A DNA stretch of 64,000 nt, from assembly GCA_017962845.1 (NCBI GenBank), contig JAGCUN010000006.1:2336-66335 (forward strand), given 5' to 3'. Of this stretch, positions 1-64,000 are shown in pieces. This DNA is from Bacteroidales bacterium. GTDB lineage: Bacteria > Bacteroidota > Bacteroidia > Bacteroidales > WCHB1-69. The notes under the pieces are model-generated. The model had not been told where the DNA came from. It did not search any database and worked only from the letters and a program-made list of their open reading frames with translations. The translations under genes were made by a program, and so were the position numbers. Position 1 is the stretch's first letter. Every line of letters starts with the position of its first letter.

Positions 1-837
1 CAACCGCGCCGCATTGAGGTTCGCCATGTTGTGCTTGCCGAAAATCTGCATCGGCACCTCACCACCAGCCGTCTGCAAATAGGTCACCCCATCGCGAATC
101 ACGTACGGATGTACCGTATAGGGCTCTTTTTTCACGCCCTGTATCTCCTCGCCTAACATCCGCACATTCTCATCATCATTGCAATAGATAAAGGCCTTGT
201 CGATCATCTTCGCGAAGGTGCGGAACGTGTCCACATACTCGGGAAAGGTCGGAAAAACATTGATATGATCCCACGCTATACCGCTGATAATGCCCACGTT
301 AGGCTTGTAAAGGTGAAACTTTGAACGGCGGTCGATCGGCGACGTGAGGTACTCGTCGCCCTCCATCACCATAATCTTCGCCTCGTGCGACAACTTCACC
401 ATCACCTCGAAACCGGCCAACTGTGCCCCCACCATGTAGTCGCAATCCACATGATGATACTGCAGCACATGCAGAATCATCGCCGTAATGGTGGTCTTGC
501 CATGACTGCCGCCCACCACAATACGGAGCTTATCCTTGCTCTGCTCGTACAGAAATTCGGGATAGGAATACACCCTGATACCCAGCTCGTTAGCACGAAT
601 CAGCTCAGGATTGTCCAAACGGGCGTGCATTCCCAAGATGACTGCATCGAGGTCGGGCGTAATTTTGTCGGGATTCCAGCCGATGGAGTCTGGAAGCAGT
701 CCATATTTCTCCAAACGGCCTTTGGCGGGATTGAAAATCTCGTCGTCGGAACCGGTAATGGTGTAACCTTTCTGGTGAAGGGCGATGGCCAGATTGTGCA
801 TGGCGCTGCCGCCGATGGCAATAAAATGTATTTTCAT
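1..837 (-). CDS. Mur ligase family protein (Mpl/MurC-like), 5' part; runs off window start
   Basis: Not in the ORF track because it is truncated. Manual translation from ATG at 837: MKIHFIAIGGSAMHNLAIALHQKGYTITGSDDEIF...VILGMHAR...VGGSHGKTTITAMI, i.e. a Rossmann GxGG motif plus the Mur-ligase GSHGKTT P-loop. Confidence 0.85.
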   Translation of the reverse strand, partial: MKIHFIAIGGSAMHNLAIALHQKGYTITGSDDEIFNPAKGRLEKYGLLPDSIGWNPDKITPDLDAVILGMHARLDNPELIRANELGIRVYSYPEFLYEQSKDKLRIVVGGSHGKTTITAMILHVLQYHHVDCDYMVGAQLAGFEVMVKLSHEAKIMVMEGDEYLTSPIDRRSKFHLYKPNVGIISGIAWDHINVFPTFPEYVDTFRTFAKMIDKAFIYCNDDENVRMLGEEIQGVKKEPYTVHPYVIRDGVTYLQTAGGEVPMQIFGKHNMANLNAARL

Positions 838-870
838 GATCGGATTATTTAGCAATGATAAAATAAAAAA

Positions 871-1305
871 TTAATGGATGCCGGAACTGCCGAAGCCGCC
901 CGCACCACGCTCAGTGTCAGATAGTTCCGCAACCTCTTCCCACTCCACTACCTCGTGGCGCGCCACCACCATCTGGGCGATGCGGTCGCCGGGCTGAATG
1001 GTAAACGGCTCTTTCGACAGGTTGACCAGCCCCACTTTCACCTCGCCACGATAGTCAGCATCGATGGTGCCGGGCGAGTTGATGACAGTGATGCCGCTCT
1101 TGATGGCCAGACCGCTACGGGGACGCACCTGCGCCTCGAAACCGGCCGGCAGCTCAATGAAAATGCCGGTGGGAACCATAGCTCTCTCCAAGGAACTCAA
1201 CGTGATGGGTTCAGTAAGGTCAGCGCGCAAGTCCATACCCGCCGACAATGCAGTGGAGTACGACGGCAACGCATTTCCAGAACGATTGACAATTCTACAC
1301 TTCAT
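871..1305 (-). CDS. dut: dUTP diphosphatase
   Basis: All five dUTPase motifs: [35 protein letters not shown]. Confidence 0.97.
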
Positions 1306-1321
1306 ATCGTTATTTTTTTTG

Positions 1322-1329
1322 CAAAAGTA
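1322..1329 (-). promoter_or_regulatory. Bacteroidota sigma-A -7 box (TACTTTTG) for dut
   Basis: TAnnTTTG consensus just upstream of the ATG in an AT-rich tract. Confidence 0.7.
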
Positions 1330-1456
1330 ATAATTTTCTCCGAAAATTCACCTTCTTCATTAAGAAAAAAATCAAGAAACACTACTTTATAATTCTTAAC
1401 TCTCGTTCGCGCCGATTTCTTCACGCCTCCATTTGCAAGGCGGCCAGAGATACGGA

Positions 1457-1602
1457 CTCGTCCCGAAGGGACGAAATCTTAGTAACCCCAGACTAGTCCG
1501 CGATTAGCGGACGCAGTCTGGGGAGCGATGCCGCCGCGCACATCCCGCGGCACACTGACAGAACAATAGAACCTGACGATGGGTATGCCGCGGAAAAACG
1601 GG
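1457..1602. repeat. Structured intergenic repeat, copy 1 (~146 bp, three hairpins)
   Basis: About 87% identical by manual alignment to 7231-7377. Stems: TCGTCCC-GAA-GGGACGA; CCCCAGACT..GTCCGC-GATTA-GCGGAC..AGTCTGGGG; CCGCGGCA...TGCCGCGG. Confidence 0.9.
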
Positions 1603-1632
1603 AAGGATGCCAAGAACCGTTAGAAAAAACGA

Positions 1633-2349
1633 CTATTCGCTCAGCAGCTGCGACAAAATCTCCACCGACTCGATTTTACCAATCTGACTGTTATGTTCCT
1701 CAAAATACCGCAACAGTCCATACATCAGCTCATTACGAACAACCTTGGGCGGCATAACCGAAACATCTTCCTCATTCATCAGCTGCCACAGATAGGCAGA
1801 GGCGTCGCGGCTCAGGAAGTTCGGATACTCGAAATACTCATGCACGAAGCACGACTCGTCGATGGAAAAAATGGAGTTGTAGTCCGAATAATTGGTGGCG
1901 GGAAAGATGCCCATCTCGTGAGCGAGGCGCACCATGAAACGCAGGTGGATATCGGTGAGCTGCGCCGTCTCATCATCCAATTCCCACAAAGCTTTTTCCA
2001 CAAAATCGTACAAGGCAGCATCCGCCCGAAACTCTCTTAATATTTTATAAATCAATTCATTATAAAAGATAAAAAGCGTACGCCGAACAAAATCAAACGG
2101 AATCAGCTGGTAGGTATATCGGAGGTTGATTTCCCGAAAATACTTGATGTTTTGTCCTTTGTCGTCGAAAACCACCTCTACCATCGAGAGGTTCTCCAGC
2201 AGGGCCATCGTGCCGCGCCGCTGCTTTGAGTAGGCACCCTTCACGATAAACGACTGTACGCCCGCCTCCCGCGTGAAGATGTTGACAATCACGCTGTTCT
2301 CGGAATACTTTGTCTTATGCAGAACGATGCCGCTGGTCTTGATTTGCAT
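1633..2349 (-). CDS. recO: DNA repair protein RecO
   Basis: N-terminal KTSGIVLHKTKYSENSVIVNIFTREAG..IVKGA, typical of the Bacteroidota RecO OB domain; 238 aa. Confidence 0.9.
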   Translation of the reverse strand: MQIKTSGIVLHKTKYSENSVIVNIFTREAGVQSFIVKGAYSKQRRGTMALLENLSMVEVVFDDKGQNIKYFREINLRYTYQLIPFDFVRRTLFIFYNELIYKILREFRADAALYDFVEKALWELDDETAQLTDIHLRFMVRLAHEMGIFPATNYSDYNSIFSIDESCFVHEYFEYPNFLSRDASAYLWQLMNEEDVSVMPPKVVRNELMYGLLRYFEEHNSQIGKIESVEILSQLLSE

Positions 2350-2396
2350 AGGGTTTTCAACAGAAAATGGGTGCCGGACTACCCTTCCCGACAGAT

Positions 2397-2433
2397 AAAA
2401 GAAAGGCCTGCCGCCCCGAAAGGCAGCCAGGCC
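2397..2433 (-). terminator. Intrinsic terminator after rpsJ
   Basis: Minus strand GGCCT-G-GCTGCCT-TTCG-GGGCGGC-AGGCC followed by TTTCTTTT. Confidence 0.8.
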
Positions 2434-2457
2434 AACGCATTATGAAAATGATAAAGA

Positions 2458-2772
2458 TTACGCTTTGATCTCAACTTCCACACCGCTGGGGAGCTCGAGA
2501 CGCATGAGAGCGTCTATGGTCTTGCTGGTGGGACCATAGATGTCGAGGAGTCTCTTGTAGGTGGAGAGCTCGAACTGCTCGCGTGATTTCTTGTTCACGA
2601 AGGTGGAGCGGTTCACGGTAAAGATTTTCTTGTGGGTCGGAAGCGGGATGGGACCAACGAGCACCACTTTGTCGTCCTTGTCAGCCTTGATGGTGTGGAC
2701 GATTTTTTCAGCTGATTTGTCAACCAGATTGTGGTCGAAAGATTTCAGTTTGATTCTAATTTTTTCTGCCAT
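2458..2772 (-). CDS. rpsJ: 30S ribosomal protein S10 (uS10/NusE)
   Basis: [11 protein letters not shown]...GPIPLPT...[10 protein letters not shown]...RLLDI. Confidence 0.98.
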
Positions 2773-2819
2773 TTTTTTAATTGTTTGTTATTTTACAAAT
2801 ATTTGATTTTCAATAATTT

Positions 2820-4919
2820 CTATAATAATGCAAAACGTCCCACATTCATGATATGATCTTGAATATCCTGCGGGACGGGTTCATATTTGAAGAATTCCAT
2901 ACTGTAGTTGGCGCGGCCGGAGGTAATGGAGCGCAGGGTGGTGACGTAACCGAACATCTCGGCGAGCGGCACCTGAGCCTTGATGATCTGAAGACCGATC
3001 TGGGCATCAATCTGCTCCACGATGGCGCGGCGGCGGTTGAGGTCGCCGGTCACATTGCCGATATACTCGTCGGGAGTAACCACTTCGATCTTCATGATGG
3101 GTTCCAGAATGATGGAGGGCACCTCACGACATGCGTCGCGGAAGCCAATCTTGGCACAGATTTCGAAGGCCATCACGTCTGAATCCACACTGTGGAAGCT
3201 GCCGTCCAACACCGTAACCTTCAGGTTTTCAAGCGGAAAGCCCGCCATCACGCCGTTGGTCATAGCTTGTTTGAAGCCCTTTTCGATGCCGGGGATAAAC
3301 TCCCGGGCGATGGCGCTTGCCAGCGACTTGTTCTCGAACACCAGTCCGTGCTGATCCATCGGCAGCGGTTCAAGCTGGAAGTCGATGTCGGCGTAGGAGC
3401 CCTTGCCGCCGGTCTGTTTTTTATAGACGGTGCGATGGCGCACACTCTGGAGGATCTCCTCCTTGTAGGCCACGCGGGGCTTGCCGTGGTTGCATTCCAC
3501 GTTGAACTCGCGTTTGAGGCGGTCGAGCAGGATTTCGAGGTGCAGCTCGCCCATACCGCTGATGACCGTCTGTCCGGAGTTCTCATCCACGCGCACGGTG
3601 AAGGTCGGGTCCTCCTCGGCGAGGCGGGCCAGCGCATTCATCAGCTTGTCCTCATCGTCCTTGGTCTTTGGCTCCACGGCCACCGTGATGACGGGTTCGG
3701 GGAACTCAATGTTTTCCAACGAGATAGGATGTCTTTCGTCGGTGAGACTGTCGCCGGTATGAATCTCCTTCATGCCTACGAGGGCGACGATGTTGCCGGC
3801 CTCCACGCTCTCCAACTGCTGTTGTTTGTTGGAGTGCATGAGCAGGATCTTGGCGACGCGCTCGCGTTTGCCGGTGGCCACGTTCCAGACGGTTGCGCCG
3901 GCCTGGAGGGTGCCGGAATATACTTTGATGAAGGTGAGTTTGCCGACATACGGGTCGGTGGCGATTTTGAAGGCGAGGGCTGAGAACGGCGCTTTGGGAT
4001 CGCACTCGCGGGTCTCTTCCTTTTCGGTTTTGGGGTTGATGCCCGTGATGGCGGGAATGTCGGCCGGTGAGGGCAGATATTCCACCACTGCGTCGATGAG
4101 TTTCTGCACGCCCTTGTTCTTGAACGACGAGCCGCAAAGCACGGGTTGGATCTTGCGATCAATCGTGGCTTTGCGGATGATCGGTATCAGCTCTTCGGCG
4201 GTGATGCTGTCGGCGTCGTCGAGGTACTTCATGGCGAGGTCGTCGTCGAACTCAGAGAGTTTGTCGAGCATCTTGTCGCGATACTCGGCGGCCTCTTCCA
4301 TCATATCCTCGGGGATGTCGTAAGCCTCGTAGGTCACGCCCTGGTCCTCGTCGCTCCACACATAAGCCTTCATCTCGAGCAGGTCGATGATGCCGGAGAA
4401 CTCGTCCTCGGCTCCGATGGGGATGGCGAGGATGACGGGGTTGCCGTCGAGTTTCTCCTTGATCTGGCTGACAGCGGAGTAGAAGTTGGCGCCGGAGCGG
4501 TCCATCTTGTTGATGTAGCAGATACGGGGCACGTGGTACTTGTTGGCCTGGCGCCACACCGTTTCCGACTGCGGCTGCACGCCGCCTACGGCGCAGAAAA
4601 TGGCGACGGCCCCGTCGAGAATGCGGAGGGAGCGTTCCACTTCCACCGTAAAGTCCACGTGGCCGGGGGTGTCGATGATGTTGATTTTGTACTCCTCGTT
4701 GAGGTGTTTCCATAAAACGGTAGTGGCGGCGCTGGTAATGGTGATTCCTCGCTCTTGCTCTTGAACCATCCAGTCCATCGTCGCCGTTCCCTCATCGACT
4801 TCGCCGATTTTGTAGCTTTTACCCGTATAGAAAAGGATACGTTCAGTCGTAGTGGTCTTACCGGCGTCGATGTGCGCCATAATACCGATGTTTCGAATAT
4901 TCGATAAGTTTTCCGACAT
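2820..4919 (-). CDS. fusA: Elongation factor G
   Basis: [25 protein letters not shown] and GMGELHL motifs; located between rpsG and rpsJ. Confidence 0.97.
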
Positions 4920-4972
4920 AAAAGATCCTTTTTTTACCTTGAATAAGGTGTGGGTGGGGGTATCAACAAAGA

Positions 4973-5440
4973 TTAAAATCTGAAGTGTGAGAATGCCTTG
5001 TTGGCTTCAGCCATTCTGTGGGTATCCTCTTTACGTTTGAATGCTTGTCCTTCTTCGTTCTTAGCTGCGATAATTTCTGCTGCCAACTTAGCCGCCATAG
5101 ATTTCTCGTGACGTTTACGGGCGAAGTTGATCAGGTTCTTCATGCCGACGGATTGTTTACGAGCCGGACGGAGTTCAGTAGGAATCTGGAAGGTGGCACC
5201 ACCGATTCTCTTACTTTTGACCTCCAAAGAAGGAGTTACATTGGCGAGGGCTTGTTTCCAAACCTCGATACCGTTTTCTTTGGTTTTCTCCTCAACGATG
5301 TCGATAGCATCGTAGAAGATCTGGAAAGCGGTCTGTTTTTTGCCTTTCAACATGATGTTGTTGGCGAACTTGGTCACCATAACATCATTGAATTTAGGAT
5401 CCGGAAGGATTATTCTGGCTTTTGGTTTTGCTTTTCTCAT
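4973..5440 (-). CDS. rpsG: 30S ribosomal protein S7
   Basis: PDPKF...[10 protein letters not shown]...[15 protein letters not shown]. Confidence 0.98.
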
Positions 5441-5535
5441 AGTCTTGTAGCTTCAATAAATGATTAAAAATTTACTTACTCTCGGCACACCCATTTTGGT
5501 GCCCAATTTACTCGTACTATTTTATATATTCAGTA

Positions 5536-5916
5536 CTAAGCTTTTTTCTTCGGACGCTTGGCGCCATATTTAGAACGACCTTGGAGACGGCCTTCCACGC
5601 CGGCGGAGTCCAAAGCACCGCGCACGATGTGATATCTCACACCCGGGAGGTCCTTCACACGGCCGCCGCGCACGAGCACGATGGAGTGTTCCTGAAGGTT
5701 GTGGCCCTCGCCCGGAATGTAGGCGTTCACCTCTTTCTGGTTCTGTAAACGAACTCTCGCTACTTTACGCATAGCTGAGTTAGGTTTTTTAGGCGTCGTG
5801 GTGTAAACTCTGAGGCAAACACCGCGCTTCTGCGGACATGCGTCCAAAGCCTTTGACTTGCTCTGGGAAGTGATCTTTTTTCTTCCCTTTCTTACTAATT
5901 GCTGAATTGTCGGCAT
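5536..5916 (-). CDS. rpsL: 30S ribosomal protein S12
   Basis: [12 protein letters not shown]...PKKPNSA...[10 protein letters not shown]. Confidence 0.99.
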
Positions 5917-5976
5917 ACTTGAATTTGATTAATACTTGATTTTTTGTTGTTTATAAACGTCCAAAATTTGAGGCTG

Positions 5977-5984
5977 CAAAATTA
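5977..5984 (-). promoter_or_regulatory. -7 box (TAATTTTG) of the str operon
   Basis: TAnnTTTG consensus about 60 bp upstream of rpsL. Confidence 0.75.
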
Positions 5985-6190
5985 CAACTTTTTTTTATTC
6001 TGACAGTCAGTGCATTAATTTTTTTCACATTTTTTTGTGATAATGATAAAGTGGTGATTATTAATGGAATGAGAGATTTATTAAAATTTGAAAAAAATCT
6101 CAACCAGTCAAATTCTGGATAGTAAAATATAATTGAGGTAATTTTCTGTACGAAAATTTGCTACTTTAGTATTTCTTGAAAGGGATTCCC

Positions 6191-7123
6191 CTACTGTTCT
6201 CCCCGTCGGTCGTGCTGCCACAGCTGGAAACTGTTGTACAGATTCTGCCACACGGCATACGCAGCGGGGAAGATGGCCGCCAGCGGCTGCAAGTACATGC
6301 CCGCCATCCAGATGGCCAATGCCGTGTTGCGCTGTCCGAGCCCCTGTCCGCCCGCGATGCGGTCGCCATAACGCCGCCCGATGAGACGCCCCACACCAAA
6401 CTGCACCGCACACCCCACCAGCGAGGCCACCGACAGCCATATAATGCTGTGCCAATTGCCCTTGCCATGCAAGAATATGAAATCGATGGTCTGCCCGATG
6501 GTGACCATCAGCGCGGCGGCCCACAGGTAAAATGACCAGCCTTTGAAACGGGCGACAAAATCGTTGACCTTGGGCGCCAGCCATTGCAGCAGAATAACGA
6601 TGACCAGCGGCAGCAGGATGGTGGGACCAATCTTGGCAAATACCATCAGAAACGACTGGTGGAACGGCAGATCTACCTGCGTGCCGATGAACGAGAAATA
6701 AAGCGGAGCCAGCAGTGCGATGGCAAAGTTGCCGACCAAACTATAAGCGGTGATGGTGCCACGGTCGGCGCCCAGCATGCAGGCCACCACCACCACCGAT
6801 GCCGCCACCGGACTCAGCACACCGATGAGCACGCCCTGCGCCAGCAGCTCGTCGAACGGCCGCAGGGCGAGGTAGCCGCCCAGACTTACCACCGCCTGAA
6901 AGAGCAGCATCCAGCCGTGCATGGGCGACAGCCGCAGCTTGCGGATCTCCACCGCGCTGAAGTTGAGGAAGAGGATGATAAAGAGCAAAAAGGGCACCAC
7001 CGGCCGCATCATCGCCAGCCAATGGTGGAAGAAAAGTCCGACCACAATGGCCACAGGAAGCACCAAACTTCTGTATTTCTGCATATTATCGTAATTATCA
7101 CGGAACCACTTCCCCACCCTCAT
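6191..7123 (-). CDS. Bile acid:sodium symporter (BASS/SBF)-like membrane transporter
   Basis: About 9-10 hydrophobic segments and a GQRNTALAIW motif. Start moved to ATG 7123 (alternative 7084) because a TAATTTTG box lies at 7154-7161. Confidence 0.75.
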   Translation of the reverse strand: MRVGKWFRDNYDNMQKYRSLVLPVAIVVGLFFHHWLAMMRPVVPFLLFIILFLNFSAVEIRKLRLSPMHGWMLLFQAVVSLGGYLALRPFDELLAQGVLIGVLSPVAASVVVVACMLGADRGTITAYSLVGNFAIALLAPLYFSFIGTQVDLPFHQSFLMVFAKIGPTILLPLVIVILLQWLAPKVNDFVARFKGWSFYLWAAALMVTIGQTIDFIFLHGKGNWHSIIWLSVASLVGCAVQFGVGRLIGRRYGDRIAGGQGLGQRNTALAIWMAGMYLQPLAAIFPAAYAVWQNLYNSFQLWQHDRRGEQ

Positions 7124-7230
7124 ATCGCCGACAGGCTCCTCTGAAAACGGCGGCAAAATTACGGAATTAAACTGAAAATAATGTCTATTTTCTTTGCAGC
7201 TGCACAAAGAAAATAGACGAAAAGAACGAC

Positions 7231-7377
7231 CTCGTCCCGAAGGGACGAAATCTCAGTAACCCCAGACTAGTCCGCGAATAGCGGACGCAGTCCGGGGTAC
7301 GAGGCCGTTGCGCACATCCCCGCGGCACGCAGACAGGAGGCTAGAACCTGACGGCGGGTTTGCCGCGGAAGAACGGG
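7231..7377. repeat. Structured intergenic repeat, copy 2
   Basis: Direct repeat of 1457-1602 with about 18 substitutions and 1 indel, mostly in loops and linkers. Confidence 0.9.
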
Positions 7378-7475
7378 CGGGAAGATAGAAGATGTCAAAA
7401 TGTTGCTTTTCTAAAAATAATGCTTTTAGAAACAAATTCCCACAAAAAAATACTACTTTTGCAAAAAATTTCAAG

Positions 7476-7964
7476 ATGGAAAACAGCCAGAACGACAATC
7501 TCGAAAACGCCCCCACCCTCAACGCCCACAACAAGGAGGAGTTTCCGCCTGCCCATACCGCCGAGCACCTGCTCAACCAGACCATGGGACGGCTGTACGG
7601 CTGCGAACGGAGCCGCAACAGTCACATCGAACGCAAAAAAAGCAAGATTAACTTCCTCATCGACCGGCCGCTCACCCAAGAGGAGGTGGCCGACATTGAG
7701 CGGCGCATCAACGAGCTCATACAGGCCGACCTGCCCGTCACCTACGAGTTGGTGACCCGCGACAACATCCCCGCCGGTGTCACCCTCGCCAAACTGCCCG
7801 ACAACGCCAGCGACACCCTCCGCATCGTGCGCATCGGTGACTACGACATCTGCGCCTGCCTCGGCACACACGTAAAATCCACCCGCGAGATCGGCAACTT
7901 CCGCATCACCAGCACCAGCTTCAACGAAGGAAGTTTTCGCATTGTGTATAAAGTAGCTGAATAA
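7476..7964 (+). CDS. Free-standing alanyl-tRNA editing protein (AlaX-like, tRNA_SAD domain)
   Basis: HTAEH (HxxxH) and CLGTH (CxxxH) zinc motifs. ATG 7476 follows a TACTTTTG box at 7454-7461. Confidence 0.85.
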   Translation: MENSQNDNLENAPTLNAHNKEEFPPAHTAEHLLNQTMGRLYGCERSRNSHIERKKSKINFLIDRPLTQEEVADIERRINELIQADLPVTYELVTRDNIPAGVTLAKLPDNASDTLRIVRIGDYDICACLGTHVKSTREIGNFRITSTSFNEGSFRIVYKVAE

Positions 7965-7996
7965 TTTTTTGTAATTTTGCAGCCTGTTTTTTCACT

Positions 7997-8449
7997 ATGA
8001 GTCTGTCGCGTAAAATTTCATGCCTGCTGATCACCGTTGCCTTCCTGCTGACGATGGTGCATTCCATCGTGCCGCACCACCACCACGGCGATATCGTGTG
8101 CTTCGGCATGACCTGCCAACACGAACAGGACTGCGACCATGACCAAGACGGCTGCGACTGTGCCACCTGCGGCTGCCACCACGGTCATCACCCCCTTCAT
8201 AGTGAAGACAACTGCGTGCTCAACATGCCTTATATCCTCATCCACAGCCATATAGACTTGTCTCCTGAGGATAACGCAAGCAGCATTTTTTTGGCACACC
8301 TCACCGATGCCATTCTTTCCGACCTATCCACTTCCCTATCGGCACCTGCCACGGGAAGCCTGATTTTCAACTGCACCGACCTGCCCGTGCTGAATCTGAC
8401 AGACGGGTGTATTGTGTCCCACCGTGGACCTCCGGCTGTAATGGCATAA
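7997..8449 (+). CDS. His/Cys-rich exported leader protein (DUF6769/DUF2946-like) ending in RGPP
   Basis: Hydrophobic N-terminus, PHHHH, CQHEQDCDHDQDGCDCATCGCHHGHH and C-terminal HRGPPAVMA. First gene after a TAATTTTG box at 7972-7979. Confidence 0.75.
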   Translation: MSLSRKISCLLITVAFLLTMVHSIVPHHHHGDIVCFGMTCQHEQDCDHDQDGCDCATCGCHHGHHPLHSEDNCVLNMPYILIHSHIDLSPEDNASSIFLAHLTDAILSDLSTSLSAPATGSLIFNCTDLPVLNLTDGCIVSHRGPPAVMA

Positions 8450-8502
8450 CAGAAACAGTCTGAAAATCAACATTTTTCCAAAACATTTTTTTCTTTTTTG
8501 AA

Positions 8503-10023
8503 ATGAAAAAGACATTATTATATATAGTGTCGGCAGGTCTGATGTTAGCATTAGGGGCTTGCCACCACGATCATCACGATGATGAAGAACATGAGCATGA
8601 ACATCATGGTCATGGCATTACGCTGGCACTCACCGCGTACAATTCTGATTATGAGATTTTTGCAGATGCCACTCCCCTATCGGCTGGACATCAGAGCGAG
8701 CTCATCACCCATGTTACCCGCCTCGCGGATTTCAAACCGCTGAAGTCCGGCTCGCTGACCGCCACGCTTTCGGTAGGCGGCAAGAGTGTGACCGCCACCG
8801 CCGACGCGCCTGAAGAGGCAGGCATCTTCCACCTGCATCTCACCCCGCCCACAGCCGGCACAGGCACCCTCACCTTCACCCTGCACACGGCCGACAGCAC
8901 CGCCACGCTCGTTGTAAACGATGTAACCGTCTATTCCTCAGAGGATAAAGCCCTCCACGAGGCCGACGAGCTGATTGACGAACACCCCAACGCCATCACT
9001 TTCACGAAAGAGCAGTCATGGCAGGTGGATTTCGCCACCGGCTGCGCACAATGGCGGCCTATCGGACAGAGCATTCCCACCACCGCACAGGTGCAGCCCA
9101 CCCAAGGGAACCAGATGCGGGTGGTGGCCAAGTCGAACGGCGTGTTCCACTACCACTCCACTAACTTCTTAGCCGGACAGCAGGTGCGCAACGGCGAAAC
9201 CATCGGCAGCGTGCTCACCGACGGCTTGGTGGATGACAACCTGTCGGTGCGTCTCAGCGAGGCCCGCACCAACTACGAGACTGCCAAGGCCAACTACGAG
9301 CGCGCCAAAGGCTTGGTGGACAGCAAAATCGTTTCACAGAAAGAGTTTTCGGAACTGAAAGCAGCCTACGAGAATGCAAAGTCCATTTACGAAAACCTAC
9401 AAAAGAACGTGAGCGGCAACGGCAGCACCGTCACCGCACCGATGAGCGGCTACGTGACCGAGATTTTAGTGGCCAACGGCGACTATGTAACGGTAGGTCA
9501 GCCCATAGCGGTGGTGTCCGACACCCGCAGTCTGGTGCTGCAGGCCGGAGTGGCACAGCGCTATGCCGCATGGCTGCCCAGCGTGACCGATGCCGCCATC
9601 GAAAATCCCATCACCCACGAAATCAGCACACTGACGGAGATGAACGGCCGTATCCTATCCTACGGCAAGTCGCTGGGCACGGGCAGCCATCTGCTGCCTG
9701 TCACGCTCGAAATCAGCAATATGAGTGGCTTCACGCCGGGCGGCTTCGTCAACATATGGCTGAACACGCAAGGCACCGAACCGACCGTGGTCATCCCCAA
9801 GAGCGCGCTCTTAGAGGAGCAAGGCAACTACTTTGTTTTCAAGCAGTTCACTCCAGAAAAATTTGAAAAGCAACCCGTCAGTATCGGTGCTTCCGACGGC
9901 AAATACGTGGAAGTGATTTCGGGATTGGATGCCCATGAGCGCATTGTAACCCGAGGTGCCGTACTGGTGAAACTCGCCAAGGCCAGCGGCGCTCTCGACC
10001 CACACGCCGGTCATGTGCATTAA
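8503..10023 (+). CDS. RND efflux periplasmic adaptor (CzcB/CusB-like lipoprotein) with His-rich termini
   Basis: Lipobox LGAC then HHDHHDDEEHEHEHHGH; MFP hairpin and lipoyl motifs (APMSGYV..V.NGDYV..GQPI); C-terminal HAGHVH. Confidence 0.9.
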   Translation: MKKTLLYIVSAGLMLALGACHHDHHDDEEHEHEHHGHGITLALTAYNSDYEIFADATPLSAGHQSELITHVTRLADFKPLKSGSLTATLSVGGKSVTATADAPEEAGIFHLHLTPPTAGTGTLTFTLHTADSTATLVVNDVTVYSSEDKALHEADELIDEHPNAITFTKEQSWQVDFATGCAQWRPIGQSIPTTAQVQPTQGNQMRVVAKSNGVFHYHSTNFLAGQQVRNGETIGSVLTDGLVDDNLSVRLSEARTNYETAKANYERAKGLVDSKIVSQKEFSELKAAYENAKSIYENLQKNVSGNGSTVTAPMSGYVTEILVANGDYVTVGQPIAVVSDTRSLVLQAGVAQRYAAWLPSVTDAAIENPITHEISTLTEMNGRILSYGKSLGTGSHLLPVTLEISNMSGFTPGGFVNIWLNTQGTEPTVVIPKSALLEEQGNYFVFKQFTPEKFEKQPVSIGASDGKYVEVISGLDAHERIVTRGAVLVKLAKASGALDPHAGHVH

Positions 10024-10038
10024 TAAAATAGGAAAGCC

Positions 10039-13000
10039 ATGCTAGACAAAATTATACAATTCTCACTCAACAACAAGTACTTTATCTTGTTGTGTTCCAT
10101 TCTGTTAATCATCTTTGGTGTACGCACCACGAAACAGATGGACATTGATGTTTTTCCTGACCTGACCGCCCCCACCGTGGTGGTGATGACCGACTGCCAT
10201 GGTCTCACCTCCGAGGAGGTGGAGCGGCTGGTGAGCTACCCTATCGAGACCGCCATGAACGGGGCTACCGACGTGCGGCGGGTGCGTTCCACCTCGTCGC
10301 AGGGCTTCTCGTTCGTGTGGGTGGAATTCGACTGGGGCACCGACATTTCCAAAGCACGCCAAGTGGTGAGCGAGAAGCTGGTGACCGTTGAAGGGCAGAT
10401 TCCGGAAGAGGTCGGTCAGCCCGTGATGGCACCACAGTCGAGCGTGATGGGCGAGATTTTCTTTGTGGGACTGCAGTCCGACAGCATCTCGCCGATGGAG
10501 CTGCGCGACATTGCAGAGTGGCAGGTGCAGCCCGTCATCATGTCCACCAACGGAGTGGCGCAGGTCACCATCATCGGCGGCGACTACAAGCAGTTCCAGG
10601 TGCTGGCCGACCCGTACAAGATGGATGGCTACGGGGTTACGATGGAAGAGCTGGAGCAAGTGTGCCGCAGTATGAGCGACAACTCGTCGGGGAGCGTGGT
10701 GCGTGAATACGGCAACGAGTACGCCGTGCGCGGCATCGCCCGTACCGCCGACACTAGCGAGATGGAACGAACCTTCGTGAAGATGCGCAACGGCCAGCCC
10801 GTCACCGTCGGCGATGTGGCCCGCGTGACCATCGCACCCGCCCAGAAATTCGGCTACGGCAGCGCCAACGCAAAACCCGCCATCGTGATGTCCATCACCA
10901 AACAACCCAATGCCAACACATTGGAGGTGACCGAACAGATTGAGCAGAAACTCGCCTCCATGGAGAAAGCCCTTCCCAAAGGCGTGACCGTCAACACCCA
11001 CCTCTTCCGTCAGGCCGACTTCATCCATACTTCGGTGAGCAACGTGGAACGCGCCCTCATCGAAGGCAGCGTGCTGGTGGTCATCATTCTTTTCCTCTTC
11101 CTCGGCAACTTCCGCACCACCCTCATCTCGCTGCTCGCCATTCCCCTGTCACTGCTGGCTACCATCATCACCCTCAAAGCATTAGGCATGACCATCAACA
11201 CCATGAGCTTGGGCGGTATGGCCATCGCTGTCGGCTCGCTGGTGGATGATGCCATTATCGATGTGGAGAATGTTTATAAACGACTGCGGCAGAACCGGCT
11301 CAAACCGCCGGAAGAGCAGCAGACCCTCTTCAACGTGGTGTTTCACGCCTCTTCCGAAATCCGCAGTTCCATCTTCAACGCCACCCTCATCATCATGGTG
11401 TCGTTCATCCCGCTCTTCTTCTTGTCGGGCATGGAAGGCCGCATGCTGAAACCGCTCGGCATCGCCTTCATCGTCTCGCTCTTCATGTCGCTGATTGTCG
11501 CCATGACACTGACACCGCTACTTTCGAAGATGCTGCTGGGACACGACAAGTTCCTGGCACGCAACCAGAAAGACAAATGGTTGACGCGCTTCCTGAGCCG
11601 TCACTACCTGAAAAGTCTGCAATGGTCGCTGCGGCACAACGGCTGGGTGATTGGCAGCGTGGTAGGTCTCTTCATCGTAGCGGTTTCGCTTTTCTTCACG
11701 TTAGGAAGAAGTTTCTTGCCCGAATTCAACGAAGGGTCGCTAACGCTTTCTGTAGTGACGCAGGCAGGCACCTCATTGGATGAGAATAATGAGATTGGAA
11801 ATTTGGTGGAGAAAACCTTGCTGTCGATTCCGGAGGTGACAGGCACGTGCCGCCGCACAGGACGGGGCGAGCTGGACGAACACTCGCAGGCCACCAACAG
11901 CGCAGAAATCGAGGTGAACTTCCAGTTGAAAGACCGCTCCAAAGAAGAGTTTGTGGAGGAAGTGCGCGAAAAATTGGCCGCCATTCCGGGTATCGCCACC
12001 ACCGTCGGACAGCCGCTCGGGCACCGCATCGACCACATCCTGTCGGGCACCCGCGCCAACATCGCCATCAAGATTTTCGGCAACGACCTCAACGACCTTT
12101 ACACCACCGGTCAGAAAATCAAACAGAGCATCGAACATATTGAAGGACTGGTAGATGTGAATGTGGAACAGCAGGTGGAAGTGCCTCAGTTGCAGATTCG
12201 GGCCAACCGCCAAATGTTGGCGCAACACGGCATCACCATCGAGCAGTTCAACCGCTACGTCAGCACAGCCATCGGCGGCGAGAAGCTGAGCGACATCTAC
12301 GAAGGCGCCTACAAGTATGATCTGATTCTGCGCCTCGACTCCAACTACACGCAAACTATTGAAGGACTGAACAATGCGCTGATAGACACGTACGATGGCG
12401 GGAAAGTACCTTTGTCGGAGGTGGCCGAAATCCGCTCTGCCAGCGGTCCCAACTCCATCAACCGCGAGAACGGTCAGCGTAAATTAGTGGTATCGGCCAA
12501 CGTGGCTGGTCGCGACCTGCACGGTGTGGTAACCGAGCTGCAACAAACTATCGACAAGGACGTGAAGCTGCCCGAAGGCACCCGCATTGAGTACGGCGGC
12601 CAGTTCGAGAGCGAGGCCACCGCCTTCCGTATGCTGCTGCTCACCTCGGGCCTCGCCCTCATCATCATCCTGCTGCTGCTCTTCCGCGAGTTCAAGAACT
12701 TCAAGCTCGCCAGCATCATCCTGATCAACCTGCCCATGGCTCTCATCGGCGGTGTGTTCGCCCTCCGATTCACCAGCGGTGTGCTCAGCATTCCGGCTAT
12801 CATCGGATTCATCTCCCTGTTTGGCATCGCCACCAGAAATGGCATCCTACTTGTATCCAACTACTTACGGCTTCAAAAGAGCGGACTTTCGCTCACCGAA
12901 ACGGTGGTACAAGGCTCCAACGACCGATTGAATGCCATCCTGATGACCGCCATCACCGGCGCACTCGCCCTGCTGCCCATGGCTATCAACGGCAACCTTC

Positions 13001-13137
13001 CTGGCAACGAGATTCAGAGCCCGCTCGCCATCGTGATTCTGGGCGGACTGGTCACTTCCACCATCCTCAACATTTACGTAGTGCCCGTGGTTTACTTCCT
13101 GACACACAAGGAGAAAGCATCATCCATTAAAGAATAA
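10039..13137 (+). CDS. CusA/CzcA family heavy-metal efflux RND permease
   Basis: 1032 aa; MDIDVFPDL, EEVERLVSYPIE, AIAVGSLVDDAIIDVEN, FLPEFNEG, ILMTA. Confidence 0.93.
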   Translation: MLDKIIQFSLNNKYFILLCSILLIIFGVRTTKQMDIDVFPDLTAPTVVVMTDCHGLTSEEVERLVSYPIETAMNGATDVRRVRSTSSQGFSFVWVEFDWGTDISKARQVVSEKLVTVEGQIPEEVGQPVMAPQSSVMGEIFFVGLQSDSISPMELRDIAEWQVQPVIMSTNGVAQVTIIGGDYKQFQVLADPYKMDGYGVTMEELEQVCRSMSDNSSGSVVREYGNEYAVRGIARTADTSEMERTFVKMRNGQPVTVGDVARVTIAPAQKFGYGSANAKPAIVMSITKQPNANTLEVTEQIEQKLASMEKALPKGVTVNTHLFRQADFIHTSVSNVERALIEGSVLVVIILFLFLGNFRTTLISLLAIPLSLLATIITLKALGMTINTMSLGGMAIAVGSLVDDAIIDVENVYKRLRQNRLKPPEEQQTLFNVVFHASSEIRSSIFNATLIIMVSFIPLFFLSGMEGRMLKPLGIAFIVSLFMSLIVAMTLTPLLSKMLLGHDKFLARNQKDKWLTRFLSRHYLKSLQWSLRHNGWVIGSVVGLFIVAVSLFFTLGRSFLPEFNEGSLTLSVVTQAGTSLDENNEIGNLVEKTLLSIPEVTGTCRRTGRGELDEHSQATNSAEIEVNFQLKDRSKEEFVEEVREKLAAIPGIATTVGQPLGHRIDHILSGTRANIAIKIFGNDLNDLYTTGQKIKQSIEHIEGLVDVNVEQQVEVPQLQIRANRQMLAQHGITIEQFNRYVSTAIGGEKLSDIYEGAYKYDLILRLDSNYTQTIEGLNNALIDTYDGGKVPLSEVAEIRSASGPNSINRENGQRKLVVSANVAGRDLHGVVTELQQTIDKDVKLPEGTRIEYGGQFESEATAFRMLLLTSGLALIIILLLLFREFKNFKLASIILINLPMALIGGVFALRFTSGVLSIPAIIGFISLFGIATRNGILLVSNYLRLQKSGLSLTETVVQGSNDRLNAILMTAITGALALLPMAINGNLPGNEIQSPLAIVILGGLVTSTILNIYVVPVVYFLTHKEKASSIKE

Positions 13138-13141
13138 AACT

Positions 13142-14317
13142 ATGAAAAGCATAAAAATCATCACCAGCCTTTTGATCACCATCTCCCCTCTCCTATTGTT
13201 GGGCCAAACTGTCGAGGAGGTATGGAATGCCGTAAGCAATAACAACCTGACCATCAAGGCTTACCAGCAGCAGAAAGAAGCGGAATGCATGGAAAACCAC
13301 GTGGGATTGGCACCCGACAACACGGAAGTGGAGTTTGCATACTTGTGGGGAAATCCCAACAGCATCGGCAACCGCATTGACGTGAGCGTGATGCAGCCGT
13401 TCGAATTCCCTACCACCTACGTTTACCGCAACCGCATCGCCCGCCTGCGCGATGAGCAGTCGGCATTTTTTCTCAACCAACAGCAAAATGAGGTTCTGAA
13501 AGAGGTGGGAGAATTATACTATAACATTGTGTATCAGAATGCTCGTATCAGCGACATGAATCACTGCTTGCAATTCCTATCCGACATCTCATCGGCGTAC
13601 AAGGCCAAGTTTGATGCGGGAGAAATCAACATCTTCGACTATAATCGGGTGAAATTGGCGGAGCTGAACCTCCAGCAGGAGAAAAGCCATGCCGAAACCG
13701 AGCGCAACAACCTGCTCTTACAGCTCCAGCAGCTGAATGGCGGGGTGAAGTTAGAGGTTACGGAGGACGAATTCCCCGAATTTGCGCTCTATAACAGCTT
13801 CAACGACTGGCAGTTGAAGAATCCCAAGATGGAGTGGCTGAACAAGCAGCAGGAGATCTCGGAGCAGGAGGTGAAGCTCAGCAAGTCGATGTGGGCACCC
13901 AAGTTCCAGGCCGGCTACATGTGCGAACGGGTGCCTTCGGAGCTTTTCCAAGGCATCAAGGTAGGTCTCACGCTGCCGTTGTGGCAACAGACCAACACCG
14001 TGAAGCTAGCGAACGCGCAAAGTTCTGCTGCAGCGCTGCTGGCCGCCGACGAGCAGTTCCGTTTCCGCACACACCTGCAATGCTGCTACGAGACCACCCG
14101 CGCTCTGGTGCAGCAGATCGACGAGTACCGCAACCTGATACAGTCAGTGGATGTGTTCGAACTGCTCAACCAGGCATTGGAGAGCGGACAGATTTCGCTA
14201 ATCGAATACCTGTCGGAACTTTCGCTCTATCATGAAAGCCACGAGCGTCTCTGCGAGATGGAGCACGACGCAGCGATGCAATATTTGGAATTGCAGCTGT
14301 ACAGCCGGCAGCAGTAA
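13142..14317 (+). CDS. TolC/CzcC family outer-membrane factor
   Basis: Signal peptide, helical OEP repeats, GLTLPLW; third gene of the RND set. Confidence 0.85.
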   Translation: MKSIKIITSLLITISPLLLLGQTVEEVWNAVSNNNLTIKAYQQQKEAECMENHVGLAPDNTEVEFAYLWGNPNSIGNRIDVSVMQPFEFPTTYVYRNRIARLRDEQSAFFLNQQQNEVLKEVGELYYNIVYQNARISDMNHCLQFLSDISSAYKAKFDAGEINIFDYNRVKLAELNLQQEKSHAETERNNLLLQLQQLNGGVKLEVTEDEFPEFALYNSFNDWQLKNPKMEWLNKQQEISEQEVKLSKSMWAPKFQAGYMCERVPSELFQGIKVGLTLPLWQQTNTVKLANAQSSAAALLAADEQFRFRTHLQCCYETTRALVQQIDEYRNLIQSVDVFELLNQALESGQISLIEYLSELSLYHESHERLCEMEHDAAMQYLELQLYSRQQ

Positions 14318-14365
14318 AGGACAGGTTTCACCATCCGTTAGGGATAAACGAAGTGATAACGTACA

Positions 14366-14722
14366 TTAAACGAACATGAAGACATGGACTGTTGAACGTA
14401 TTTTGCGTCTCTTATATATCGCTGGTTCCCAAGGGGGCATCTCATATATGCATTTTTTAATAATTTCTTCGTCAATACCTTCAGTTATGCCTCTAATTAT
14501 GCGCACATCAATAATTTGACCAGTAGTGTCAACATCAAAAAAGACATCAACTGGTCCTGATGCATCTGCGCCGTTTTGTGATAAGGCATTAAGGATTTTG
14601 GTTATCAATTCCGTTTCAAATGGATAGTTGGGGTATGCTTCCTCATCGACATGGATAATTTGGACTTGCCCATATAAAAATAGTGGAAATGATAGAAGCC
14701 AACAAGTGAATAGTCTTTTCAT
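14366..14722 (-). CDS. TonB C-terminal domain protein
   Basis: Signal peptide; GPVDVFFDVDTTGQIIDVRIIRG..IDEE...MPPWEPA. AT-rich; TAACTTTG box at 14800-14807. Confidence 0.7.
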   Translation of the reverse strand: MKRLFTCWLLSFPLFLYGQVQIIHVDEEAYPNYPFETELITKILNALSQNGADASGPVDVFFDVDTTGQIIDVRIIRGITEGIDEEIIKKCIYEMPPWEPAIYKRRKIRSTVHVFMFV

Positions 14723-14959
14723 AGCCTTTATTGGTGGACTTAAATTTTTACTTTCTAACCACACCTCCCTACCCTGTAAGCATCTTAAAATACAGCGGGC
14801 AAAGTTACAAATTATTTTATGATTTCCAAGGGTTTGACGTTAATTTTATTAAAAAGGGGAATGTGCAAAATATCGATTCACATATTATTACAATTTATAA
14901 TTGCGTTTTTTCGTTAGTCACAATAAACCGCACACATATCACGTTGTTAAAATTTACAA

Positions 14960-15119
14960 AACAACTAATATTATCTTCATGAACAAAATACACGACAGAT
15001 TCCTTTGCATTGACGATGTCGTTTATCACATTGGAGCATCGCTGAAAGACCTCGGCAAGAAATGGTTTGCCTTCTCCAAAATGCAGATTCCCACTGAGTT
15101 ATTGGTGCGGAATGTGTGA
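14960..15119 (+). pseudogene. Remnant C-terminal domain of an ORF6N/RhuM-associated protein (HDRF...HIGASLKDLGKKWFAFS)
   Basis: Only ~50 codons match the recognisable C-terminal motif; no upstream N-terminal domain. Confidence 0.65.
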
Positions 15120-15140
15120 TGAAACCATTTCGACAGCGCC

Positions 15141-16874
15141 CTATCGCTCCATCAACTCCTTATGATGCTGAAGGATGTACTTCGCGGTGCCTTTCTTGTC
15201 GGAGAATTCAAACATCGACATCGAATACCAGCCCTCGTAGTCGGGCGCCCAGTAGCGGATGCCTTCCAAGCCGTTGTCCTTGCCCCACACCATCACATCC
15301 GCATAGATGTCGGCCTGTCCCTGCTGATCGTGCTTGTAACCGCGCACCTTTTTGTTCCATCCCGCGAAAGGTCCCTCCATCTTGCCCGACGGATAGGAGA
15401 ACTCGCCGATGAAAACGGGAAGTCCGCACTTTTTGTTGATTTTGGTCACCGTTTTCTTCAACAGTTTCTTCTTGTTCGCCGACATGGCCGGGGCACTGGG
15501 ATAGTAGCTGATGCCCGCCACATCCATCTCATAGCCATTGTCTTTCATATAGTTGAAGAACTTCACACTGCATTTGGGCGGGAATACCACAGTGGCAATG
15601 TGGGTGGAAAATCTGACGGTGGAATCGGAGATGCCCAATTTCGCATAAGCGCTTAAAATGCCGTTTTTCACAGCTGCGTACGCCTTCGCATCATGCTGCC
15701 ACACATGCTTTTTCAGCCACCATGTCGAAAAGACCGGCGCCAGATACCGTTTGAGAGTTCCAGCCTTTGCCAGCTTGGGATCCACGGCGGTTTCCGCACC
15801 GATGCCGATACCGGCGAAGCAGAAGTTGGCCTCGTTGCCGAGGTTCCAGTTGTTGACCGTGCAGCCGGTGCTGAGAATCGCTTCGGCCACAAAAGCGCCA
15901 TAGGCCTCCAGCACCACACAGATCTCGTCGAGGGTAAGCTCCTCCCAACGTTTTCCATTCTGCAGCGCGTAAATCTCCGGATACTCCTCAAAACGAGGCC
16001 CCTGCGACACCATCATATCCATATAGGTGTAGGCGCACATGATTTCCGGGTTGATCGGGATGCCCAACTCGGCGGCAATGCGGCACAACTCAATTCCCTG
16101 GTCGAAGGTGTGCACGTTGGCGTTCTCATTCTCCACCCCGTCAACGGTATTTTCAGCCGTGACATGACGCTTTGTGGCGATGCGCACATACATCTCCGTG
16201 GAGCCGAGTTCACGGTAAATGTTCTGCAACTCCTGCGGGGTGGTGGCCGTACTGTGACCGACGGCAAAGGTATAGCCCTGCTGGAACTGGTTCAGCGAGA
16301 AGGGACTGAGGGACAGGGCGACACGGAAATCGCTGTTTTGGGTCGTGCGGCCTTTCTTCTCCTCTTTGTCGCCATCCTCTGCGGTCAACGTGTCGGCAGG
16401 CTGCAGGTCGGCAAAATCAACATTTCCCCCGAATCCCATCTGGTCGTTGGAATCGTACGTTTGCAGAGACGGTGCATGCACCGTCTCTGCAGGCACCATC
16501 CCTGTAGATATGGATGAGCTGCCCAAATATGCAATTGCATCCCCATTGCCGCCGCCATGATTCACCATTTTTACGGATGCCATCTGGCCGTTCTGGCGGG
16601 CGGTCAGAATGTAGGTGCCCGCAACCGACAGCGTGACACGGAATTCATGCCTCCCCGTAGGGATGTCATAATTTGGCATCCCTACAATGGAACGTCCATT
16701 CATGTCCCTGATTTCCAAGGTCACCGCACCCTCCTCCACCGTGGTCAGCCACACGTTGGTGGTACCGCTGAACGGATTGGGGGCATTCTGGAGGGAAAGG
16801 TTATGTGTAACAGTTTGTGCCATAGCGAAAAAGCACATCATCAATAGAAGGGAAAATGCAAAAAATCTTTTCAT
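15141..16874 (-). CDS. GH53-like clan GH-A glycoside hydrolase with an N-terminal T9SS-tail-like domain
   Basis: Signal peptide MKRFFAFSLL..AMAQ; LGNEAN acid/base, GISYYP and FIGEFSYP nucleophile motifs. N-terminal LQNAPNPF...EIRDMNGR...GTYILTAR. Confidence 0.75.
   Translation of the reverse strand: MKRFFAFSLLLMMCFFAMAQTVTHNLSLQNAPNPFSGTTNVWLTTVEEGAVTLEIRDMNGRSIVGMPNYDIPTGRHEFRVTLSVAGTYILTARQNGQMASVKMVNHGGGNGDAIAYLGSSSISTGMVPAETVHAPSLQTYDSNDQMGFGGNVDFADLQPADTLTAEDGDKEEKKGRTTQNSDFRVALSLSPFSLNQFQQGYTFAVGHSTATTPQELQNIYRELGSTEMYVRIATKRHVTAENTVDGVENENANVHTFDQGIELCRIAAELGIPINPEIMCAYTYMDMMVSQGPRFEEYPEIYALQNGKRWEELTLDEICVVLEAYGAFVAEAILSTGCTVNNWNLGNEANFCFAGIGIGAETAVDPKLAKAGTLKRYLAPVFSTWWLKKHVWQHDAKAYAAVKNGILSAYAKLGISDSTVRFSTHIATVVFPPKCSVKFFNYMKDNGYEMDVAGISYYPSAPAMSANKKKLLKKTVTKINKKCGLPVFIGEFSYPSGKMEGPFAGWNKKVRGYKHDQQGQADIYADVMVWGKDNGLEGIRYWAPDYEGWYSMSMFEFSDKKGTAKYILQHHKELMER
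16657..16685. repeat. GTAG-type REP-like palindrome inside a CDS
   Basis: GTAGGGATGTCA-TAATT-TGGCATCCCTAC; translates in frame as VGMPNYDIPT. Confidence 0.75.
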
Positions 16875-16895
16875 AATGGTTAAAATAAGAAGATG

Positions 16896-16947
16896 CAAAA
16901 ATACGGATATTGATGGAACCCCAAAAGCCCTAATCACCCTATTTTTG
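16896..16947. promoter_or_regulatory. Back-to-back -7 boxes for GH53 (16896-16903, minus) and AraC (16940-16947, plus)
   Basis: Two TATTTTTG boxes in a 92-bp divergent spacer. Confidence 0.6.
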
Positions 16948-16966
16948 TGGTCTAAAATACACTTTC

Positions 16967-17872
16967 ATGAAAAAGCCTTCCCCATCGCACCACAACCCCT
17001 TGCCGATTTACAACACCGACAACGTGGATTCCATCCTGACGTTTGAGAATGATTATTTCCAACTCTTTGAATATTACCCTAATAGGAACGTGCTGCCCGA
17101 GTATTTCCGCATCAACTATTATGCGGTTGAAATCCTGCTCGAAGGAGAGATGCACTGCAGCATCAACCTTCACCAGCTGCACGCCCAAGCCCCGTGTCTG
17201 ATCACCTTGCTGCCCGATTTTGTGCTGCATGTTGATTCCATGTCGGAGAATTGCAAAGCGTTGATTTTGGCGCACAATGGCCAATTCGCTGAAGAGTTGC
17301 AGATGAACGACTACTCGTACCATGCCCGGCAGGCAGCCCACGCCTATCCTTGCAACGCACTGGCACAAGAGCAATTACAGACTTCCCTCCAGTACTTTTC
17401 TCTTTTACAGGAGGTTTTGCGACAGAAAGATTCCAATCCCAACACGCGCGATTGCCTCCTCAAACTCACAAGCTCGCTGTTCCATTACCTGCAGGGCAGC
17501 TTTTCCGAACTCTACCAACGGCAGGCGGCACTCTCGCGAGCCGAGCAACTCACGGCCGACTTTTTCGATTTGGTTGAACACAACTGTTTCCAACACAAGG
17601 ATATCGCATGGTATGCGGAGCAGCTGTGCATCACGCCCAAGTATCTGGCCAACGTCATCAAAAAGATAACCTACAAACCTGCAGGCAACTGGCTCAACGA
17701 ACATATTCTACTACAGGCCAAGACATTACTCACTACCTCAAGGCTGTCCGTACAGCAGATTGCCGACCGGCTGGGTTTCAAAAACCAGTCGCATTTCGGC
17801 ACATTCTTCCGCCGTCACGAAGACATCAGTCCCGCGCAGTTCAGAAAGAAAAACTTGTCAACCGCACTATAA
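16967..17872 (+). CDS. AraC family transcriptional regulator
   Basis: C-terminal HTH: [12 protein letters not shown]...AKTLL...[33 protein letters not shown]. Confidence 0.93.
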
Positions 17873-18922
17873 AATCAGCATGGCATCGCCGAAGGTGAGG
17901 AAGCGGTACTTCTGCTCCACAGCCTGCTTGTAAGCCTCCATCACAAATTCGTAACCGCCAAAAGCCGCCACCATCATCAGCATGGGGCTTTGCGACTGGT
18001 GGAAGTTGGTGACCATCGCATTGGCAACCATAAAGCTATAGGGCGGGAAGATGAACTTGTTGGTCCATCCCTGATACGGCTTCACATGACCGTTGGTATA
18101 GGTGGATGACTCAAGCGCTTTCATCGTAGTGGTACCAATAGCCACCACATTATGACCAGCATCCTTGGTATCGTTAATCTTCTGGGCGCAAAGTTCAGGA
18201 ATCTCCATGGCCTCAGAGTCGGTTTTGTGCTTGGTAAGGTCTTCCACGTCAATGTCGCGGAAGTTGCCGAGGCCCGCATGGAGGGTCAGCTCTGCGAATT
18301 CCACTCCCTTGATTTCCAATCTTTTCAGAAGTTCACGGCTGAAATGGAAGCCCGCGGTGGGAGCTGCCACACCGCCTTCGCACTTGGCGTAGAGGGTCTG
18401 ATAATCATCTTCGTCTTCCGGCGTGATGTCGCGCAGGCGCAGAATATCATCCGGAATGGGCATCGAGCCCAGCTCGCGGAGCTTGCGTTTGAAAGCGTCG
18501 TGGTCGTCATCGAAAAGGAAGCGGAGGGTACGGCCACGCGAGGTGGTGTTGTCAATCACCTCGGCCACCAAATCGTTATTTTCGCCAAAATAGAGCTTGT
18601 TGCCGATACGGATTTTACGGGCAGGATCAACCAAGACATCCCACAAACGGCTCTCTTCGTCCAATTCTCGGAGCAATGAGACGCGAATCTTCGCACCAGT
18701 CTTCTCCTTCTCACCAAACAAAACGGAAGGGAAAACCTTGGTGTTGTTCATCACAAAAAGATCCCCCTCGTCAAAGTAATCCAAAATATCCTTAAACTTC
18801 TTATGCTCAATGGTTTGAGTCTTTCTATTCAATACCATCAAACGTGCCTCATCGCGTGATTCTGTAGGGTGTAAAGCAATCAATTCCTGAGGCAAAAAAT
18901 ACTTAAATTGTGATAACTTCAT
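17867..18922 (-). CDS. queA: tRNA preQ1(34) SAM ribosyltransferase-isomerase
   Basis: [57 protein letters not shown]. Confidence 0.96.
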
Positions 18923-19013
18923 GCTACAATTTTCCTCTCTAAAAAATGGGGTGCAAAATTACAACATCAAAACACGTTTGTCAAGTGTTTTTTTCAATTT
19001 TTTGCAAAAAAAA

Positions 19014-19550
19014 TCAAAACCGATCCAAATACTTAAGATCGTAAGGGTTCAAATCGATGACTTTCCAATCTTTTGTGACAAAATAAACAAATTCTTCAAT
19101 ATAGCCATCGGTATAGCTGTAACATTTGGCCTCATACAACACGACAGGATCAATTTTAGTACTTAAGCTATTGTATGACTGCTTGTTGAAATAGTCGATA
19201 CTATTCTGAATCTTGTCCATCTTTTCTGACAGCTGGACGAGGGCATCGTTGTCACGGTTTTCGATAGCGGAATCGAGCTTGGGCTGGAGTTCATCGCGCT
19301 GTATGCTCAGCAGCTGACACATCAGGTCGCAATAGGTGGATTTGAAATAGGGTGTATATCCCACAAACTTGATGCTGTCGTACGCTCCCAAAGCATCATC
19401 GGTACGAGCATAGTTCATGGCGGCAGCTTCCACTTTCGAGCGCACTTCTTCTTCGGTCTGTGCCTTATCTTCCTCCTTTTTCTTGCAGCCTGACAGGGTT
19501 ACGATGGAAATGGAAATGGCTGCCAATAATATCGTTATATAAGTTCTCAT
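19014..19550 (-). CDS. Hypothetical lipoprotein
   Basis: Lipobox LSGC followed by KKKEEDK; coiled-coil middle. Confidence 0.7.
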   Translation of the reverse strand: MRTYITILLAAISISIVTLSGCKKKEEDKAQTEEEVRSKVEAAAMNYARTDDALGAYDSIKFVGYTPYFKSTYCDLMCQLLSIQRDELQPKLDSAIENRDNDALVQLSEKMDKIQNSIDYFNKQSYNSLSTKIDPVVLYEAKCYSYTDGYIEEFVYFVTKDWKVIDLNPYDLKYLDRF

Positions 19551-19553
19551 GCT

Positions 19554-20675
19554 TTAAAAAATGATTCCGATTTTTTCAATATCAATATGATTTTGATTTA
19601 AGGGAAGGACTTCTATATTTCCAAACTGATATACCATGCGGGTGCCGAGAGGCTGAATGGCCGAGCCACCCTGCATTAGGGTAAGTTCAGTAGCCTTAGG
19701 GGTGCGAATGCGGTAACCCGTATTCGGCTTATTTCCTTTGGAGCAATTCCAGCTGATGACAAACTCATCTGCAATATTCACCCCTTCCTCCGGTTCCAAC
19801 TGAAGATAATAGTTCTCCGCAGGTTTTGCCGACAGTCGGGTATTGAAGCCTGCGGTGGGCGAAACCGAGAAAAGCGGGAGAAGTCTTGCCGTGCTGTCGG
19901 GAGTAACGACAAGTGTATAATGCAGTTCTTCGTCCACTACAAAACCGGTAAAGAGAGAGAGGTAGTTCCGCTCCAACTCATCCAGCTTTTCCAGCATCAT
20001 GGCTAAAGTGGACGATGAATAGGCGACTTCATTTTCACCCGTCAGCAATTCATAGCGGTCATCGCGAATCCTACCAATCATATCAGCCGCCTCTTGAGCC
20101 TGCTGCGCACCGCTCTTGGCCACCATCTGTTTTTTCTGCGCAGGAACTTGGCGTACCACACCATCCACCAGCTGGGTCTCCGTATAACTATCGGTCTGCT
20201 CCATATAGGCGAGGTCGGAGTAGTAACGGAAAAAGTCCGGAATTTGCACAGACTGTTCGGCATAACACATCGGTTCTTGCATCAATCCCGATTCTGCACA
20301 TGCCATCTTATGTTGGGTCAGCCATCCTTTTTTCATCTGCGCAGATGAAAGTTCAACAGCATACATGCAAGCGGTATCAGGAATTGCAATCGCCTGTATT
20401 TCAACACTCTTCAAAGAAAACACATTTTTGTCACTCGAAATGACATGAGTAAGACCGAGCAATTTGTCGGCATATTGGGAGTAGATGCCGGCAAATTCAT
20501 GCGAAAGGGTGATGGTAACCTCCACTTGGAAAGCCGTTTGCGGAAGCGCATACACCACATACTCTTTTCCGAATGCGAAAGCACTATCGACCGGCAGCGG
20601 CGACACCTTCTTTTGTGCGAAAAGCCCCGTGGTGACGAGGCTTGAAATCATAATCAGGAAAAATATTTTTTTCAT
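19554..20675 (-). CDS. DUF4831-like exported protein
   Basis: Signal peptide from ATG 20675; VVYALPQT...GIYSQYADKLLG...AQEAADMI..IR..R..L..GE...YLSLFTG...QFG. Confidence 0.7.
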   Translation of the reverse strand: MKKIFFLIMISSLVTTGLFAQKKVSPLPVDSAFAFGKEYVVYALPQTAFQVEVTITLSHEFAGIYSQYADKLLGLTHVISSDKNVFSLKSVEIQAIAIPDTACMYAVELSSAQMKKGWLTQHKMACAESGLMQEPMCYAEQSVQIPDFFRYYSDLAYMEQTDSYTETQLVDGVVRQVPAQKKQMVAKSGAQQAQEAADMIGRIRDDRYELLTGENEVAYSSSTLAMMLEKLDELERNYLSLFTGFVVDEELHYTLVVTPDSTARLLPLFSVSPTAGFNTRLSAKPAENYYLQLEPEEGVNIADEFVISWNCSKGNKPNTGYRIRTPKATELTLMQGGSAIQPLGTRMVYQFGNIEVLPLNQNHIDIEKIGIIF

Positions 20676-20719
20676 TTCAGATGTTGTAATCGAATTATGT
20701 GCGACAGCGAGGGGGACCG

Positions 20720-21316
20720 TTATTTCGCGGGCACCAGGTTGGCGAAGCCCATGAATGCCATGGCGAGGATACCGGCGGTGATGAGAGCGATCGGAACGCC
20801 CTTCATCGCTTTCGGAACCTTCACCAGTTCCAGCTGCTCGCGCAGACCAGCGAAGATGCAGATGGCCACCGCGAAACCGATGGCTGAACAAACGGTATAT
20901 ATCACACTGTCAAGAATATAACTGCCGGCAGTAATATCGAACTTCTGGGTAACGCCGATAGCCACACCCAGTACTGCGCAGTTGGTGGTGATCAAGGGAA
21001 GAAAGATACCCAATGCCTGGTAGAGCGACGGACTGGACTTCTTGAGGATAATCTCCACCATCTGCACCAAAGCAGCGATAATCAGGATGAAAGCGATGGT
21101 CTGCAGGAACTCCAACCCCATCGGCACGAGCACATACACATGGATAAGGGAGGTGACCAGCGTGGCCAGGGTCATCACAAAAATGACCGCGACACCCATA
21201 CCCAGAGCGGTGCCGAGCTTGTTGGAAACGCCCAGGAAGGGGCAGATTCCCAAAAACTGCGACAATATAATATTGTTGACAAATACGCAGGCGATAAGCA
21301 TTAAAATGTATTCCAT
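20720..21316 (-). CDS. rnfA: Rnf complex subunit A
   Basis: NNIILSQFLGICPFLGVS, LGIFLPLITTNCAVLG. Confidence 0.95.
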   Translation of the reverse strand: MEYILMLIACVFVNNIILSQFLGICPFLGVSNKLGTALGMGVAVIFVMTLATLVTSLIHVYVLVPMGLEFLQTIAFILIIAALVQMVEIILKKSSPSLYQALGIFLPLITTNCAVLGVAIGVTQKFDITAGSYILDSVIYTVCSAIGFAVAICIFAGLREQLELVKVPKAMKGVPIALITAGILAMAFMGFANLVPAK

Positions 21317-21325
21317 AGCGAAAGA

Positions 21326-21913
21326 TTATTTGGGTTGTTGGATATGACGAATAAGGGCCATCAGCAGACCGAGCACGATGAACGCGCCGGGGGCGAGGAC
21401 AAAGACCAGGATATTGGTGGAGGCGGGCAGAAAAGCGTGGCCGAAGATGGCGCCGCTTCCCAGAATCTCGCGCACCGCGCCAATAAGGGTAAGACTCAGC
21501 GTGAATCCGACCCCCATACCGATACCGTCGAGGATGGAGTCGAACACGCCGTTCTTGGAAGCGAAGGCCTCCGCACGGCCCAGCACGATGCAGTTCACCA
21601 CAATCAACGGGATGAACAGTCCGAGACTGTCGCCCAAACTCGGAAGATAACCTTTGATGAGAAGGTCAACGATGGAGACGAAGGTGGCGATGACTACGAT
21701 GAAGGCAGGGATACGCACACGGTCGGGGATGAAATTCTTAAGCATGGAAATGAGCATGTTGGAGAGAACCAGCACAAACATGGTGGCCACACCCATACCC
21801 AGTCCGTTGAACGCCGAAGTGGTGACACCCAACGTAGGGCACATGCCAAGTACGAGCACGAAGGTGGGATTCTCCTTCAGAATGCCATTGGTGAGGATTT
21901 TCAGCTTTTTCAT
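21326..21913 (-). CDS. rnfE: Rnf complex subunit E
   Basis: ENPTFVLVLGMCPTLGVTTS, IPLIVVNCIVLGRAE, REILG. Confidence 0.95.
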   Translation of the reverse strand: MKKLKILTNGILKENPTFVLVLGMCPTLGVTTSAFNGLGMGVATMFVLVLSNMLISMLKNFIPDRVRIPAFIVVIATFVSIVDLLIKGYLPSLGDSLGLFIPLIVVNCIVLGRAEAFASKNGVFDSILDGIGMGVGFTLSLTLIGAVREILGSGAIFGHAFLPASTNILVFVLAPGAFIVLGLLMALIRHIQQPK

Positions 21914-22521
21914 TTGGTAACTCCTTTCTTTTTAAGGACTTTATCATAACCCTTGGCAGCGCGGTTCACAGCGTCGCAGAAGGCGCGTGAGGAGATGGTG
22001 GCCGCCGTGATGGCATCCACCTCGCCGCCATCCTTCACCACCTTGAGGTCGAAACTGCTGGCCTTGGGATTGATTCTCTTATCTTTGTTCTTGAACTGTC
22101 CGGCGAACTCGTCGGTCTTGATCTTGTCGCCCAGACCGGGGGTCTCGGAGGCCTTGATGACGGAGGTGCCGATGGTGTTGCCCTCTGCATCGAAACCGAC
22201 CATAATGGTGAACTTTCCATCGAAAGCCTTGTCGGTGTAGGTCTCAACGGCTGCGCCGAAAAGCGAACCGTCGGCGTTGTAGGCCAGATTGACCGTGATT
22301 TCCTGCTTGTCACCTTGGGAAGCAAGGACACTCTCCTGTTTGATTTCTCCCTTGAAGTTGGGCAGCACTTTCTGGATGGCTTCCTGGCGAATCCGCTGCT
22401 GCTCCTTTTCGATGGGATCCTTGGTCAGCGCATAGACAGCGGCCAGTGCGCCGGCGGCCACCACTGCGATGACCACGAGGGCCAACAGCATATTGGGAAG
22501 GGTGGATGTTTTTTTACTCAT
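21910..22521 (-). CDS. rnfG: Rnf complex subunit G
   Basis: Single TM segment; ETPGLG; FMN-attachment motif DAITAATISS. Confidence 0.93.
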   Translation of the reverse strand: MSKKTSTLPNMLLALVVIAVVAAGALAAVYALTKDPIEKEQQRIRQEAIQKVLPNFKGEIKQESVLASQGDKQEITVNLAYNADGSLFGAAVETYTDKAFDGKFTIMVGFDAEGNTIGTSVIKASETPGLGDKIKTDEFAGQFKNKDKRINPKASSFDLKVVKDGGEVDAITAATISSRAFCDAVNRAAKGYDKVLKKKGVTK

Positions 22522-22561
22522 TACTATTATTTATTTATTAGTTGAGAAAATTTCTTGAAAA

Positions 22562-23587
22562 TTAATGGGCGAAACGCTTCGGTTTGAAGGCCTTGTCGAT
22601 CAGCGGCACGAGGGCGTTCATGATGAGGATGGAGAACGACACCCCTTCCGGATAGGCGCCCCAGAGACGGATGATCATGGTGATGAGACCGCAGCCCACA
22701 CCGAACACGATCATGCCCCACTTGGAGGTGGGTGATGTGACCATATCGGTAGCCATGAAGCAGGCGCCGAGGATCATACCGCCGGTGAGCAGGTGGAACC
22801 ACGGGGTGGCATAATGGGTGGGATCGACGAGCCAGAAGATGCCGGCGAAGACGAAGGCGGTGAGCAGGAACGATACGGGGATATGCCAGCTGATGACGCG
22901 GCGCACCAGCAGGAAGATAGCGCCGAGCAGCAGGGCGATGGCCGAAACCTCACCGAAGCTGCCGCCCATCTGACCGACCAGATAGTCGAAGCCATTGGGC
23001 ATAGTCGCCGTCGTGCTGTCGCTGAGCGTCTGCGTGCTGTGCATCAGCGAATCCATGGCATGCGGATTGCTCTTCACACCCTCCTTGATGACGCCGAGAG
23101 GGGTGGGACCCGTGACCGCATCGGCAAACGATGCCGCACCTTGGCGCGGAACCGGCCAACTGGTCATGGCCGTCGGGAACGAAATCAGCAGGAACACACG
23201 AGCCGTGATGGCCGGGTTGAAAAGGTTCTTGCCCAATCCGCCGAATGCCATCTTGGCAATGCCGATAGCGACCAGGTCACCGACAATCAGCATCCAGATG
23301 GGCAGGTTGGCCGGCACATTGAAGGCCACCAGCATACCCGTGATGACCGCGGAACCGTCCATGATGGTGGGCTCCTGCTTCATCAGGAACTTCACAATCA
23401 GCCACTCGAACAACATACAGCACCCCACCGAAACCAGCGTGAGAATGATGACAGGGATGCCAAAGTAGTAAACCGAGACTAAGAAAGCCGGCAGCAACGC
23501 GATGACCACCGACCACATGATTTTCTTCACGGACTCTTCGCCATGCACGTGCGGAGAGCCAGAAATTTGAAGTAACTTATCACTCAT
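22562..23587 (-). CDS. rnfD: Rnf complex subunit D
   Basis: SPHVH, GGLGKNLFNPA, DAVTGPTPL (FMN Thr), FMATD, YPEGVSF. ATG 23587 follows a TACCTTTG box at 23610-23617. Confidence 0.95.
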   Translation of the reverse strand: MSDKLLQISGSPHVHGEESVKKIMWSVVIALLPAFLVSVYYFGIPVIILTLVSVGCCMLFEWLIVKFLMKQEPTIMDGSAVITGMLVAFNVPANLPIWMLIVGDLVAIGIAKMAFGGLGKNLFNPAITARVFLLISFPTAMTSWPVPRQGAASFADAVTGPTPLGVIKEGVKSNPHAMDSLMHSTQTLSDSTTATMPNGFDYLVGQMGGSFGEVSAIALLLGAIFLLVRRVISWHIPVSFLLTAFVFAGIFWLVDPTHYATPWFHLLTGGMILGACFMATDMVTSPTSKWGMIVFGVGCGLITMIIRLWGAYPEGVSFSILIMNALVPLIDKAFKPKRFAH

Positions 23588-23745
23588 TTTACTTGAAATT
23601 TTGAGAGTGCAAAGGTACAAATATTTATCAAGCTGAAAAAAATTTTTTTGATATTTTTTTTCAAAAAATACTTGTATATTTGCAGCCTTAATATTAAAAA
23701 AGAAAAATATCAATCAATCAATTATTTAAATTAATTTTTCACTCT

Positions 23746-24630
23746 ATGAAAAACATCAGAACCTTATTTATCGCCCTCATGGCCTGCATGGTGACCTTCG
23801 CTTTCACCTCATGTCAGAAAGATGGTATGTACAACCCGAAAAAGAAAATCTCCAAAATCTACACCTCTACCGATGGCAATGACCGCATTCTGCAAGAGAC
23901 CTGGATTTGGGACGGAAAAGTCCTGAGCGGCATCATGCTCAACGATGGTGACGTAATGATCGCCTTCAACTATGACAAAAAACAGCTCACTTCCCTCACC
24001 TACGGTGACGAGCAAATCATCTATTCATACGATGGCAAGCTCATTGACAAAATCACCTACATGGACGGTAACGAAGAAATTGCTTCCTACACCTTCAAAC
24101 ACGACGGCAAATTCATCTCCGGCGTGGATGCTGTTATCGACAACAACTACATGAAGAGCTCACGCCTTCTTGATGTAGCTTTCCGCAGTATCGACCCGAC
24201 CATCGCCCAAACGCAAGTGGCTCAGTTTGAGGCTGCCAAAGCAGAAGCTAAGGGTCTCTACAAATACAGCGATGTATACGAATATGACCACAAAAACCTT
24301 GTCACCCTCAAAAGACACGACAACAACAACAATGACTTCACCTACACCTTTACCTACAGCGACAACCTCAACCCCTTCTATCACCTGCTTGCCCCCGAAG
24401 GCCTCGGTGATGATGTCACCGGCTACGGTCTCTCCAAAAATGCCGTTGCTTCCTACCACTATGAGGACACCTACATCAACACTCGCGTAATCGACATGGA
24501 AGTCACCTTCCCGAAACTCGACGGCAAATACCCTGTTGAAGAGACCCGCACCGAAAAGACCACCCACACGGTCGGCAATCTCACCAACATCTACACCTCC
24601 GTCACCACTTATTATTATGAGTATGAATAG
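23746..24630 (+). CDS. Hypothetical lipoprotein with YD-like beta-strand repeats
   Basis: Lipobox FTSC-QKD; repeated Y/F-x-Y-D-G-K strands; TATATTTG box at 23675-23682. Confidence 0.75.
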   Translation: MKNIRTLFIALMACMVTFAFTSCQKDGMYNPKKKISKIYTSTDGNDRILQETWIWDGKVLSGIMLNDGDVMIAFNYDKKQLTSLTYGDEQIIYSYDGKLIDKITYMDGNEEIASYTFKHDGKFISGVDAVIDNNYMKSSRLLDVAFRSIDPTIAQTQVAQFEAAKAEAKGLYKYSDVYEYDHKNLVTLKRHDNNNNDFTYTFTYSDNLNPFYHLLAPEGLGDDVTGYGLSKNAVASYHYEDTYINTRVIDMEVTFPKLDGKYPVEETRTEKTTHTVGNLTNIYTSVTTYYYEYE

Positions 24631-24653
24631 CAGATATTTCTGCTAAATCAGAT

Positions 24654-24689
24654 AAAGTGAATGGCAGTTCTGCTGCTATTCACTTTTTT
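24654..24689 (+). terminator. Intrinsic terminator
   Basis: AAAGTGAATGGCAG-TTCTG-CTGCTATTCACTTT followed by a T-run. Confidence 0.75.
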
Positions 24690-24709
24690 ATTTTATAACC
24701 CAAATCATC

Positions 24710-25264
24710 ATGAAAATCCTCCTGCATTGTTGTTGTGCGCCCTGTTCGGCTGCCATTCTGGAATGGATGTTGCAGAACGGATGGGAACCCACCCTGTTCT
24801 ACTTCAACCCCAACATCTACCCGGAGCAGGAGTACCTTATCCGCAAGAACGAATGCACGAAGTATGCCGCCAAATTAGGCGTGCCGATCATCGACGGCGA
24901 CTACGACCATGAGGCGTGGCGGTGTTCGGTCGCCGGACTGGAGGAGGAACCCGAGCGCGGCGAGCGGTGCCTGCAATGTTTCCTCATGCGGATGGAGGCG
25001 ACCGCCCGCCTCGCCCACGAGCTGGGTATCACACTGTTTGCCACCACGTTAGCCTCCTCCCGCTGGAAGCGCCTCGACCAAATCAGCGATGCGGGACATG
25101 CGGCAGCGCTTCCCTACCCCGATGTGGAGTTTCTTGACCGCAACTGGCGAAAGGGTGGTCTGCAGGAGCGTCGCAACATCTTGCTGAAAGAGAACGGCTT
25201 TTACAACCAACAATACTGCGGCTGCGAGTTCTCGTTCCGTCAAAACGAACCCTCAAATATCTGA
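24710..25264 (+). CDS. queH: Epoxyqueuosine reductase QueH
   Basis: LLHCCCAPCS, FNPNIYP..EY..R, EPERGERC..CF, YNQQYCGCEFS. Confidence 0.93.
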   Translation: MKILLHCCCAPCSAAILEWMLQNGWEPTLFYFNPNIYPEQEYLIRKNECTKYAAKLGVPIIDGDYDHEAWRCSVAGLEEEPERGERCLQCFLMRMEATARLAHELGITLFATTLASSRWKRLDQISDAGHAAALPYPDVEFLDRNWRKGGLQERRNILLKENGFYNQQYCGCEFSFRQNEPSNI

Positions 25265-25266
25265 AA

Positions 25267-26097
25267 ATGACAAACTTATTTTTCGACAGCGGAGCCACCA
25301 AGTGCGACTGCATCCTTCTGGATGAGCAACACCGTTATGTGCAGCATTTCACCGGCGCCGGCATCAACGCCAGTTATGCCGATGACGCCACCATCGATGC
25401 CGCCATGGCGCAATTTGCGGAACAGACCGGGAGCGACGTGCGGGAGATCGTGTTTGCGGGGGCGGGATGCGGCAACGCGCAGAACGCCGCGCGCGTGCGG
25501 AAGGCCATCGAAGCCCACTACCACGCTACAACCATAGTGGTAGAGTCGGACCTGGCGGGTGCCTGCCGTCTGCTGGGCGGTGGAGAACCCTGCATGGTGG
25601 CGATCCTCGGCACGGGTGCCGCTGCCTGCCGGTATGATGGCCAGCAGATTACGGAGATTTCGCCCTCCTTGGGCTGGATGCTCGGCGACGAGGGCAGCGG
25701 CACCCACCTCGGCAAGCTGCTCATCACCCACTACCTCCAAAACGACCTGTCGGCAGCGTGCCGCACGAAGCTGGAGAGCACATACGGATTGGACCGCAGC
25801 GAGGTACTGCGCCGTGTGTACCGCGCCCCCTCCCCCAACCTGTTCTTTTCAGGATTGGCTAAATTTATTGGCAATAATATAGAAGAATTTACTGAATTAC
25901 AAACAATTACAACAGATTCTTTCAACCAGTTCTTCCAACAACAAATCCTTCCGTTACCCAACCACGACACCCTCCCCCTGCATCTGATGGGCTCCGTAGC
26001 CTTCCATTTCCAGCCCTATCTGCGCAAGGCCGCCGAAAACAATGGTATTCGCATCGGCATGGTGACCGCATCGCCGCTGGGAGTGATGAAGGGATGA
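25267..26097 (+). CDS. BadF/BadG/BcrA/BcrD-type ATPase (GlcNAc-kinase-like)
   Basis: DSGATKCD, GAGC, SDLAGA, ILGTG, LGWMLGDEGSG, GSVA. Confidence 0.85.
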   Translation: MTNLFFDSGATKCDCILLDEQHRYVQHFTGAGINASYADDATIDAAMAQFAEQTGSDVREIVFAGAGCGNAQNAARVRKAIEAHYHATTIVVESDLAGACRLLGGGEPCMVAILGTGAAACRYDGQQITEISPSLGWMLGDEGSGTHLGKLLITHYLQNDLSAACRTKLESTYGLDRSEVLRRVYRAPSPNLFFSGLAKFIGNNIEEFTELQTITTDSFNQFFQQQILPLPNHDTLPLHLMGSVAFHFQPYLRKAAENNGIRIGMVTASPLGVMKG

Positions 26098-26250
26098 AGG
26101 GATGAAAAGATGAAGGGATGAAAAGATGAAAAGATGAAAAGATGAAAAGATTATATGATTATACGATGATTAAGTAGTGTTCCCTTAACTTCTTAACTCC
26201 TTAACTCAAACCCTCCCCATCAACGAATCAACGAATCAACAAATCAACCC
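26085..26250. repeat. Composite array of 8-bp tandem repeats
   Basis: GATGAARR x8 (26085-26148), GATTATAY x2 (26149-26164), YCTTAACT x3 (26183-26206), ATCAACNN x4 (26219-26250). Confidence 0.9.
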
Positions 26251-26259
26251 CCAACCACC

Positions 26260-27231
26260 ATGCTTTGCATTTACAACCCCAGCACTGACGCTTATTTTAA
26301 CCTTGCCGCCGAGGAGTATGTTCTCAAACATTTTGAGGAAGACATCTTTATGCTTTGGCGCAACGACAAATCCATCATCATTGGCAAATACCAGAACACG
26401 GCAGCGGAGATCAACGCAGACTACGTGCAGGAGCACGCCATCAAGGTAGTGCGGCGCATGACCGGTGGCGGCGCGGTGTTTCACGACCTCGGCAATGTGA
26501 ACTACACCTTCATCGGCAGCAAAGGCAGCGGCGACTTCCGCACCTTCTCGGAGCCCATCCTGCGGGTGATGAACGAGTTGGGCGTACCCGCCCGATTTGA
26601 AGGACGCAACGACCTGACCATCAACGGGATGAAATTCTCTGGAACGGCGCAATGCGTCTATAAAAACCGCATCCTGCACCACGGCACGTTGCTGTTCTCC
26701 TCCGAGATGAGCGACCTGACGGCGGCGTTGAAGGTCAACCCGCTGAAATTCACCGACAAGGCCGTAAAATCGGTGCGGAAGCGTGTCACCAACATCAGCG
26801 AGCACCTGCCCAAACCGATGACGGTCACCGACTTCATCGACACCGTGATGCAGAACATCCGGGAGAACAGCGGGGAGGCCACCATGTATGATTTCACTGA
26901 GGAAGACCTGCGGGCCATCCGCCAGCTGCGCGACGAAAAATACAGCACCTGGGAGTGGAATTTTGGCACCTCACCCAAGTTCAGCTACAGCAAGCTGATG
27001 CGAACGGGCGGCGGCAACGTGGAGCTGAACCTCAACGTGGAGAAGGGTCTCATCCAGGGCATCAAGTTCTACGGGGATTTCTTTTCACAAAAAGAACCTG
27101 CGGAGTTTGAAAGGCATTTCCTCCAGCAAAAGTATGATACTGAAAGCATTCGCAAGATTTTGGAGACAGTGGAGATCGGCGATTATTTCAGAAATGTGAC
27201 GCTGGATGAGATGATGGCTCTATTTTTCTAA
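26260..27231 (+). CDS. lplA: Lipoate-protein ligase A
   Basis: FNLAAEEY, IGKYQN, RRMTGGGAVFHDLGN, GRNDL..KFSG, HHGTLL, KY.TWEWNFG. Confidence 0.93.
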   Translation: MLCIYNPSTDAYFNLAAEEYVLKHFEEDIFMLWRNDKSIIIGKYQNTAAEINADYVQEHAIKVVRRMTGGGAVFHDLGNVNYTFIGSKGSGDFRTFSEPILRVMNELGVPARFEGRNDLTINGMKFSGTAQCVYKNRILHHGTLLFSSEMSDLTAALKVNPLKFTDKAVKSVRKRVTNISEHLPKPMTVTDFIDTVMQNIRENSGEATMYDFTEEDLRAIRQLRDEKYSTWEWNFGTSPKFSYSKLMRTGGGNVELNLNVEKGLIQGIKFYGDFFSQKEPAEFERHFLQQKYDTESIRKILETVEIGDYFRNVTLDEMMALFF

Positions 27232-27274
27232 TAAAAATCGTATTTTTGCACCCTCAAATTCAAAACCTCAAATC

Positions 27275-27949
27275 ATGAGAAACCTATTATTAATCTTCGC
27301 ATGTGCCAGTCTGATTTTTGCCGGCACCGCGACCAAAGCACAAACCGAAATGACAAAACAAGAGAAAGCAAGCTACGCGCTTGGTGCCAACTATGGCGAA
27401 CAATTCAGAAACCTGGGCATCACCGTTGACATGGACATGCTGGTGAAGGGTATCAAAGAGGCCATGGCCGGCGAGAACCAGTTCAACCAGGAACAGATGC
27501 AGGAGGCCTTCAGCTATGTGGATGAGATGGTGAAAGAGGCACAGAACCGCATCTTGACGGAAGAGAAAGAGGCTGGTGCCAAATTCTTGGCTGAAAACAA
27601 GAAGAACCCGGGCGTGAAAGAGACCTCCTCCGGACTTCAGTACAAAGTGGTAAAAGAAGGCAACGGCAAGAAGCCTGCCGCCACCGACAGAGTGAAAGTG
27701 CATTACACGGGCACCCTGCTTGACGGTACCGTTTTCGACTCCTCAGTACAGCGTGGTGAGCCCGCCGTGTTCCCGCTCAACGGCGTGATTTCTGGCTGGA
27801 CCGAAGGTCTGCAGCTCATGACCGAGGGCTCAAAATACATCTTCTACATCCCCTCTAACCTTGCCTACGGCGACCGTGGCGCACAGACCATCAAGCCCGG
27901 CGCAACCCTGATCTTCGAAGTTGAACTTTTGGAAGTCAATCCTCAATAA
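27275..27949 (+). CDS. FKBP-type peptidyl-prolyl isomerase (FkpA/FklB-like)
   Basis: SYALG, SGLQYKV, VHYTGTL.DGTVFDSS, VISGWTEGL, LIFEVELL; TATTTTTG box at 27241. Confidence 0.93.
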   Translation: MRNLLLIFACASLIFAGTATKAQTEMTKQEKASYALGANYGEQFRNLGITVDMDMLVKGIKEAMAGENQFNQEQMQEAFSYVDEMVKEAQNRILTEEKEAGAKFLAENKKNPGVKETSSGLQYKVVKEGNGKKPAATDRVKVHYTGTLLDGTVFDSSVQRGEPAVFPLNGVISGWTEGLQLMTEGSKYIFYIPSNLAYGDRGAQTIKPGATLIFEVELLEVNPQ

Positions 27950-27952
27950 TTC

Positions 27953-28834
27953 ATGAAAAAAATCCTCCTTGTCCTTTGTATCGGTATTCTGCTGATGGGC
28001 TGTAACCGTCAGCAACAGACATCTGAAAACGTATTTTTCAAAGGAAAGGACTCCTACCAGCGCGAAGTGGTGCTCGAAAAAGAGCCCCTTCGCGTTGTTT
28101 CTTTCTCGCAGGCCGTCACAGAGGCCATCTTCCTGCTGCATGCGGAAGAGAAGCTGGTGGGCATCTCCCAGTTCTGTGATTACCCACCTGAGACCCAGAA
28201 CATTCCCAAAGTCGGCGACCTCATCAACATCAACGTGGAGAACGTGCTGAAACAACGTCCCGACTTGGTCATCGTAGGCTCTATTGTCAGCGACAAGACC
28301 GTGAAGCAGTTTGAGAAAGCCAACATTCCGGTATATTGCCTGAAAGAGGAGCAGCGCATTGACGACCTGCCGCGGCTGATCCGAACCGTAGGGGTGCTGC
28401 TGAACCGCCCCGAGGCGGCCGACCAACTTGCCCAAAACTATCATCAAAAAATCAACCAGTACAAGTCAAATGCACCAAAGTCGCAGAAGTCGGTGTATTA
28501 CGTGGTGGGCTTTGGCGCCACTGGCGACTATACCGTTCCTGGCAACACCTTCATCCACGACATCATCACGCTGGCGGGAGGGCGCAACATCGGCGAGAGT
28601 CTCACCACCTGGAGCGTGAGCCGCGAATACCTCTTCCAACAAGACCCCGACTGCATCTTCATCCGTGAGGAGGACTATGATGCATTTTGCCACACAGCAC
28701 CTTACAACCAGCTCAGAGCGGTCAAGGAAGGCCACGCCTACCCCATCCCATCCAGCAGCATTGACAACCTCTGTCCGAGGAATTTCCAAGTCATCGATAC
28801 AATGGCTGAAAGGCTGCAAGCATTGGCAGAATAA
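27953..28834 (+). CDS. ABC substrate-binding lipoprotein, helical-backbone (BtuF-like)
   Basis: Lipobox LMGC; PLRVVS..TEAIF...VGIS.FCDYP, NVENVL..PDLV, LAGGRN, QDPD. Confidence 0.8.
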   Translation: MKKILLVLCIGILLMGCNRQQQTSENVFFKGKDSYQREVVLEKEPLRVVSFSQAVTEAIFLLHAEEKLVGISQFCDYPPETQNIPKVGDLININVENVLKQRPDLVIVGSIVSDKTVKQFEKANIPVYCLKEEQRIDDLPRLIRTVGVLLNRPEAADQLAQNYHQKINQYKSNAPKSQKSVYYVVGFGATGDYTVPGNTFIHDIITLAGGRNIGESLTTWSVSREYLFQQDPDCIFIREEDYDAFCHTAPYNQLRAVKEGHAYPIPSSSIDNLCPRNFQVIDTMAERLQALAE

Positions 28835-28960
28835 ATTTTCTTCACCCTATCCTTATTTCATAATAATATCGTACTTTTGCTGTGAACAATAATTCACACA
28901 CAAAGGTTAACAATTCATTTTAAAATATTGATAGATAAGTATTAAGAAAATTTATAATTT

Positions 28961-31900
28961 ATGAAAAAATCATTTTTACCCAAGGCAATTTTCACTTTGG
29001 CGGCTTTTCTTGTCGCCACCTTTGGCACCCTGAAAGGGCAGACCTGGAATCTCGTTGACATCAGTGAGCTCACCTCGACTGATATTTTCGTGATTTTGGA
29101 CACGACCAGCAGTTGTGCCATGATCAACAGCAACGGAAGCGGTTCTGCTCCCACCCCCTATCCCCTCACCTTAAACAGTGACAAAACGGAAATCACGTCA
29201 GTGGTGCCCGATAACTGCAAGTGGAACATCGGAGAAGATGCCACTGGCTATATTTTATACCCCAACGGCACGACAGAAACTTGGCTGTACAGTACCAGCA
29301 CCAACAATGGCATCCGCGTGGGCCCCAACACCAACAAGCATTTCATCATGGAAAGCAATTACCTGAAAAATGTGGAATATGGACGCTACGTGGGCATTTA
29401 CAATGGGGCTGACTGGCGCAGTTACACTTCCATCCACACCAATATCAGCAGCACCCGCACCTGTTTCTTCAGACTTACGGAATCCACGTCGAGCGTTCCA
29501 CGTCCCACCTTCTCGGTGAATACAGGCATCTATTACACCCCGCAAACCGTCACCATCGCATGCGAAGAGCCCGATGCGGTGATTTACTACACACTGGACG
29601 GCACTGAACCTAACGAAAGCTCTTTGGAGTACATTTCTCCCATCACCATCACGCAGACTACCACCCTCAAGGCCATCGCCGTGCTGAATGACGAGAGCAG
29701 TCCGATTGCCACCGCCACCTACACCTTCCCGATTGACGTGGCCGACCTTGCCACCTTGCGCCAAGGGGCTACCGACGGCACGCTGTACCACTACACTGGC
29801 ACGGCCACCGTCACCTTCGCCAACAACACCCGCCACGCCAAATACATCCAGGATGCCACCGCCGCCATCCTCATTGATGACAGCCCAGGACATATTACCA
29901 GCACTTACGTGCAGGGCGACGCCATCACCGGCGTTGTCGGTACCCTTCAGAGCTATCAGGGCATGCTGCAGTTTGTGCCCACCATGGACCCGGGAGTTTC
30001 CGCAGGCGCCGGCAGTGTGATCACCCCTATCGAGCTGACCTGCGATGAGTTACTGGCCGACGCTGAAAGCTACGAGGCCCAGCTCGTCACTCTCACCAAC
30101 GTGGTCATCAACCCCATCAATGTGGACACATTTGCTTACAATAAATATTACAACCTGAATGGGAACACCAATCCCAAGATGGGAGTTCGATACAACGACC
30201 TTGACCTTGTAGGAGAAACCATTCCCACTGTAGCACAGAACATTACTGGCGTTATCTTCGACTACAACGGCACATACGAAATCTTCCCGAGAAGCATGGC
30301 TGACTTGGAGGATTACGAAGACATCCCGATTGTTGACCCGCAGACCTTTTATGTGGCACTGAATGTAGCTGGGAGCGACACCCTTCTCGATACTTTATAT
30401 TATACAGAAGGCGAATCCCCAGTGGGTCTCCCCATGCCTATGACATGCAAGGGATGGGACTTTGCCGGATGGTCATCGGTCGAGTTGGCAGCACCCACCT
30501 CTGATATCAGCGGTATGGACTTGCTTCCTTCCGGTGCATTCACCCCGACGCAGGACACCACATTGTATGCCATTTTTGTAAAAGGATGGGAATTCGCCTC
30601 AAGTCAATTCTACATTATGAGAGAAAACTTTGAGGAGACGGTGACCCCTTACGGCACGCTGGATGCATGGCTCACCATCGACCCCAACGGCATTGACACA
30701 TTGGAAGGTTACTGCGACCTTTATACCAACAACAGTTCCATGCAGATGAATGCCTCCCGTGCGGGCATGTACAACACCCGTCCTGTCAACGGTATCGTCA
30801 CGGGCATCCGCATCGCGGTGGCCAGCACCAGCTCCACCCGCTCCTGGACCCCATACGTGGCCAATGTGCCGCTGACGGAAGAGAACTACCAGACTGCTGG
30901 TACCCCGCTGGAATCCAAGTCCATCGCCGGCGGTGACAACAACTGGTGGGATCTCTCCATCTCCGACAACTACCACTATTTCTATCTCGCCTTCAACACC
31001 TCGGCCGCCTATTTGGACCAAGTGGAAATCGACTACTTCAACCCTGAAGCCGTTAGTTACTTCTCCATCCCCCAACCCGACACCAACATGGTGACCGACA
31101 TGGTGTGCGCTGGTCAGAGCTATTACGACTGGGGATTCTCGATAGATGACCCCGCCACTGGTACCTACTTTGTGGAAATGCCTTCCGAGATTCCCTATTG
31201 CAGCGAAGTGATGCGTTTGGAACTAACTGTAGAAGAGCCTGATACCATCCGCATTGACACTGCCGCCTGTGGAACGGTGGTTATCGCCGGCGACCCCGAC
31301 AGAATCTTTACGGAAACCACCAGCGACACGATCAGTGAGCCCAATCCCATTTACTTCTACGCATGTCCTATCACTACCATCTACAACATCACCATCTATG
31401 AACCAGCCAATGTGAGCCTCAGCATCGACACCTGCGACAGTTACACTTGGGGCGACGATACCTACTATGAGAGTGGTGAATATGTGAAAGAATTCCTGAC
31501 TACGGAGGGCTGCGACAGCATTGTGACCCTGAATCTTACCATCCGTCAAGGGGCGAACTACGAAGAAACCGTAGAAACCTGCGGCTACGAATATGTATGG
31601 ACTTACGCCGGCAATGTCGAGACCTTGACGGCCTCCGACACCTACACCCGCACCATGGCCGGTGAGTTCTGCGACGACACCTACACGTTGCACCTGACGC
31701 TGAACGCGCCCGACACCACCGACCTCTACGCACAGATTTGCAGTGGCGAGACCTACAGCCAGAACGGCTTCAACGAGAGCGAGGCTGGTGACTACGAGTT
31801 AACGCTCACCAATGCCGCTAATTGCGACAGCATTGTGCGTCTGCACCTTGCCGTGGGTTCGGCCACCATTACGGAACTCACCGGCGAGGTGTGCCAGAAC

Positions 31901-34705
31901 ACCCATTATACCGAAAACGGATTCGACATTCTGGCGGAGACTGCCGGCGTTTTCACCCACAGCATGACCATCGAGCGTCCGGGCACCTGCGACAGCATCG
32001 TGAACCTCACGCTGACCGTACGCCCCACTTATTATGAGGAGATCAGCGACGAGACCTGCGGCACCTACACCTGGAACAATACCGAATACACTGAAAGCGG
32101 CATCTATACTTGGAACGGTCAGGCGGCCAACGGCTGCGACAGCACCGTCGTGCTCACCCTCACCATTCACCAACCCGCCACCCTCACCATTACCGACGAA
32201 GCCTGCTCCAGCTACGAATGGAACGGCACCACCTATACGGAAAGTGGCGAATATACCTGGCTGGGACAGACCGCCGACGGCTGCGATTCCACCGTCACGC
32301 TGCAACTCACCATCAACACGCCCGACACCACCGACCTGAATGAAACGGCTGTTGACAGCTATACTTGGAACGAAGAAACCTTCAACGAATCAGGCGATTA
32401 CACTCGCATTTTCACCAACATTCACAACTGCGACTCTGTGGTGAACCTGCACCTGACCATCACCCACAACTACACCGTCACCTTCGATGTGAACGGCAAC
32501 ACCTCGCTGGTGCCGTCTGTCGTCTTCAACACGAATGATGAGCCTCTCGCCCTGCCCACGCCCAGCGGTTGCGGCGCCGTGGAGTTCGCCGGCTGGACGA
32601 CCGACAACACCTTCGGCACTAACAATATGCCCGAACTCATCACCGCCCTCGCCCCGACGAGCGACATTACACTGTATGCAGTCTTCCTGCAGATGCCTGA
32701 ACTCGACAGCATTGTCATCACCCGCGCCAGCTTTGCCACCGTGGCGGGCTACGGCACCCCCGATGAGTGGCAGGCTATTTCAGCCGTTAACGGCACTGCC
32801 ATCACCGGCATCGCCGACATTTACACCAACGATGCCTGCATGCAGATGCGTGGCACTACCGCCCCGCATCCCTACAATGCAACCGAACTGCCCGGCAACA
32901 TCATGTCCATCAGCATCGTAGGAGCCGGCAACGGTTCACCGCGCCCATGGACTCCCTACCTTGCCAACACTCCACTCACAGAGAATAACTACAGTGAAGA
33001 TGGCATATCCCTTAATACCCAAACGGCAGCAGACAATGCTTCTGAAGTGCGCTGGGAGATCACCACACCCGCACGCTACTTCTACCTCAAACTTGGCGGC
33101 AGCGCCGTGTATGTCAGCAACATTACCGTTGTTTACGCTTTAAGCGAAATGACCTATACGTTGGATCCGACCGAGGAGGTGGTGCTCAACGAGAGTATCT
33201 GCAATGGTCAGACTTATACCGATAACATTTTCAATGAAAGTGAAGCGGGCACCTACGAAGCCACCATTCCTGGCGAGGGCTTCTGCGCCACCCATTACAC
33301 CCTTCACCTCACCGTGAACCAGCCTGTTGAGACCGAAATCACCGACGAGGCCTGTGTGACGTATGATTGGAACGGCCAGACCTACAACACCTCTGGCGAT
33401 TACACCGCCACCTTCACCGCCGCCAACGGCTGCGACAGCGTGGTGACGCTGCATCTCACCATTAACCAGCCCGTTGAGAGCGAAATCACCGACGAGGCTT
33501 GTGTCAGCTACGAATGGAACAACCAGACCTACAGCGTGTCTGGCGACTACACCGCTACCTTCACCGCTGCCAACGGTTGCGACAGCGTGGTGACGCTGCA
33601 CCTCACCATCCACCAGCCCGTCGAGAGCGAAATCACCGAAGAGGCTTGCGTCAGCTACGAATGGAACGGTCAGACCTATAACGTGTCTGGTGACTACACC
33701 GCTACCTTCACTGCTGCCAACGGTTGCGACAGCGTGGTGACGCTGCACCTCACCATCCACCAGCCGGTTGAGAGCGAATTTTCCGACGAGGCTTGTGTGA
33801 CGTACACATGGAACGGTCAGACCTACAGCGAGTCGGGTGACTACCCGATGACTCTTACCGCCGCCAACGGTTGCGACAGTGTGGTGACGCTGCATCTCAC
33901 CATCAACCAGCCCGTTGAGAGCGAAATCACCGATGAGGCTTGTGTGACGTACACATGGAACGGTCAGACCTACAGCGAGTCGGGTGACTACCCGATGACC
34001 TTCACCGCCGCCAACGGCTGCGACAGCGTGGTGACGCTGCATCTCACCATCAACCAGCCCGTGACAAGCACCGAGAGTATCACCATCTGTGCCAGCGAGT
34101 TGCCCTACACTTGGAACGACATCGTGTTTGAAGATGAAGGCATGGACAGCGTGACCCTGACGGCAGCCAACGGCTGCGACAGTCTGGTTATCATGACCTT
34201 AACCGTCACCCGTATCAACACAGATGTTGAGACGGAAAACACCACCATTCATGCACTCCAAGAAAACGCCGAATACCAATGGATTAATTGCGAGACGAAC
34301 GAATGGATTGAAAATGCTACTGGACAGGAGTTTGCACCCGAAGCTTCAGGCTCATACGCTTGTATCATCACTTATAACGGATGTGTGGATACCACCGACT
34401 GTGTAGATGTCACGGTCGGCATCAACGAGTACAACACGAATTCTCTCACCCTTTATCCGAATCCCACCACAGGGATTGTCAATGTACAATGTACAATGAA
34501 CAATGTTCAATGGGTGGATGGTGAGATTCAGGTGTTGGATGTGTACGGCAGGGTGTTGGATGTGGTCAATATGGCAGATGCACGCGGTGTATCCCTACAG
34601 ACCGTGCAAATCGATCTGTCGCGTTATTCCTCGGGTGTCTATTTCATTCGCTGGATTGACAAGGACAATGTCATGGGAACAGCCAAGGTGCTGCTGAACC
34701 GATAA
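28961..34705 (+). CDS. Large T9SS-secreted repeat protein (Fn3/chitobiase-C-like, OB-like, InlB-B-like domains, GCDS repeats, type A CTD)
   Basis: Signal peptide; IYYTLDGTEP; many GCDSxVTLxLT repeats; C-terminal LYPNPTTG...GVYFIR...KVL; TACTTTTG box at 28872. Confidence 0.85.
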   Translation: MKKSFLPKAIFTLAAFLVATFGTLKGQTWNLVDISELTSTDIFVILDTTSSCAMINSNGSGSAPTPYPLTLNSDKTEITSVVPDNCKWNIGEDATGYILYPNGTTETWLYSTSTNNGIRVGPNTNKHFIMESNYLKNVEYGRYVGIYNGADWRSYTSIHTNISSTRTCFFRLTESTSSVPRPTFSVNTGIYYTPQTVTIACEEPDAVIYYTLDGTEPNESSLEYISPITITQTTTLKAIAVLNDESSPIATATYTFPIDVADLATLRQGATDGTLYHYTGTATVTFANNTRHAKYIQDATAAILIDDSPGHITSTYVQGDAITGVVGTLQSYQGMLQFVPTMDPGVSAGAGSVITPIELTCDELLADAESYEAQLVTLTNVVINPINVDTFAYNKYYNLNGNTNPKMGVRYNDLDLVGETIPTVAQNITGVIFDYNGTYEIFPRSMADLEDYEDIPIVDPQTFYVALNVAGSDTLLDTLYYTEGESPVGLPMPMTCKGWDFAGWSSVELAAPTSDISGMDLLPSGAFTPTQDTTLYAIFVKGWEFASSQFYIMRENFEETVTPYGTLDAWLTIDPNGIDTLEGYCDLYTNNSSMQMNASRAGMYNTRPVNGIVTGIRIAVASTSSTRSWTPYVANVPLTEENYQTAGTPLESKSIAGGDNNWWDLSISDNYHYFYLAFNTSAAYLDQVEIDYFNPEAVSYFSIPQPDTNMVTDMVCAGQSYYDWGFSIDDPATGTYFVEMPSEIPYCSEVMRLELTVEEPDTIRIDTAACGTVVIAGDPDRIFTETTSDTISEPNPIYFYACPITTIYNITIYEPANVSLSIDTCDSYTWGDDTYYESGEYVKEFLTTEGCDSIVTLNLTIRQGANYEETVETCGYEYVWTYAGNVETLTASDTYTRTMAGEFCDDTYTLHLTLNAPDTTDLYAQICSGETYSQNGFNESEAGDYELTLTNAANCDSIVRLHLAVGSATITELTGEVCQNTHYTENGFDILAETAGVFTHSMTIERPGTCDSIVNLTLTVRPTYYEEISDETCGTYTWNNTEYTESGIYTWNGQAANGCDSTVVLTLTIHQPATLTITDEACSSYEWNGTTYTESGEYTWLGQTADGCDSTVTLQLTINTPDTTDLNETAVDSYTWNEETFNESGDYTRIFTNIHNCDSVVNLHLTITHNYTVTFDVNGNTSLVPSVVFNTNDEPLALPTPSGCGAVEFAGWTTDNTFGTNNMPELITALAPTSDITLYAVFLQMPELDSIVITRASFATVAGYGTPDEWQAISAVNGTAITGIADIYTNDACMQMRGTTAPHPYNATELPGNIMSISIVGAGNGSPRPWTPYLANTPLTENNYSEDGISLNTQTAADNASEVRWEITTPARYFYLKLGGSAVYVSNITVVYALSEMTYTLDPTEEVVLNESICNGQTYTDNIFNESEAGTYEATIPGEGFCATHYTLHLTVNQPVETEITDEACVTYDWNGQTYNTSGDYTATFTAANGCDSVVTLHLTINQPVESEITDEACVSYEWNNQTYSVSGDYTATFTAANGCDSVVTLHLTIHQPVESEITEEACVSYEWNGQTYNVSGDYTATFTAANGCDSVVTLHLTIHQPVESEFSDEACVTYTWNGQTYSESGDYPMTLTAANGCDSVVTLHLTINQPVESEITDEACVTYTWNGQTYSESGDYPMTFTAANGCDSVVTLHLTINQPVTSTESITICASELPYTWNDIVFEDEGMDSVTLTAANGCDSLVIMTLTVTRINTDVETENTTIHALQENAEYQWINCETNEWIENATGQEFAPEASGSYACIITYNGCVDTTDCVDVTVGINEYNTNSLTLYPNPTTGIVNVQCTMNNVQWVDGEIQVLDVYGRVLDVVNMADARGVSLQTVQIDLSRYSSGVYFIRWIDKDNVMGTAKVLLNR
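33317..34051 (+). repeat. Five near-identical 147-bp (49-aa) intragenic tandem repeats
   Basis: Units start at 33317, 33464, 33611, 33758 and 33905 (xQPVESEITDEACVxYxWNGQTY..SGDY...TAANGCDSVVTLHLTI). Confidence 0.92.
34480..34514 (+). repeat. 7-bp tandem repeat (CAATGNN x5) inside the T9SS CTD
   Basis: CAATGTA CAATGTA CAATGAA CAATGTT CAATGGG, encoding NVQCTMNNVQW. Confidence 0.8.
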
Positions 34706-34723
34706 TTGCCATTGTAGGCAATT

Positions 34724-34761
34724 AAAAGGCAGAGGCCATCGAAATGGTTTCTGCCTTTTTT
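34724..34761. terminator. Bidirectional intrinsic terminator
   Basis: AAAAGGCAGAGGCCAT-CGAA-ATGGTTTCTGCCTTTTTT between convergent genes. Confidence 0.88.
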
Positions 34762-34787
34762 ATTTCAAAAAAGAAACGATATCTATC

Positions 34788-35618
34788 TCACTTCACCCGC
34801 AGTTGCCAGAAGGCCACCGCACTGGCCGCCGCTACGTTGAGCGAGTCCACCCCGTGTGCCATCGGAATTTTCACCACATAGTCGCTGCCGGCGATAGTCT
34901 TCCGCGAGAGGCCGTCGCCCTCAGCACCCATGATTACCGCCAACTTTTCCTCCGCTGCCAAGCGAGGGTCGTCGAGTGCTATCGCATTGTCGGCCAGTGC
35001 CATGGCGGCGAGTTTGAACCCTAACGTGCGCAGGCTTTGCGCGGCGGACATAGGCCACTCCTCCGGACGGTTGCAAAGGTATGTCCACGGAATCTGGAAC
35101 ACCGTTCCCATGCTCACGCGCACAGCACGGCGGTTGAGCGGGTCGCAGCAGGTGGGTGTGAGCAGCACCGCCTCGAAGCCGAGGGCCGCCGCCGACCGGA
35201 AGATCGCCCCCACATTGGTGGCATCCACCACGCTGTCGAGCACCACCACGCGGCGCAATCCCGCACACACCTCCTCCACACGCCTTGGTGCCGGCCGCCG
35301 CATGGCACACAACACCCCGCGCGTCAGCGCATAACCCGTCAGCTGCGACAGCAGCTCCGTCGCACCCGTATAGATGGGCACACCCTCAAAGGCACGGATG
35401 AACTCGGCCGCCTGCGTCTCCACAAACTTCCGCTCGGTGAGCAACGCCAGCGGCTCGCAACCCGCCTCCAGCGCCACCCGTATCACCTTCGGACTCTCGG
35501 CAATGAAAATGCCCTTCTCGGGCTCCAACCGGTTGCGCAACTGCGTCTCGGTAAGCCGTGCAAACAGATCCAAGCCGGGATGGTCAAGCGTTTCTATCTC
35601 AATAATTTTCGCAGCCAT
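34788..35618 (-). CDS. TrmH/SpoU family RNA methyltransferase
   Basis: NVGAIFRSAAALG, RVSMG, GAEGDGL, IPMAHGVDSLNVAAA. Confidence 0.93.
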   Translation of the reverse strand: MAAKIIEIETLDHPGLDLFARLTETQLRNRLEPEKGIFIAESPKVIRVALEAGCEPLALLTERKFVETQAAEFIRAFEGVPIYTGATELLSQLTGYALTRGVLCAMRRPAPRRVEEVCAGLRRVVVLDSVVDATNVGAIFRSAAALGFEAVLLTPTCCDPLNRRAVRVSMGTVFQIPWTYLCNRPEEWPMSAAQSLRTLGFKLAAMALADNAIALDDPRLAAEEKLAVIMGAEGDGLSRKTIAGSDYVVKIPMAHGVDSLNVAAASAVAFWQLRVK

Positions 35619-35621
35619 TCC

Positions 35622-36068
35622 CTACCCGTTTCGTTTCGATGCAAAAAAGTCCTTCATCATCTTCTCGCTCTCTTCAGCCAGCACGCCCGTTCTGACCTGC
35701 GTTTTAGGATGCAGCACCGGACGCTCCAAGGTGGTAAAGCCCCGCTTCGGGTCGGAGGCGGCATACACCAAAGTGCCCACCTGCGCCCAGGCGATAGCAC
35801 CTGCACACATCACGCACGGCTCCACCGTAACGTACAAGGTGCAGTCGTTCAGATATTTGGCTCCTAAATGATTGGCAGCAGCCGTTATCGCCTCCATCTC
35901 GGCGTGCGCTGTCACATCGTTGAGCCGCTGTGTATGGTTGTGCCCACGGGCAATCACCTTGTTTTCCATCACCACTACCGCCCCGATAGGCACCTCGCCT
36001 TCCAACAACGCATCGTCAGCCTCGTTGAGGGCCTGCCGCATGAAGTATTCATCATTAAAAATATCCAT
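35622..36068 (-). CDS. tadA: tRNA adenosine(34) deaminase / nucleoside deaminase
   Basis: GEVPIGAVVV, TAHAE, TLYVTVEPCVMCAGA. Confidence 0.88.
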   Translation of the reverse strand: MDIFNDEYFMRQALNEADDALLEGEVPIGAVVVMENKVIARGHNHTQRLNDVTAHAEMEAITAAANHLGAKYLNDCTLYVTVEPCVMCAGAIAWAQVGTLVYAASDPKRGFTTLERPVLHPKTQVRTGVLAEESEKMMKDFFASKRNG

Positions 36069-36089
36069 AAATATCTTATTCTTAAAGAA

Positions 36090-38741
36090 TTATCGAATCA
36101 AAATCTCATCCAAGAAAATATAAGAAGGATAACCCGCTCCGCTGTGACCTGATGGCAGCACACCCGGATTGCGCACCACCACCTTCAAGTTGTCGGTACG
36201 TAACTTCAAACCGGTCAGCACGATAGAACCGAGACGGTCGCCGCCCACCTGGTTGACTTTCACGTGCAGCTTCTTCACCAACTTCTCCTTGCCATCGACG
36301 GTCGTATAGAGCTCCACATCCTGCGGGGCCAGAATCCAGTCGGTATAATGGTGCAGATACGACACTTCCACCTCGCTGATGAGGGTGTCGTGCGACCAGC
36401 GGTAAGTCAGCGTAACATCCTTACCCTGAAATCCTTGCCACTTTCCATCACGATAACTTTCCGAGCCTCGCTCCCCATCGAAAAGGGCATCCTCTCCCCC
36501 ACCGCTATACTCGGGACGATAGGTGCTGTAGCCGCCCGAACTGCTGGCCTGCGCCATCAAACCAAGATGAACATCAAATTTCTTTTCATCATAAACCAAC
36601 TCCTCATCCTGCGCACCACTTCTAACAGCCACTACGCAAGGATGTTGGATGATGAAAGGATGAGTATAAGGCGTTATCGTATTGGTATCATGATCTAACA
36701 TGTAATTGATATAACCATTCGGATTCGGTGTGCTCAATTCCAACAACAGACCTTCCGGCGTGCGTGAAGTGTGGAAAAAGACATGCTGCAGCGATTCATG
36801 TATCTGGCTGATTTGTTGGTCATAATGCTGGTCGGTAACCGACTGCCAGTAGGGACGGTACTCCAAGTTGCGCAAATAGTTGTACCCCTCTTGCAACTTA
36901 TGCAACCATGCCCGCAAATCAGCAGATGACTCTTCCAACTTCTGATAATCTGCCACATCTCTTGTCTGCATATAGTGATACATATCGAAGCGATACTTTT
37001 GGAGCATCACATCGTTCCACATACGGTTGGTGGCCTGCACCGCACAATAGACGAGTTCTGGATTCTCGTACTGCGCCTGTTCGGAAAGGATCAACTGAAG
37101 CAGTTGTATGGTGAACATCAGCGACATACGTTCCTCTTTCACATCGGCCAACGCCTGCTCGGTGAGCAGCGGAGGGAAGAGCTGCCACGGACAAAACCGC
37201 CACATCGAGCCCATCGTGTAAAGTTCCGGTACGGGACTGTCCTGATATTGGGCCAGCACACGCAGGAAGTCGGCGATAATGTTCTCATTATTATAGAAAT
37301 GGAAAAACTGGAAGTTGAAATTAGTATCGAAAACCCAGAGCCGTTCTGCGCGTTCCTGTTCGGCGGCCTCATGCTCCGTAGCATTGATGGGCTTCCAAGA
37401 CATCTCGGCACCCCATCCGAAGGCATGCCACGAGCTATTAAGTAACGCTTCACCAGAATCGTTCCACGCAGTGTTAATCAAGCCTTTAGCTCCTAATTGA
37501 TGTCCATCGCGGGCGAAGTTGGCGATGTTCTTTTCGTAGTCGGGCATCATCGGGAAGACCGTGCTCCACATGCTGTTGCCGGGCACCACCCAGAAGTCGA
37601 AGCCTGCCTCCTTCACCGGACGGATCATCGAACGGAACTCCTCCGACGGCGCATAGCTCCACACCAACATCTGGATATCTTTCGGCAATTTTTCAATTAT
37701 CTTTTTGTCTTTCAGCACAATATCAGCCCACATCAAAGCGGTTTTCTGTCGGGATGCGAGAAAATCGTGCAGCCATATAATATGACGGCTGTATGCCTCC
37801 GATGCCCCTACCTTTTTCACATACTTTTCTGCCTTACCACTCCCCAGTTGCTCAGTTTCGTCACAATTTATGTTAAAAAATGGAGATGAATAGCACGCGG
37901 CTTCCTCATCCAAAATCGTCTTCAGAAAATCATACGTAGCAGGATTGGATGGATCGAGATTGTACTTGCTGTCGGCTAGATGTGCATACTCAGGCAGGGC
38001 GAGTATCTTTTCAAAATGGGCAAAACACTGCTGATTTCCAATTAGTTCTACATAATATTGTTGTGCATACGCCTCCAGCTCACGGATCTCTTCCGCCGAA
38101 AGTCCATCGGCTGGAGCATAGTGATTATGCTGCGATTTGAAAGTGTTTTCGGTATAAAGCGTGAAGCAATTCAACTTAAATTCTGCTAAAATCCGAATCT
38201 GTTTTTTCAAAAAATCCATAGTCGGGATAGGTCCGCGGCTGATATCGTCCATCCAGCCGCGCCACTCCATAGCAGGATAATCAACGATGGTCATGCACGG
38301 AATTTCAACCCGCTGATATTGCGTATGATCCATCCGATAATTGTAACGATAGAGCTGTTTCAGACTTTGCAGACCATAGAAAAGACCTTGTTCGGAACGT
38401 GCCCGAACATGGATGCCCTCTTCTGTCACCACCAACTGATACGCTTGCTGTTCAAATTGCGGAAATTGCAGATTATCAACAATTTCAAAGGAAATTTCAG
38501 CTCCCTTTCCATCATTTGCCACGGTTACTTCGGCTTCGGGCAACTCTTGCAGCTGTTCCACGAAGAAGTCAGTTTGGGCGAAGTTGGCGGGAAAGACGAT
38601 GCGGGGCTGATGCCACACGAAGGTGCCGTTCTGAAGAGTAATTTGTTGCGGCGACGGGATGAGGCCGACGTTCTGGGCGGGGAGCAACAGACCAACAAGA
38701 GTCAGGAGCAGAAAAACGATGAACTGGCGGCGTATCTTCAT
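36090..38741 (-). CDS. GH20 beta-N-acetylhexosaminidase with C-terminal beta-sandwich (F5/8-like) domain
   Basis: Signal peptide; LIPSPQ, GLFYGLQSL.QL, IVDYP..WRGWMDDISRG, catalytic NINCDE, MWAD. Confidence 0.88.
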   Translation of the reverse strand: MKIRRQFIVFLLLTLVGLLLPAQNVGLIPSPQQITLQNGTFVWHQPRIVFPANFAQTDFFVEQLQELPEAEVTVANDGKGAEISFEIVDNLQFPQFEQQAYQLVVTEEGIHVRARSEQGLFYGLQSLKQLYRYNYRMDHTQYQRVEIPCMTIVDYPAMEWRGWMDDISRGPIPTMDFLKKQIRILAEFKLNCFTLYTENTFKSQHNHYAPADGLSAEEIRELEAYAQQYYVELIGNQQCFAHFEKILALPEYAHLADSKYNLDPSNPATYDFLKTILDEEAACYSSPFFNINCDETEQLGSGKAEKYVKKVGASEAYSRHIIWLHDFLASRQKTALMWADIVLKDKKIIEKLPKDIQMLVWSYAPSEEFRSMIRPVKEAGFDFWVVPGNSMWSTVFPMMPDYEKNIANFARDGHQLGAKGLINTAWNDSGEALLNSSWHAFGWGAEMSWKPINATEHEAAEQERAERLWVFDTNFNFQFFHFYNNENIIADFLRVLAQYQDSPVPELYTMGSMWRFCPWQLFPPLLTEQALADVKEERMSLMFTIQLLQLILSEQAQYENPELVYCAVQATNRMWNDVMLQKYRFDMYHYMQTRDVADYQKLEESSADLRAWLHKLQEGYNYLRNLEYRPYWQSVTDQHYDQQISQIHESLQHVFFHTSRTPEGLLLELSTPNPNGYINYMLDHDTNTITPYTHPFIIQHPCVVAVRSGAQDEELVYDEKKFDVHLGLMAQASSSGGYSTYRPEYSGGGEDALFDGERGSESYRDGKWQGFQGKDVTLTYRWSHDTLISEVEVSYLHHYTDWILAPQDVELYTTVDGKEKLVKKLHVKVNQVGGDRLGSIVLTGLKLRTDNLKVVVRNPGVLPSGHSGAGYPSYIFLDEILIR

Positions 38742-38897
38742 AAAAAGAAATATAATGATGCAAAAATACACAATAATTTGCGATTAGACAAATCGAAATA
38801 TACTTTTTCTTCAAAATGGAATAAATTATACTATTTTTGGAAAAAATGTTTTTATTTTGGAATTTTTTGTATTTTTGCAGCATTAAAAATTTGAAGT

Positions 38898-39194
38898 ATG
38901 AGAATATTTTCTAAAAGCACACTAGTTGAGTACTACACAAAAAATCCCCAATCAAAACAGCCTTTGGAGGACTGGTATATTATTACAAGCAAAGCCAATT
39001 GGCAGAACCTGAGCGATATCAGAAAAATGTTTAACAATGTGGACTATGTCGGCAACGATCGATACGTGTTTAACATCAAAGGCAACCATTACCGCCTCGT
39101 TGTCGTGATACGTTTTACAAAAGGAAGGGTTTTCATCCGCTTTGTAGGTACACATGCGGAATACGACAAGATTCAAGACATACAAAACATATAG
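38898..39194 (+). CDS. higB: Type II TA toxin, HigB family
   Basis: DRYVFNIKGNHYRLVV...FIRFVGTHAEYDKI; TATTTTTG box at 38870-38877. Confidence 0.92.
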   Translation: MRIFSKSTLVEYYTKNPQSKQPLEDWYIITSKANWQNLSDIRKMFNNVDYVGNDRYVFNIKGNHYRLVVVIRFTKGRVFIRFVGTHAEYDKIQDIQNI

Positions 39195-39197
39195 ACC

Positions 39198-39563
39198 ATG
39201 GCACAGATAAAAAACGAGGCTGCATACAGAGCTGCACTAAAAAGAATTGACGAATTGCTTCCTCTAACGGGTGATGATGTTCCCGATACTGATCCCAATA
39301 TGCTGGAAATGGATATGTTATGCGATATGGTCGAGGAATACGAGAATATTCATTATCCGATTGGAAAACCTGAATTAGCTGAAGTGATAAGGTTGAGGAT
39401 GTTTGAAAGAGGACTTACGCAAACAGCTGTTGCCCAACTACTTGGAATAAGTCCCTCACGAATGAGCGAACTGATGCATGGGAAATTAGAACCCTCTTAC
39501 CACCTTTCCCGTGACCTTTGTATAAAATTGAATATCGAGCCATCGGTTGTCTTAAATCTATAA
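39198..39563 (+). CDS. higA: Type II TA antitoxin, HigA family (HTH)
   Basis: IKNEAAY..AL.RI.EL...VEEYE..HYPI; C-terminal HTH GLTQ..VA.LLGIS.SRMSE; downstream of the toxin. Confidence 0.9.
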   Translation: MAQIKNEAAYRAALKRIDELLPLTGDDVPDTDPNMLEMDMLCDMVEEYENIHYPIGKPELAEVIRLRMFERGLTQTAVAQLLGISPSRMSELMHGKLEPSYHLSRDLCIKLNIEPSVVLNL

Positions 39564-39587
39564 GGCTCCCTTCCGTCACCTTCCCCA

Positions 39588-40940
39588 CTATTTGGCCGTT
39601 TCTCGGTATGAAATCAACGCGGCAGCATTCAAAACCACCGCCATCACCGCCAACACGATGAACTGCGTCCGGATATTATCCACTGTACTTCCCTTCAAAA
39701 TCACCGTCTTCATCGCCGACATGAAGAACGACATCGGATTGGCATAGTTAAGGTACGACGCCCATTGTGGCATACCCTCTACGGGAGTGAGGATACCGCT
39801 GAGCATCACAAAGAGGATAAACAGGAAAAAGACGATGAACATGGCCTGCAACTGGTTGGATGCCATGCTGGAGATAAAAAATCCCAATCCCAGCATCACA
39901 AGCAGATACACGGTGGTGAGGCCAAACACCAACAGCAGACTTCCCTGTATGTGAATGCCAAATAGTAGGTTCATGATCAAGAGCCCCGCACCGAACTCCA
40001 CCAAACCGAGAATCAGGAAGGGAATCATCTTACCCAACAGGAACTGCCATTTCTTGATGGGCGTGACATTCACCTGCTCAATAGTACCTAACTCCTTTTC
40101 TCTCACAATGTTAAGGGCTGTCACGTAGGCCCCGATGAGCGTCACCAGGATGATGAGCAAGCCAGGTACGATGAGGTTCTTGTAGTTCATCTGCTCGTTG
40201 AACCAATACACGTTGGTGGTAACCAGCTGAGCCAGCTGCTGATTCATGGCGCGGGTGGCCACCGCCGACTGCTTGGCACGCTCGGCGCGTTCGGCCTTCT
40301 CGGCCTGCCGCTCCATCACCTCCTGCTCGCGCTGCGCCCGCTGCATCCGCTCCGACAGCTGCAACTGCATCTTCTGCATGTCCTGTCCTTCCCCACCCTG
40401 CAAGGCCAACGATGACACTGAAGCCGTCTCCACCTCCGAAAAGTCATCACTATCATCCTCTGTTCCAGCACTTATCGGTGATACTTTCGGCGTTGAAGCA
40501 GCCATCGTCATGAAATAGTTGCCCAACACCGTCTGCACATACTCGCTGCCCAACCCCGCCTTCACCGTGTTAATGGCATTGGCGGTAATATGCACCTTCA
40601 CCGGCTCCTGCCGCACCAGCGACTTCTCAAAATCAGCCGGAAATTCCACGATAAAGTCCACCTTGTCGGCCCGCATCAAGGCTTCAGCCTCCTGCCGCGA
40701 CTCCACAACTCCCTCATTGATAAAGTATTTTGAGGCAGAAAACGTGGAAAGAATATCGGTGGTCATGGTCGAACGGTCATGGTCCACAAAAACCACCTTC
40801 ACATTCTTAATCTCATAGTCGGCAGTATAAGGGAAGAGCAAAAATTCGGCCAAAGGAGCCAATATCAGAATCTTCCACAACAAAGAATTGCGGAAAACCT
40901 GCAAAAACTCCTTTTTTATCAACATCAATATTACTCTCAT
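39588..40940 (-). CDS. ABC-2 exporter permease (YbhR-like) with a coiled-coil insertion
   Basis: KKEFLQVFR, IVREKELGTIEQVNVTP, LSG..TPVEGMP. Confidence 0.9.
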   Translation of the reverse strand: MRVILMLIKKEFLQVFRNSLLWKILILAPLAEFLLFPYTADYEIKNVKVVFVDHDRSTMTTDILSTFSASKYFINEGVVESRQEAEALMRADKVDFIVEFPADFEKSLVRQEPVKVHITANAINTVKAGLGSEYVQTVLGNYFMTMAASTPKVSPISAGTEDDSDDFSEVETASVSSLALQGGEGQDMQKMQLQLSERMQRAQREQEVMERQAEKAERAERAKQSAVATRAMNQQLAQLVTTNVYWFNEQMNYKNLIVPGLLIILVTLIGAYVTALNIVREKELGTIEQVNVTPIKKWQFLLGKMIPFLILGLVEFGAGLLIMNLLFGIHIQGSLLLVFGLTTVYLLVMLGLGFFISSMASNQLQAMFIVFFLFILFVMLSGILTPVEGMPQWASYLNYANPMSFFMSAMKTVILKGSTVDNIRTQFIVLAVMAVVLNAAALISYRETAK

Positions 40941-40943
40941 CGC

Positions 40944-42047
40944 TTACCTCCTCCTATCTAATCGTGTCATACTAAATGCCATCAACACCACTGCCATGCC
41001 AAAAAGAATGACCATGTACAACCAAATATCCAAGAAGCCAGATCCCTTGAGCATCACATCTTTAATGGCAATAATGAACCATTTGCCCGGGAAAATATTG
41101 GCCAAGATCTGGAAGAAAAATGGCATATTGTCGATGGGGAAAAGAAAGCCCGACAGCAATGCCGTGGGCAGGAAAAGTCCCATCATGGTGATCATCATGG
41201 CGTCGAGCTGCGTCTTGACCATTGCGGAGATGGCCATACCGAACGAGGCCGACGTAAGCATAAAGACTATGCATAAAAGTAGCAGAAGCCACACACTTCC
41301 GTTGATGGGCATGTGGAACACTACCACGCTGATAATGATGATGATAAGGGTAGAAATGAAAGAGAGAATCATATAGGGAATAACCTTCCCGATGACCACA
41401 TACACCTTCTTCACCGGCGCGATGAGGAGCATCCGCATTGTGCCCGTCTCCACCTCCCGCGACAGCGTGATGGACGACATCAGCGCGGTGACAATAATCA
41501 TGATTAGGGTGATGATGCCCGGCACGAACATATATACGCTGTTGGCCTCCGGATTGTACATCATCTGCGAAGTCAGCTCAATGGCATTCACCGAGCCCTC
41601 CGCGGCATTGTAATCGCTGGTGAAGTCGTTGAGTATCAGCTTAACATAGTTATTCAAGATGGATGCGACGTTCATATCCGACACATCGCTGATGATCTGT
41701 ATGGTGACAAATTTTTCCCCAGTCAGTTGCTCCTCAAAATTGGGCGGGATGATGATGGCCAATTTTACATTTTTCTCCTTAAAATCGCCGTCAATTTCCG
41801 ACTCCGCATTGGGATACGACACTACCTCGAAATATCCTGAAGAGGTGATTTTATCCACCAACGCCTTCGACTGCGAGTCTTTAGAGAGGTCGAGCACGGA
41901 AATTTTGGCATGACTGATGTCCATGCTGATGGTGAAACCGAAGAGCAGCACCAACATGATGGGGATGGCCAACACCAGAAAAAGGGTAATTCGGTCACGG
42001 AAAATGTGAGTGAACTCTTTTTTCAAAATTTGACGCAACTCCTTCAT
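40944..42047 (-). CDS. ABC-2 exporter permease (YbhS-like)
   Basis: KKEFTHIFRD, YNP, FVPG, REVETGTM, LLSGFLFPIDNMP; likely start ATG 42047. Confidence 0.9.
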   Translation of the reverse strand: MKELRQILKKEFTHIFRDRITLFLVLAIPIMLVLLFGFTISMDISHAKISVLDLSKDSQSKALVDKITSSGYFEVVSYPNAESEIDGDFKEKNVKLAIIIPPNFEEQLTGEKFVTIQIISDVSDMNVASILNNYVKLILNDFTSDYNAAEGSVNAIELTSQMMYNPEANSVYMFVPGIITLIMIIVTALMSSITLSREVETGTMRMLLIAPVKKVYVVIGKVIPYMILSFISTLIIIIISVVVFHMPINGSVWLLLLLCIVFMLTSASFGMAISAMVKTQLDAMMITMMGLFLPTALLSGFLFPIDNMPFFFQILANIFPGKWFIIAIKDVMLKGSGFLDIWLYMVILFGMAVVLMAFSMTRLDRRR

Positions 42048-42057
42048 AACCAGCCCC

Positions 42058-42813
42058 TCATCGTTGAACAAATTTCACAAAAACATCCTCAATGGTATCC
42101 ACCTGCATCTGCTCTTTCAACTCCGCAGGTGTGCCCACCAACTTCAACTGACCGCTCGACATGATGGAGATACGACCGCAATACTCGGCCTCATCCATGT
42201 AATGCGTAGTTACAAAGATAGTTACGCCTTGTGAGGCGGCCTCATAGATCAGGTTCCAGAACTCACGCCGCACGATGGGATCGACACCGCTGGTCGGCTC
42301 GTCCAAGAAGACGATCTGCGGACGATGCAGCATGGCCGTAGCAAACGCCAACTTCTGCTTCCACCCGAGCGGGATAGAATAGACCAGTGTCTTGGCCTTA
42401 TCTTCCAAGTCTAACATCCTCAAACTGGAATAGATACGCTCTTTCAGCTCCTTACTCGGAATGCCGTAGATTGTGCCAAAAAGTTGCATATTCTCGAACA
42501 CAGAGAGGTCGTCATAGAGCGAAAAACGCTGGCTCATATAGCCGATATTCCGCTTGATAAACTTCGATTGGGTCTTGAGGTCGTAACCGGCGATGAGGGC
42601 AGAGCCCTCGGTGGGCTGCAGCAGTCCGCACAACATACGGATGGCGGTAGTCTTGCCGGCGCCATTGGCTCCAAGGAAGCCGAAAATCTCGCCTTTCTTC
42701 ACGGAAAAAGAGATATGGTCCACCGCCGTAAACTCGCCAAAACGGCGGGTCAGCCCCTTCACATCAATAGAGTAAGGGGTATCAACAGCAGTATTGGAGC
42801 GGAATATTTTCAT
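42058..42813 (-). CDS. ABC exporter ATP-binding protein (second YbhF-type half)
   Basis: GANGAGKTT, degenerate signature PLGWKQK, LDEPTSGVD, THYMDEAE. Confidence 0.93.
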   Translation of the reverse strand: MKIFRSNTAVDTPYSIDVKGLTRRFGEFTAVDHISFSVKKGEIFGFLGANGAGKTTAIRMLCGLLQPTEGSALIAGYDLKTQSKFIKRNIGYMSQRFSLYDDLSVFENMQLFGTIYGIPSKELKERIYSSLRMLDLEDKAKTLVYSIPLGWKQKLAFATAMLHRPQIVFLDEPTSGVDPIVRREFWNLIYEAASQGVTIFVTTHYMDEAEYCGRISIMSSGQLKLVGTPAELKEQMQVDTIEDVFVKFVQR

Positions 42814-42814
42814 C

Positions 42815-43729
42815 TCAATTTCCTTTTACAATTTCAATGAAACAATCTTCTATATTAGGTTCTATCTGTTCGATTTCTCCGTGAGTTATATTATTTTGTT
42901 GAAGAAACGCTTCAAATTCAGGAATTACCTTTTCCAGAGGTTCATAGAAGATGACGTGCAAGTTTTCGCCGTAGGGATAGAAGGTGCAGTGGGCGGTGTA
43001 ATGCTCCATGACTTTTAGCAGCTGGAAGATGTCGGGCGTTTGCAGCGTCACGAGGTGTCCGTTGAAGTCTCTGACGATATTCTTCGGCGTATCCATGCGC
43101 ATAATCCGGCCGTCTTGCATCAGGGCGATGCGGTCGCAGAGGGTGGCCTCGTCCATGTAGGGGGTGGAGACCATGACGGAGATGCCCTGCTGTTTGATGG
43201 AGCGCAGGATCTCCCAAAACTCCTTACGGGAGACGGGGTCAACGCCGGTGGTAGGTTCATCGAGGAAGAGCAGTACCGGCTTGTGTATCAGGGCGCAACA
43301 GAGGGCGAGTTTCTGCTTCATGCCGCCCGACAGTTTGCCGGCGAAACGCTTTTTGAACGGCTCAATCTGCGACCAGATGGAGGCGATAAGCGGCATATTC
43401 TCTTTGATGGAACTTTGGTACATGGTGGCGAAAAACACGAGGTTTTCCTCCACGGTGAGGTCTGGATAGAGCGAGAAGGTGCCGGGCAGATAGCCGATAT
43501 GCTTGCGGATTTCGAGGTAGCGGGTGCGCACGTCGAGTCCCAGCACGGCAGCATCTCCCGAGTCGGGCAGCAGCAACGTGGTGAGGATGTTGAAAAGGGT
43601 GGACTTCCCTGCCCCATCGGGACCTACCACACCGAACACCTCGGCCTCGTCCACCTCGAAACTGACATCGCGGAGGGCGTGCACCTTGCCGTACGACTTA
43701 TCCAGATGGGAGACACTGATGACCGACAT
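42815..43729 (-). CDS. ABC exporter ATP-binding protein (first YbhF-type half)
   Basis: GPDGAGKST, LSGGMKQK, LDEPTTGVD, STPYMDEA. Confidence 0.93.
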   Translation of the reverse strand: MSVISVSHLDKSYGKVHALRDVSFEVDEAEVFGVVGPDGAGKSTLFNILTTLLLPDSGDAAVLGLDVRTRYLEIRKHIGYLPGTFSLYPDLTVEENLVFFATMYQSSIKENMPLIASIWSQIEPFKKRFAGKLSGGMKQKLALCCALIHKPVLLFLDEPTTGVDPVSRKEFWEILRSIKQQGISVMVSTPYMDEATLCDRIALMQDGRIMRMDTPKNIVRDFNGHLVTLQTPDIFQLLKVMEHYTAHCTFYPYGENLHVIFYEPLEKVIPEFEAFLQQNNITHGEIEQIEPNIEDCFIEIVKGN

Positions 43730-43735
43730 CGGCAA

Positions 43736-44656
43736 CTATTTGAAATAGACATCTCCGGGCATTCCGATCTTGGCGGAGCCGTCGTTTTTGAAGCTCACCT
43801 TCACCGCATACACCATGTTGGCGCGCTCCTTCTTCGTGACAATCATCTTGGGCGTGAACTCGGCCTTGTCGGAGATCCAGCTCACCTTTCCTTTGATGAC
43901 ACGATCCTTACCGCTTTCCGTATCAATGTGGATTTCAGCACCTTGTCCGACCTTAATTGTGGAAAGCTGGTCTTCGGTGACATACACTTTGATGGACATG
44001 TTGGTGATGTCGGCGATCTTGAACAGCGGTTTGCCCGGATAGGCCAGCTCGTTAGGTTCGATATATTTTTTCAGCACGGTGCCGGTGATGGGCGCGGTGA
44101 TTTTGCACTTGTCGAGGCCGTTCTGGAGGCGGGCCATCTGGATCCGCATAGCCTCCACATTCTCGAGGATGGCCGCCGACTGGGTGCCGAGGGTGGATTT
44201 GGTGGCAGCGATCTGACTTTTCAAGATCTTGATCTGCGCATCAACATCATCCAACTGTTTGGTAGTCGCAGCGTTAGCATCAACAAGGGTGGCCACGCGG
44301 TTGCGCTCGCGCTCCATGGTTTGCAGCTGGGCCTGCAAGGTGTTGAGCTGCGACGGGATGTCGGGGCGGCTGGCCAGCGTGGCGCGGATTTTCACCTCCA
44401 ACTGCTGGATTTGCAGGGCCAAATCCATGGTGTCGGTATAGCCGAGCAGGTCGCCAGCCTGATAGTTCTTTCCTTCCTGCACGTCGAATTCGAGTAGTTT
44501 GCCGTTACTTTCGGCAGAGACAACGATCTCGGTCGCATAGAACACGCCGTGAGCATCCGCTTCTTCGCCATCGTTACCGCAGGACACGAAACCAAAAGCC
44601 GCCGTGGCAAAAAACAATGACCATAACAGTCTCTTCCCAACAAATAATCTTCTCAT
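43736..44656 (-). CDS. HlyD family periplasmic adaptor (YbhG-like lipoprotein)
   Basis: Lipobox VSC; ATEIVVSAE, ITAPITGTV, AEFTPK..TK.ERANMVYAVK, GMPG; TAATTTTG box at 44722-44729. Confidence 0.9.
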   Translation of the reverse strand: MRRLFVGKRLLWSLFFATAAFGFVSCGNDGEEADAHGVFYATEIVVSAESNGKLLEFDVQEGKNYQAGDLLGYTDTMDLALQIQQLEVKIRATLASRPDIPSQLNTLQAQLQTMERERNRVATLVDANAATTKQLDDVDAQIKILKSQIAATKSTLGTQSAAILENVEAMRIQMARLQNGLDKCKITAPITGTVLKKYIEPNELAYPGKPLFKIADITNMSIKVYVTEDQLSTIKVGQGAEIHIDTESGKDRVIKGKVSWISDKAEFTPKMIVTKKERANMVYAVKVSFKNDGSAKIGMPGDVYFK

Positions 44657-45024
44657 AAATTTCTTTAAATAATTATGTTACAACAATTTAATGAGAGGCA
44701 TAAACCCATGTATAGGTTATGCAAAATTAGCAAAAATAAACATCCAACATCAACGATAGTAAAAAATTTTTTCAGCAGCAACGACATGCGGAAATCAGCA
44801 ACATTTTCTCCGAAAAACAAGACATACCGATATACACTTCACCAGTACTATCTGCCATTTTTTGACAAAGTCCACCCTATTTTTATTTGTAGTATTACTT
44901 TAATAAATTATTATAAATATATTATTATAAAATAATTGAATAAAAACTATATTAATTAATAAATGTCATCTTGTTCCCTCATATTTTTTTTCATAAAAGA
45001 TGACGGAGTGAAACAAAAAAAGTT

Positions 45025-45032
45025 TAATTTTG
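45025..45032 (+). promoter_or_regulatory. -7 box (TAATTTTG) of the tRNA gene
   Basis: Consensus box 10 bp upstream of the tRNA 5' end. Confidence 0.75.
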
Positions 45033-45042
45033 CAACTCGAAT

Positions 45043-45117
45043 AGAGGGGTAGAGCAGTGGTAGATCGTCGGGCTCATAATCCGGAGTTCGCAGGTTCGAG
45101 TCCTGCCCCCTCTACCA
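45043..45117 (+). tRNA. tRNA-Met (CAT), initiator-like but atypical
   Basis: Cloverleaf: AGAGGGG/CCCCTCT acceptor, GAGC/GATC D-stem, TCGGG-CTCATAA-TCCGG anticodon arm, GCAGG-TTCGAGT-CCTGC T-arm, A73, encoded CCA. Confidence 0.92.
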
Positions 45118-45154
45118 AAAAAGCTGAAAATCAGAATTGGTTTTCAGCTTTTTT
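45117..45154. terminator. Bidirectional terminator after the tRNA
   Basis: AAAAAAGCTGAAAATCA-GAAT-TGGTTTTCAGCTTTTTT. Confidence 0.88.
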
Positions 45155-45181
45155 ATTGGCAATCCTAACTGTTTCTTTTCC

Positions 45182-46117
45182 CTACCACCTGCTGAGATTT
45201 TCAGCGATGATGTCGGCGCGTTTCTCGAATGCCTGCAAGGTGGCGAATGCCACGTGGGGGGTCACCACCGTGTTGGGCAGGTGCGCCAAGGGGTAGTCGG
45301 CGGGAATGGGCGGTTCCATATCGAACACATCGATGCCAGCCCCTGCGATTTTCTTTTCGCGCAGCGCCTCCACCAGGGATTCGGTATCCACTACCCCACC
45401 CCGCGCCGTGTTAATGAGCAAGGCGTTAGGCTTCATCAGCTGGAGTTCGTGTTTTCCCACCAGTCCGCGCGTCTCGCTGTTGAGCGGCGTGTGCAGCGAC
45501 ACGATGTCGCACTGGCTGAAGAGTTCATCTTTCGTCACCAAAGTCACGCCGGGATAGGGTTTCGGGGTGCGGGTATGGGCATACACCTCGCAGCCGAAGG
45601 CGTTGGCGATGTCGGCCACACGCTTGCCGATGGCGCCGAGTCCGAGAATGCCGAACTTCTTGCCGGCCAGCTCGAAGCCCACGAGTCCGGCCTTAGTGCC
45701 CTGCTCGCGGCACACCACGTTGCAGGCGGGAATGTTGCGCGCCAACGACAGCACCAGTCCGAACACCAAGTCGGCGACGGCCACGGTGGAGTAGCCCGCA
45801 CAGTTCTTCACTTCAATGCCTCTTTCGGCACAGTACTCCAGATCGATATGATCCATGCCGGTAAAGGCCACACAGATACGTTTCAGGTCGGGGCAACGCT
45901 CCATCACCTCGCGGCGGTAGGGAATGTTGGAAAGCACCACGGTGTCAGCGCCCTGACTGCGCGCCACCAACGTCTCCACATCCTCCTTGCGATCTGGATA
46001 GAGTACCAATTGATGCCCCTCTCCTATCTTGTTGACAATACGTCTTTTCAAATCCTCGGCAGGGATGCCTAATGGTTCTAAAACTGCAATATTCATGGTT
46101 TTGATTTCTGGTTTCAT
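45182..46117 (-). CDS. D-isomer-specific 2-hydroxyacid dehydrogenase
   Basis: GLGAIG, DIVSLHTPL, MKPNALLINTARG, DVFDMEP, TPHVA; start may be ATG 46096. Confidence 0.92.
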   Translation of the reverse strand: MKPEIKTMNIAVLEPLGIPAEDLKRRIVNKIGEGHQLVLYPDRKEDVETLVARSQGADTVVLSNIPYRREVMERCPDLKRICVAFTGMDHIDLEYCAERGIEVKNCAGYSTVAVADLVFGLVLSLARNIPACNVVCREQGTKAGLVGFELAGKKFGILGLGAIGKRVADIANAFGCEVYAHTRTPKPYPGVTLVTKDELFSQCDIVSLHTPLNSETRGLVGKHELQLMKPNALLINTARGGVVDTESLVEALREKKIAGAGIDVFDMEPPIPADYPLAHLPNTVVTPHVAFATLQAFEKRADIIAENLSRW

Positions 46118-46124
46118 GATTCAT

Positions 46125-46152
46125 GTAGAGACGTAGCGCGCTACGTCTCTAC
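46125..46152. repeat. Perfect 28-bp GTAG-type REP palindrome
   Basis: GTAGAGACGTAGCG|CGCTACGTCTCTAC in the intergenic gap after the C25 peptidase stop. Confidence 0.85.
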
Positions 46153-46195
46153 GGTACAATTTTTTTGTTCAATAAATGGCAACAGCCATTCCGAA

Positions 46196-49100
46196 TTATT
46201 CGGCAGCACGAACGATTTTGCCCGTCCATACCCCATCTTCATTATACAAAGAGATGAGGTAGAGTCCGCTTCGCAAATCATTGATATTAAGCTGATAATC
46301 GCTATTACCGCCCGTGATGGTGCGGTGTTGAATCTGGCGACCATTCATATCAAACAGTACCAGTTGGTAGCCCTTGTCGGATGAAGGCAATGAGATAGTG
46401 ACCTGCTGGGTGGCCGGCACCGGATACACATTCAACAGAGAGCGTTGAGCCTCTTCCACTGCCAGTGGAGCCATGTCGCCGTTCATCGGGAAGTTGATGT
46501 AGTCGATGCGGGCGGTGGAAGAGCTGCCGCCATAACTGTCACGTGTGAACACGAAACGGATGGTGTGGGTACCTGCGGATATCGGGAAGGCGGCACGCGA
46601 CCAATTCTCGGTAGAAGAAACCGTCTCTATGACATTGTTGTCGATATAAAAAGTAAAATTATCGGAGCCGAACCAGCTGCTACCCGCCGTATATTTGCGA
46701 TAATAGGAGATGGTATCGTTGGCGGTGGCCGTAACCGACAGACTCAAGGTGCAGCTGCTACCCGAACTCAAGTTACTTTTTGACACTGCACAATAACTTC
46801 CTTCATACGCACCATTTCCAACGCTCCACGCATTGCTGCTGTTGGTCCAGTTGAACTTGGAGAAATCACCCGTTTCAAAATCTTCAACACATTCACCCAC
46901 AAAGAGATAAACCGTATCGGTAATAGAATATGCACCTGCATAAATAGTATGGACGAACGGCACGATGAACGGTTCCGGCACATTGTCGCTGACCTGGATG
47001 GTAAATTCCGAGACGGCATTGCCCATCGCATCGATACTGCCGAGGGCGAGGTCGTCATTCACGATCGTCACCTGGTCGTAGAAGCAGGACAGATGCGAGT
47101 AGGCGTCAGCGGCGGGGGCGTGACCCGTATTGCGGGTAGTGATGCGGAGCATGGCCGTCTCGCCTGGATTGATGGCGGTATTGCCATTGCCTTCCAGTTC
47201 AGCATAACTCACTGCGGCATTGGAAAGTGACGGGGCTTGCAAGGTCAGGTTGAAATTGCAGGTAGTGGTCTGATTTCCGTTGAAAGTGGTAGTGATGGTG
47301 AAGGGGACCATGGTGTTGTCGGCAATATCATCGTGGATGTAGATGGAGAATGCGCCATCGACAGACTGTTGCTCTGAAACGCCAAGGGAGGCCAATGTGG
47401 TGGTATTCTCCACAATAGTAACGTCTGATGAGGTGGTGGACAGCACAGCGGAGATGTTGGAGGCATCGGCCACGCCCAGATTCCGGAGGGTGGCGTTGAT
47501 GCTGACGGTCGCGTTATAGTTAGGCTCGTTAGCGGCGGCCAGCTGCGGGTTGGCCGTCACTACGTAAGCATCGTTGGGGGCTATCACGTTGATAGTTTGG
47601 AAGAACGGCTGGTAGCCTTGTGCTGTGGCAGCGATCTCGTAGGGGTTGCCCGGGACGAGAGGGGCAAACGAAAGATTCGCCGTACCCGTGGCATCAGCCA
47701 TAGAGGCCCCTATCACTACGCCGTTCTCAGTGAGGGCAACGTATGCGTATGGCACAGCCTGCACGGTGAGGGTGGAGAGACCGGCCACCAGATCTGCATC
47801 TGCCGAAACCGGCATCGGGACCGGGTTGGTGAGCCACGGCAGCATCGATGGGTCACCCATCAGGTGGTAGATTTCCCAATAATACAGTTTGCGGGAAGAG
47901 GTGGAGGACTCGACAGAGAGGTTACCGGAGGTGATGATGGAGCCGGCCATGACATACCAGTCGCTGAAAGGTTCACCATGGGTGTGGAACATACGGTCGT
48001 AGGCGCCGAGGTGGGCGGCTTCGTAGGTGGGATTGGCATTGATATTGGAACGCAAGCCCACCGACCAGTAGTAATCTTCATCCCAGTAGGTACTGTTGCT
48101 ACCGCCAATGTAGCCGGAAGCTCCCTTCTTTTCAGCGCGGAGGATAGCTTCACCGAAACACTCACTATCATCAAACTTGTTGGATAGGCAGCAGTTACCG
48201 ACCATGAAGCCATACTTGTCGGCATTGTTCATGCTCGGGATGTGATTGGTCTCGAACACGGGGTCGGACCATCCTTCGGAACTACAATGTGCCGTGTAGT
48301 TGGCATAGCCGACGCCAGCGCCAATCTCAGCACGTATAGTGGCTGCTTGACTGGAGCTGTTGTAAAGATGAACATATACATTGGAGTAGCCGAAAGCGGT
48401 GTTGACATAGTTGTTTGACAAATAGTTGATTTGGCCATTGGCATGGGTGGGACCGTAATTACCATCGGTGCCGGCCACGAGCACAGCATCATTCAAGTAA
48501 GCAGGATCGGGCATGGCGTATTGTTCATATTGCATCACCTTTTCCAGAATGTTGGCCAGCTGGTTGGCGTTCTGGGCAGAGAAACGGCCGTAGAAGCAAT
48601 CGGGGATATTATCGCCATCGGTCCAAGTAAAATAGTAGAGGTCGGTGACATGCGACTCGCCAGAGACATGGGTGGAGAAGGCGGGGATCTGCGCCACGTC
48701 GCCCACCAGCAGCACGAAGGTAGGAGCTGGGTTGTTGTCTGTAGCATTATTATATAAAGACTTGATATAATTGGAAATAGACGTGGTTGTGGTGCCCACC
48801 TGCGGGTCGTCGGTATAGGCGACATCCACCAACAGTCCTTGTCGTTGCTTCCATGCGATGAAGCTGTCGAGCTGGCCGCGGAACATGCTGTGAGACACAA
48901 TGAGCATCTTGACGGGACGGTTATAGACCTCCTCGCGGTTTTGCGGCTGCATCGGGTTGAGCACGCGGGAGGCCAAACCATTCACAAAGGCGTTGCCGTG
49001 CAGCGATTTCATGGTGTAAGTGGCCGGCAGGTCGGGATTGTCGAACTCTACCAAAATCTCCACCTCATCATAAACACGGATGGTGCGGGTGACGGGGTTG

Positions 49101-49603
49101 TATTGTATGGGTGAGAAATAGAAGGTGGCGATATTCATATTGCGCATGACACCTCTCATCTCAACAGATGCCAAGTCTCTATGATAAAACTCATCACGCT
49201 GATAAGTAGCGGCATCCTTTACCAAAGGCAACTCCCCTACTTCCGACTTGGAATAGGAGGGCTGAGCGGGGAAGAGCAGTTCTGTAACGCCCAACTCCTC
49301 AGCAGGATAGTCGATAAAATGCGAGGAAACAACCTCACAATGCACGCCGCTGCAGAGGGGGATCTCCAGCAGTGAGACCGCGACGGGCACCTGCGGCTGA
49401 CCCACCTCTGAAGAGAGCGTGGCACCTTCCATAGAAAGGCGGGAGAAACTGCCGTCGGGAGTAGAAACATTCGTCACCTCCAATGGCGCTGCTGTGCAAT
49501 GCAGGCGTAACCGGCCAGGATTATTTTCTTGCACACTGACAATCTGCGCATTTAGCACAATGACAGATAACAAAAAAAAGGATGTCAGAAGGAATCTTTT
49601 CAT
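46196..49603 (-). CDS. C25 (gingipain, Kgp-like) cysteine peptidase with propeptide and T9SS CTD
   Basis: Propeptide GQPQVP; FVLLVGD, TDLYY, PD.FYGRFSA, catalytic YTAH and GNCC, YHLMGDPS; C-terminal VYPVPA...DMNGR...GLYLI; TAATTTTG box at 49655-49662. Confidence 0.9.
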   Translation of the reverse strand: MKRFLLTSFFLLSVIVLNAQIVSVQENNPGRLRLHCTAAPLEVTNVSTPDGSFSRLSMEGATLSSEVGQPQVPVAVSLLEIPLCSGVHCEVVSSHFIDYPAEELGVTELLFPAQPSYSKSEVGELPLVKDAATYQRDEFYHRDLASVEMRGVMRNMNIATFYFSPIQYNPVTRTIRVYDEVEILVEFDNPDLPATYTMKSLHGNAFVNGLASRVLNPMQPQNREEVYNRPVKMLIVSHSMFRGQLDSFIAWKQRQGLLVDVAYTDDPQVGTTTTSISNYIKSLYNNATDNNPAPTFVLLVGDVAQIPAFSTHVSGESHVTDLYYFTWTDGDNIPDCFYGRFSAQNANQLANILEKVMQYEQYAMPDPAYLNDAVLVAGTDGNYGPTHANGQINYLSNNYVNTAFGYSNVYVHLYNSSSQAATIRAEIGAGVGYANYTAHCSSEGWSDPVFETNHIPSMNNADKYGFMVGNCCLSNKFDDSECFGEAILRAEKKGASGYIGGSNSTYWDEDYYWSVGLRSNINANPTYEAAHLGAYDRMFHTHGEPFSDWYVMAGSIITSGNLSVESSTSSRKLYYWEIYHLMGDPSMLPWLTNPVPMPVSADADLVAGLSTLTVQAVPYAYVALTENGVVIGASMADATGTANLSFAPLVPGNPYEIAATAQGYQPFFQTINVIAPNDAYVVTANPQLAAANEPNYNATVSINATLRNLGVADASNISAVLSTTSSDVTIVENTTTLASLGVSEQQSVDGAFSIYIHDDIADNTMVPFTITTTFNGNQTTTCNFNLTLQAPSLSNAAVSYAELEGNGNTAINPGETAMLRITTRNTGHAPAADAYSHLSCFYDQVTIVNDDLALGSIDAMGNAVSEFTIQVSDNVPEPFIVPFVHTIYAGAYSITDTVYLFVGECVEDFETGDFSKFNWTNSSNAWSVGNGAYEGSYCAVSKSNLSSGSSCTLSLSVTATANDTISYYRKYTAGSSWFGSDNFTFYIDNNVIETVSSTENWSRAAFPISAGTHTIRFVFTRDSYGGSSSTARIDYINFPMNGDMAPLAVEEAQRSLLNVYPVPATQQVTISLPSSDKGYQLVLFDMNGRQIQHRTITGGNSDYQLNINDLRSGLYLISLYNEDGVWTGKIVRAAE

Positions 49604-49690
49604 ATAATTTTGGATTTGGATTTGTAATTCTTGATGCCTAATATTTTGAGCTGACAAAATTACAAAAAAATCCAAATATTGAAAAAGAAT

Positions 49691-51769
49691 TTAGCGTTTT
49701 CTCAAACATCGCACACTGAACCCCATATTTTTCACATTGAGTTCAGGTTCAAGCGCAGCGCAAGTGTAAGGCACATAAACCGATACTGCACTGATGGGAG
49801 CGTAATGGTCATTCACAGTCCAGAAATTGGCATACAACATCAAATCAATGTATTGACCGTATAAAGCATCATAGCGTCCCGCCCCACGAGCATTGAATCC
49901 CGAATTGGGTGAGGTACCCTCATAGCCTGACACCCAATAGAGAGAACTCGGTGACTTGATTTGTTCGGCAGTGCCACCTGCCGCCGCCAACATGATCATA
50001 TATTCATCCACAGTTGGCAACGCCCATCCCTCAGGGCATATTCCCTGAACGTATGGACCAAAGTACCCCATCGAGTCGGCTGGCACAGCGCTATTGTCAC
50101 CCTCGGACACCCGCACCGCCGAATACCAACTATACATCTTTCCATAAATATTCTCCAATGAATCTATTCCATTGTAATAAAAATAATTAGAGACATCAGT
50201 ACCATCCGAATAATGGGTACTCCGCGCATTCTCACCCGTCCAGCACTGACAACCGATACGCACTGATGAATAGCGGAAACCGTCGAAGTCGCTGACCGAA
50301 TCCGCAGGGGTGCCGCAGGGCGGATAGACGACATTCACACGCTGGGTGCAATCCAATGTCAAGCCACACTCATCCTCAACGGTCCACGTCACAATGGTAC
50401 TGCCAACGGGATACATGTTGCCTGACGGTGCATCATTGGAAATCGTGTAGTCCACACCATCCAGAGCAGGAGAATGGTAATAAACGGGGTTGCCGATGTC
50501 CATCAACGTTGTGTCGCAAGCGCCATAGGCCAGCACCACACTCGTGTCGGTCGGACAGGTAAAAGTTGCTTCCGATGAAATCGGAGGAATCACATATAGA
50601 TCCAACGACACCAAGCTGTCGAAGCCCTGCGCGGTTGTTAAGTGAATCAGATAGTTTCCGGAGACAGTCCCCGCTTGAAAAACAGTATCAGCGGTCGCAT
50701 ACGGGAAAGCATTGGAGCAGACGCTATCCGTAATTTCCACAAGGGCCACGGGATTTACCTTGATTTTCAAGGTAATCACACTATCGCAACCATGAACCGA
50801 CTGTAGTGTAACCCGATAGGTATAGGGTTCCGCCTGAGGGGTGGAGATATCCAGTCCCGTAAAAATCGGGTTGACTTGCGATGTATAGGGAAGTGCCGAT
50901 GCACTCACGGTCTCATAACAAGTGTCTTTGTCATACGGTTCATACACCCAAGCCGAACTGGTGACATTCAGGGTGTCGCTATTGAAAATCACGTATGCAT
51001 CATACGAGGTACTCACATCGGGGCTCACCGTCATACTGGCACTTTTAGGGTTGTCGAGCCAGTAGGCGTACGCATCTGTGCCAAAATCGCGCACAGCACG
51101 GATGCGCACTTTTGTACGAGTAGGGTTTGAATGGTCGATGGGGTTTCGGGGGTCATAGAAATACTGGCTTCCCCTGACAACGAGGAAGTTGTTGCCCGTT
51201 CGTGTGGAGGTCCAGTAGTCGTGACCATCAGAACTATTATACGCATACATCCATCGCATACCGTTAGGATCCCCACCCGCATCAATGATGGAGCTTTCAA
51301 TAAACGGAATCAGTCCGAAAATGTGGCGGAGTTGGATGGCATCGGGGATATACCAACCGTTGTAGAAATCCACGGCCTCGGCTGCGGGCGAATGGCCTGA
51401 CTCCAGCAATATACGGGTGTTTTTCTTCCCCTCGTACGACCATTCTGAAATGCCGTATCGCGCCACGAACTCATACGCATGGTTTTCTATTTCAGCCGGA
51501 ATGGTGGCACCTTCATCCAACAAAAAATAAGACTTGTTGTTGCTATTGCTCACCCAGCCAATATCATTCAATGCAACCGCCCAACCCTCTACCGGATTGT
51601 CGGGGTTGACATAGCAAATCACACCTTTCGAACCGTCGGGGAACTCATACACATCGCCAATCTGATAGATCTGCGCCATGATTGCGCCGGCATGCACCAA
51701 CACGATCGCCAGCACTACAATCTTTCTGAAAAACATCTTCAAAGCATTCATTGTCTTACTCTTTTTCAT
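49691..51769 (-). CDS. Secreted protein: N-terminal DUF1566-like domain, GCDS repeats, HYR-like domain, C-terminal FISUMP domain
   Basis: YQIGDVY..DGSKGVICYV..GWYIP..YWTST..IRAVRDF; YPVG.T.VTWTV.D; DFDG..Y..V.IG.QCWT.EN...GICPEGWALPT...GFSVRCL. Confidence 0.8.
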   Translation of the reverse strand: MKKSKTMNALKMFFRKIVVLAIVLVHAGAIMAQIYQIGDVYEFPDGSKGVICYVNPDNPVEGWAVALNDIGWVSNSNNKSYFLLDEGATIPAEIENHAYEFVARYGISEWSYEGKKNTRILLESGHSPAAEAVDFYNGWYIPDAIQLRHIFGLIPFIESSIIDAGGDPNGMRWMYAYNSSDGHDYWTSTRTGNNFLVVRGSQYFYDPRNPIDHSNPTRTKVRIRAVRDFGTDAYAYWLDNPKSASMTVSPDVSTSYDAYVIFNSDTLNVTSSAWVYEPYDKDTCYETVSASALPYTSQVNPIFTGLDISTPQAEPYTYRVTLQSVHGCDSVITLKIKVNPVALVEITDSVCSNAFPYATADTVFQAGTVSGNYLIHLTTAQGFDSLVSLDLYVIPPISSEATFTCPTDTSVVLAYGACDTTLMDIGNPVYYHSPALDGVDYTISNDAPSGNMYPVGSTIVTWTVEDECGLTLDCTQRVNVVYPPCGTPADSVSDFDGFRYSSVRIGCQCWTGENARSTHYSDGTDVSNYFYYNGIDSLENIYGKMYSWYSAVRVSEGDNSAVPADSMGYFGPYVQGICPEGWALPTVDEYMIMLAAAGGTAEQIKSPSSLYWVSGYEGTSPNSGFNARGAGRYDALYGQYIDLMLYANFWTVNDHYAPISAVSVYVPYTCAALEPELNVKNMGFSVRCLRKR

Positions 51770-51783
51770 ATTTGTAATACTGA

Positions 51784-54700
51784 CTAAAAATCAATGGAGG
51801 GACGGACATGGTGCAGGGCATCTTTTGTATTGGACATAAAATGTCCTGAATAATCCAGATGCCAACATCCGTTATCATCTTTTTCAGAAGAGGAGAGGTA
51901 GTAATAGGTCAATGTGCTCAAAGTAGTGGCGCCGTATGCACTTAAGCGGCTTAGGGACTTATTCACCTGCGCCCGATTGCCGAACACGAGGTTCAACTCG
52001 CCCATGGAGGGCAGATACCATCCTCTTGCTTCCGTCGGGTTAACATTTCGAATCACAGGGTCATAATAATAGCAGAAATAGGCCGCTGGGGCATTTTCGG
52101 CAAAACTCTCACTTTCAGCCATTTCTGCATACTGCTTGATGGTCAGCGTATTACCAAATCCATCCAAATCGAACAGAGCATCCCGCTGATTGGGCAGTTT
52201 ACGCTTGCTATGCACAAACTTGTAAACATATTCGCTTGAGTTGCTGGAGGTTCCTCTTCTTGCCCATTTCACGGTATTAGGGTCATCCACGAGAGCCACT
52301 GCCTTACCATGCTGACCGGTAAGGTCAACATAATAGACCACTCCAATAGGGACCTTATCAGAACGGAGGAACGAGTCGACACGAATCACTGAGCCATCGC
52401 TGCACAGCACGTCGCCGGGCGCCATCACGGCGGGGATTTCACCCTCTTGCCAGGTGAGCTTGGGGGTCGTCACCATCACCCCCATCGTGGTCGTTTCGCC
52501 ACGGCAGATTTCATTGTCTGTCGTGTCAATAATCAGAATAATCAGGTTGATAATATCCAGACTATCACAGCCATTGGCGGTGTGTACAATTTCAGAATAA
52601 CGTCCTGTGGTGTCGTATGCGTGTCCTTTCCACATATAAGGATTTCCATTCAACTCGAAATTGGAGGTCACTATCGTAGTATCGTGATATGGGGGCGAAT
52701 TCACGGTCAGGACGAAAGTGACGATGGAGTCGCATCCATTGGCCGCCCCACCCGGGAAACTCTTGGTAAAGAAGTAGGTTCCAGCATTCTTGACCGCTTC
52801 GTCCAATTCCGCTTGAGAGGCCACCTCCGGAACAACATGGTAGATGTCATCGTAGGGCAGAGAATGACTCTGGCACACTTCATCATAAATCGTAGAGTGA
52901 GCTCTCTCGAACACATCCGCCATCACCACACCTGGTTCGTGTTGCACGATAGCGCTCCAGCCGGCACCCGTACTCATGCCCGCCACGAAATAGAGCGAAA
53001 GCTCATTCCCGCTGGAGGTGATGAGGTCAGGAAGCGGACTGTTATACGTAAACACATTCAACATAGAATCAGGGACAAGTTCATGACCAGAAAAGACGTA
53101 TAGATGTGACGTGGTGGAGAGGTTCAATTCTTCAAATAAAATACTGATGGGTTCTCCATCGGTGCTCGTGAAAGTATGGAAGATATTCTCACCTTGTGTA
53201 TAAGCTCCCGACTCACCTCCCGAGTCATACATGCGGTACACATCCCCGCAACCCATCGTGGTCGCGCCCTCTGCAAAATTCATCGTATTATTGGTCAAGC
53301 CGTTAACTCTCGGGCAGTAGCCCTCCTTGATCACGCTGGTATATAGGATGGAGCGCTGGCGAATTTCGGTGGTGTCATACACCGACCATCCATCGTCGGT
53401 CATCACCTCAGATTTCAACAATTGGGTGAGGTGATAATCCCCGTACCAGTTGAGAGTATAGGGCGGCTCCAGGGTAGCTCGCACCTGCAATACCGCATCG
53501 TCTTCGTAGCAGACCGTATCGTTGCGCATAAGCACGTGACAGGCATCCACCATATTGGTGAGAACACCAATATATGTAGTATCAGACGGGTCGGCCACCG
53601 TATAGTCACACCCGTCCGGATCGATGATGTGGGTGGGGTAAATCTTAGCCGGTGTGGTGGTGGAATATGTATCCGTAATGGGCACTCCAGCCTCTCCGCT
53701 GTAGGTGCGCGTCTCAACGCCCGTCCCATTTTCAAAAGCCATCACCAACTGTATTACGCCACTATGTGCTTCGTTGTCGGGAGTGAAGGACAAGGTGACA
53801 TCCTTCCCGGCACAGAAAGTGCCGCCTCCCGTTGTGGTGACCCATGGCGCGCTTGTGACACTCAAATAAATACTGTCATAGATATGATCCTGACAGCCTG
53901 TCTGTGTAATATCCACCTTATACCAACCATCGGAAGCACCGTGTGAGATAAAAATGTAGGGTTCTGGGGAGGTGGAATAAAAACCATCCGGTCCCACCCA
54001 TTCATAATTGAAAATATTGGCCACCTGCAAAGCGTGAATCTGGATTGTGGAACCCTCACAGGTAGTATTGGCCCTCAGTCCGCCGTCGAACCATGTCTTC
54101 TGCAAATCGGCCAGTGTGTAGGGATAGAAATTCACATGGAAGAACGCACCGCAGGCGTCGGCAATCAAACAAGAATAGGGGTGACCGGCGGACATGGGAA
54201 CATTGACGAAACTGCCAGTTTGATTTTCACCCAACAACGTTCCCTGGCGATCTGCTTCGCTGTACAATGAATAGGTGTACGGCAGTGTGCCATTGGCGCC
54301 CTTCACAAAGACGCTTCCGCTGGTGGAGCTTGAGTCGCAGAGAAAAGCGGCAAGATAGTCAAACTGTACCGTCCCTCCACTGTATTGGATGGTGTCGAAA
54401 ACGGCTGTCGGTGAGCACAACGACGACTCTCCCTCAGGGTAGATGCGTATCACGTAAGTTCCTTGTATGCCGATGCGGATGGGGTCGCCCAGCTGGTATT
54501 CGCCGATATCGTATCCTCCCGCGGGGCCGTCCACCACCTGCATTCTCGTATGCAAGGGGGTGGAGACGGGGGCTATATCCAAACCCGTAGAAGGCGATGT
54601 ATTGTGGCTGACACGGACGAACTCGCCCTGTGTGTAGGTGATGTACTGGTCTGTGCACGCCTGAGTAACATTGTATGCCGGCGTTTCCGCCAATTCCACA

Positions 54701-56583
54701 CTATACACATCCCCGAAAGAGACATTCTGGCGCAGATTGAAGGAGTCGCAAGGGGTGATAATCTCAAACTGGTACGGGCCGGAGGGGAGGCAATAATCGT
54801 GTATGGCCAATGCATGCCCGGAGGGGTCGCCATCAACGGAAAGTGTGTTCCCGAAACTGTTTTTTACCACCTGCCACTCCTGCAAAGCCGCATTGTAAAT
54901 GGCAACGAAATTGTAGCGGTTGCCGTGGGGGCTCTCCACCAATCGTACAATCGTCCCGTCGGGACTCATGTCGGTGCTGTTATGCTCGCTCACGCGAATG
55001 GTACGGAGCACCGAGCAGCAATGGTCATTACCATCTGTATGCATTTCCCAAGCAGGGTGGGTGGTGCTGACGTGCAAATCGTATGTCAAATCATCGGTTC
55101 GGTCGAAAAGCACACATCCATGACCGTCCACTAACTTTCGCTCAACACTGTGGGTGAAAGGCAGTTGCTCGGAATAGTAGGCCACCATATCGGAGAGTTT
55201 GAGCTTGCTGGGCGCATCAATCTTGGAAACCGTATCAGTTTTCATGACATGGTCAGTAAGCGGGTCAATATAGATCCACGTAAGCGGATGAGTATAATGG
55301 TAACGGTTAACAGCATGGTCCTCAGCGGGATTGACATACGACGGATGATACGAAGTATAGCGAATGCTATGCTCATCGGTATGAACATAACTGTTCTGCC
55401 CACATGCACCCGAGCCGGTGATGGAGTCCGTCTTTTCAGTATGGTTAGTCACGAAAGAGGCTGCATCCGGGAGGTGATACATAAATGCACGGCTGACCGT
55501 TGTATCGGCGCAGCCCGCCCAGGCAAAGTGATAGTCCAACCGTATCTCCTTGTCATACATATCACAATAGCGATGGGCTTCCGCAATGGTATCATACAGG
55601 TCGGAACTGGCAGACGAGGACAACGGGAAGGCTTTCCAATCCCCTACGGGATGACCATCGTAAGAGAAACGGTACTGCATGTGAGATTGCAGCGCATTGA
55701 CATAATAACTCAAAAATGGTTTCAGCGTGGCAGAAATCTTCACCACATTGCTGTCAAGCGGATTGCCGGAGGAGGCATACACGCCAATCGCATCCAACAG
55801 CGGCACCGACACCACTTCCACAGTTTGTTCAATCCGAGGAAGCCCATATCCACAGCCATCAGTAAGGAAAAAATCCCAATCACCACTGGGCATGTCATCT
55901 ATGGTGTAGTAATCTTTATAATCGTATCGTAACGGGTCAGTACCAGAATATAGCGGTGCGGCGAAATCGACCGTACGCAGAGTGTCCAATACATCATTAT
56001 GGTTGACAACAGTAAGATGGTATGGGAAGCGCCCATTGTCGATAAACAGCTGCACACGCCCTGAAGGCGCACACGACAAAGAGGGTCGCAACCCGAAATC
56101 ATCCTCCGTTAGGGCTGTCATATAAATGGAGGAGACCGTAGGAACAGTGTATGTGGTATGGATGGTCAGCACAGTCTGTGTGTCCACTTTGACGTAGCCG
56201 CCCATTCCATCATCACACAACGCCTCCATACCGAAAAAGTACGTTCCATAATCCATCAAAAGAGTATCCACGCCTCCATAGTAGTAACTTCCGGCATAGC
56301 GCGCTGAATCTTCCTCCCTTTCGCGATAATAGACACGCACCGAAGAGAGTCCTGTAGCCGACAAATCAGCGACCGGTTGATCAGAATCATCCAACAAACA
56401 AAAACACACCTTGCCATTGTTGAAACAGGTGGCATCTACGACGGTAAATCTGACATTGAAGGGGCAATTTTGGGCGAGAGCAGGTTGAAAAATAGAAGAA
56501 AAAAGTAAAAAAAGTGACAAAAAAGGCGCAATTATTGCGAATTTCAGATGCCCATTTTTCTGCATAACTACTAATGTTTTCAA
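51784..56583 (-). CDS. Large secreted Cys-rich Ig-like repeat protein with CUB domain and C-terminal DUF1566-like domain
   Basis: Signal peptide ending ALAQ; YDSGGESGAY...F.SDG..I.I.F...GWSA (CUB); GCDS repeats; PIGVVYYVD..GQHG.AVAL...GWYLPSMGEL...VRP..DF. Start TTG 56583 or ATG 56565; TACTTTTG box at 56623-56630. Confidence 0.75.
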   Translation of the reverse strand: MKTLVVMQKNGHLKFAIIAPFLSLFLLFSSIFQPALAQNCPFNVRFTVVDATCFNNGKVCFCLLDDSDQPVADLSATGLSSVRVYYREREEDSARYAGSYYYGGVDTLLMDYGTYFFGMEALCDDGMGGYVKVDTQTVLTIHTTYTVPTVSSIYMTALTEDDFGLRPSLSCAPSGRVQLFIDNGRFPYHLTVVNHNDVLDTLRTVDFAAPLYSGTDPLRYDYKDYYTIDDMPSGDWDFFLTDGCGYGLPRIEQTVEVVSVPLLDAIGVYASSGNPLDSNVVKISATLKPFLSYYVNALQSHMQYRFSYDGHPVGDWKAFPLSSSASSDLYDTIAEAHRYCDMYDKEIRLDYHFAWAGCADTTVSRAFMYHLPDAASFVTNHTEKTDSITGSGACGQNSYVHTDEHSIRYTSYHPSYVNPAEDHAVNRYHYTHPLTWIYIDPLTDHVMKTDTVSKIDAPSKLKLSDMVAYYSEQLPFTHSVERKLVDGHGCVLFDRTDDLTYDLHVSTTHPAWEMHTDGNDHCCSVLRTIRVSEHNSTDMSPDGTIVRLVESPHGNRYNFVAIYNAALQEWQVVKNSFGNTLSVDGDPSGHALAIHDYCLPSGPYQFEIITPCDSFNLRQNVSFGDVYSVELAETPAYNVTQACTDQYITYTQGEFVRVSHNTSPSTGLDIAPVSTPLHTRMQVVDGPAGGYDIGEYQLGDPIRIGIQGTYVIRIYPEGESSLCSPTAVFDTIQYSGGTVQFDYLAAFLCDSSSTSGSVFVKGANGTLPYTYSLYSEADRQGTLLGENQTGSFVNVPMSAGHPYSCLIADACGAFFHVNFYPYTLADLQKTWFDGGLRANTTCEGSTIQIHALQVANIFNYEWVGPDGFYSTSPEPYIFISHGASDGWYKVDITQTGCQDHIYDSIYLSVTSAPWVTTTGGGTFCAGKDVTLSFTPDNEAHSGVIQLVMAFENGTGVETRTYSGEAGVPITDTYSTTTPAKIYPTHIIDPDGCDYTVADPSDTTYIGVLTNMVDACHVLMRNDTVCYEDDAVLQVRATLEPPYTLNWYGDYHLTQLLKSEVMTDDGWSVYDTTEIRQRSILYTSVIKEGYCPRVNGLTNNTMNFAEGATTMGCGDVYRMYDSGGESGAYTQGENIFHTFTSTDGEPISILFEELNLSTTSHLYVFSGHELVPDSMLNVFTYNSPLPDLITSSGNELSLYFVAGMSTGAGWSAIVQHEPGVVMADVFERAHSTIYDEVCQSHSLPYDDIYHVVPEVASQAELDEAVKNAGTYFFTKSFPGGAANGCDSIVTFVLTVNSPPYHDTTIVTSNFELNGNPYMWKGHAYDTTGRYSEIVHTANGCDSLDIINLIILIIDTTDNEICRGETTTMGVMVTTPKLTWQEGEIPAVMAPGDVLCSDGSVIRVDSFLRSDKVPIGVVYYVDLTGQHGKAVALVDDPNTVKWARRGTSSNSSEYVYKFVHSKRKLPNQRDALFDLDGFGNTLTIKQYAEMAESESFAENAPAAYFCYYYDPVIRNVNPTEARGWYLPSMGELNLVFGNRAQVNKSLSRLSAYGATTLSTLTYYYLSSSEKDDNGCWHLDYSGHFMSNTKDALHHVRPSIDF

Positions 56584-56865
56584 TGAGTTATGATTTTTAT
56601 ATGACTAAAATTTTTAAGGGCGCAAAAGTACAAAAAAATCCATACAGTCACCACATTTTTTCAATCTACTAAAAAAAGCTTTCAATTAACTAAAAAATAC
56701 CTCACTTTTTACTGAACAATTTGCATACAATTTCCCCAAAAAAACCTCGCCATAAAATCCCCCCAAAAAAAATCCCACATTCGAATCAAGCTTTTCACCC
56801 ATCGAACCCCGAAGCCTATGCATCAGGCACTGAGCATGGCTCAACCGTAGCCCCTCTACAAAAAC

Positions 56866-56896
56866 AAAAAGGCCGCCCCAAACGGAACGGCCTCTT
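56866..56896 (-). terminator. Intrinsic terminator after the FISUMP/fibre gene
   Basis: Minus strand AGGCCGTTCC-GTTT-GGGGCGGCCT followed by TTTT. Confidence 0.8.
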
Positions 56897-56931
56897 GAAA
56901 AAATATCTCGAATTATGAATTTCACCCGATG

Positions 56932-59808
56932 TTACTCCGCGTCGCGAACGCAACGGACAGAAGCACCGTGGCACTTTTTGTTAGTATCCTGCCCCACCCC
57001 AGTCCAACTATAATTAATTCTATAACGAATACTCTCGGTATTGCTGGCTTGTGTAGATGTCCAAAAAAGGGCGTACTGCCCTACGTAGTAACGATTTTGG
57101 CTATCGTTGAACGTACCTGCGGGGATGGCAGAAAAACCTTTGACATTGCGTTCAGCATAGCTGTAGTTGCCAGGTGCGGTTGCACCTGCATTTGACTCCC
57201 AATAGCAGCCCGTTGACAATTTCCCTGCTCCAGAACCTGCAGTTGCCGTTGTTGTGCCTGTTCTTTTCACAACACCGGCCTCTGTCAGCATAGTCTCCCA
57301 TTCTGCCTCCGACGGGAGATGCCAACCCAACGGACAGATACCACGACGATTTCCGTTCTCCAAGTTTAAGACCGGAGACCATCCGGCGGTGTTCTGAGAA
57401 TTAGAGACCTCAGGATCCCCAGTTTTAAAGGTGTCAACAGCAGCACACCAGTTGTAAAGCAGACCCAAACGCGGAACAATCTCAGAGTAGGTTCCATTTA
57501 TAAGACTGTTATTGCTGAGATTCTTTATCTCAACGGAACCACTATTAGGACTTCCTGATGCCCATAGTGCCATCTTACTCGTATAAGATGTTCTAGTTGG
57601 AGGTGCGGTAATTCCGAAAGGTTGATCTTTCCCCAGCAAAATCAGGGCATCGGTTGCAGGACTGTGTTCGGTGCGCAAGTTCTCGGCCATCCAGCATTGG
57701 GCGCCGATCTGCACCACTGGATAAACATTTCCGTCGTAGTCGGTAACCGCATAGATACCGTTCTCATCGGCAAATTCACGGCCGTCATCCGCGCCGTTAT
57801 GCCCCTGGCCTGCATATAAGCCGCTCACATGTGCTGACAAACCAGTGCAAGGAGAAAGAACAGCTTTTCCTAACGACACAGTTTGGGTGGCTGTGCAGCC
57901 TGAGGCATTTGTGGCGACGATGTCGTACGTGCCTCCTGGTGCAGCATAAGCATGCCATGTGTCAGGCCACGGTTGAGGATTATTCACAACAGGTGAACCA
58001 TCGCCCCAGTTGATAGACACTACATCAGAAGAAAAGGAGGTGACTTCCACAACCAACATGTTATCGCATGCGGAGAGTGTCGGGGCGGTGCCTGCCGAAG
58101 TGACAGTAACAGTAACGGTGGCGATAAGAGGGAAATTATCACTGATATTTGTGGCCGTACAATAGATAGTTTTAGTACCTGTGGTGTTGAACGTTATCGT
58201 GACAGGGTTGGTGTTGTACGTGGTGGTGCCGTCTGACCATTCGTAGGTGTACTCCTCTACATCTCCCATGGAAGGTTCGGCAAAAAACTCCTTACTCACC
58301 GTGGATCCCTCGCAAAGACTAAGATTGGCAGTAGCAGGTGTGATGATCAGCGAAAGGTCATCACCGCTGGTAGTGTTCACGGGGCCATAGGTGGTGGTGC
58401 TGTCCTCATTGCTCACTTTCACCATCACGCAATAGTCGGTGTTGGGGTCAAGTCCGGTAAGATTCTGCGTGTAGTCTTCATTGGTGTAGAGGGTGCCTGA
58501 GACGGGCCAGGCGGTAAAACCATCCTCGTCGGCCGAACAGCCAGTTCCTTGCTTGTAGAAAATCTGTACGGTTCCTTCAGTGGGCTCCATGAAATCGAGA
58601 CCGTTGACAGTCACCTGGAAGCCAGTCGGAATTTCGGGCAGGTCGCTGCTGAGTGTGGCGGTAGGTGCATGGGCGGGAGTGCGGGCGCTCACCACGCTAG
58701 AGGTGGCGGAACCGGCCAGGTTGGTCGCCTTGGCGGTTACATAATAGGTCTTGTAGGCATCCAGACCCGTGAAAGTGTAGATAGGTGTGGTGCTGGTGAA
58801 GCACGTCGGCGAGCTCATGTCGCTATTCTCGGAAATGCAGAATTCATAGGAGATGATGGCGATTCCATTGTCATTGGCAACAGCGTTGGCTTTCATGGAG
58901 GTGGAATAAATGTCGCTCAATGAAACCGTTACAGTCGGAGGAACGGCGTGCATCAGAGCATCCAAAGCATCCTCCAAGGCGGTGATTCTGCGGCTCAGGC
59001 TGTCGAAGACAGTCAGAAGGTCGCAGGCGTTCACCACCACATTGCCGCAGTTGGTGACGGTGGTGGCCTCGATGTTAAAGCCGCTGGGCACGGTGTTGGT
59101 GCCAGTGAAACTGTTGTCGGCGGCCACTTTCGCGTAGTCGGCGGCGTCGGTCAGTTCCGCTACGGTGGTGGGCACATCGATGTTGATGGTTTGGTTGGTG
59201 CTTTGGTCAACATAGAAGCGGCCGTTATCCACAGCTGTATTGTTTTTTGCAATTATAATCGCGGCGTTGCCAGGTGCGTCTGGCTTATCACTCAAATCGT
59301 TGTAACTACCTGTAGTGGCCACAGTGGCGAAGGACGGTTTGTTCCGGATGAAGGCAGCGGTGGTATTGTCGCTTTCATTCCAGTCGGCCTGCACCTGTGC
59401 CGGGATGGCGCTCGGAGAGACCTCAAGGGCGTACGGCACGGCTGATACTGGCGAATTGACGGTGACATCTCCGCTGGCCAGATGGTAGGTCACCGTAATA
59501 GTGGCATCTGCCCATCCCGTAACCGCCGAAAGATCATTGGTGGGATGCCCCGCCACAGGCCATACGCGTCCAGTTCCGCCTATGGAGAAGGAAATCACGC
59601 CGTTGTGGTTGGTGTGGGCCGTCCGCGTTTCAAAATACTGCTCCGAGCCTCCTGTGATAATACTGACATCAACAGGAATATCCGCGTCCTGCACAAACTT
59701 GTTACTTGCGTCGCGAACGACCGCCTGATAGCTCAATGTTGTGGTCTGAGCGACAGCAGACACTACCGTAAGCAATGCCATTATGGTGAACAACAAAAAT
59801 TTTTTCAT
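56932..59808 (-). CDS. Secreted fibre-like protein: YQAVVRD N-domain, tail-fibre-like motifs, coiled coil, Fn3 x2, PKD-like, C-terminal FISUMP
   Basis: LSYQAVVRDASN...AVPYAL; QADWNE...FIRNKP, ATVATTGSYNDLSDKP; FTGLDAYKTYYV; INWGDGS; DYDGNVYPVVQIG.QCWMAENLRT, GICPLGWHLPS, SVRCVRD. Confidence 0.8.
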   Translation of the reverse strand: MKKFLLFTIMALLTVVSAVAQTTTLSYQAVVRDASNKFVQDADIPVDVSIITGGSEQYFETRTAHTNHNGVISFSIGGTGRVWPVAGHPTNDLSAVTGWADATITVTYHLASGDVTVNSPVSAVPYALEVSPSAIPAQVQADWNESDNTTAAFIRNKPSFATVATTGSYNDLSDKPDAPGNAAIIIAKNNTAVDNGRFYVDQSTNQTINIDVPTTVAELTDAADYAKVAADNSFTGTNTVPSGFNIEATTVTNCGNVVVNACDLLTVFDSLSRRITALEDALDALMHAVPPTVTVSLSDIYSTSMKANAVANDNGIAIISYEFCISENSDMSSPTCFTSTTPIYTFTGLDAYKTYYVTAKATNLAGSATSSVVSARTPAHAPTATLSSDLPEIPTGFQVTVNGLDFMEPTEGTVQIFYKQGTGCSADEDGFTAWPVSGTLYTNEDYTQNLTGLDPNTDYCVMVKVSNEDSTTTYGPVNTTSGDDLSLIITPATANLSLCEGSTVSKEFFAEPSMGDVEEYTYEWSDGTTTYNTNPVTITFNTTGTKTIYCTATNISDNFPLIATVTVTVTSAGTAPTLSACDNMLVVEVTSFSSDVVSINWGDGSPVVNNPQPWPDTWHAYAAPGGTYDIVATNASGCTATQTVSLGKAVLSPCTGLSAHVSGLYAGQGHNGADDGREFADENGIYAVTDYDGNVYPVVQIGAQCWMAENLRTEHSPATDALILLGKDQPFGITAPPTRTSYTSKMALWASGSPNSGSVEIKNLSNNSLINGTYSEIVPRLGLLYNWCAAVDTFKTGDPEVSNSQNTAGWSPVLNLENGNRRGICPLGWHLPSEAEWETMLTEAGVVKRTGTTTATAGSGAGKLSTGCYWESNAGATAPGNYSYAERNVKGFSAIPAGTFNDSQNRYYVGQYALFWTSTQASNTESIRYRINYSWTGVGQDTNKKCHGASVRCVRDAE

Positions 59809-59860
59809 AGGTATAAGGATTAGATTGGTTATTATAAATATTGATAAGTGTATAATTCTG

Positions 59861-60637
59861 CTAATAGTTTAAGACACAGCGCACGCTATGACCATTGGCT
59901 TTTTCGCTCGGAATGAATTCAGAAGTGCTGCACTCCGTCCCGAACTTGCAAGCGATCGCGAGAGTGCTTTCCTCACGAATCGTCCACACGTAGGCGTTTA
60001 CCAGCAGATTTTCGAACAGCCCATAAGTGCTGTTGTATCGGCCTCCAGGGAGAAGGGTGAATTGTGAAATATCCGTGCCTGGGATGGGAAGCCATTGGGT
60101 GTTGGCCATCAGCTCCTCCGGTGTATAGGTAGCTATCACGTACTCCATCTCGGCATCGGTGGGTATATGCCATCCGTCAGGACAGATGCCCTGACCGCTG
60201 TTGTATTGCGTGGCTGCATCCCATGTGTAGAGATGTCCAAAGACATCGAACAGGTCAGATGAGGAGTAACCAACTGCCGAATAGGTCATAATGTTGGGAA
60301 CGTCGGTATTGTCGGCATAGTGCTCCGTTCTCAGGTTTTGCGCAGTCCAGCAATAGAGCCCAAGGTCCACTGCAGGGTAGATGTTGTGGTCCACATCCTC
60401 CACTTCGGTGATGTCCCCGCAGGCCGATTGTCCACCCTGCTGTATGCCCTCTGTAATGATGGGGACGGAGGCTCCGTCAGGAGCCAGCGCATCGAAAACC
60501 TGTCCCACACTGGCGGAAATCCCCCCGTTATTGGCATATCCTGACACCAGCAACGGCATTTCCACACTGCCCGTTTGCGCAAAAACAGACAAACAGGTGG
60601 AAAAAAGGAGAAATAAAAAACAATATTTTTTCATCAT
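59861..60637 (-). CDS. Small secreted protein: SVGQV..EGIQQ partner domain plus FISUMP domain
   Basis: Signal peptide; GGISASVGQVF...EGIQQ; DVDHN.Y..V.LG..CWT.QNLR, GICPDGWHIPT, SVRCV; TATTTTTG box at 60730-60737. Confidence 0.8.
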   Translation of the reverse strand: MMKKYCFLFLLFSTCLSVFAQTGSVEMPLLVSGYANNGGISASVGQVFDALAPDGASVPIITEGIQQGGQSACGDITEVEDVDHNIYPAVDLGLYCWTAQNLRTEHYADNTDVPNIMTYSAVGYSSSDLFDVFGHLYTWDAATQYNSGQGICPDGWHIPTDAEMEYVIATYTPEELMANTQWLPIPGTDISQFTLLPGGRYNSTYGLFENLLVNAYVWTIREESTLAIACKFGTECSTSEFIPSEKANGHSVRCVLNY

Positions 60638-60918
60638 ATTAGCAGATTTTCAACTACTTGAATTTCAATAATTTACTACAGATAATCAATCAGCAAACGA
60701 GCCTTAATTTTTCTTTATCAAATGATTTGCAAAAATACATAATTTTTTATTAATACAATGATTTGCTGAATTTTTTTTATATTTTACAGATAATTTTAAA
60801 AATTTTACTGAAATTTATGGACAAAATTCTTAAAGAAGCATTTAATAAAATTATTGAAAAAAATCATCTAAAAAATCACCAAAAATATCCTACTTTTGCA
60901 CCCTAAACATCTACTATT

Positions 60919-63045
60919 ATGCAAAACATCGAAAACAAGATTATCCAAGCTCTTTCAACAGGCAATGACAAGCTGAATTACAAGCAGATAGCGGCCAAAA
61001 TCAACATCTATGACAAGGCAGGACGTGAGGAGGTGAAACACATCATCGACAAGTTCGTCAATACCAAAATCCTGATAAAGAGCGGCCGTGGGAAGTACCG
61101 GCTGAACAGCAAATACATGAACAAGGAGACCACCGGCCGCAACTATGTGACAGGACGGTTAGAGGTGAAATACACCGGTTCGGCATGGGTATTGCAAGAT
61201 GGCGATGAGGAGGACATCTTCATTGGGGAACGCAACCTCAGCAACGCCCTGCACGGCGACCTTGTGAAGGTGCTGGTATACCCGCCCCGCGAGGACCGCA
61301 AACCCGAGGGCCAGATTGTGGAGATCATCGAAAGAAGCCGCAAACAACTCGTGGGTATCATCCACATAGAGAAAGGGTTGGCCTTTTTCGTACCCGACAG
61401 TCCACACTACCGGCGCGACATCCTCATCCCGGGCAAGCTGCTGCGCAAGGCGAAGAACGGCTACAAGGTGGTGGTGAAGATCATCGACTGGACCCCGGGC
61501 AGCAAGAACCCGATCGGCGAGGTGGTGAACGTGCTCGGCAAACCGGGCAGCAACGAGGTGGAGATGCAGTCGATCCTCGCCGAGAACGACTTCCCGCTGA
61601 AATTCCCCGCCGAGGTGGAGGCCGAAGCCCAAAAAATCCCCACCGCCATACCGGCAGCGGAAATCCGCAGACGCAAGGACTTCCGCAACGTCACCACCTT
61701 CACCATCGACCCCGCCGACGCCAAGGACTTCGACGACGCCCTCTCCTACGAGCGGCTGCCCAACGGCCTGCACCGCGTGGGCGTGCATATCGCCGACGTG
61801 TCGCACTACGTGCGCCCCGGCACCCTCATCGACCAGGAGGCCTACGAGCGCGGCACCTCCGTCTATCTCGTGGACCGCACCATCCCCATGCTGCCCGAAG
61901 CCCTCTCCAACAACCTCTGCTCGCTGCGCCCCCACGAGGACAAGCTCTGCTTCAGCGCCGTGTTCGACCTCGATGACAATGCCAAAGTGGTGAAAGAGTG
62001 GTTCGGCCACACCATCATCAACTCCAACGAAAGATTCAACTACGGCGAGGTGCAGACTATTATTGATGAAGGCAAAGGTCGTCTTGCAGAAGAAATCAAC
62101 ACTATCAACCAGTTAGCCAGAATTTTACGCAAGCGCCGTTTTGAAAACAACGCCATCAACTTCGCCACCGAAGAGGTCAAGTTCGAGCTCGACGAGAACG
62201 CCAAGCCCATTGGTGTGTATGTGAAAGTGTCCACCGAAGCCAACTTCCTCATCGAAGAGTTCATGCTGCTGGCCAACAAAAAAGTGGCTGAAAAAGTGGG
62301 CAAGCGCACCCCGCACAACAAAGAACCCAAGACCTTCGTGTATCGTATCCACGACAAACCGCTGGATGAAAAGTTGTTGACATTCAAGAATTTCGTCAAA
62401 AAGATTGGCTATGATTTCAAGGTTGGCTCGCCCAAGGTGGTGGCCAGCTCGTTCAACAGCATGTTCCAGCAGGCAGAGGGCAAACAGGAGTTTGACATGC
62501 TGTGCAAGCTCTCCATCCGCACGATGGCCCGCGCTGCCTATTCCACCAACAACATCGGTCACTACGGTCTCGCCTTCCCCTTCTACACCCACTTCACCTC
62601 CCCTATCCGCCGCTACCCCGACCTGATGGTGCATCGTCTGCTCGACCGCTATTTGGCAAAAGGCGAATCGGTTGACGCTCACCAGTTTGAGGAGTACTGC
62701 CAACACTGCTCGCAGACCGAGCAGCGTGCCACCGAAGCCGAACGCACCAGCATCAAGTACAAGCAGGCCGAATTTCTGGAAGAACGTCTCGGTCAGGTGT
62801 TTGAGGCGACCGTCAGCGGCGTGTGCAAATGGGGCATTTTTGCGGAACTGAAAGAGTCGAAATGCGAAGGCCTTATCGCCATGCGCAAGTTCAACGATGA
62901 CTTCTATTATATTGATGAAGAGAACTATACGCTCGTCGGACTACACACGGGCAAGTCGTACCGTTTCGGCGACGAGCTGAAGGTGCGCATCGTGAATGTG
63001 GATGTGCAACGGCGGCAGATTGATTTCGATTTAGTGGAAGAATAA
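60919..63045 (+). CDS. rnr: Ribonuclease R
   Basis: ALHGD.V, FTIDPADAKDFDDA, VHIADVS, RGTSVYL, LIEEFMLLAN, HFTSPIRRYPD, C-terminal S1 domain; TACTTTTG box at 60891. Confidence 0.96.
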   Translation: MQNIENKIIQALSTGNDKLNYKQIAAKINIYDKAGREEVKHIIDKFVNTKILIKSGRGKYRLNSKYMNKETTGRNYVTGRLEVKYTGSAWVLQDGDEEDIFIGERNLSNALHGDLVKVLVYPPREDRKPEGQIVEIIERSRKQLVGIIHIEKGLAFFVPDSPHYRRDILIPGKLLRKAKNGYKVVVKIIDWTPGSKNPIGEVVNVLGKPGSNEVEMQSILAENDFPLKFPAEVEAEAQKIPTAIPAAEIRRRKDFRNVTTFTIDPADAKDFDDALSYERLPNGLHRVGVHIADVSHYVRPGTLIDQEAYERGTSVYLVDRTIPMLPEALSNNLCSLRPHEDKLCFSAVFDLDDNAKVVKEWFGHTIINSNERFNYGEVQTIIDEGKGRLAEEINTINQLARILRKRRFENNAINFATEEVKFELDENAKPIGVYVKVSTEANFLIEEFMLLANKKVAEKVGKRTPHNKEPKTFVYRIHDKPLDEKLLTFKNFVKKIGYDFKVGSPKVVASSFNSMFQQAEGKQEFDMLCKLSIRTMARAAYSTNNIGHYGLAFPFYTHFTSPIRRYPDLMVHRLLDRYLAKGESVDAHQFEEYCQHCSQTEQRATEAERTSIKYKQAEFLEERLGQVFEATVSGVCKWGIFAELKESKCEGLIAMRKFNDDFYYIDEENYTLVGLHTGKSYRFGDELKVRIVNVDVQRRQIDFDLVEE

Positions 63046-63049
63046 CGGA

Positions 63050-63961
63050 CTAATAGATGTCGCTGGCCCGCACCTTTCCCCACTTGTGGGGACGGATGGC
63101 AGGGTCGTTGATGGTGGCATCTGACTGCAGCCACTCCTTTTTGAGCACGCAGCGACGGATAAAATAGTCGCAGGTTTCCACCTCCTGGTTCATGGCAGCC
63201 GCGATCTCGTGACCGAGATCCTCGTAGCGGCGCACCATATAGGGATAGTTGAATTTCTCGAAACGCTTCACCAGCGGCTTGGTGCCGAAGAATCCGTAGT
63301 TGGCAAAACGGATAGACTTGTAGGGCACGAGATGGTCGCAGGTGCCTTGAAGGAAGAGCGTGGGAGCGGGATTCTCGCGGTACTTCACGGCACCATGGGT
63401 GGAGAAGATGGCACCGGCAAACGACATCACGCCGGCATAGTGGAAGTCGGCGGGCAGACGCTTGGCGAGCTCCGTTCGGTTGCACAGCTCGTAGTCGCCT
63501 TGCAGCACGGTGATGGCACCCGCACTGCTGCCGCAAAGCACAATCTTGTCGCGGTCAAACCCCAGCTCATCAGCATGTTGCAGCAGGTATTCGGTAGCCG
63601 AAAAGAGGTCTTCCACCGCAATCTCAATCGCATGATGCAGCGAGTTGATGACGTGCGCTCCCTTCATATTGGCGCCTTTCAAGCCCAGCCGGTAGTCGAT
63701 ACTGACAAAGGTGTAGCCCAGCTCATTCAGTTGGCGGGCGAACTCCTTGTACTCCTTATGGTCGCGCTCGCCCATCACAAAACCACCGCCGAAGACGAAC
63801 AGCACACAGCAGTGGTTGTTTTTCGCAGTAGGCTGATACACATCCAAATAGAGATTGCAAGTATCGCGTTTGGCGAACTCGTAAGTGGCGGTCTGCCCCA
63901 ACAGCTGGGTAGCAGCAAGCACCATCAGAAGGAGAAAAACGAAAAAGGGTCGTCGTAACAT
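63050..63961 (-). CDS. Secreted alpha/beta hydrolase (carboxylesterase-like)
   Basis: LYLDVYQP, FGGGF oxyanion loop, IDYRLG, GSSAG nucleophile, QGTCDHLVP, GHE; TATCTTTG box at 63991-63998. Confidence 0.88.
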   Translation of the reverse strand: MLRRPFFVFLLLMVLAATQLLGQTATYEFAKRDTCNLYLDVYQPTAKNNHCCVLFVFGGGFVMGERDHKEYKEFARQLNELGYTFVSIDYRLGLKGANMKGAHVINSLHHAIEIAVEDLFSATEYLLQHADELGFDRDKIVLCGSSAGAITVLQGDYELCNRTELAKRLPADFHYAGVMSFAGAIFSTHGAVKYRENPAPTLFLQGTCDHLVPYKSIRFANYGFFGTKPLVKRFEKFNYPYMVRRYEDLGHEIAAAMNQEVETCDYFIRRCVLKKEWLQSDATINDPAIRPHKWGKVRASDIY

Positions 63962-64000
63962 AACTACAATATAATATACATTTCAGGTTGCAAAGATACG

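What the first reader, a model, noticed from the sequence alone, without database searches (positions are those of the whole stretch)
49691..60637. Four-gene secreted lectin-fold/fibre system whose proteins end in FISUMP or DUF1566 instead of a T9SS signal
Seen: four co-oriented Sec-signal proteins in two transcription units (60637-56932 ending in a terminator; 56583-49691). None has a lipobox or T9SS CTD, and all end in a C-type-lectin-fold domain. They are built from modules that usually precede a CTD (GCDS repeats, HYR, CUB, PKD). The 258-aa gene has the SVGQV..EGIQQ domain that, from recalled Bacteroidota gene pairs, normally carries a CTD and sits upstream of a YQAVVRD protein; here FISUMP stands where the CTD would be. 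The FISUMP domains of the 258-aa and 692-aa proteins share a subtype (CWT..N.R..HY.D.TDV; GRY...YG....L...A..WT) distinct from that of the fibre protein. Inference: an undescribed modular surface-appendage system in which one FISUMP subtype acts as an export, docking or assembly tag and the others as variable adhesive tips.
Basis: partly seen in the sequence, partly recalled or inferred. Interest (0 to 1): 0.75.

Follow-up and report, generated by a model that had tools for sequence, protein, structure and literature searches.

The report
Lectin-tipped fibre with clip-on partner
A rumen Bacteroidales bacterium carries two separate gene pairs for secreted lectin-ended proteins; one pair is a phage-like adhesive fibre plus a small, widely conserved partner protein that has lost its usual type IX secretion tag and carries a lectin head instead.

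Summary
The four genes, their Sec signals, the terminator between them and the FISUMP ends are real. They are not one four-gene system. Related genomes carry either pair without the other.

Pair A (258 aa + 958 aa) is the interesting one.
- The 958-aa protein belongs to a large family with a conserved 'YQAVVRD' N-terminal domain. That domain is distantly related to the N-domain of Bdellovibrio MAT chimeric fibres. Its base is conserved and its FISUMP tip varies between strains.
- The 258-aa protein starts with a ~45-residue motif that across Bacteroidota nearly always lies just upstream of such a fibre gene (26 of 28 phylum-wide).
- That motif normally sits in a ~160-aa protein ending in a T9SS sorting domain (CTD; 21 of 21 sampled).

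Pair B (1599 aa + 692 aa) is a strain-variable pair of modular adhesin-like proteins with DUF1566-like and FISUMP domains.

A terminal FISUMP is the family norm (20 of 21 FISUMP proteins in this genome). No robust 'tag' subtype exists. The N-terminal motif, not FISUMP, is the likely docking element.

Binding was not tested: the complex prediction never ran.

This scan has already found the fibre + T9SS-partner cassette on other DNA.

The parts
59861..60637 (-). Partner protein (258 aa): Sec signal, N-terminal partner motif, C-terminal FISUMP in place of the usual T9SS CTD
   Evidence: ORF. FISUMP PF09603 76.5 bits and TIGR02145 80.5 bits at residues 83-256. No CTD. Full-length orthologues in 4 of 18 same-genus genomes.
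60404..60577 (-). Partner motif (residues 21-78; GG..S.GQ....EG[IV]QQ), starting at the predicted signal-peptide cleavage site; no Pfam or NCBIfam family
   Evidence: Alignments A1 and A3. Profile hits in 77 of 121 family genomes and 23 of 401 phylum genomes. A fibre N-domain lies downstream of 26 of 28 phylum hits.
56932..59808 (-). MAT-like chimeric fibre (958 aa): Sec signal, YQAVVRD N-domain, one phage tail-fibre-type repeat, FN3/PKD-like shaft, FISUMP tip
59419..59748 (-). Conserved fibre N-domain (residues 21-130, 'SYQAVVRD...VPYAL')
   Evidence: NF053851 Bdello_MAT_N E 1.1e-3 for this protein. 13 of 16 picked family members hit it, best E 2.5e-12, all below the 60-bit cut-off. Both paralogues in the genome hit it. 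Alignments A2 and A4.
59278..59406 (-). Single copy of a repeat (QADWNE..A.I.NKP..ATVATTGSYNDLSDKP) that occurs in long tandem arrays in phage tail-fibre-like proteins
   Evidence: the matching proteins P0028, P0030, P0033, P0037, P0046, P0051 and P0118 lack a signal peptide. Of these, P0030 and P0033 lie on contigs of about 33-36 kb, as do several other listed hits.
56935..57738 (-). FISUMP tip of the fibre (residues 691-958, with an insertion), strongly variable between strains
   Evidence: PF09603 100.3 bits. Among the 26 closest homologues, median identity is 64% for the tip against 90% for residues 21-300.
56867..56896 (-). Terminator-like hairpin that ends the partner-fibre unit
   Evidence: 13 pairs, 7 G-C, followed by a T-run.
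60730..60737 (-). TATTTTTG, which fits the Bacteroidota -7 promoter box TAnnTTTG (consensus recalled, not from a call), about 95 nt upstream of the 258-aa start
   Evidence: Sequence read.
51784..56583 (-). Giant secreted modular protein (1599 aa; probable start 56565): Cys-rich Ig-like modules, GCDS repeats, DUF1566-like C-terminal domain. A separate module, not part of the fibre pair
51787..52431 (-). DUF1566/Lcl_C-like C-terminal domain of the 1599-aa protein (residues 1385-1599)
   Evidence: No direct Pfam hit. 761 relatives at E<=1e-3. 16 of 28 family members hit PF07603. ESM Atlas neighbours are DUF1566/Lcl_C clusters.
49691..51769 (-). 692-aa secreted protein: N-terminal DUF1566-like domain, GCDS repeats plus HYR, C-terminal FISUMP; 15 nt downstream of the 1599-aa gene
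   Evidence: The N-terminal domain against profile A6 gives hhalign probability 98.8%, E 4.6e-17. Orthologues always follow the 1599-aa orthologue.
56623..56630 (-). TACTTTTG, a -7-box-like motif upstream of the 1599-aa gene (consensus recalled, not from a call)
   Evidence: Sequence read.

Best explanation
The region holds two independent two-gene modules.

MODULE A (60637-56932)
- This is a Bacteroidota version of the 'mosaic adhesive trimer' (MAT) type of chimeric fibre.
- The 958-aa protein is exported by Sec. It has a conserved N-terminal base domain, a shaft containing one phage tail-fibre-type repeat and FN3/PKD-like beads, and a strain-variable FISUMP (lectin-like) tip that most likely binds a glycan in the rumen.
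- The 258-aa gene directly upstream is the fibre's dedicated partner. Its first ~45 mature residues are a motif that almost never occurs except in front of such a fibre gene.
- I infer that this motif docks onto the fibre's N-terminal base domain.
- In the canonical partner the motif is followed only by a T9SS sorting domain. That would get a ~60-residue docking peptide exported and, by what is known of T9SS cargo, linked to the cell surface.
- In this locus the sorting domain has been exchanged for a FISUMP domain. The partner would then clip a further lectin head onto the fibre base, or hold the base on a surface glycan, instead of providing a T9SS-made anchor.

MODULE B (56583-49691)
- This is an accessory, strain-variable pair of large secreted modular proteins ending in DUF1566-like and FISUMP domains. 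It looks like an ordinary adhesin or glycan-binding repertoire.

SHOWN VERSUS INFERRED
- Shown: domain content, gene linkage, separability of the two modules, the CTD-to-FISUMP exchange, and the gradient from conserved base to variable tip.
- Inferred: trimer formation, physical docking, surface location, the ligand, and how the fibre crosses the outer membrane.
For: SEPARABILITY OF THE TWO MODULES
- G014 has all four genes. G078 has 258+958 followed directly by the C25 peptidase gene. G094 has the 258-aa gene plus a 1237-aa YQAVVRD protein.
- Orthologues of the 1599- and 692-aa genes are adjacent in G014, G106 and G032. G106 and G032 lack an orthologue of the 258-aa protein.
- A terminator lies between the units.

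MAT LINK
- NF053851 Bdello_MAT_N hits the 958-aa protein at E 1.1e-3.
- It hits 13 of 16 family members that I picked for diversity from 66, best E 2.5e-12, and both other YQAVVRD proteins of the genome at 8.2e-9 and 2.1e-7.
- One of those two has collagen-like repeats, which form triple helices.
- Caulton et al. 2024 (PMC10769870, passages read) describe a conserved ~130-aa beta-rich domain right after the signal peptide and exchangeable tips, one of them a C-type lectin fold. They leave the surface element bound by the N-domain unidentified.
- Base-to-tip gradient among the 26 closest homologues: median identity 90% (residues 21-300), 80% (middle), 64% (FISUMP), 56.5% (last 110 aa).

PARTNER LINKAGE
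- All 3 YQAVVRD genes of this genome have a motif-bearing gene directly upstream.
- Family sample: the motif is in 77 of 121 genomes and the fibre N-domain in 82 of 121. At least 81 of the 150 listed motif hits have a listed fibre N-domain less than 3 kb downstream on the same strand. This is a lower bound, because only 150 of 317 fibre hits were listed.
- Phylum sample: 26 of 28 motif hits outside this genome have the fibre N-domain 315-1546 nt downstream.
- Partner and fibre N-domain distances co-vary: Mantel r 0.915, 0 of 2000 permutations reach it. This is confounded by shared descent, but the set includes the three paralogous pairs of this genome.

CANONICAL PARTNER VERSUS VARIANT
- 21 of 21 sampled ~160-aa partners carry Por_Secre_tail, 20 above Pfam's cut-off.
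- The 258-aa protein and the 449-aa paralogue on contig C42 carry FISUMP instead.
- 18 of the 28 motif hits lying in 247-496-aa frames have a FISUMP match in the same frame.

GENOME CONTEXT
- The genome has a T9SS: 97 CTD matches and an SprA gene.
- Metatranscriptome contigs from bovine gut runs of three studies cover parts of all four genes at 92-99% identity.
Against: - No binding test could be run. The one complex job that was accepted failed, and later hand-ins were not accepted.
- The MAT match is below NCBIfam's 60-bit cut-off in every case. It covers only profile positions 2 to about 95 of 162, which include the signal peptide.
- Many fibre genes have no partner: the fibre N-domain is in 98 of 400 phylum genomes against 22 of 400 for the motif. 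The partner is therefore not needed by the family as a whole.
- With neither a CTD nor a lipobox, no known Bacteroidota route takes either protein of module A across the outer membrane. A periplasmic location is not excluded.
- The short likeness between the partner's EGVQQ and a strand of the fibre N-domain is not significant (hhalign probability 0.7%).
- The AlphaFold model of the 258-aa protein was unusable (mean pLDDT 32).
- RNA-library contigs do not prove transcription, because DNA carry-over is possible.
Confidence: 0.6

Rival explanations
1. One reading: all four genes form one surface-appendage system. One FISUMP subtype serves as the export, docking or assembly tag and the other lectin domains serve as tips.
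For: - The four genes are co-oriented and all products are Sec-exported.
- The FISUMP domains of the 258-aa, 692-aa and C42 449-aa proteins are each other's best or near-best matches.
- G014 keeps all four genes together.
Against: - Each pair occurs without the other: G078 and G094 have the 258-aa/fibre pair, with no 1599/692 orthologue found in G078 and only a 33%-identical relative of the 1599-aa protein on another contig in G094; G106 and G032 have the 1599/692 pair only.
- A terminator and a separate promoter-like box divide the locus.
- The 258- and 692-aa FISUMP domains are only 29% identical, and the tree gives no supported clade that sets them apart from the fibre's FISUMP.
- 20 of the 21 FISUMP proteins in the genome end in the domain, so position alone marks nothing.
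Confidence: 0.07
2. The partner is a T9SS export adaptor: the fibre rides out bound to the CTD-bearing peptide. The copy here has lost the CTD, so it is a degenerate or re-purposed locus. Its fibre would stay in the periplasm, or depend in trans on the canonical partner encoded on contig C49.
For: - 21 of 21 canonical partners carry a CTD, and the fibres have none.
- The genome keeps one canonical partner, a 160-aa protein on C49.
- T9SS is present.
Against: - Motif-plus-FISUMP partners are intact and recurrent. At least 18 loci have them, and several are followed by fibres.
- The 258-aa gene is conserved at 66-91% identity in four relatives together with its fibre.
- Partner and fibre N-domain have diverged together, so cross-use of the C49 partner is not obvious.
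- Bdellovibrio, the home of the described MAT fibres, is not known to have a T9SS (my own knowledge, no call). Its fibres are reported on the cell surface (PMC10769870, passages; PMC13689555, passages).
- In the titles and abstracts listed by one search I saw no description of co-export of an untagged protein by T9SS (listing only).
Confidence: 0.15
3. There is no physical system at all. These are independent secreted or periplasmic glycan-binding paralogues of a much-expanded family, and the small upstream gene is merely co-regulated or co-inherited with the fibre gene.
For: - FISUMP is massively expanded: 27 domain matches in this 2.5-Mb genome, and p258's FISUMP domain matched 99 of 121 family genomes, often dozens of times per genome.
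- Many fibres lack a partner.
- No binding evidence was obtained.
Against: - A 45-residue motif that is kept across classes of Bacteroidota and found next to the fibre gene in 26 of 28 cases is hard to explain without a direct functional tie.
- The motif is kept even when the rest of the protein is exchanged from CTD to FISUMP.
Confidence: 0.13
4. The locus is a remnant of a prophage tail-fibre module, or the tip variability is written by a diversity-generating retroelement.
For: - The 958-aa protein carries one copy of a repeat typical of phage tail-fibre-like proteins.
- FISUMP and DUF1566 domains are known DGR targets (PMC5758913, passages read).
Against: - Both proteins have Sec signal peptides.
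- The flanks are RNase R and a C25 peptidase, and they are conserved in relatives.
- No reverse transcriptase (RVT_1) was found in the 94.9%-complete genome.
Confidence: 0.03

Closest known systems
Mosaic adhesive trimer (MAT) chimeric fibre proteins of Bdellovibrio bacteriovorus (Caulton et al. 2024, PMC10769870; NCBIfam NF053851 Bdello_MAT_N)
   Same: - Sec signal followed at once by a conserved beta-rich N-domain.
- Phage-like shaft modules.
- Conserved base with exchangeable C-terminal tips, one of which in Bdellovibrio is a C-type lectin fold.
- No recognised outer-membrane export or anchor signal.
- Sequence relatedness of the N-domain, sub-threshold.
   Different: - A different phylum and a non-predatory rumen organism.
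- The scores lie below the family cut-off, and only the first half of the profile matches.
- The tip is FISUMP.
- A dedicated upstream partner gene is present. The word 'operon' does not occur in the main text of the MAT paper, and its two uses of 'upstream' concern cloning flanks and a cited title. I could not read its supplementary tables 3-4 on MATs of other bacteria.
T9SS type A cargo proteins (Por_Secre_tail, PF18962 / TIGR04183)
   Same: - The canonical form of the partner is a minimal T9SS cargo: signal peptide, about 60 mature residues, then the CTD.
- NCBI names one member only 'T9SS type A sorting domain-containing protein'.
   Different: - The partner in this window has no CTD. FISUMP occupies that position.
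- None of the four proteins of the finding is a T9SS cargo by sequence.
FISUMP (Fib_succ_major, PF09603/TIGR02145) and DUF1566/Lcl_C (PF07603) lectin-like domains, the 'CLec2' group of DGR target domains (Wu et al. 2018, PMC5758913)
   Same: - Three proteins end in bona fide FISUMP domains.
- The 1599-aa C-terminus and the 692-aa N-terminus belong to a DUF1566-like family.
- The paper reports that the motifs overlap and that little is known of their function (passages read).
   Different: - No DGR is present.
- Here the domains sit on SPI-type secreted proteins, not on the lipoproteins the paper says are frequent.
- One of the domains replaces a secretion tag.
Phage tail fibres with separately encoded assembly or adaptor proteins
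   Same: - A shared repeat module.
- A small accessory gene next to the fibre gene.
- A variable receptor-binding tip.
   Different: - The proteins are chromosomal and Sec-exported.
- The accessory gene lies upstream and is itself secreted.
- No phage genes are nearby.

Membership tests
MAT chimeric fibres (NF053851 Bdello_MAT_N) | Conserved ~130-aa beta-rich N-domain directly after the signal peptide, scoring above the family cut-off of 60 bits | tested here: inconclusive
   - The 958-aa protein scores 18.8 bits, E 1.1e-3.
- 13 of 16 picked relatives hit at E<=0.1, best 46.9 bits and E 2.5e-12. All are below the cut-off and match profile positions 2 to about 95 of 162.
- The two paralogues score 35.5 and 30.9 bits.
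- Reading: a homologous superfamily is likely, but this is not a member of the curated subfamily.
MAT chimeric fibres | Conserved base with exchangeable, variable C-terminal tip | tested here: met
   - Median identity among the 26 closest homologues is 90% (residues 21-300) against 64% (FISUMP) and 56.5% (last 110 aa).
- Family members carry many different C-terminal Pfam domains.
MAT chimeric fibres | Homotrimeric fibre displayed on the cell surface | not testable with these tools
   - The only hint is the collagen-like repeats in the paralogue on C49.
- The complex prediction did not run.
FISUMP (PF09603 / TIGR02145) | Domain match above the curated cut-off | tested here: met
   - 258 aa: 76.5 and 80.5 bits.
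- 958 aa: 100.3 and 103.3 bits.
- 692 aa: 80.8 and 73.9 bits.
- Cut-offs are 33.9 and 41.65 bits.
- The 1599-aa protein has no match.
DUF1566 / Lcl_C (PF07603) | Domain match to PF07603 above 34.9 bits | tested here: not met
   - No Pfam hit for the 1599-aa C-terminus or the 692-aa N-terminus, even at E 10.
- The six-frame genome search finds none in the window.
- Superfamily-level relatedness is supported: 16 of 28 homologues of the 1599-aa C-terminal domain hit PF07603, best E 1.1e-8.
- The 692-aa N-terminus matches that family's profile at hhalign probability 98.8%.
- ESM Atlas neighbours are DUF1566/Lcl_C clusters.
T9SS type A cargo | C-terminal Por_Secre_tail sorting domain | tested here: not met
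   - None in any of the four proteins.
- Present in the neighbouring C25 peptidase and in 21 of 21 canonical partners.
Bacteroidota surface lipoproteins | Lipobox Cys at the end of the signal peptide, followed by an acidic export signal | tested here: not met
   - By inspection, all four signal peptides end in A|Q.
- Four other FISUMP proteins of the genome do have ...C(E/D/K)K(D/E).
DGR variable proteins | Reverse transcriptase plus template repeat in the genome | tested here: not met
   No RVT_1 match in the 94.9%-complete genome. A template repeat was not searched for.
Bacteroidota 'partner + MAT-like fibre' cassette (not found described in print; noted before by this scan) | Partner motif gene directly upstream of, and co-oriented with, a gene that starts with the YQAVVRD-type N-domain | tested here: met
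   - The gap in the window is 52 nt.
- The same arrangement holds for all 3 fibre genes of the genome.
- It holds for 26 of 28 motif hits phylum-wide.
Bacteroidota 'partner + MAT-like fibre' cassette | Partner is a ~160-aa protein ending in a T9SS CTD | tested here: not met
   The 258-aa partner ends in FISUMP. This is the variant feature of the locus.

The most novel reading that the evidence does not exclude
The ~45-residue partner motif is a general clip-on docking peptide for the base of MAT-like fibres, and what is fused behind it is interchangeable.
- A T9SS sorting domain would yield an LPS-linked anchor peptide. That would be the long-sought 'surface element' that holds a MAT N-domain.
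- A lectin head, as here, would yield a two-component fibre with lectins at both ends.
- Intact CTD-less partners would then mean one of two things: Bacteroidota MAT-like fibres cross the outer membrane by a route independent of their partner's T9SS tag, or FISUMP itself holds the fibre base on a cell-surface glycan.
Probability: 0.3. Interest if true: 0.8.

Novelty: new variant of a known kind. Interest (0 to 1): 0.6.

Why it matters
- MAT fibres were described in 2024 as the prey-recognition fibres of Bdellovibrio. What holds their conserved N-domain on the cell was left unidentified (PMC10769870, passage read).
- In Bacteroidota a related fibre family comes with a tiny, tightly linked partner gene. 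That partner is an obvious candidate for the missing element and would link the fibres to type IX secretion.
- The locus studied here is a natural domain-swap experiment: the same docking motif, but with a lectin domain where the secretion tag should be.
- Comparing the two forms in one organism could show whether the partner exports, anchors or merely decorates the fibre. This genome has one canonical pair and two FISUMP-type pairs.
- It also gives FISUMP, a very large domain family on which little functional information is available (PMC5758913, passage read), a concrete structural context as the variable tip of an adhesive fibre in a rumen bacterium.

Tried and rejected
- COMPLEX PREDICTION of three fibre N-domains with three partner motifs. 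The first job was accepted and then failed. A smaller version was never accepted because the queue was full or gave no usable answer (listed for the operators). There is therefore no verdict on binding.
- ALPHAFOLD MODEL of the whole 258-aa protein, from 20 close homologues. [quoted passage not shown]
- SECOND STRUCTURE JOB, for the DUF1566-like end of the 1599-aa protein.
- SEQUENCE SEARCH OF THE PDB with the 1599-aa C-terminus and the 692-aa N-terminus. Only insignificant hits came back, E 0.24-1.1.
- DIRECT BLASTP between those two domains. Weak, best E 0.006 over 49 residues.
- FISUMP SUBTYPE IDEA. Rejected after BLAST and a tree.
- PARTNER MOTIF AS A COPY OF THE LAST STRANDS OF THE FIBRE N-DOMAIN. 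Rejected (hhalign probability 0.7%).
- DGR EXPLANATION of tip variability. Rejected, no RT found.
- CUB in the 1599-aa protein. Not found.
- SUPPLEMENTARY TABLES of Caulton et al. 2024.
- PREVOTELLA INTERMEDIA T9SS CARGO PAPER (PMC11969387; outline and section 3.1 read). The part read says nothing on such small cargo.
- LITERATURE SEARCHES for the cassette, titles and abstracts of the listings read only:
  - 'mosaic adhesive trimer': 7 papers, all on predatory bacteria, mostly Bdellovibrio, by title.
  - T9SS + tail fibre + Bacteroidetes terms.
  - T9SS + piggyback / co-secretion.
  - MAT fibre + Bacteroidota + T9SS. For PMC13689555 I also read passages; there 'Bacteroidota' occurs only in a reference title.
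  - FISUMP terms: 10 papers, on DGRs, Fibrobacter, phages and Ornithobacterium.
  - None describes the partner or a Bacteroidota MAT-like fibre.

Full report
WHAT IS THERE

Four minus-strand ORFs lie at exactly the stated coordinates: 258 aa (59861-60637), 958 aa (56932-59808), 1599 aa (51784-56583) and 692 aa (49691-51769). The 1599-aa gene probably starts at the ATG at 56565, because the orthologue alignment and the Atlas record both begin at residue 7.

Each has a signal peptide ending ...A|Q. None has a canonical lipobox. Cys15 of the 258-aa protein is not conserved in its orthologues.

A 13-pair hairpin with a T-run sits right behind the 958-aa stop (56896-56867). Motifs that fit the Bacteroidota -7 box TAnnTTTG lie upstream of the 258-aa and 1599-aa genes; that consensus is recalled, not from a call. 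The two transcription units are therefore plausible.

The flanks are RNase R, divergent on the plus strand (60919-63045), and a C25 peptidase with a T9SS sorting domain.

DOMAINS

- FISUMP scores well above the curated cut-offs at the C-termini of the 258-, 958- and 692-aa proteins.
- HYR passes Pfam's cut-off in the 692-aa protein. PKD is sub-threshold in the 958-aa protein. Several of its close homologues carry precomputed FN3 or PKD hits.
- The 1599-aa protein has no Pfam or NCBIfam hit, even at E 10. In particular it has no CUB and no DUF1566.
- Its last 215 residues nevertheless belong to a large family: 761 relatives at E<=1e-3. Of 28 members that I aligned (the window's domain plus 27 mostly small homologues), 16 hit PF07603 Lcl_C/DUF1566 and no other family. 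The ESM Atlas neighbours agree.
- The N-terminal 200 residues of the 692-aa protein match the same family profile (hhalign probability 98.8%).
- The 'DUF1566' claim therefore holds at superfamily level only.
- None of the four proteins has a T9SS CTD. The genome as a whole has 97 such matches and an SprA translocon gene.
- The 'GCDS' repeats of the 692- and 1599-aa proteins recur in 11 other proteins of the genome.

FISUMP AT THE END IS THE RULE, NOT A SIGNAL

- The genome holds 27 Pfam-level FISUMP matches.
- With a local profile I found 21 proteins. In 20 of them the last FISUMP domain ends within 13 residues of the C-terminus.
- Their N-termini fall into classes: four small lipoproteins, eight proteins sharing a 'TVTLTFTG' N-domain, the YQAVVRD proteins, and others.
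- The FISUMP domains of the 258- and 692-aa proteins are only 29% identical.
- In a maximum-likelihood tree of 26 domains (two short fragments left out), the 692-aa domain pairs weakly with that of a 449-aa protein on contig C42 (80/74). The 258-aa and 958-aa domains sit unresolved in the same long-branched clade.
- There is no evidence for a special 'tag' subtype.

TWO MODULES, NOT ONE SYSTEM

- G014 keeps all four genes.
- In G078 the 258/958 pair is followed directly by the C25 peptidase gene, and the 1599-aa and 692-aa queries found no match in that genome.
- G094 has the 258-aa orthologue followed by a 1237-aa YQAVVRD protein. It holds only a 33%-identical 2143-aa relative of the 1599-aa protein on another contig, and no relative of the 692-aa N-terminus.
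- Orthologues of the 1599-aa protein (74-78% identity) occur in G014, G106 and G032. Each is followed by the 692-aa orthologue.
- G106 and G032 have no orthologue of the 258-aa protein.
- Each pair therefore exists without the other.

THE FIBRE

- The first 300 residues of the 958-aa protein find 363 proteins. Among the 147 proteins then stored start with a signal peptide plus '..SYQAVVRD..' and nearly all of those end in FISUMP.
- Other hits share only a ~40-residue repeat (QADWNE...NKP...ATVATSGSYNDL..KP). That repeat is present once in the 958-aa protein. It occurs in long tandem arrays in proteins without signal peptides, several of them on contigs of about 33-36 kb, which look like phage tail fibres.
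- NCBIfam's Bdello_MAT_N model hits the 958-aa protein weakly (E 1.1e-3).
- It hits 13 of 16 diverse family members that I picked (best E 2.5e-12) and both other YQAVVRD proteins of the genome. All scores are below the 60-bit cut-off.
- One of those paralogues (2096 aa) has collagen-like repeats and four FISUMP domains.
- Among the 26 closest homologues, identity falls from a median of 90% in residues 21-300 to 64% in the FISUMP tip.
- No reverse transcriptase is present in the genome.
- This is the layout that Caulton et al. 2024 describe for MAT fibres: a conserved N-domain after the signal peptide, exchangeable tips, and an anchor that has not been identified (PMC10769870, passages read).

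THE PARTNER

- Residues 21-78 of the 258-aa protein carry a motif (GG..S.GQ....EG[IV]QQ). It recurs in the genome in a 449-aa FISUMP protein on C42 and in a 160-aa CTD protein on C49. Each of these lies directly upstream of a YQAVVRD gene.
- A profile of the motif hits 77 of 121 genomes of the family, mostly in frames of 160-190 aa. The fibre N-domain hits 82 of 121.
- At least 81 of the 150 listed motif hits have a listed fibre N-domain less than 3 kb downstream on the same strand, in 52 genomes. This is a lower bound, because only 150 of 317 fibre hits were listed.
- In a sample of 400 other genomes across the phylum, the motif is in 22 and the fibre N-domain in 98. Of the 28 motif hits, 26 have the fibre N-domain 315-1546 nt downstream.
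- All 21 sampled ~160-aa partners carry Por_Secre_tail, 20 of them above Pfam's cut-off, and nothing else. NCBI names one simply 'T9SS type A sorting domain-containing protein'.
- FISUMP-bearing partners are a recurrent minority. 28 of the 150 listed hits lie in frames of 247-496 aa, and 18 of those have a FISUMP match in the same frame. 14 of the 28 are followed by a listed fibre N-domain.
- Distances among partner motifs and among the paired fibre N-domains correlate (Mantel r 0.915; 0 of 2000 permutations reach it). Shared descent inflates this figure, but the set includes the three paralogous pairs of this genome.

HOW IT MOST LIKELY WORKS

- Shown: the linkage, and the exchange of CTD for FISUMP.
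- Inferred: the motif docks on the fibre's N-domain. In the canonical form the T9SS exports the ~60-residue peptide and, as for other type A cargo, attaches it to the surface, which would give the fibre its anchor and possibly its way out.
- Here the motif instead carries a lectin domain. The partner would add a second lectin to the fibre base, or tie the base to a glycan.
- How a fibre without a CTD or lipid anchor crosses the outer membrane remains open. A periplasmic fate is not excluded.
- I could not test binding. The accepted complex job failed and no later one was taken. The single-chain model of the 258-aa protein was unusable.

EXPRESSION AND HABITAT

Contigs of bovine gut metatranscriptome runs from three studies cover parts of all four genes at 92-99% identity. 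One spans the 258/958 junction and one spans the 1599/692 junction. This fits a rumen organism and is compatible with transcription, but DNA carry-over cannot be excluded.

EARLIER WORK

- By title, the 7 papers that hold 'mosaic adhesive trimer' concern predatory bacteria, mostly Bdellovibrio.
- Three further searches found no description of the partner or of Bacteroidota MAT-like fibres; I read the listings, plus passages of one paper.
- The supplementary tables of the MAT paper that list MATs of other bacteria could not be read and may bear on this.
- This scan has noted the 'MAT-type fibre + tiny T9SS partner' cassette several times on other DNA. I reached the same reading independently, before that look-up.

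VERDICT

- The four-gene system and the FISUMP-tag idea are not supported.
- What remains is a new variant, with FISUMP replacing the secretion tag on the partner, of a fibre-plus-partner module related to a known fibre family. It sits next to an unrelated pair of modular lectin-ended proteins.

Noticed in passing
G000 contigs C24:4507-4722, C6:78240-78452, C31:54828-55031, C35:16617-16829, C31:40112-40327, C6:131191-131391, C35:23977-24192, C29:28114-28326 (outside the window): Eight FISUMP proteins share a 'TVTLTFTG..YVQLD.V.VTN...GWQE' N-terminal domain. Each has a Por_Secre_tail-like match near the N-terminus (about residues 80-160) instead of at the C-terminus. A CTD-like fold in a position where it cannot act as a C-terminal sorting signal is unexplained.
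   Followed up: no
G000:C42:63216-67734 (L004): This is a second FISUMP-type cassette: a 449-aa partner (motif + GCDS repeats + FISUMP), a 384-aa YQSVVRN fibre made of coiled-coil-like repeats with a small tip and no FISUMP, and a 662-aa FISUMP protein. The lectin head here may be supplied by separate proteins.
   Followed up: partly
G000:C49:26103-33587 (L005): This is the canonical cassette of the same genome: a 160-aa partner with a CTD, then a 2096-aa fibre with collagen-like (Scl/Lcl-type) repeats and four FISUMP domains.
   Followed up: partly
window 59142-59275: One metatranscriptome contig (run X1) skips 132 bases within the 958-aa gene, about residues 178-222 just after the phage-type repeat. 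This looks like a natural in-frame length variant of the shaft in a related strain.
   Followed up: no
window 46196-49675 (-): A C25 (gingipain-family) peptidase with propeptide, Ig-like domain and T9SS CTD lies 16 nt (or about 88 nt from the likelier ATG) downstream of the 692-aa gene. It is conserved next to the locus in G014 and G078. Whether it processes the neighbouring proteins is unknown.
   Followed up: no
window 28961-34705 (+): A 1914-aa protein carries many copies of the same GCDS repeat as the 692- and 1599-aa proteins and ends in a T9SS CTD.
   Followed up: no
phylum sample, family f32: In one family of another class, nearly every sampled genome has exactly one fibre N-domain gene of about 780 aa, and only one of them (G492) has a partner-motif hit. 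This is a partner-less, single-copy lineage of the fibre family.
   Followed up: no
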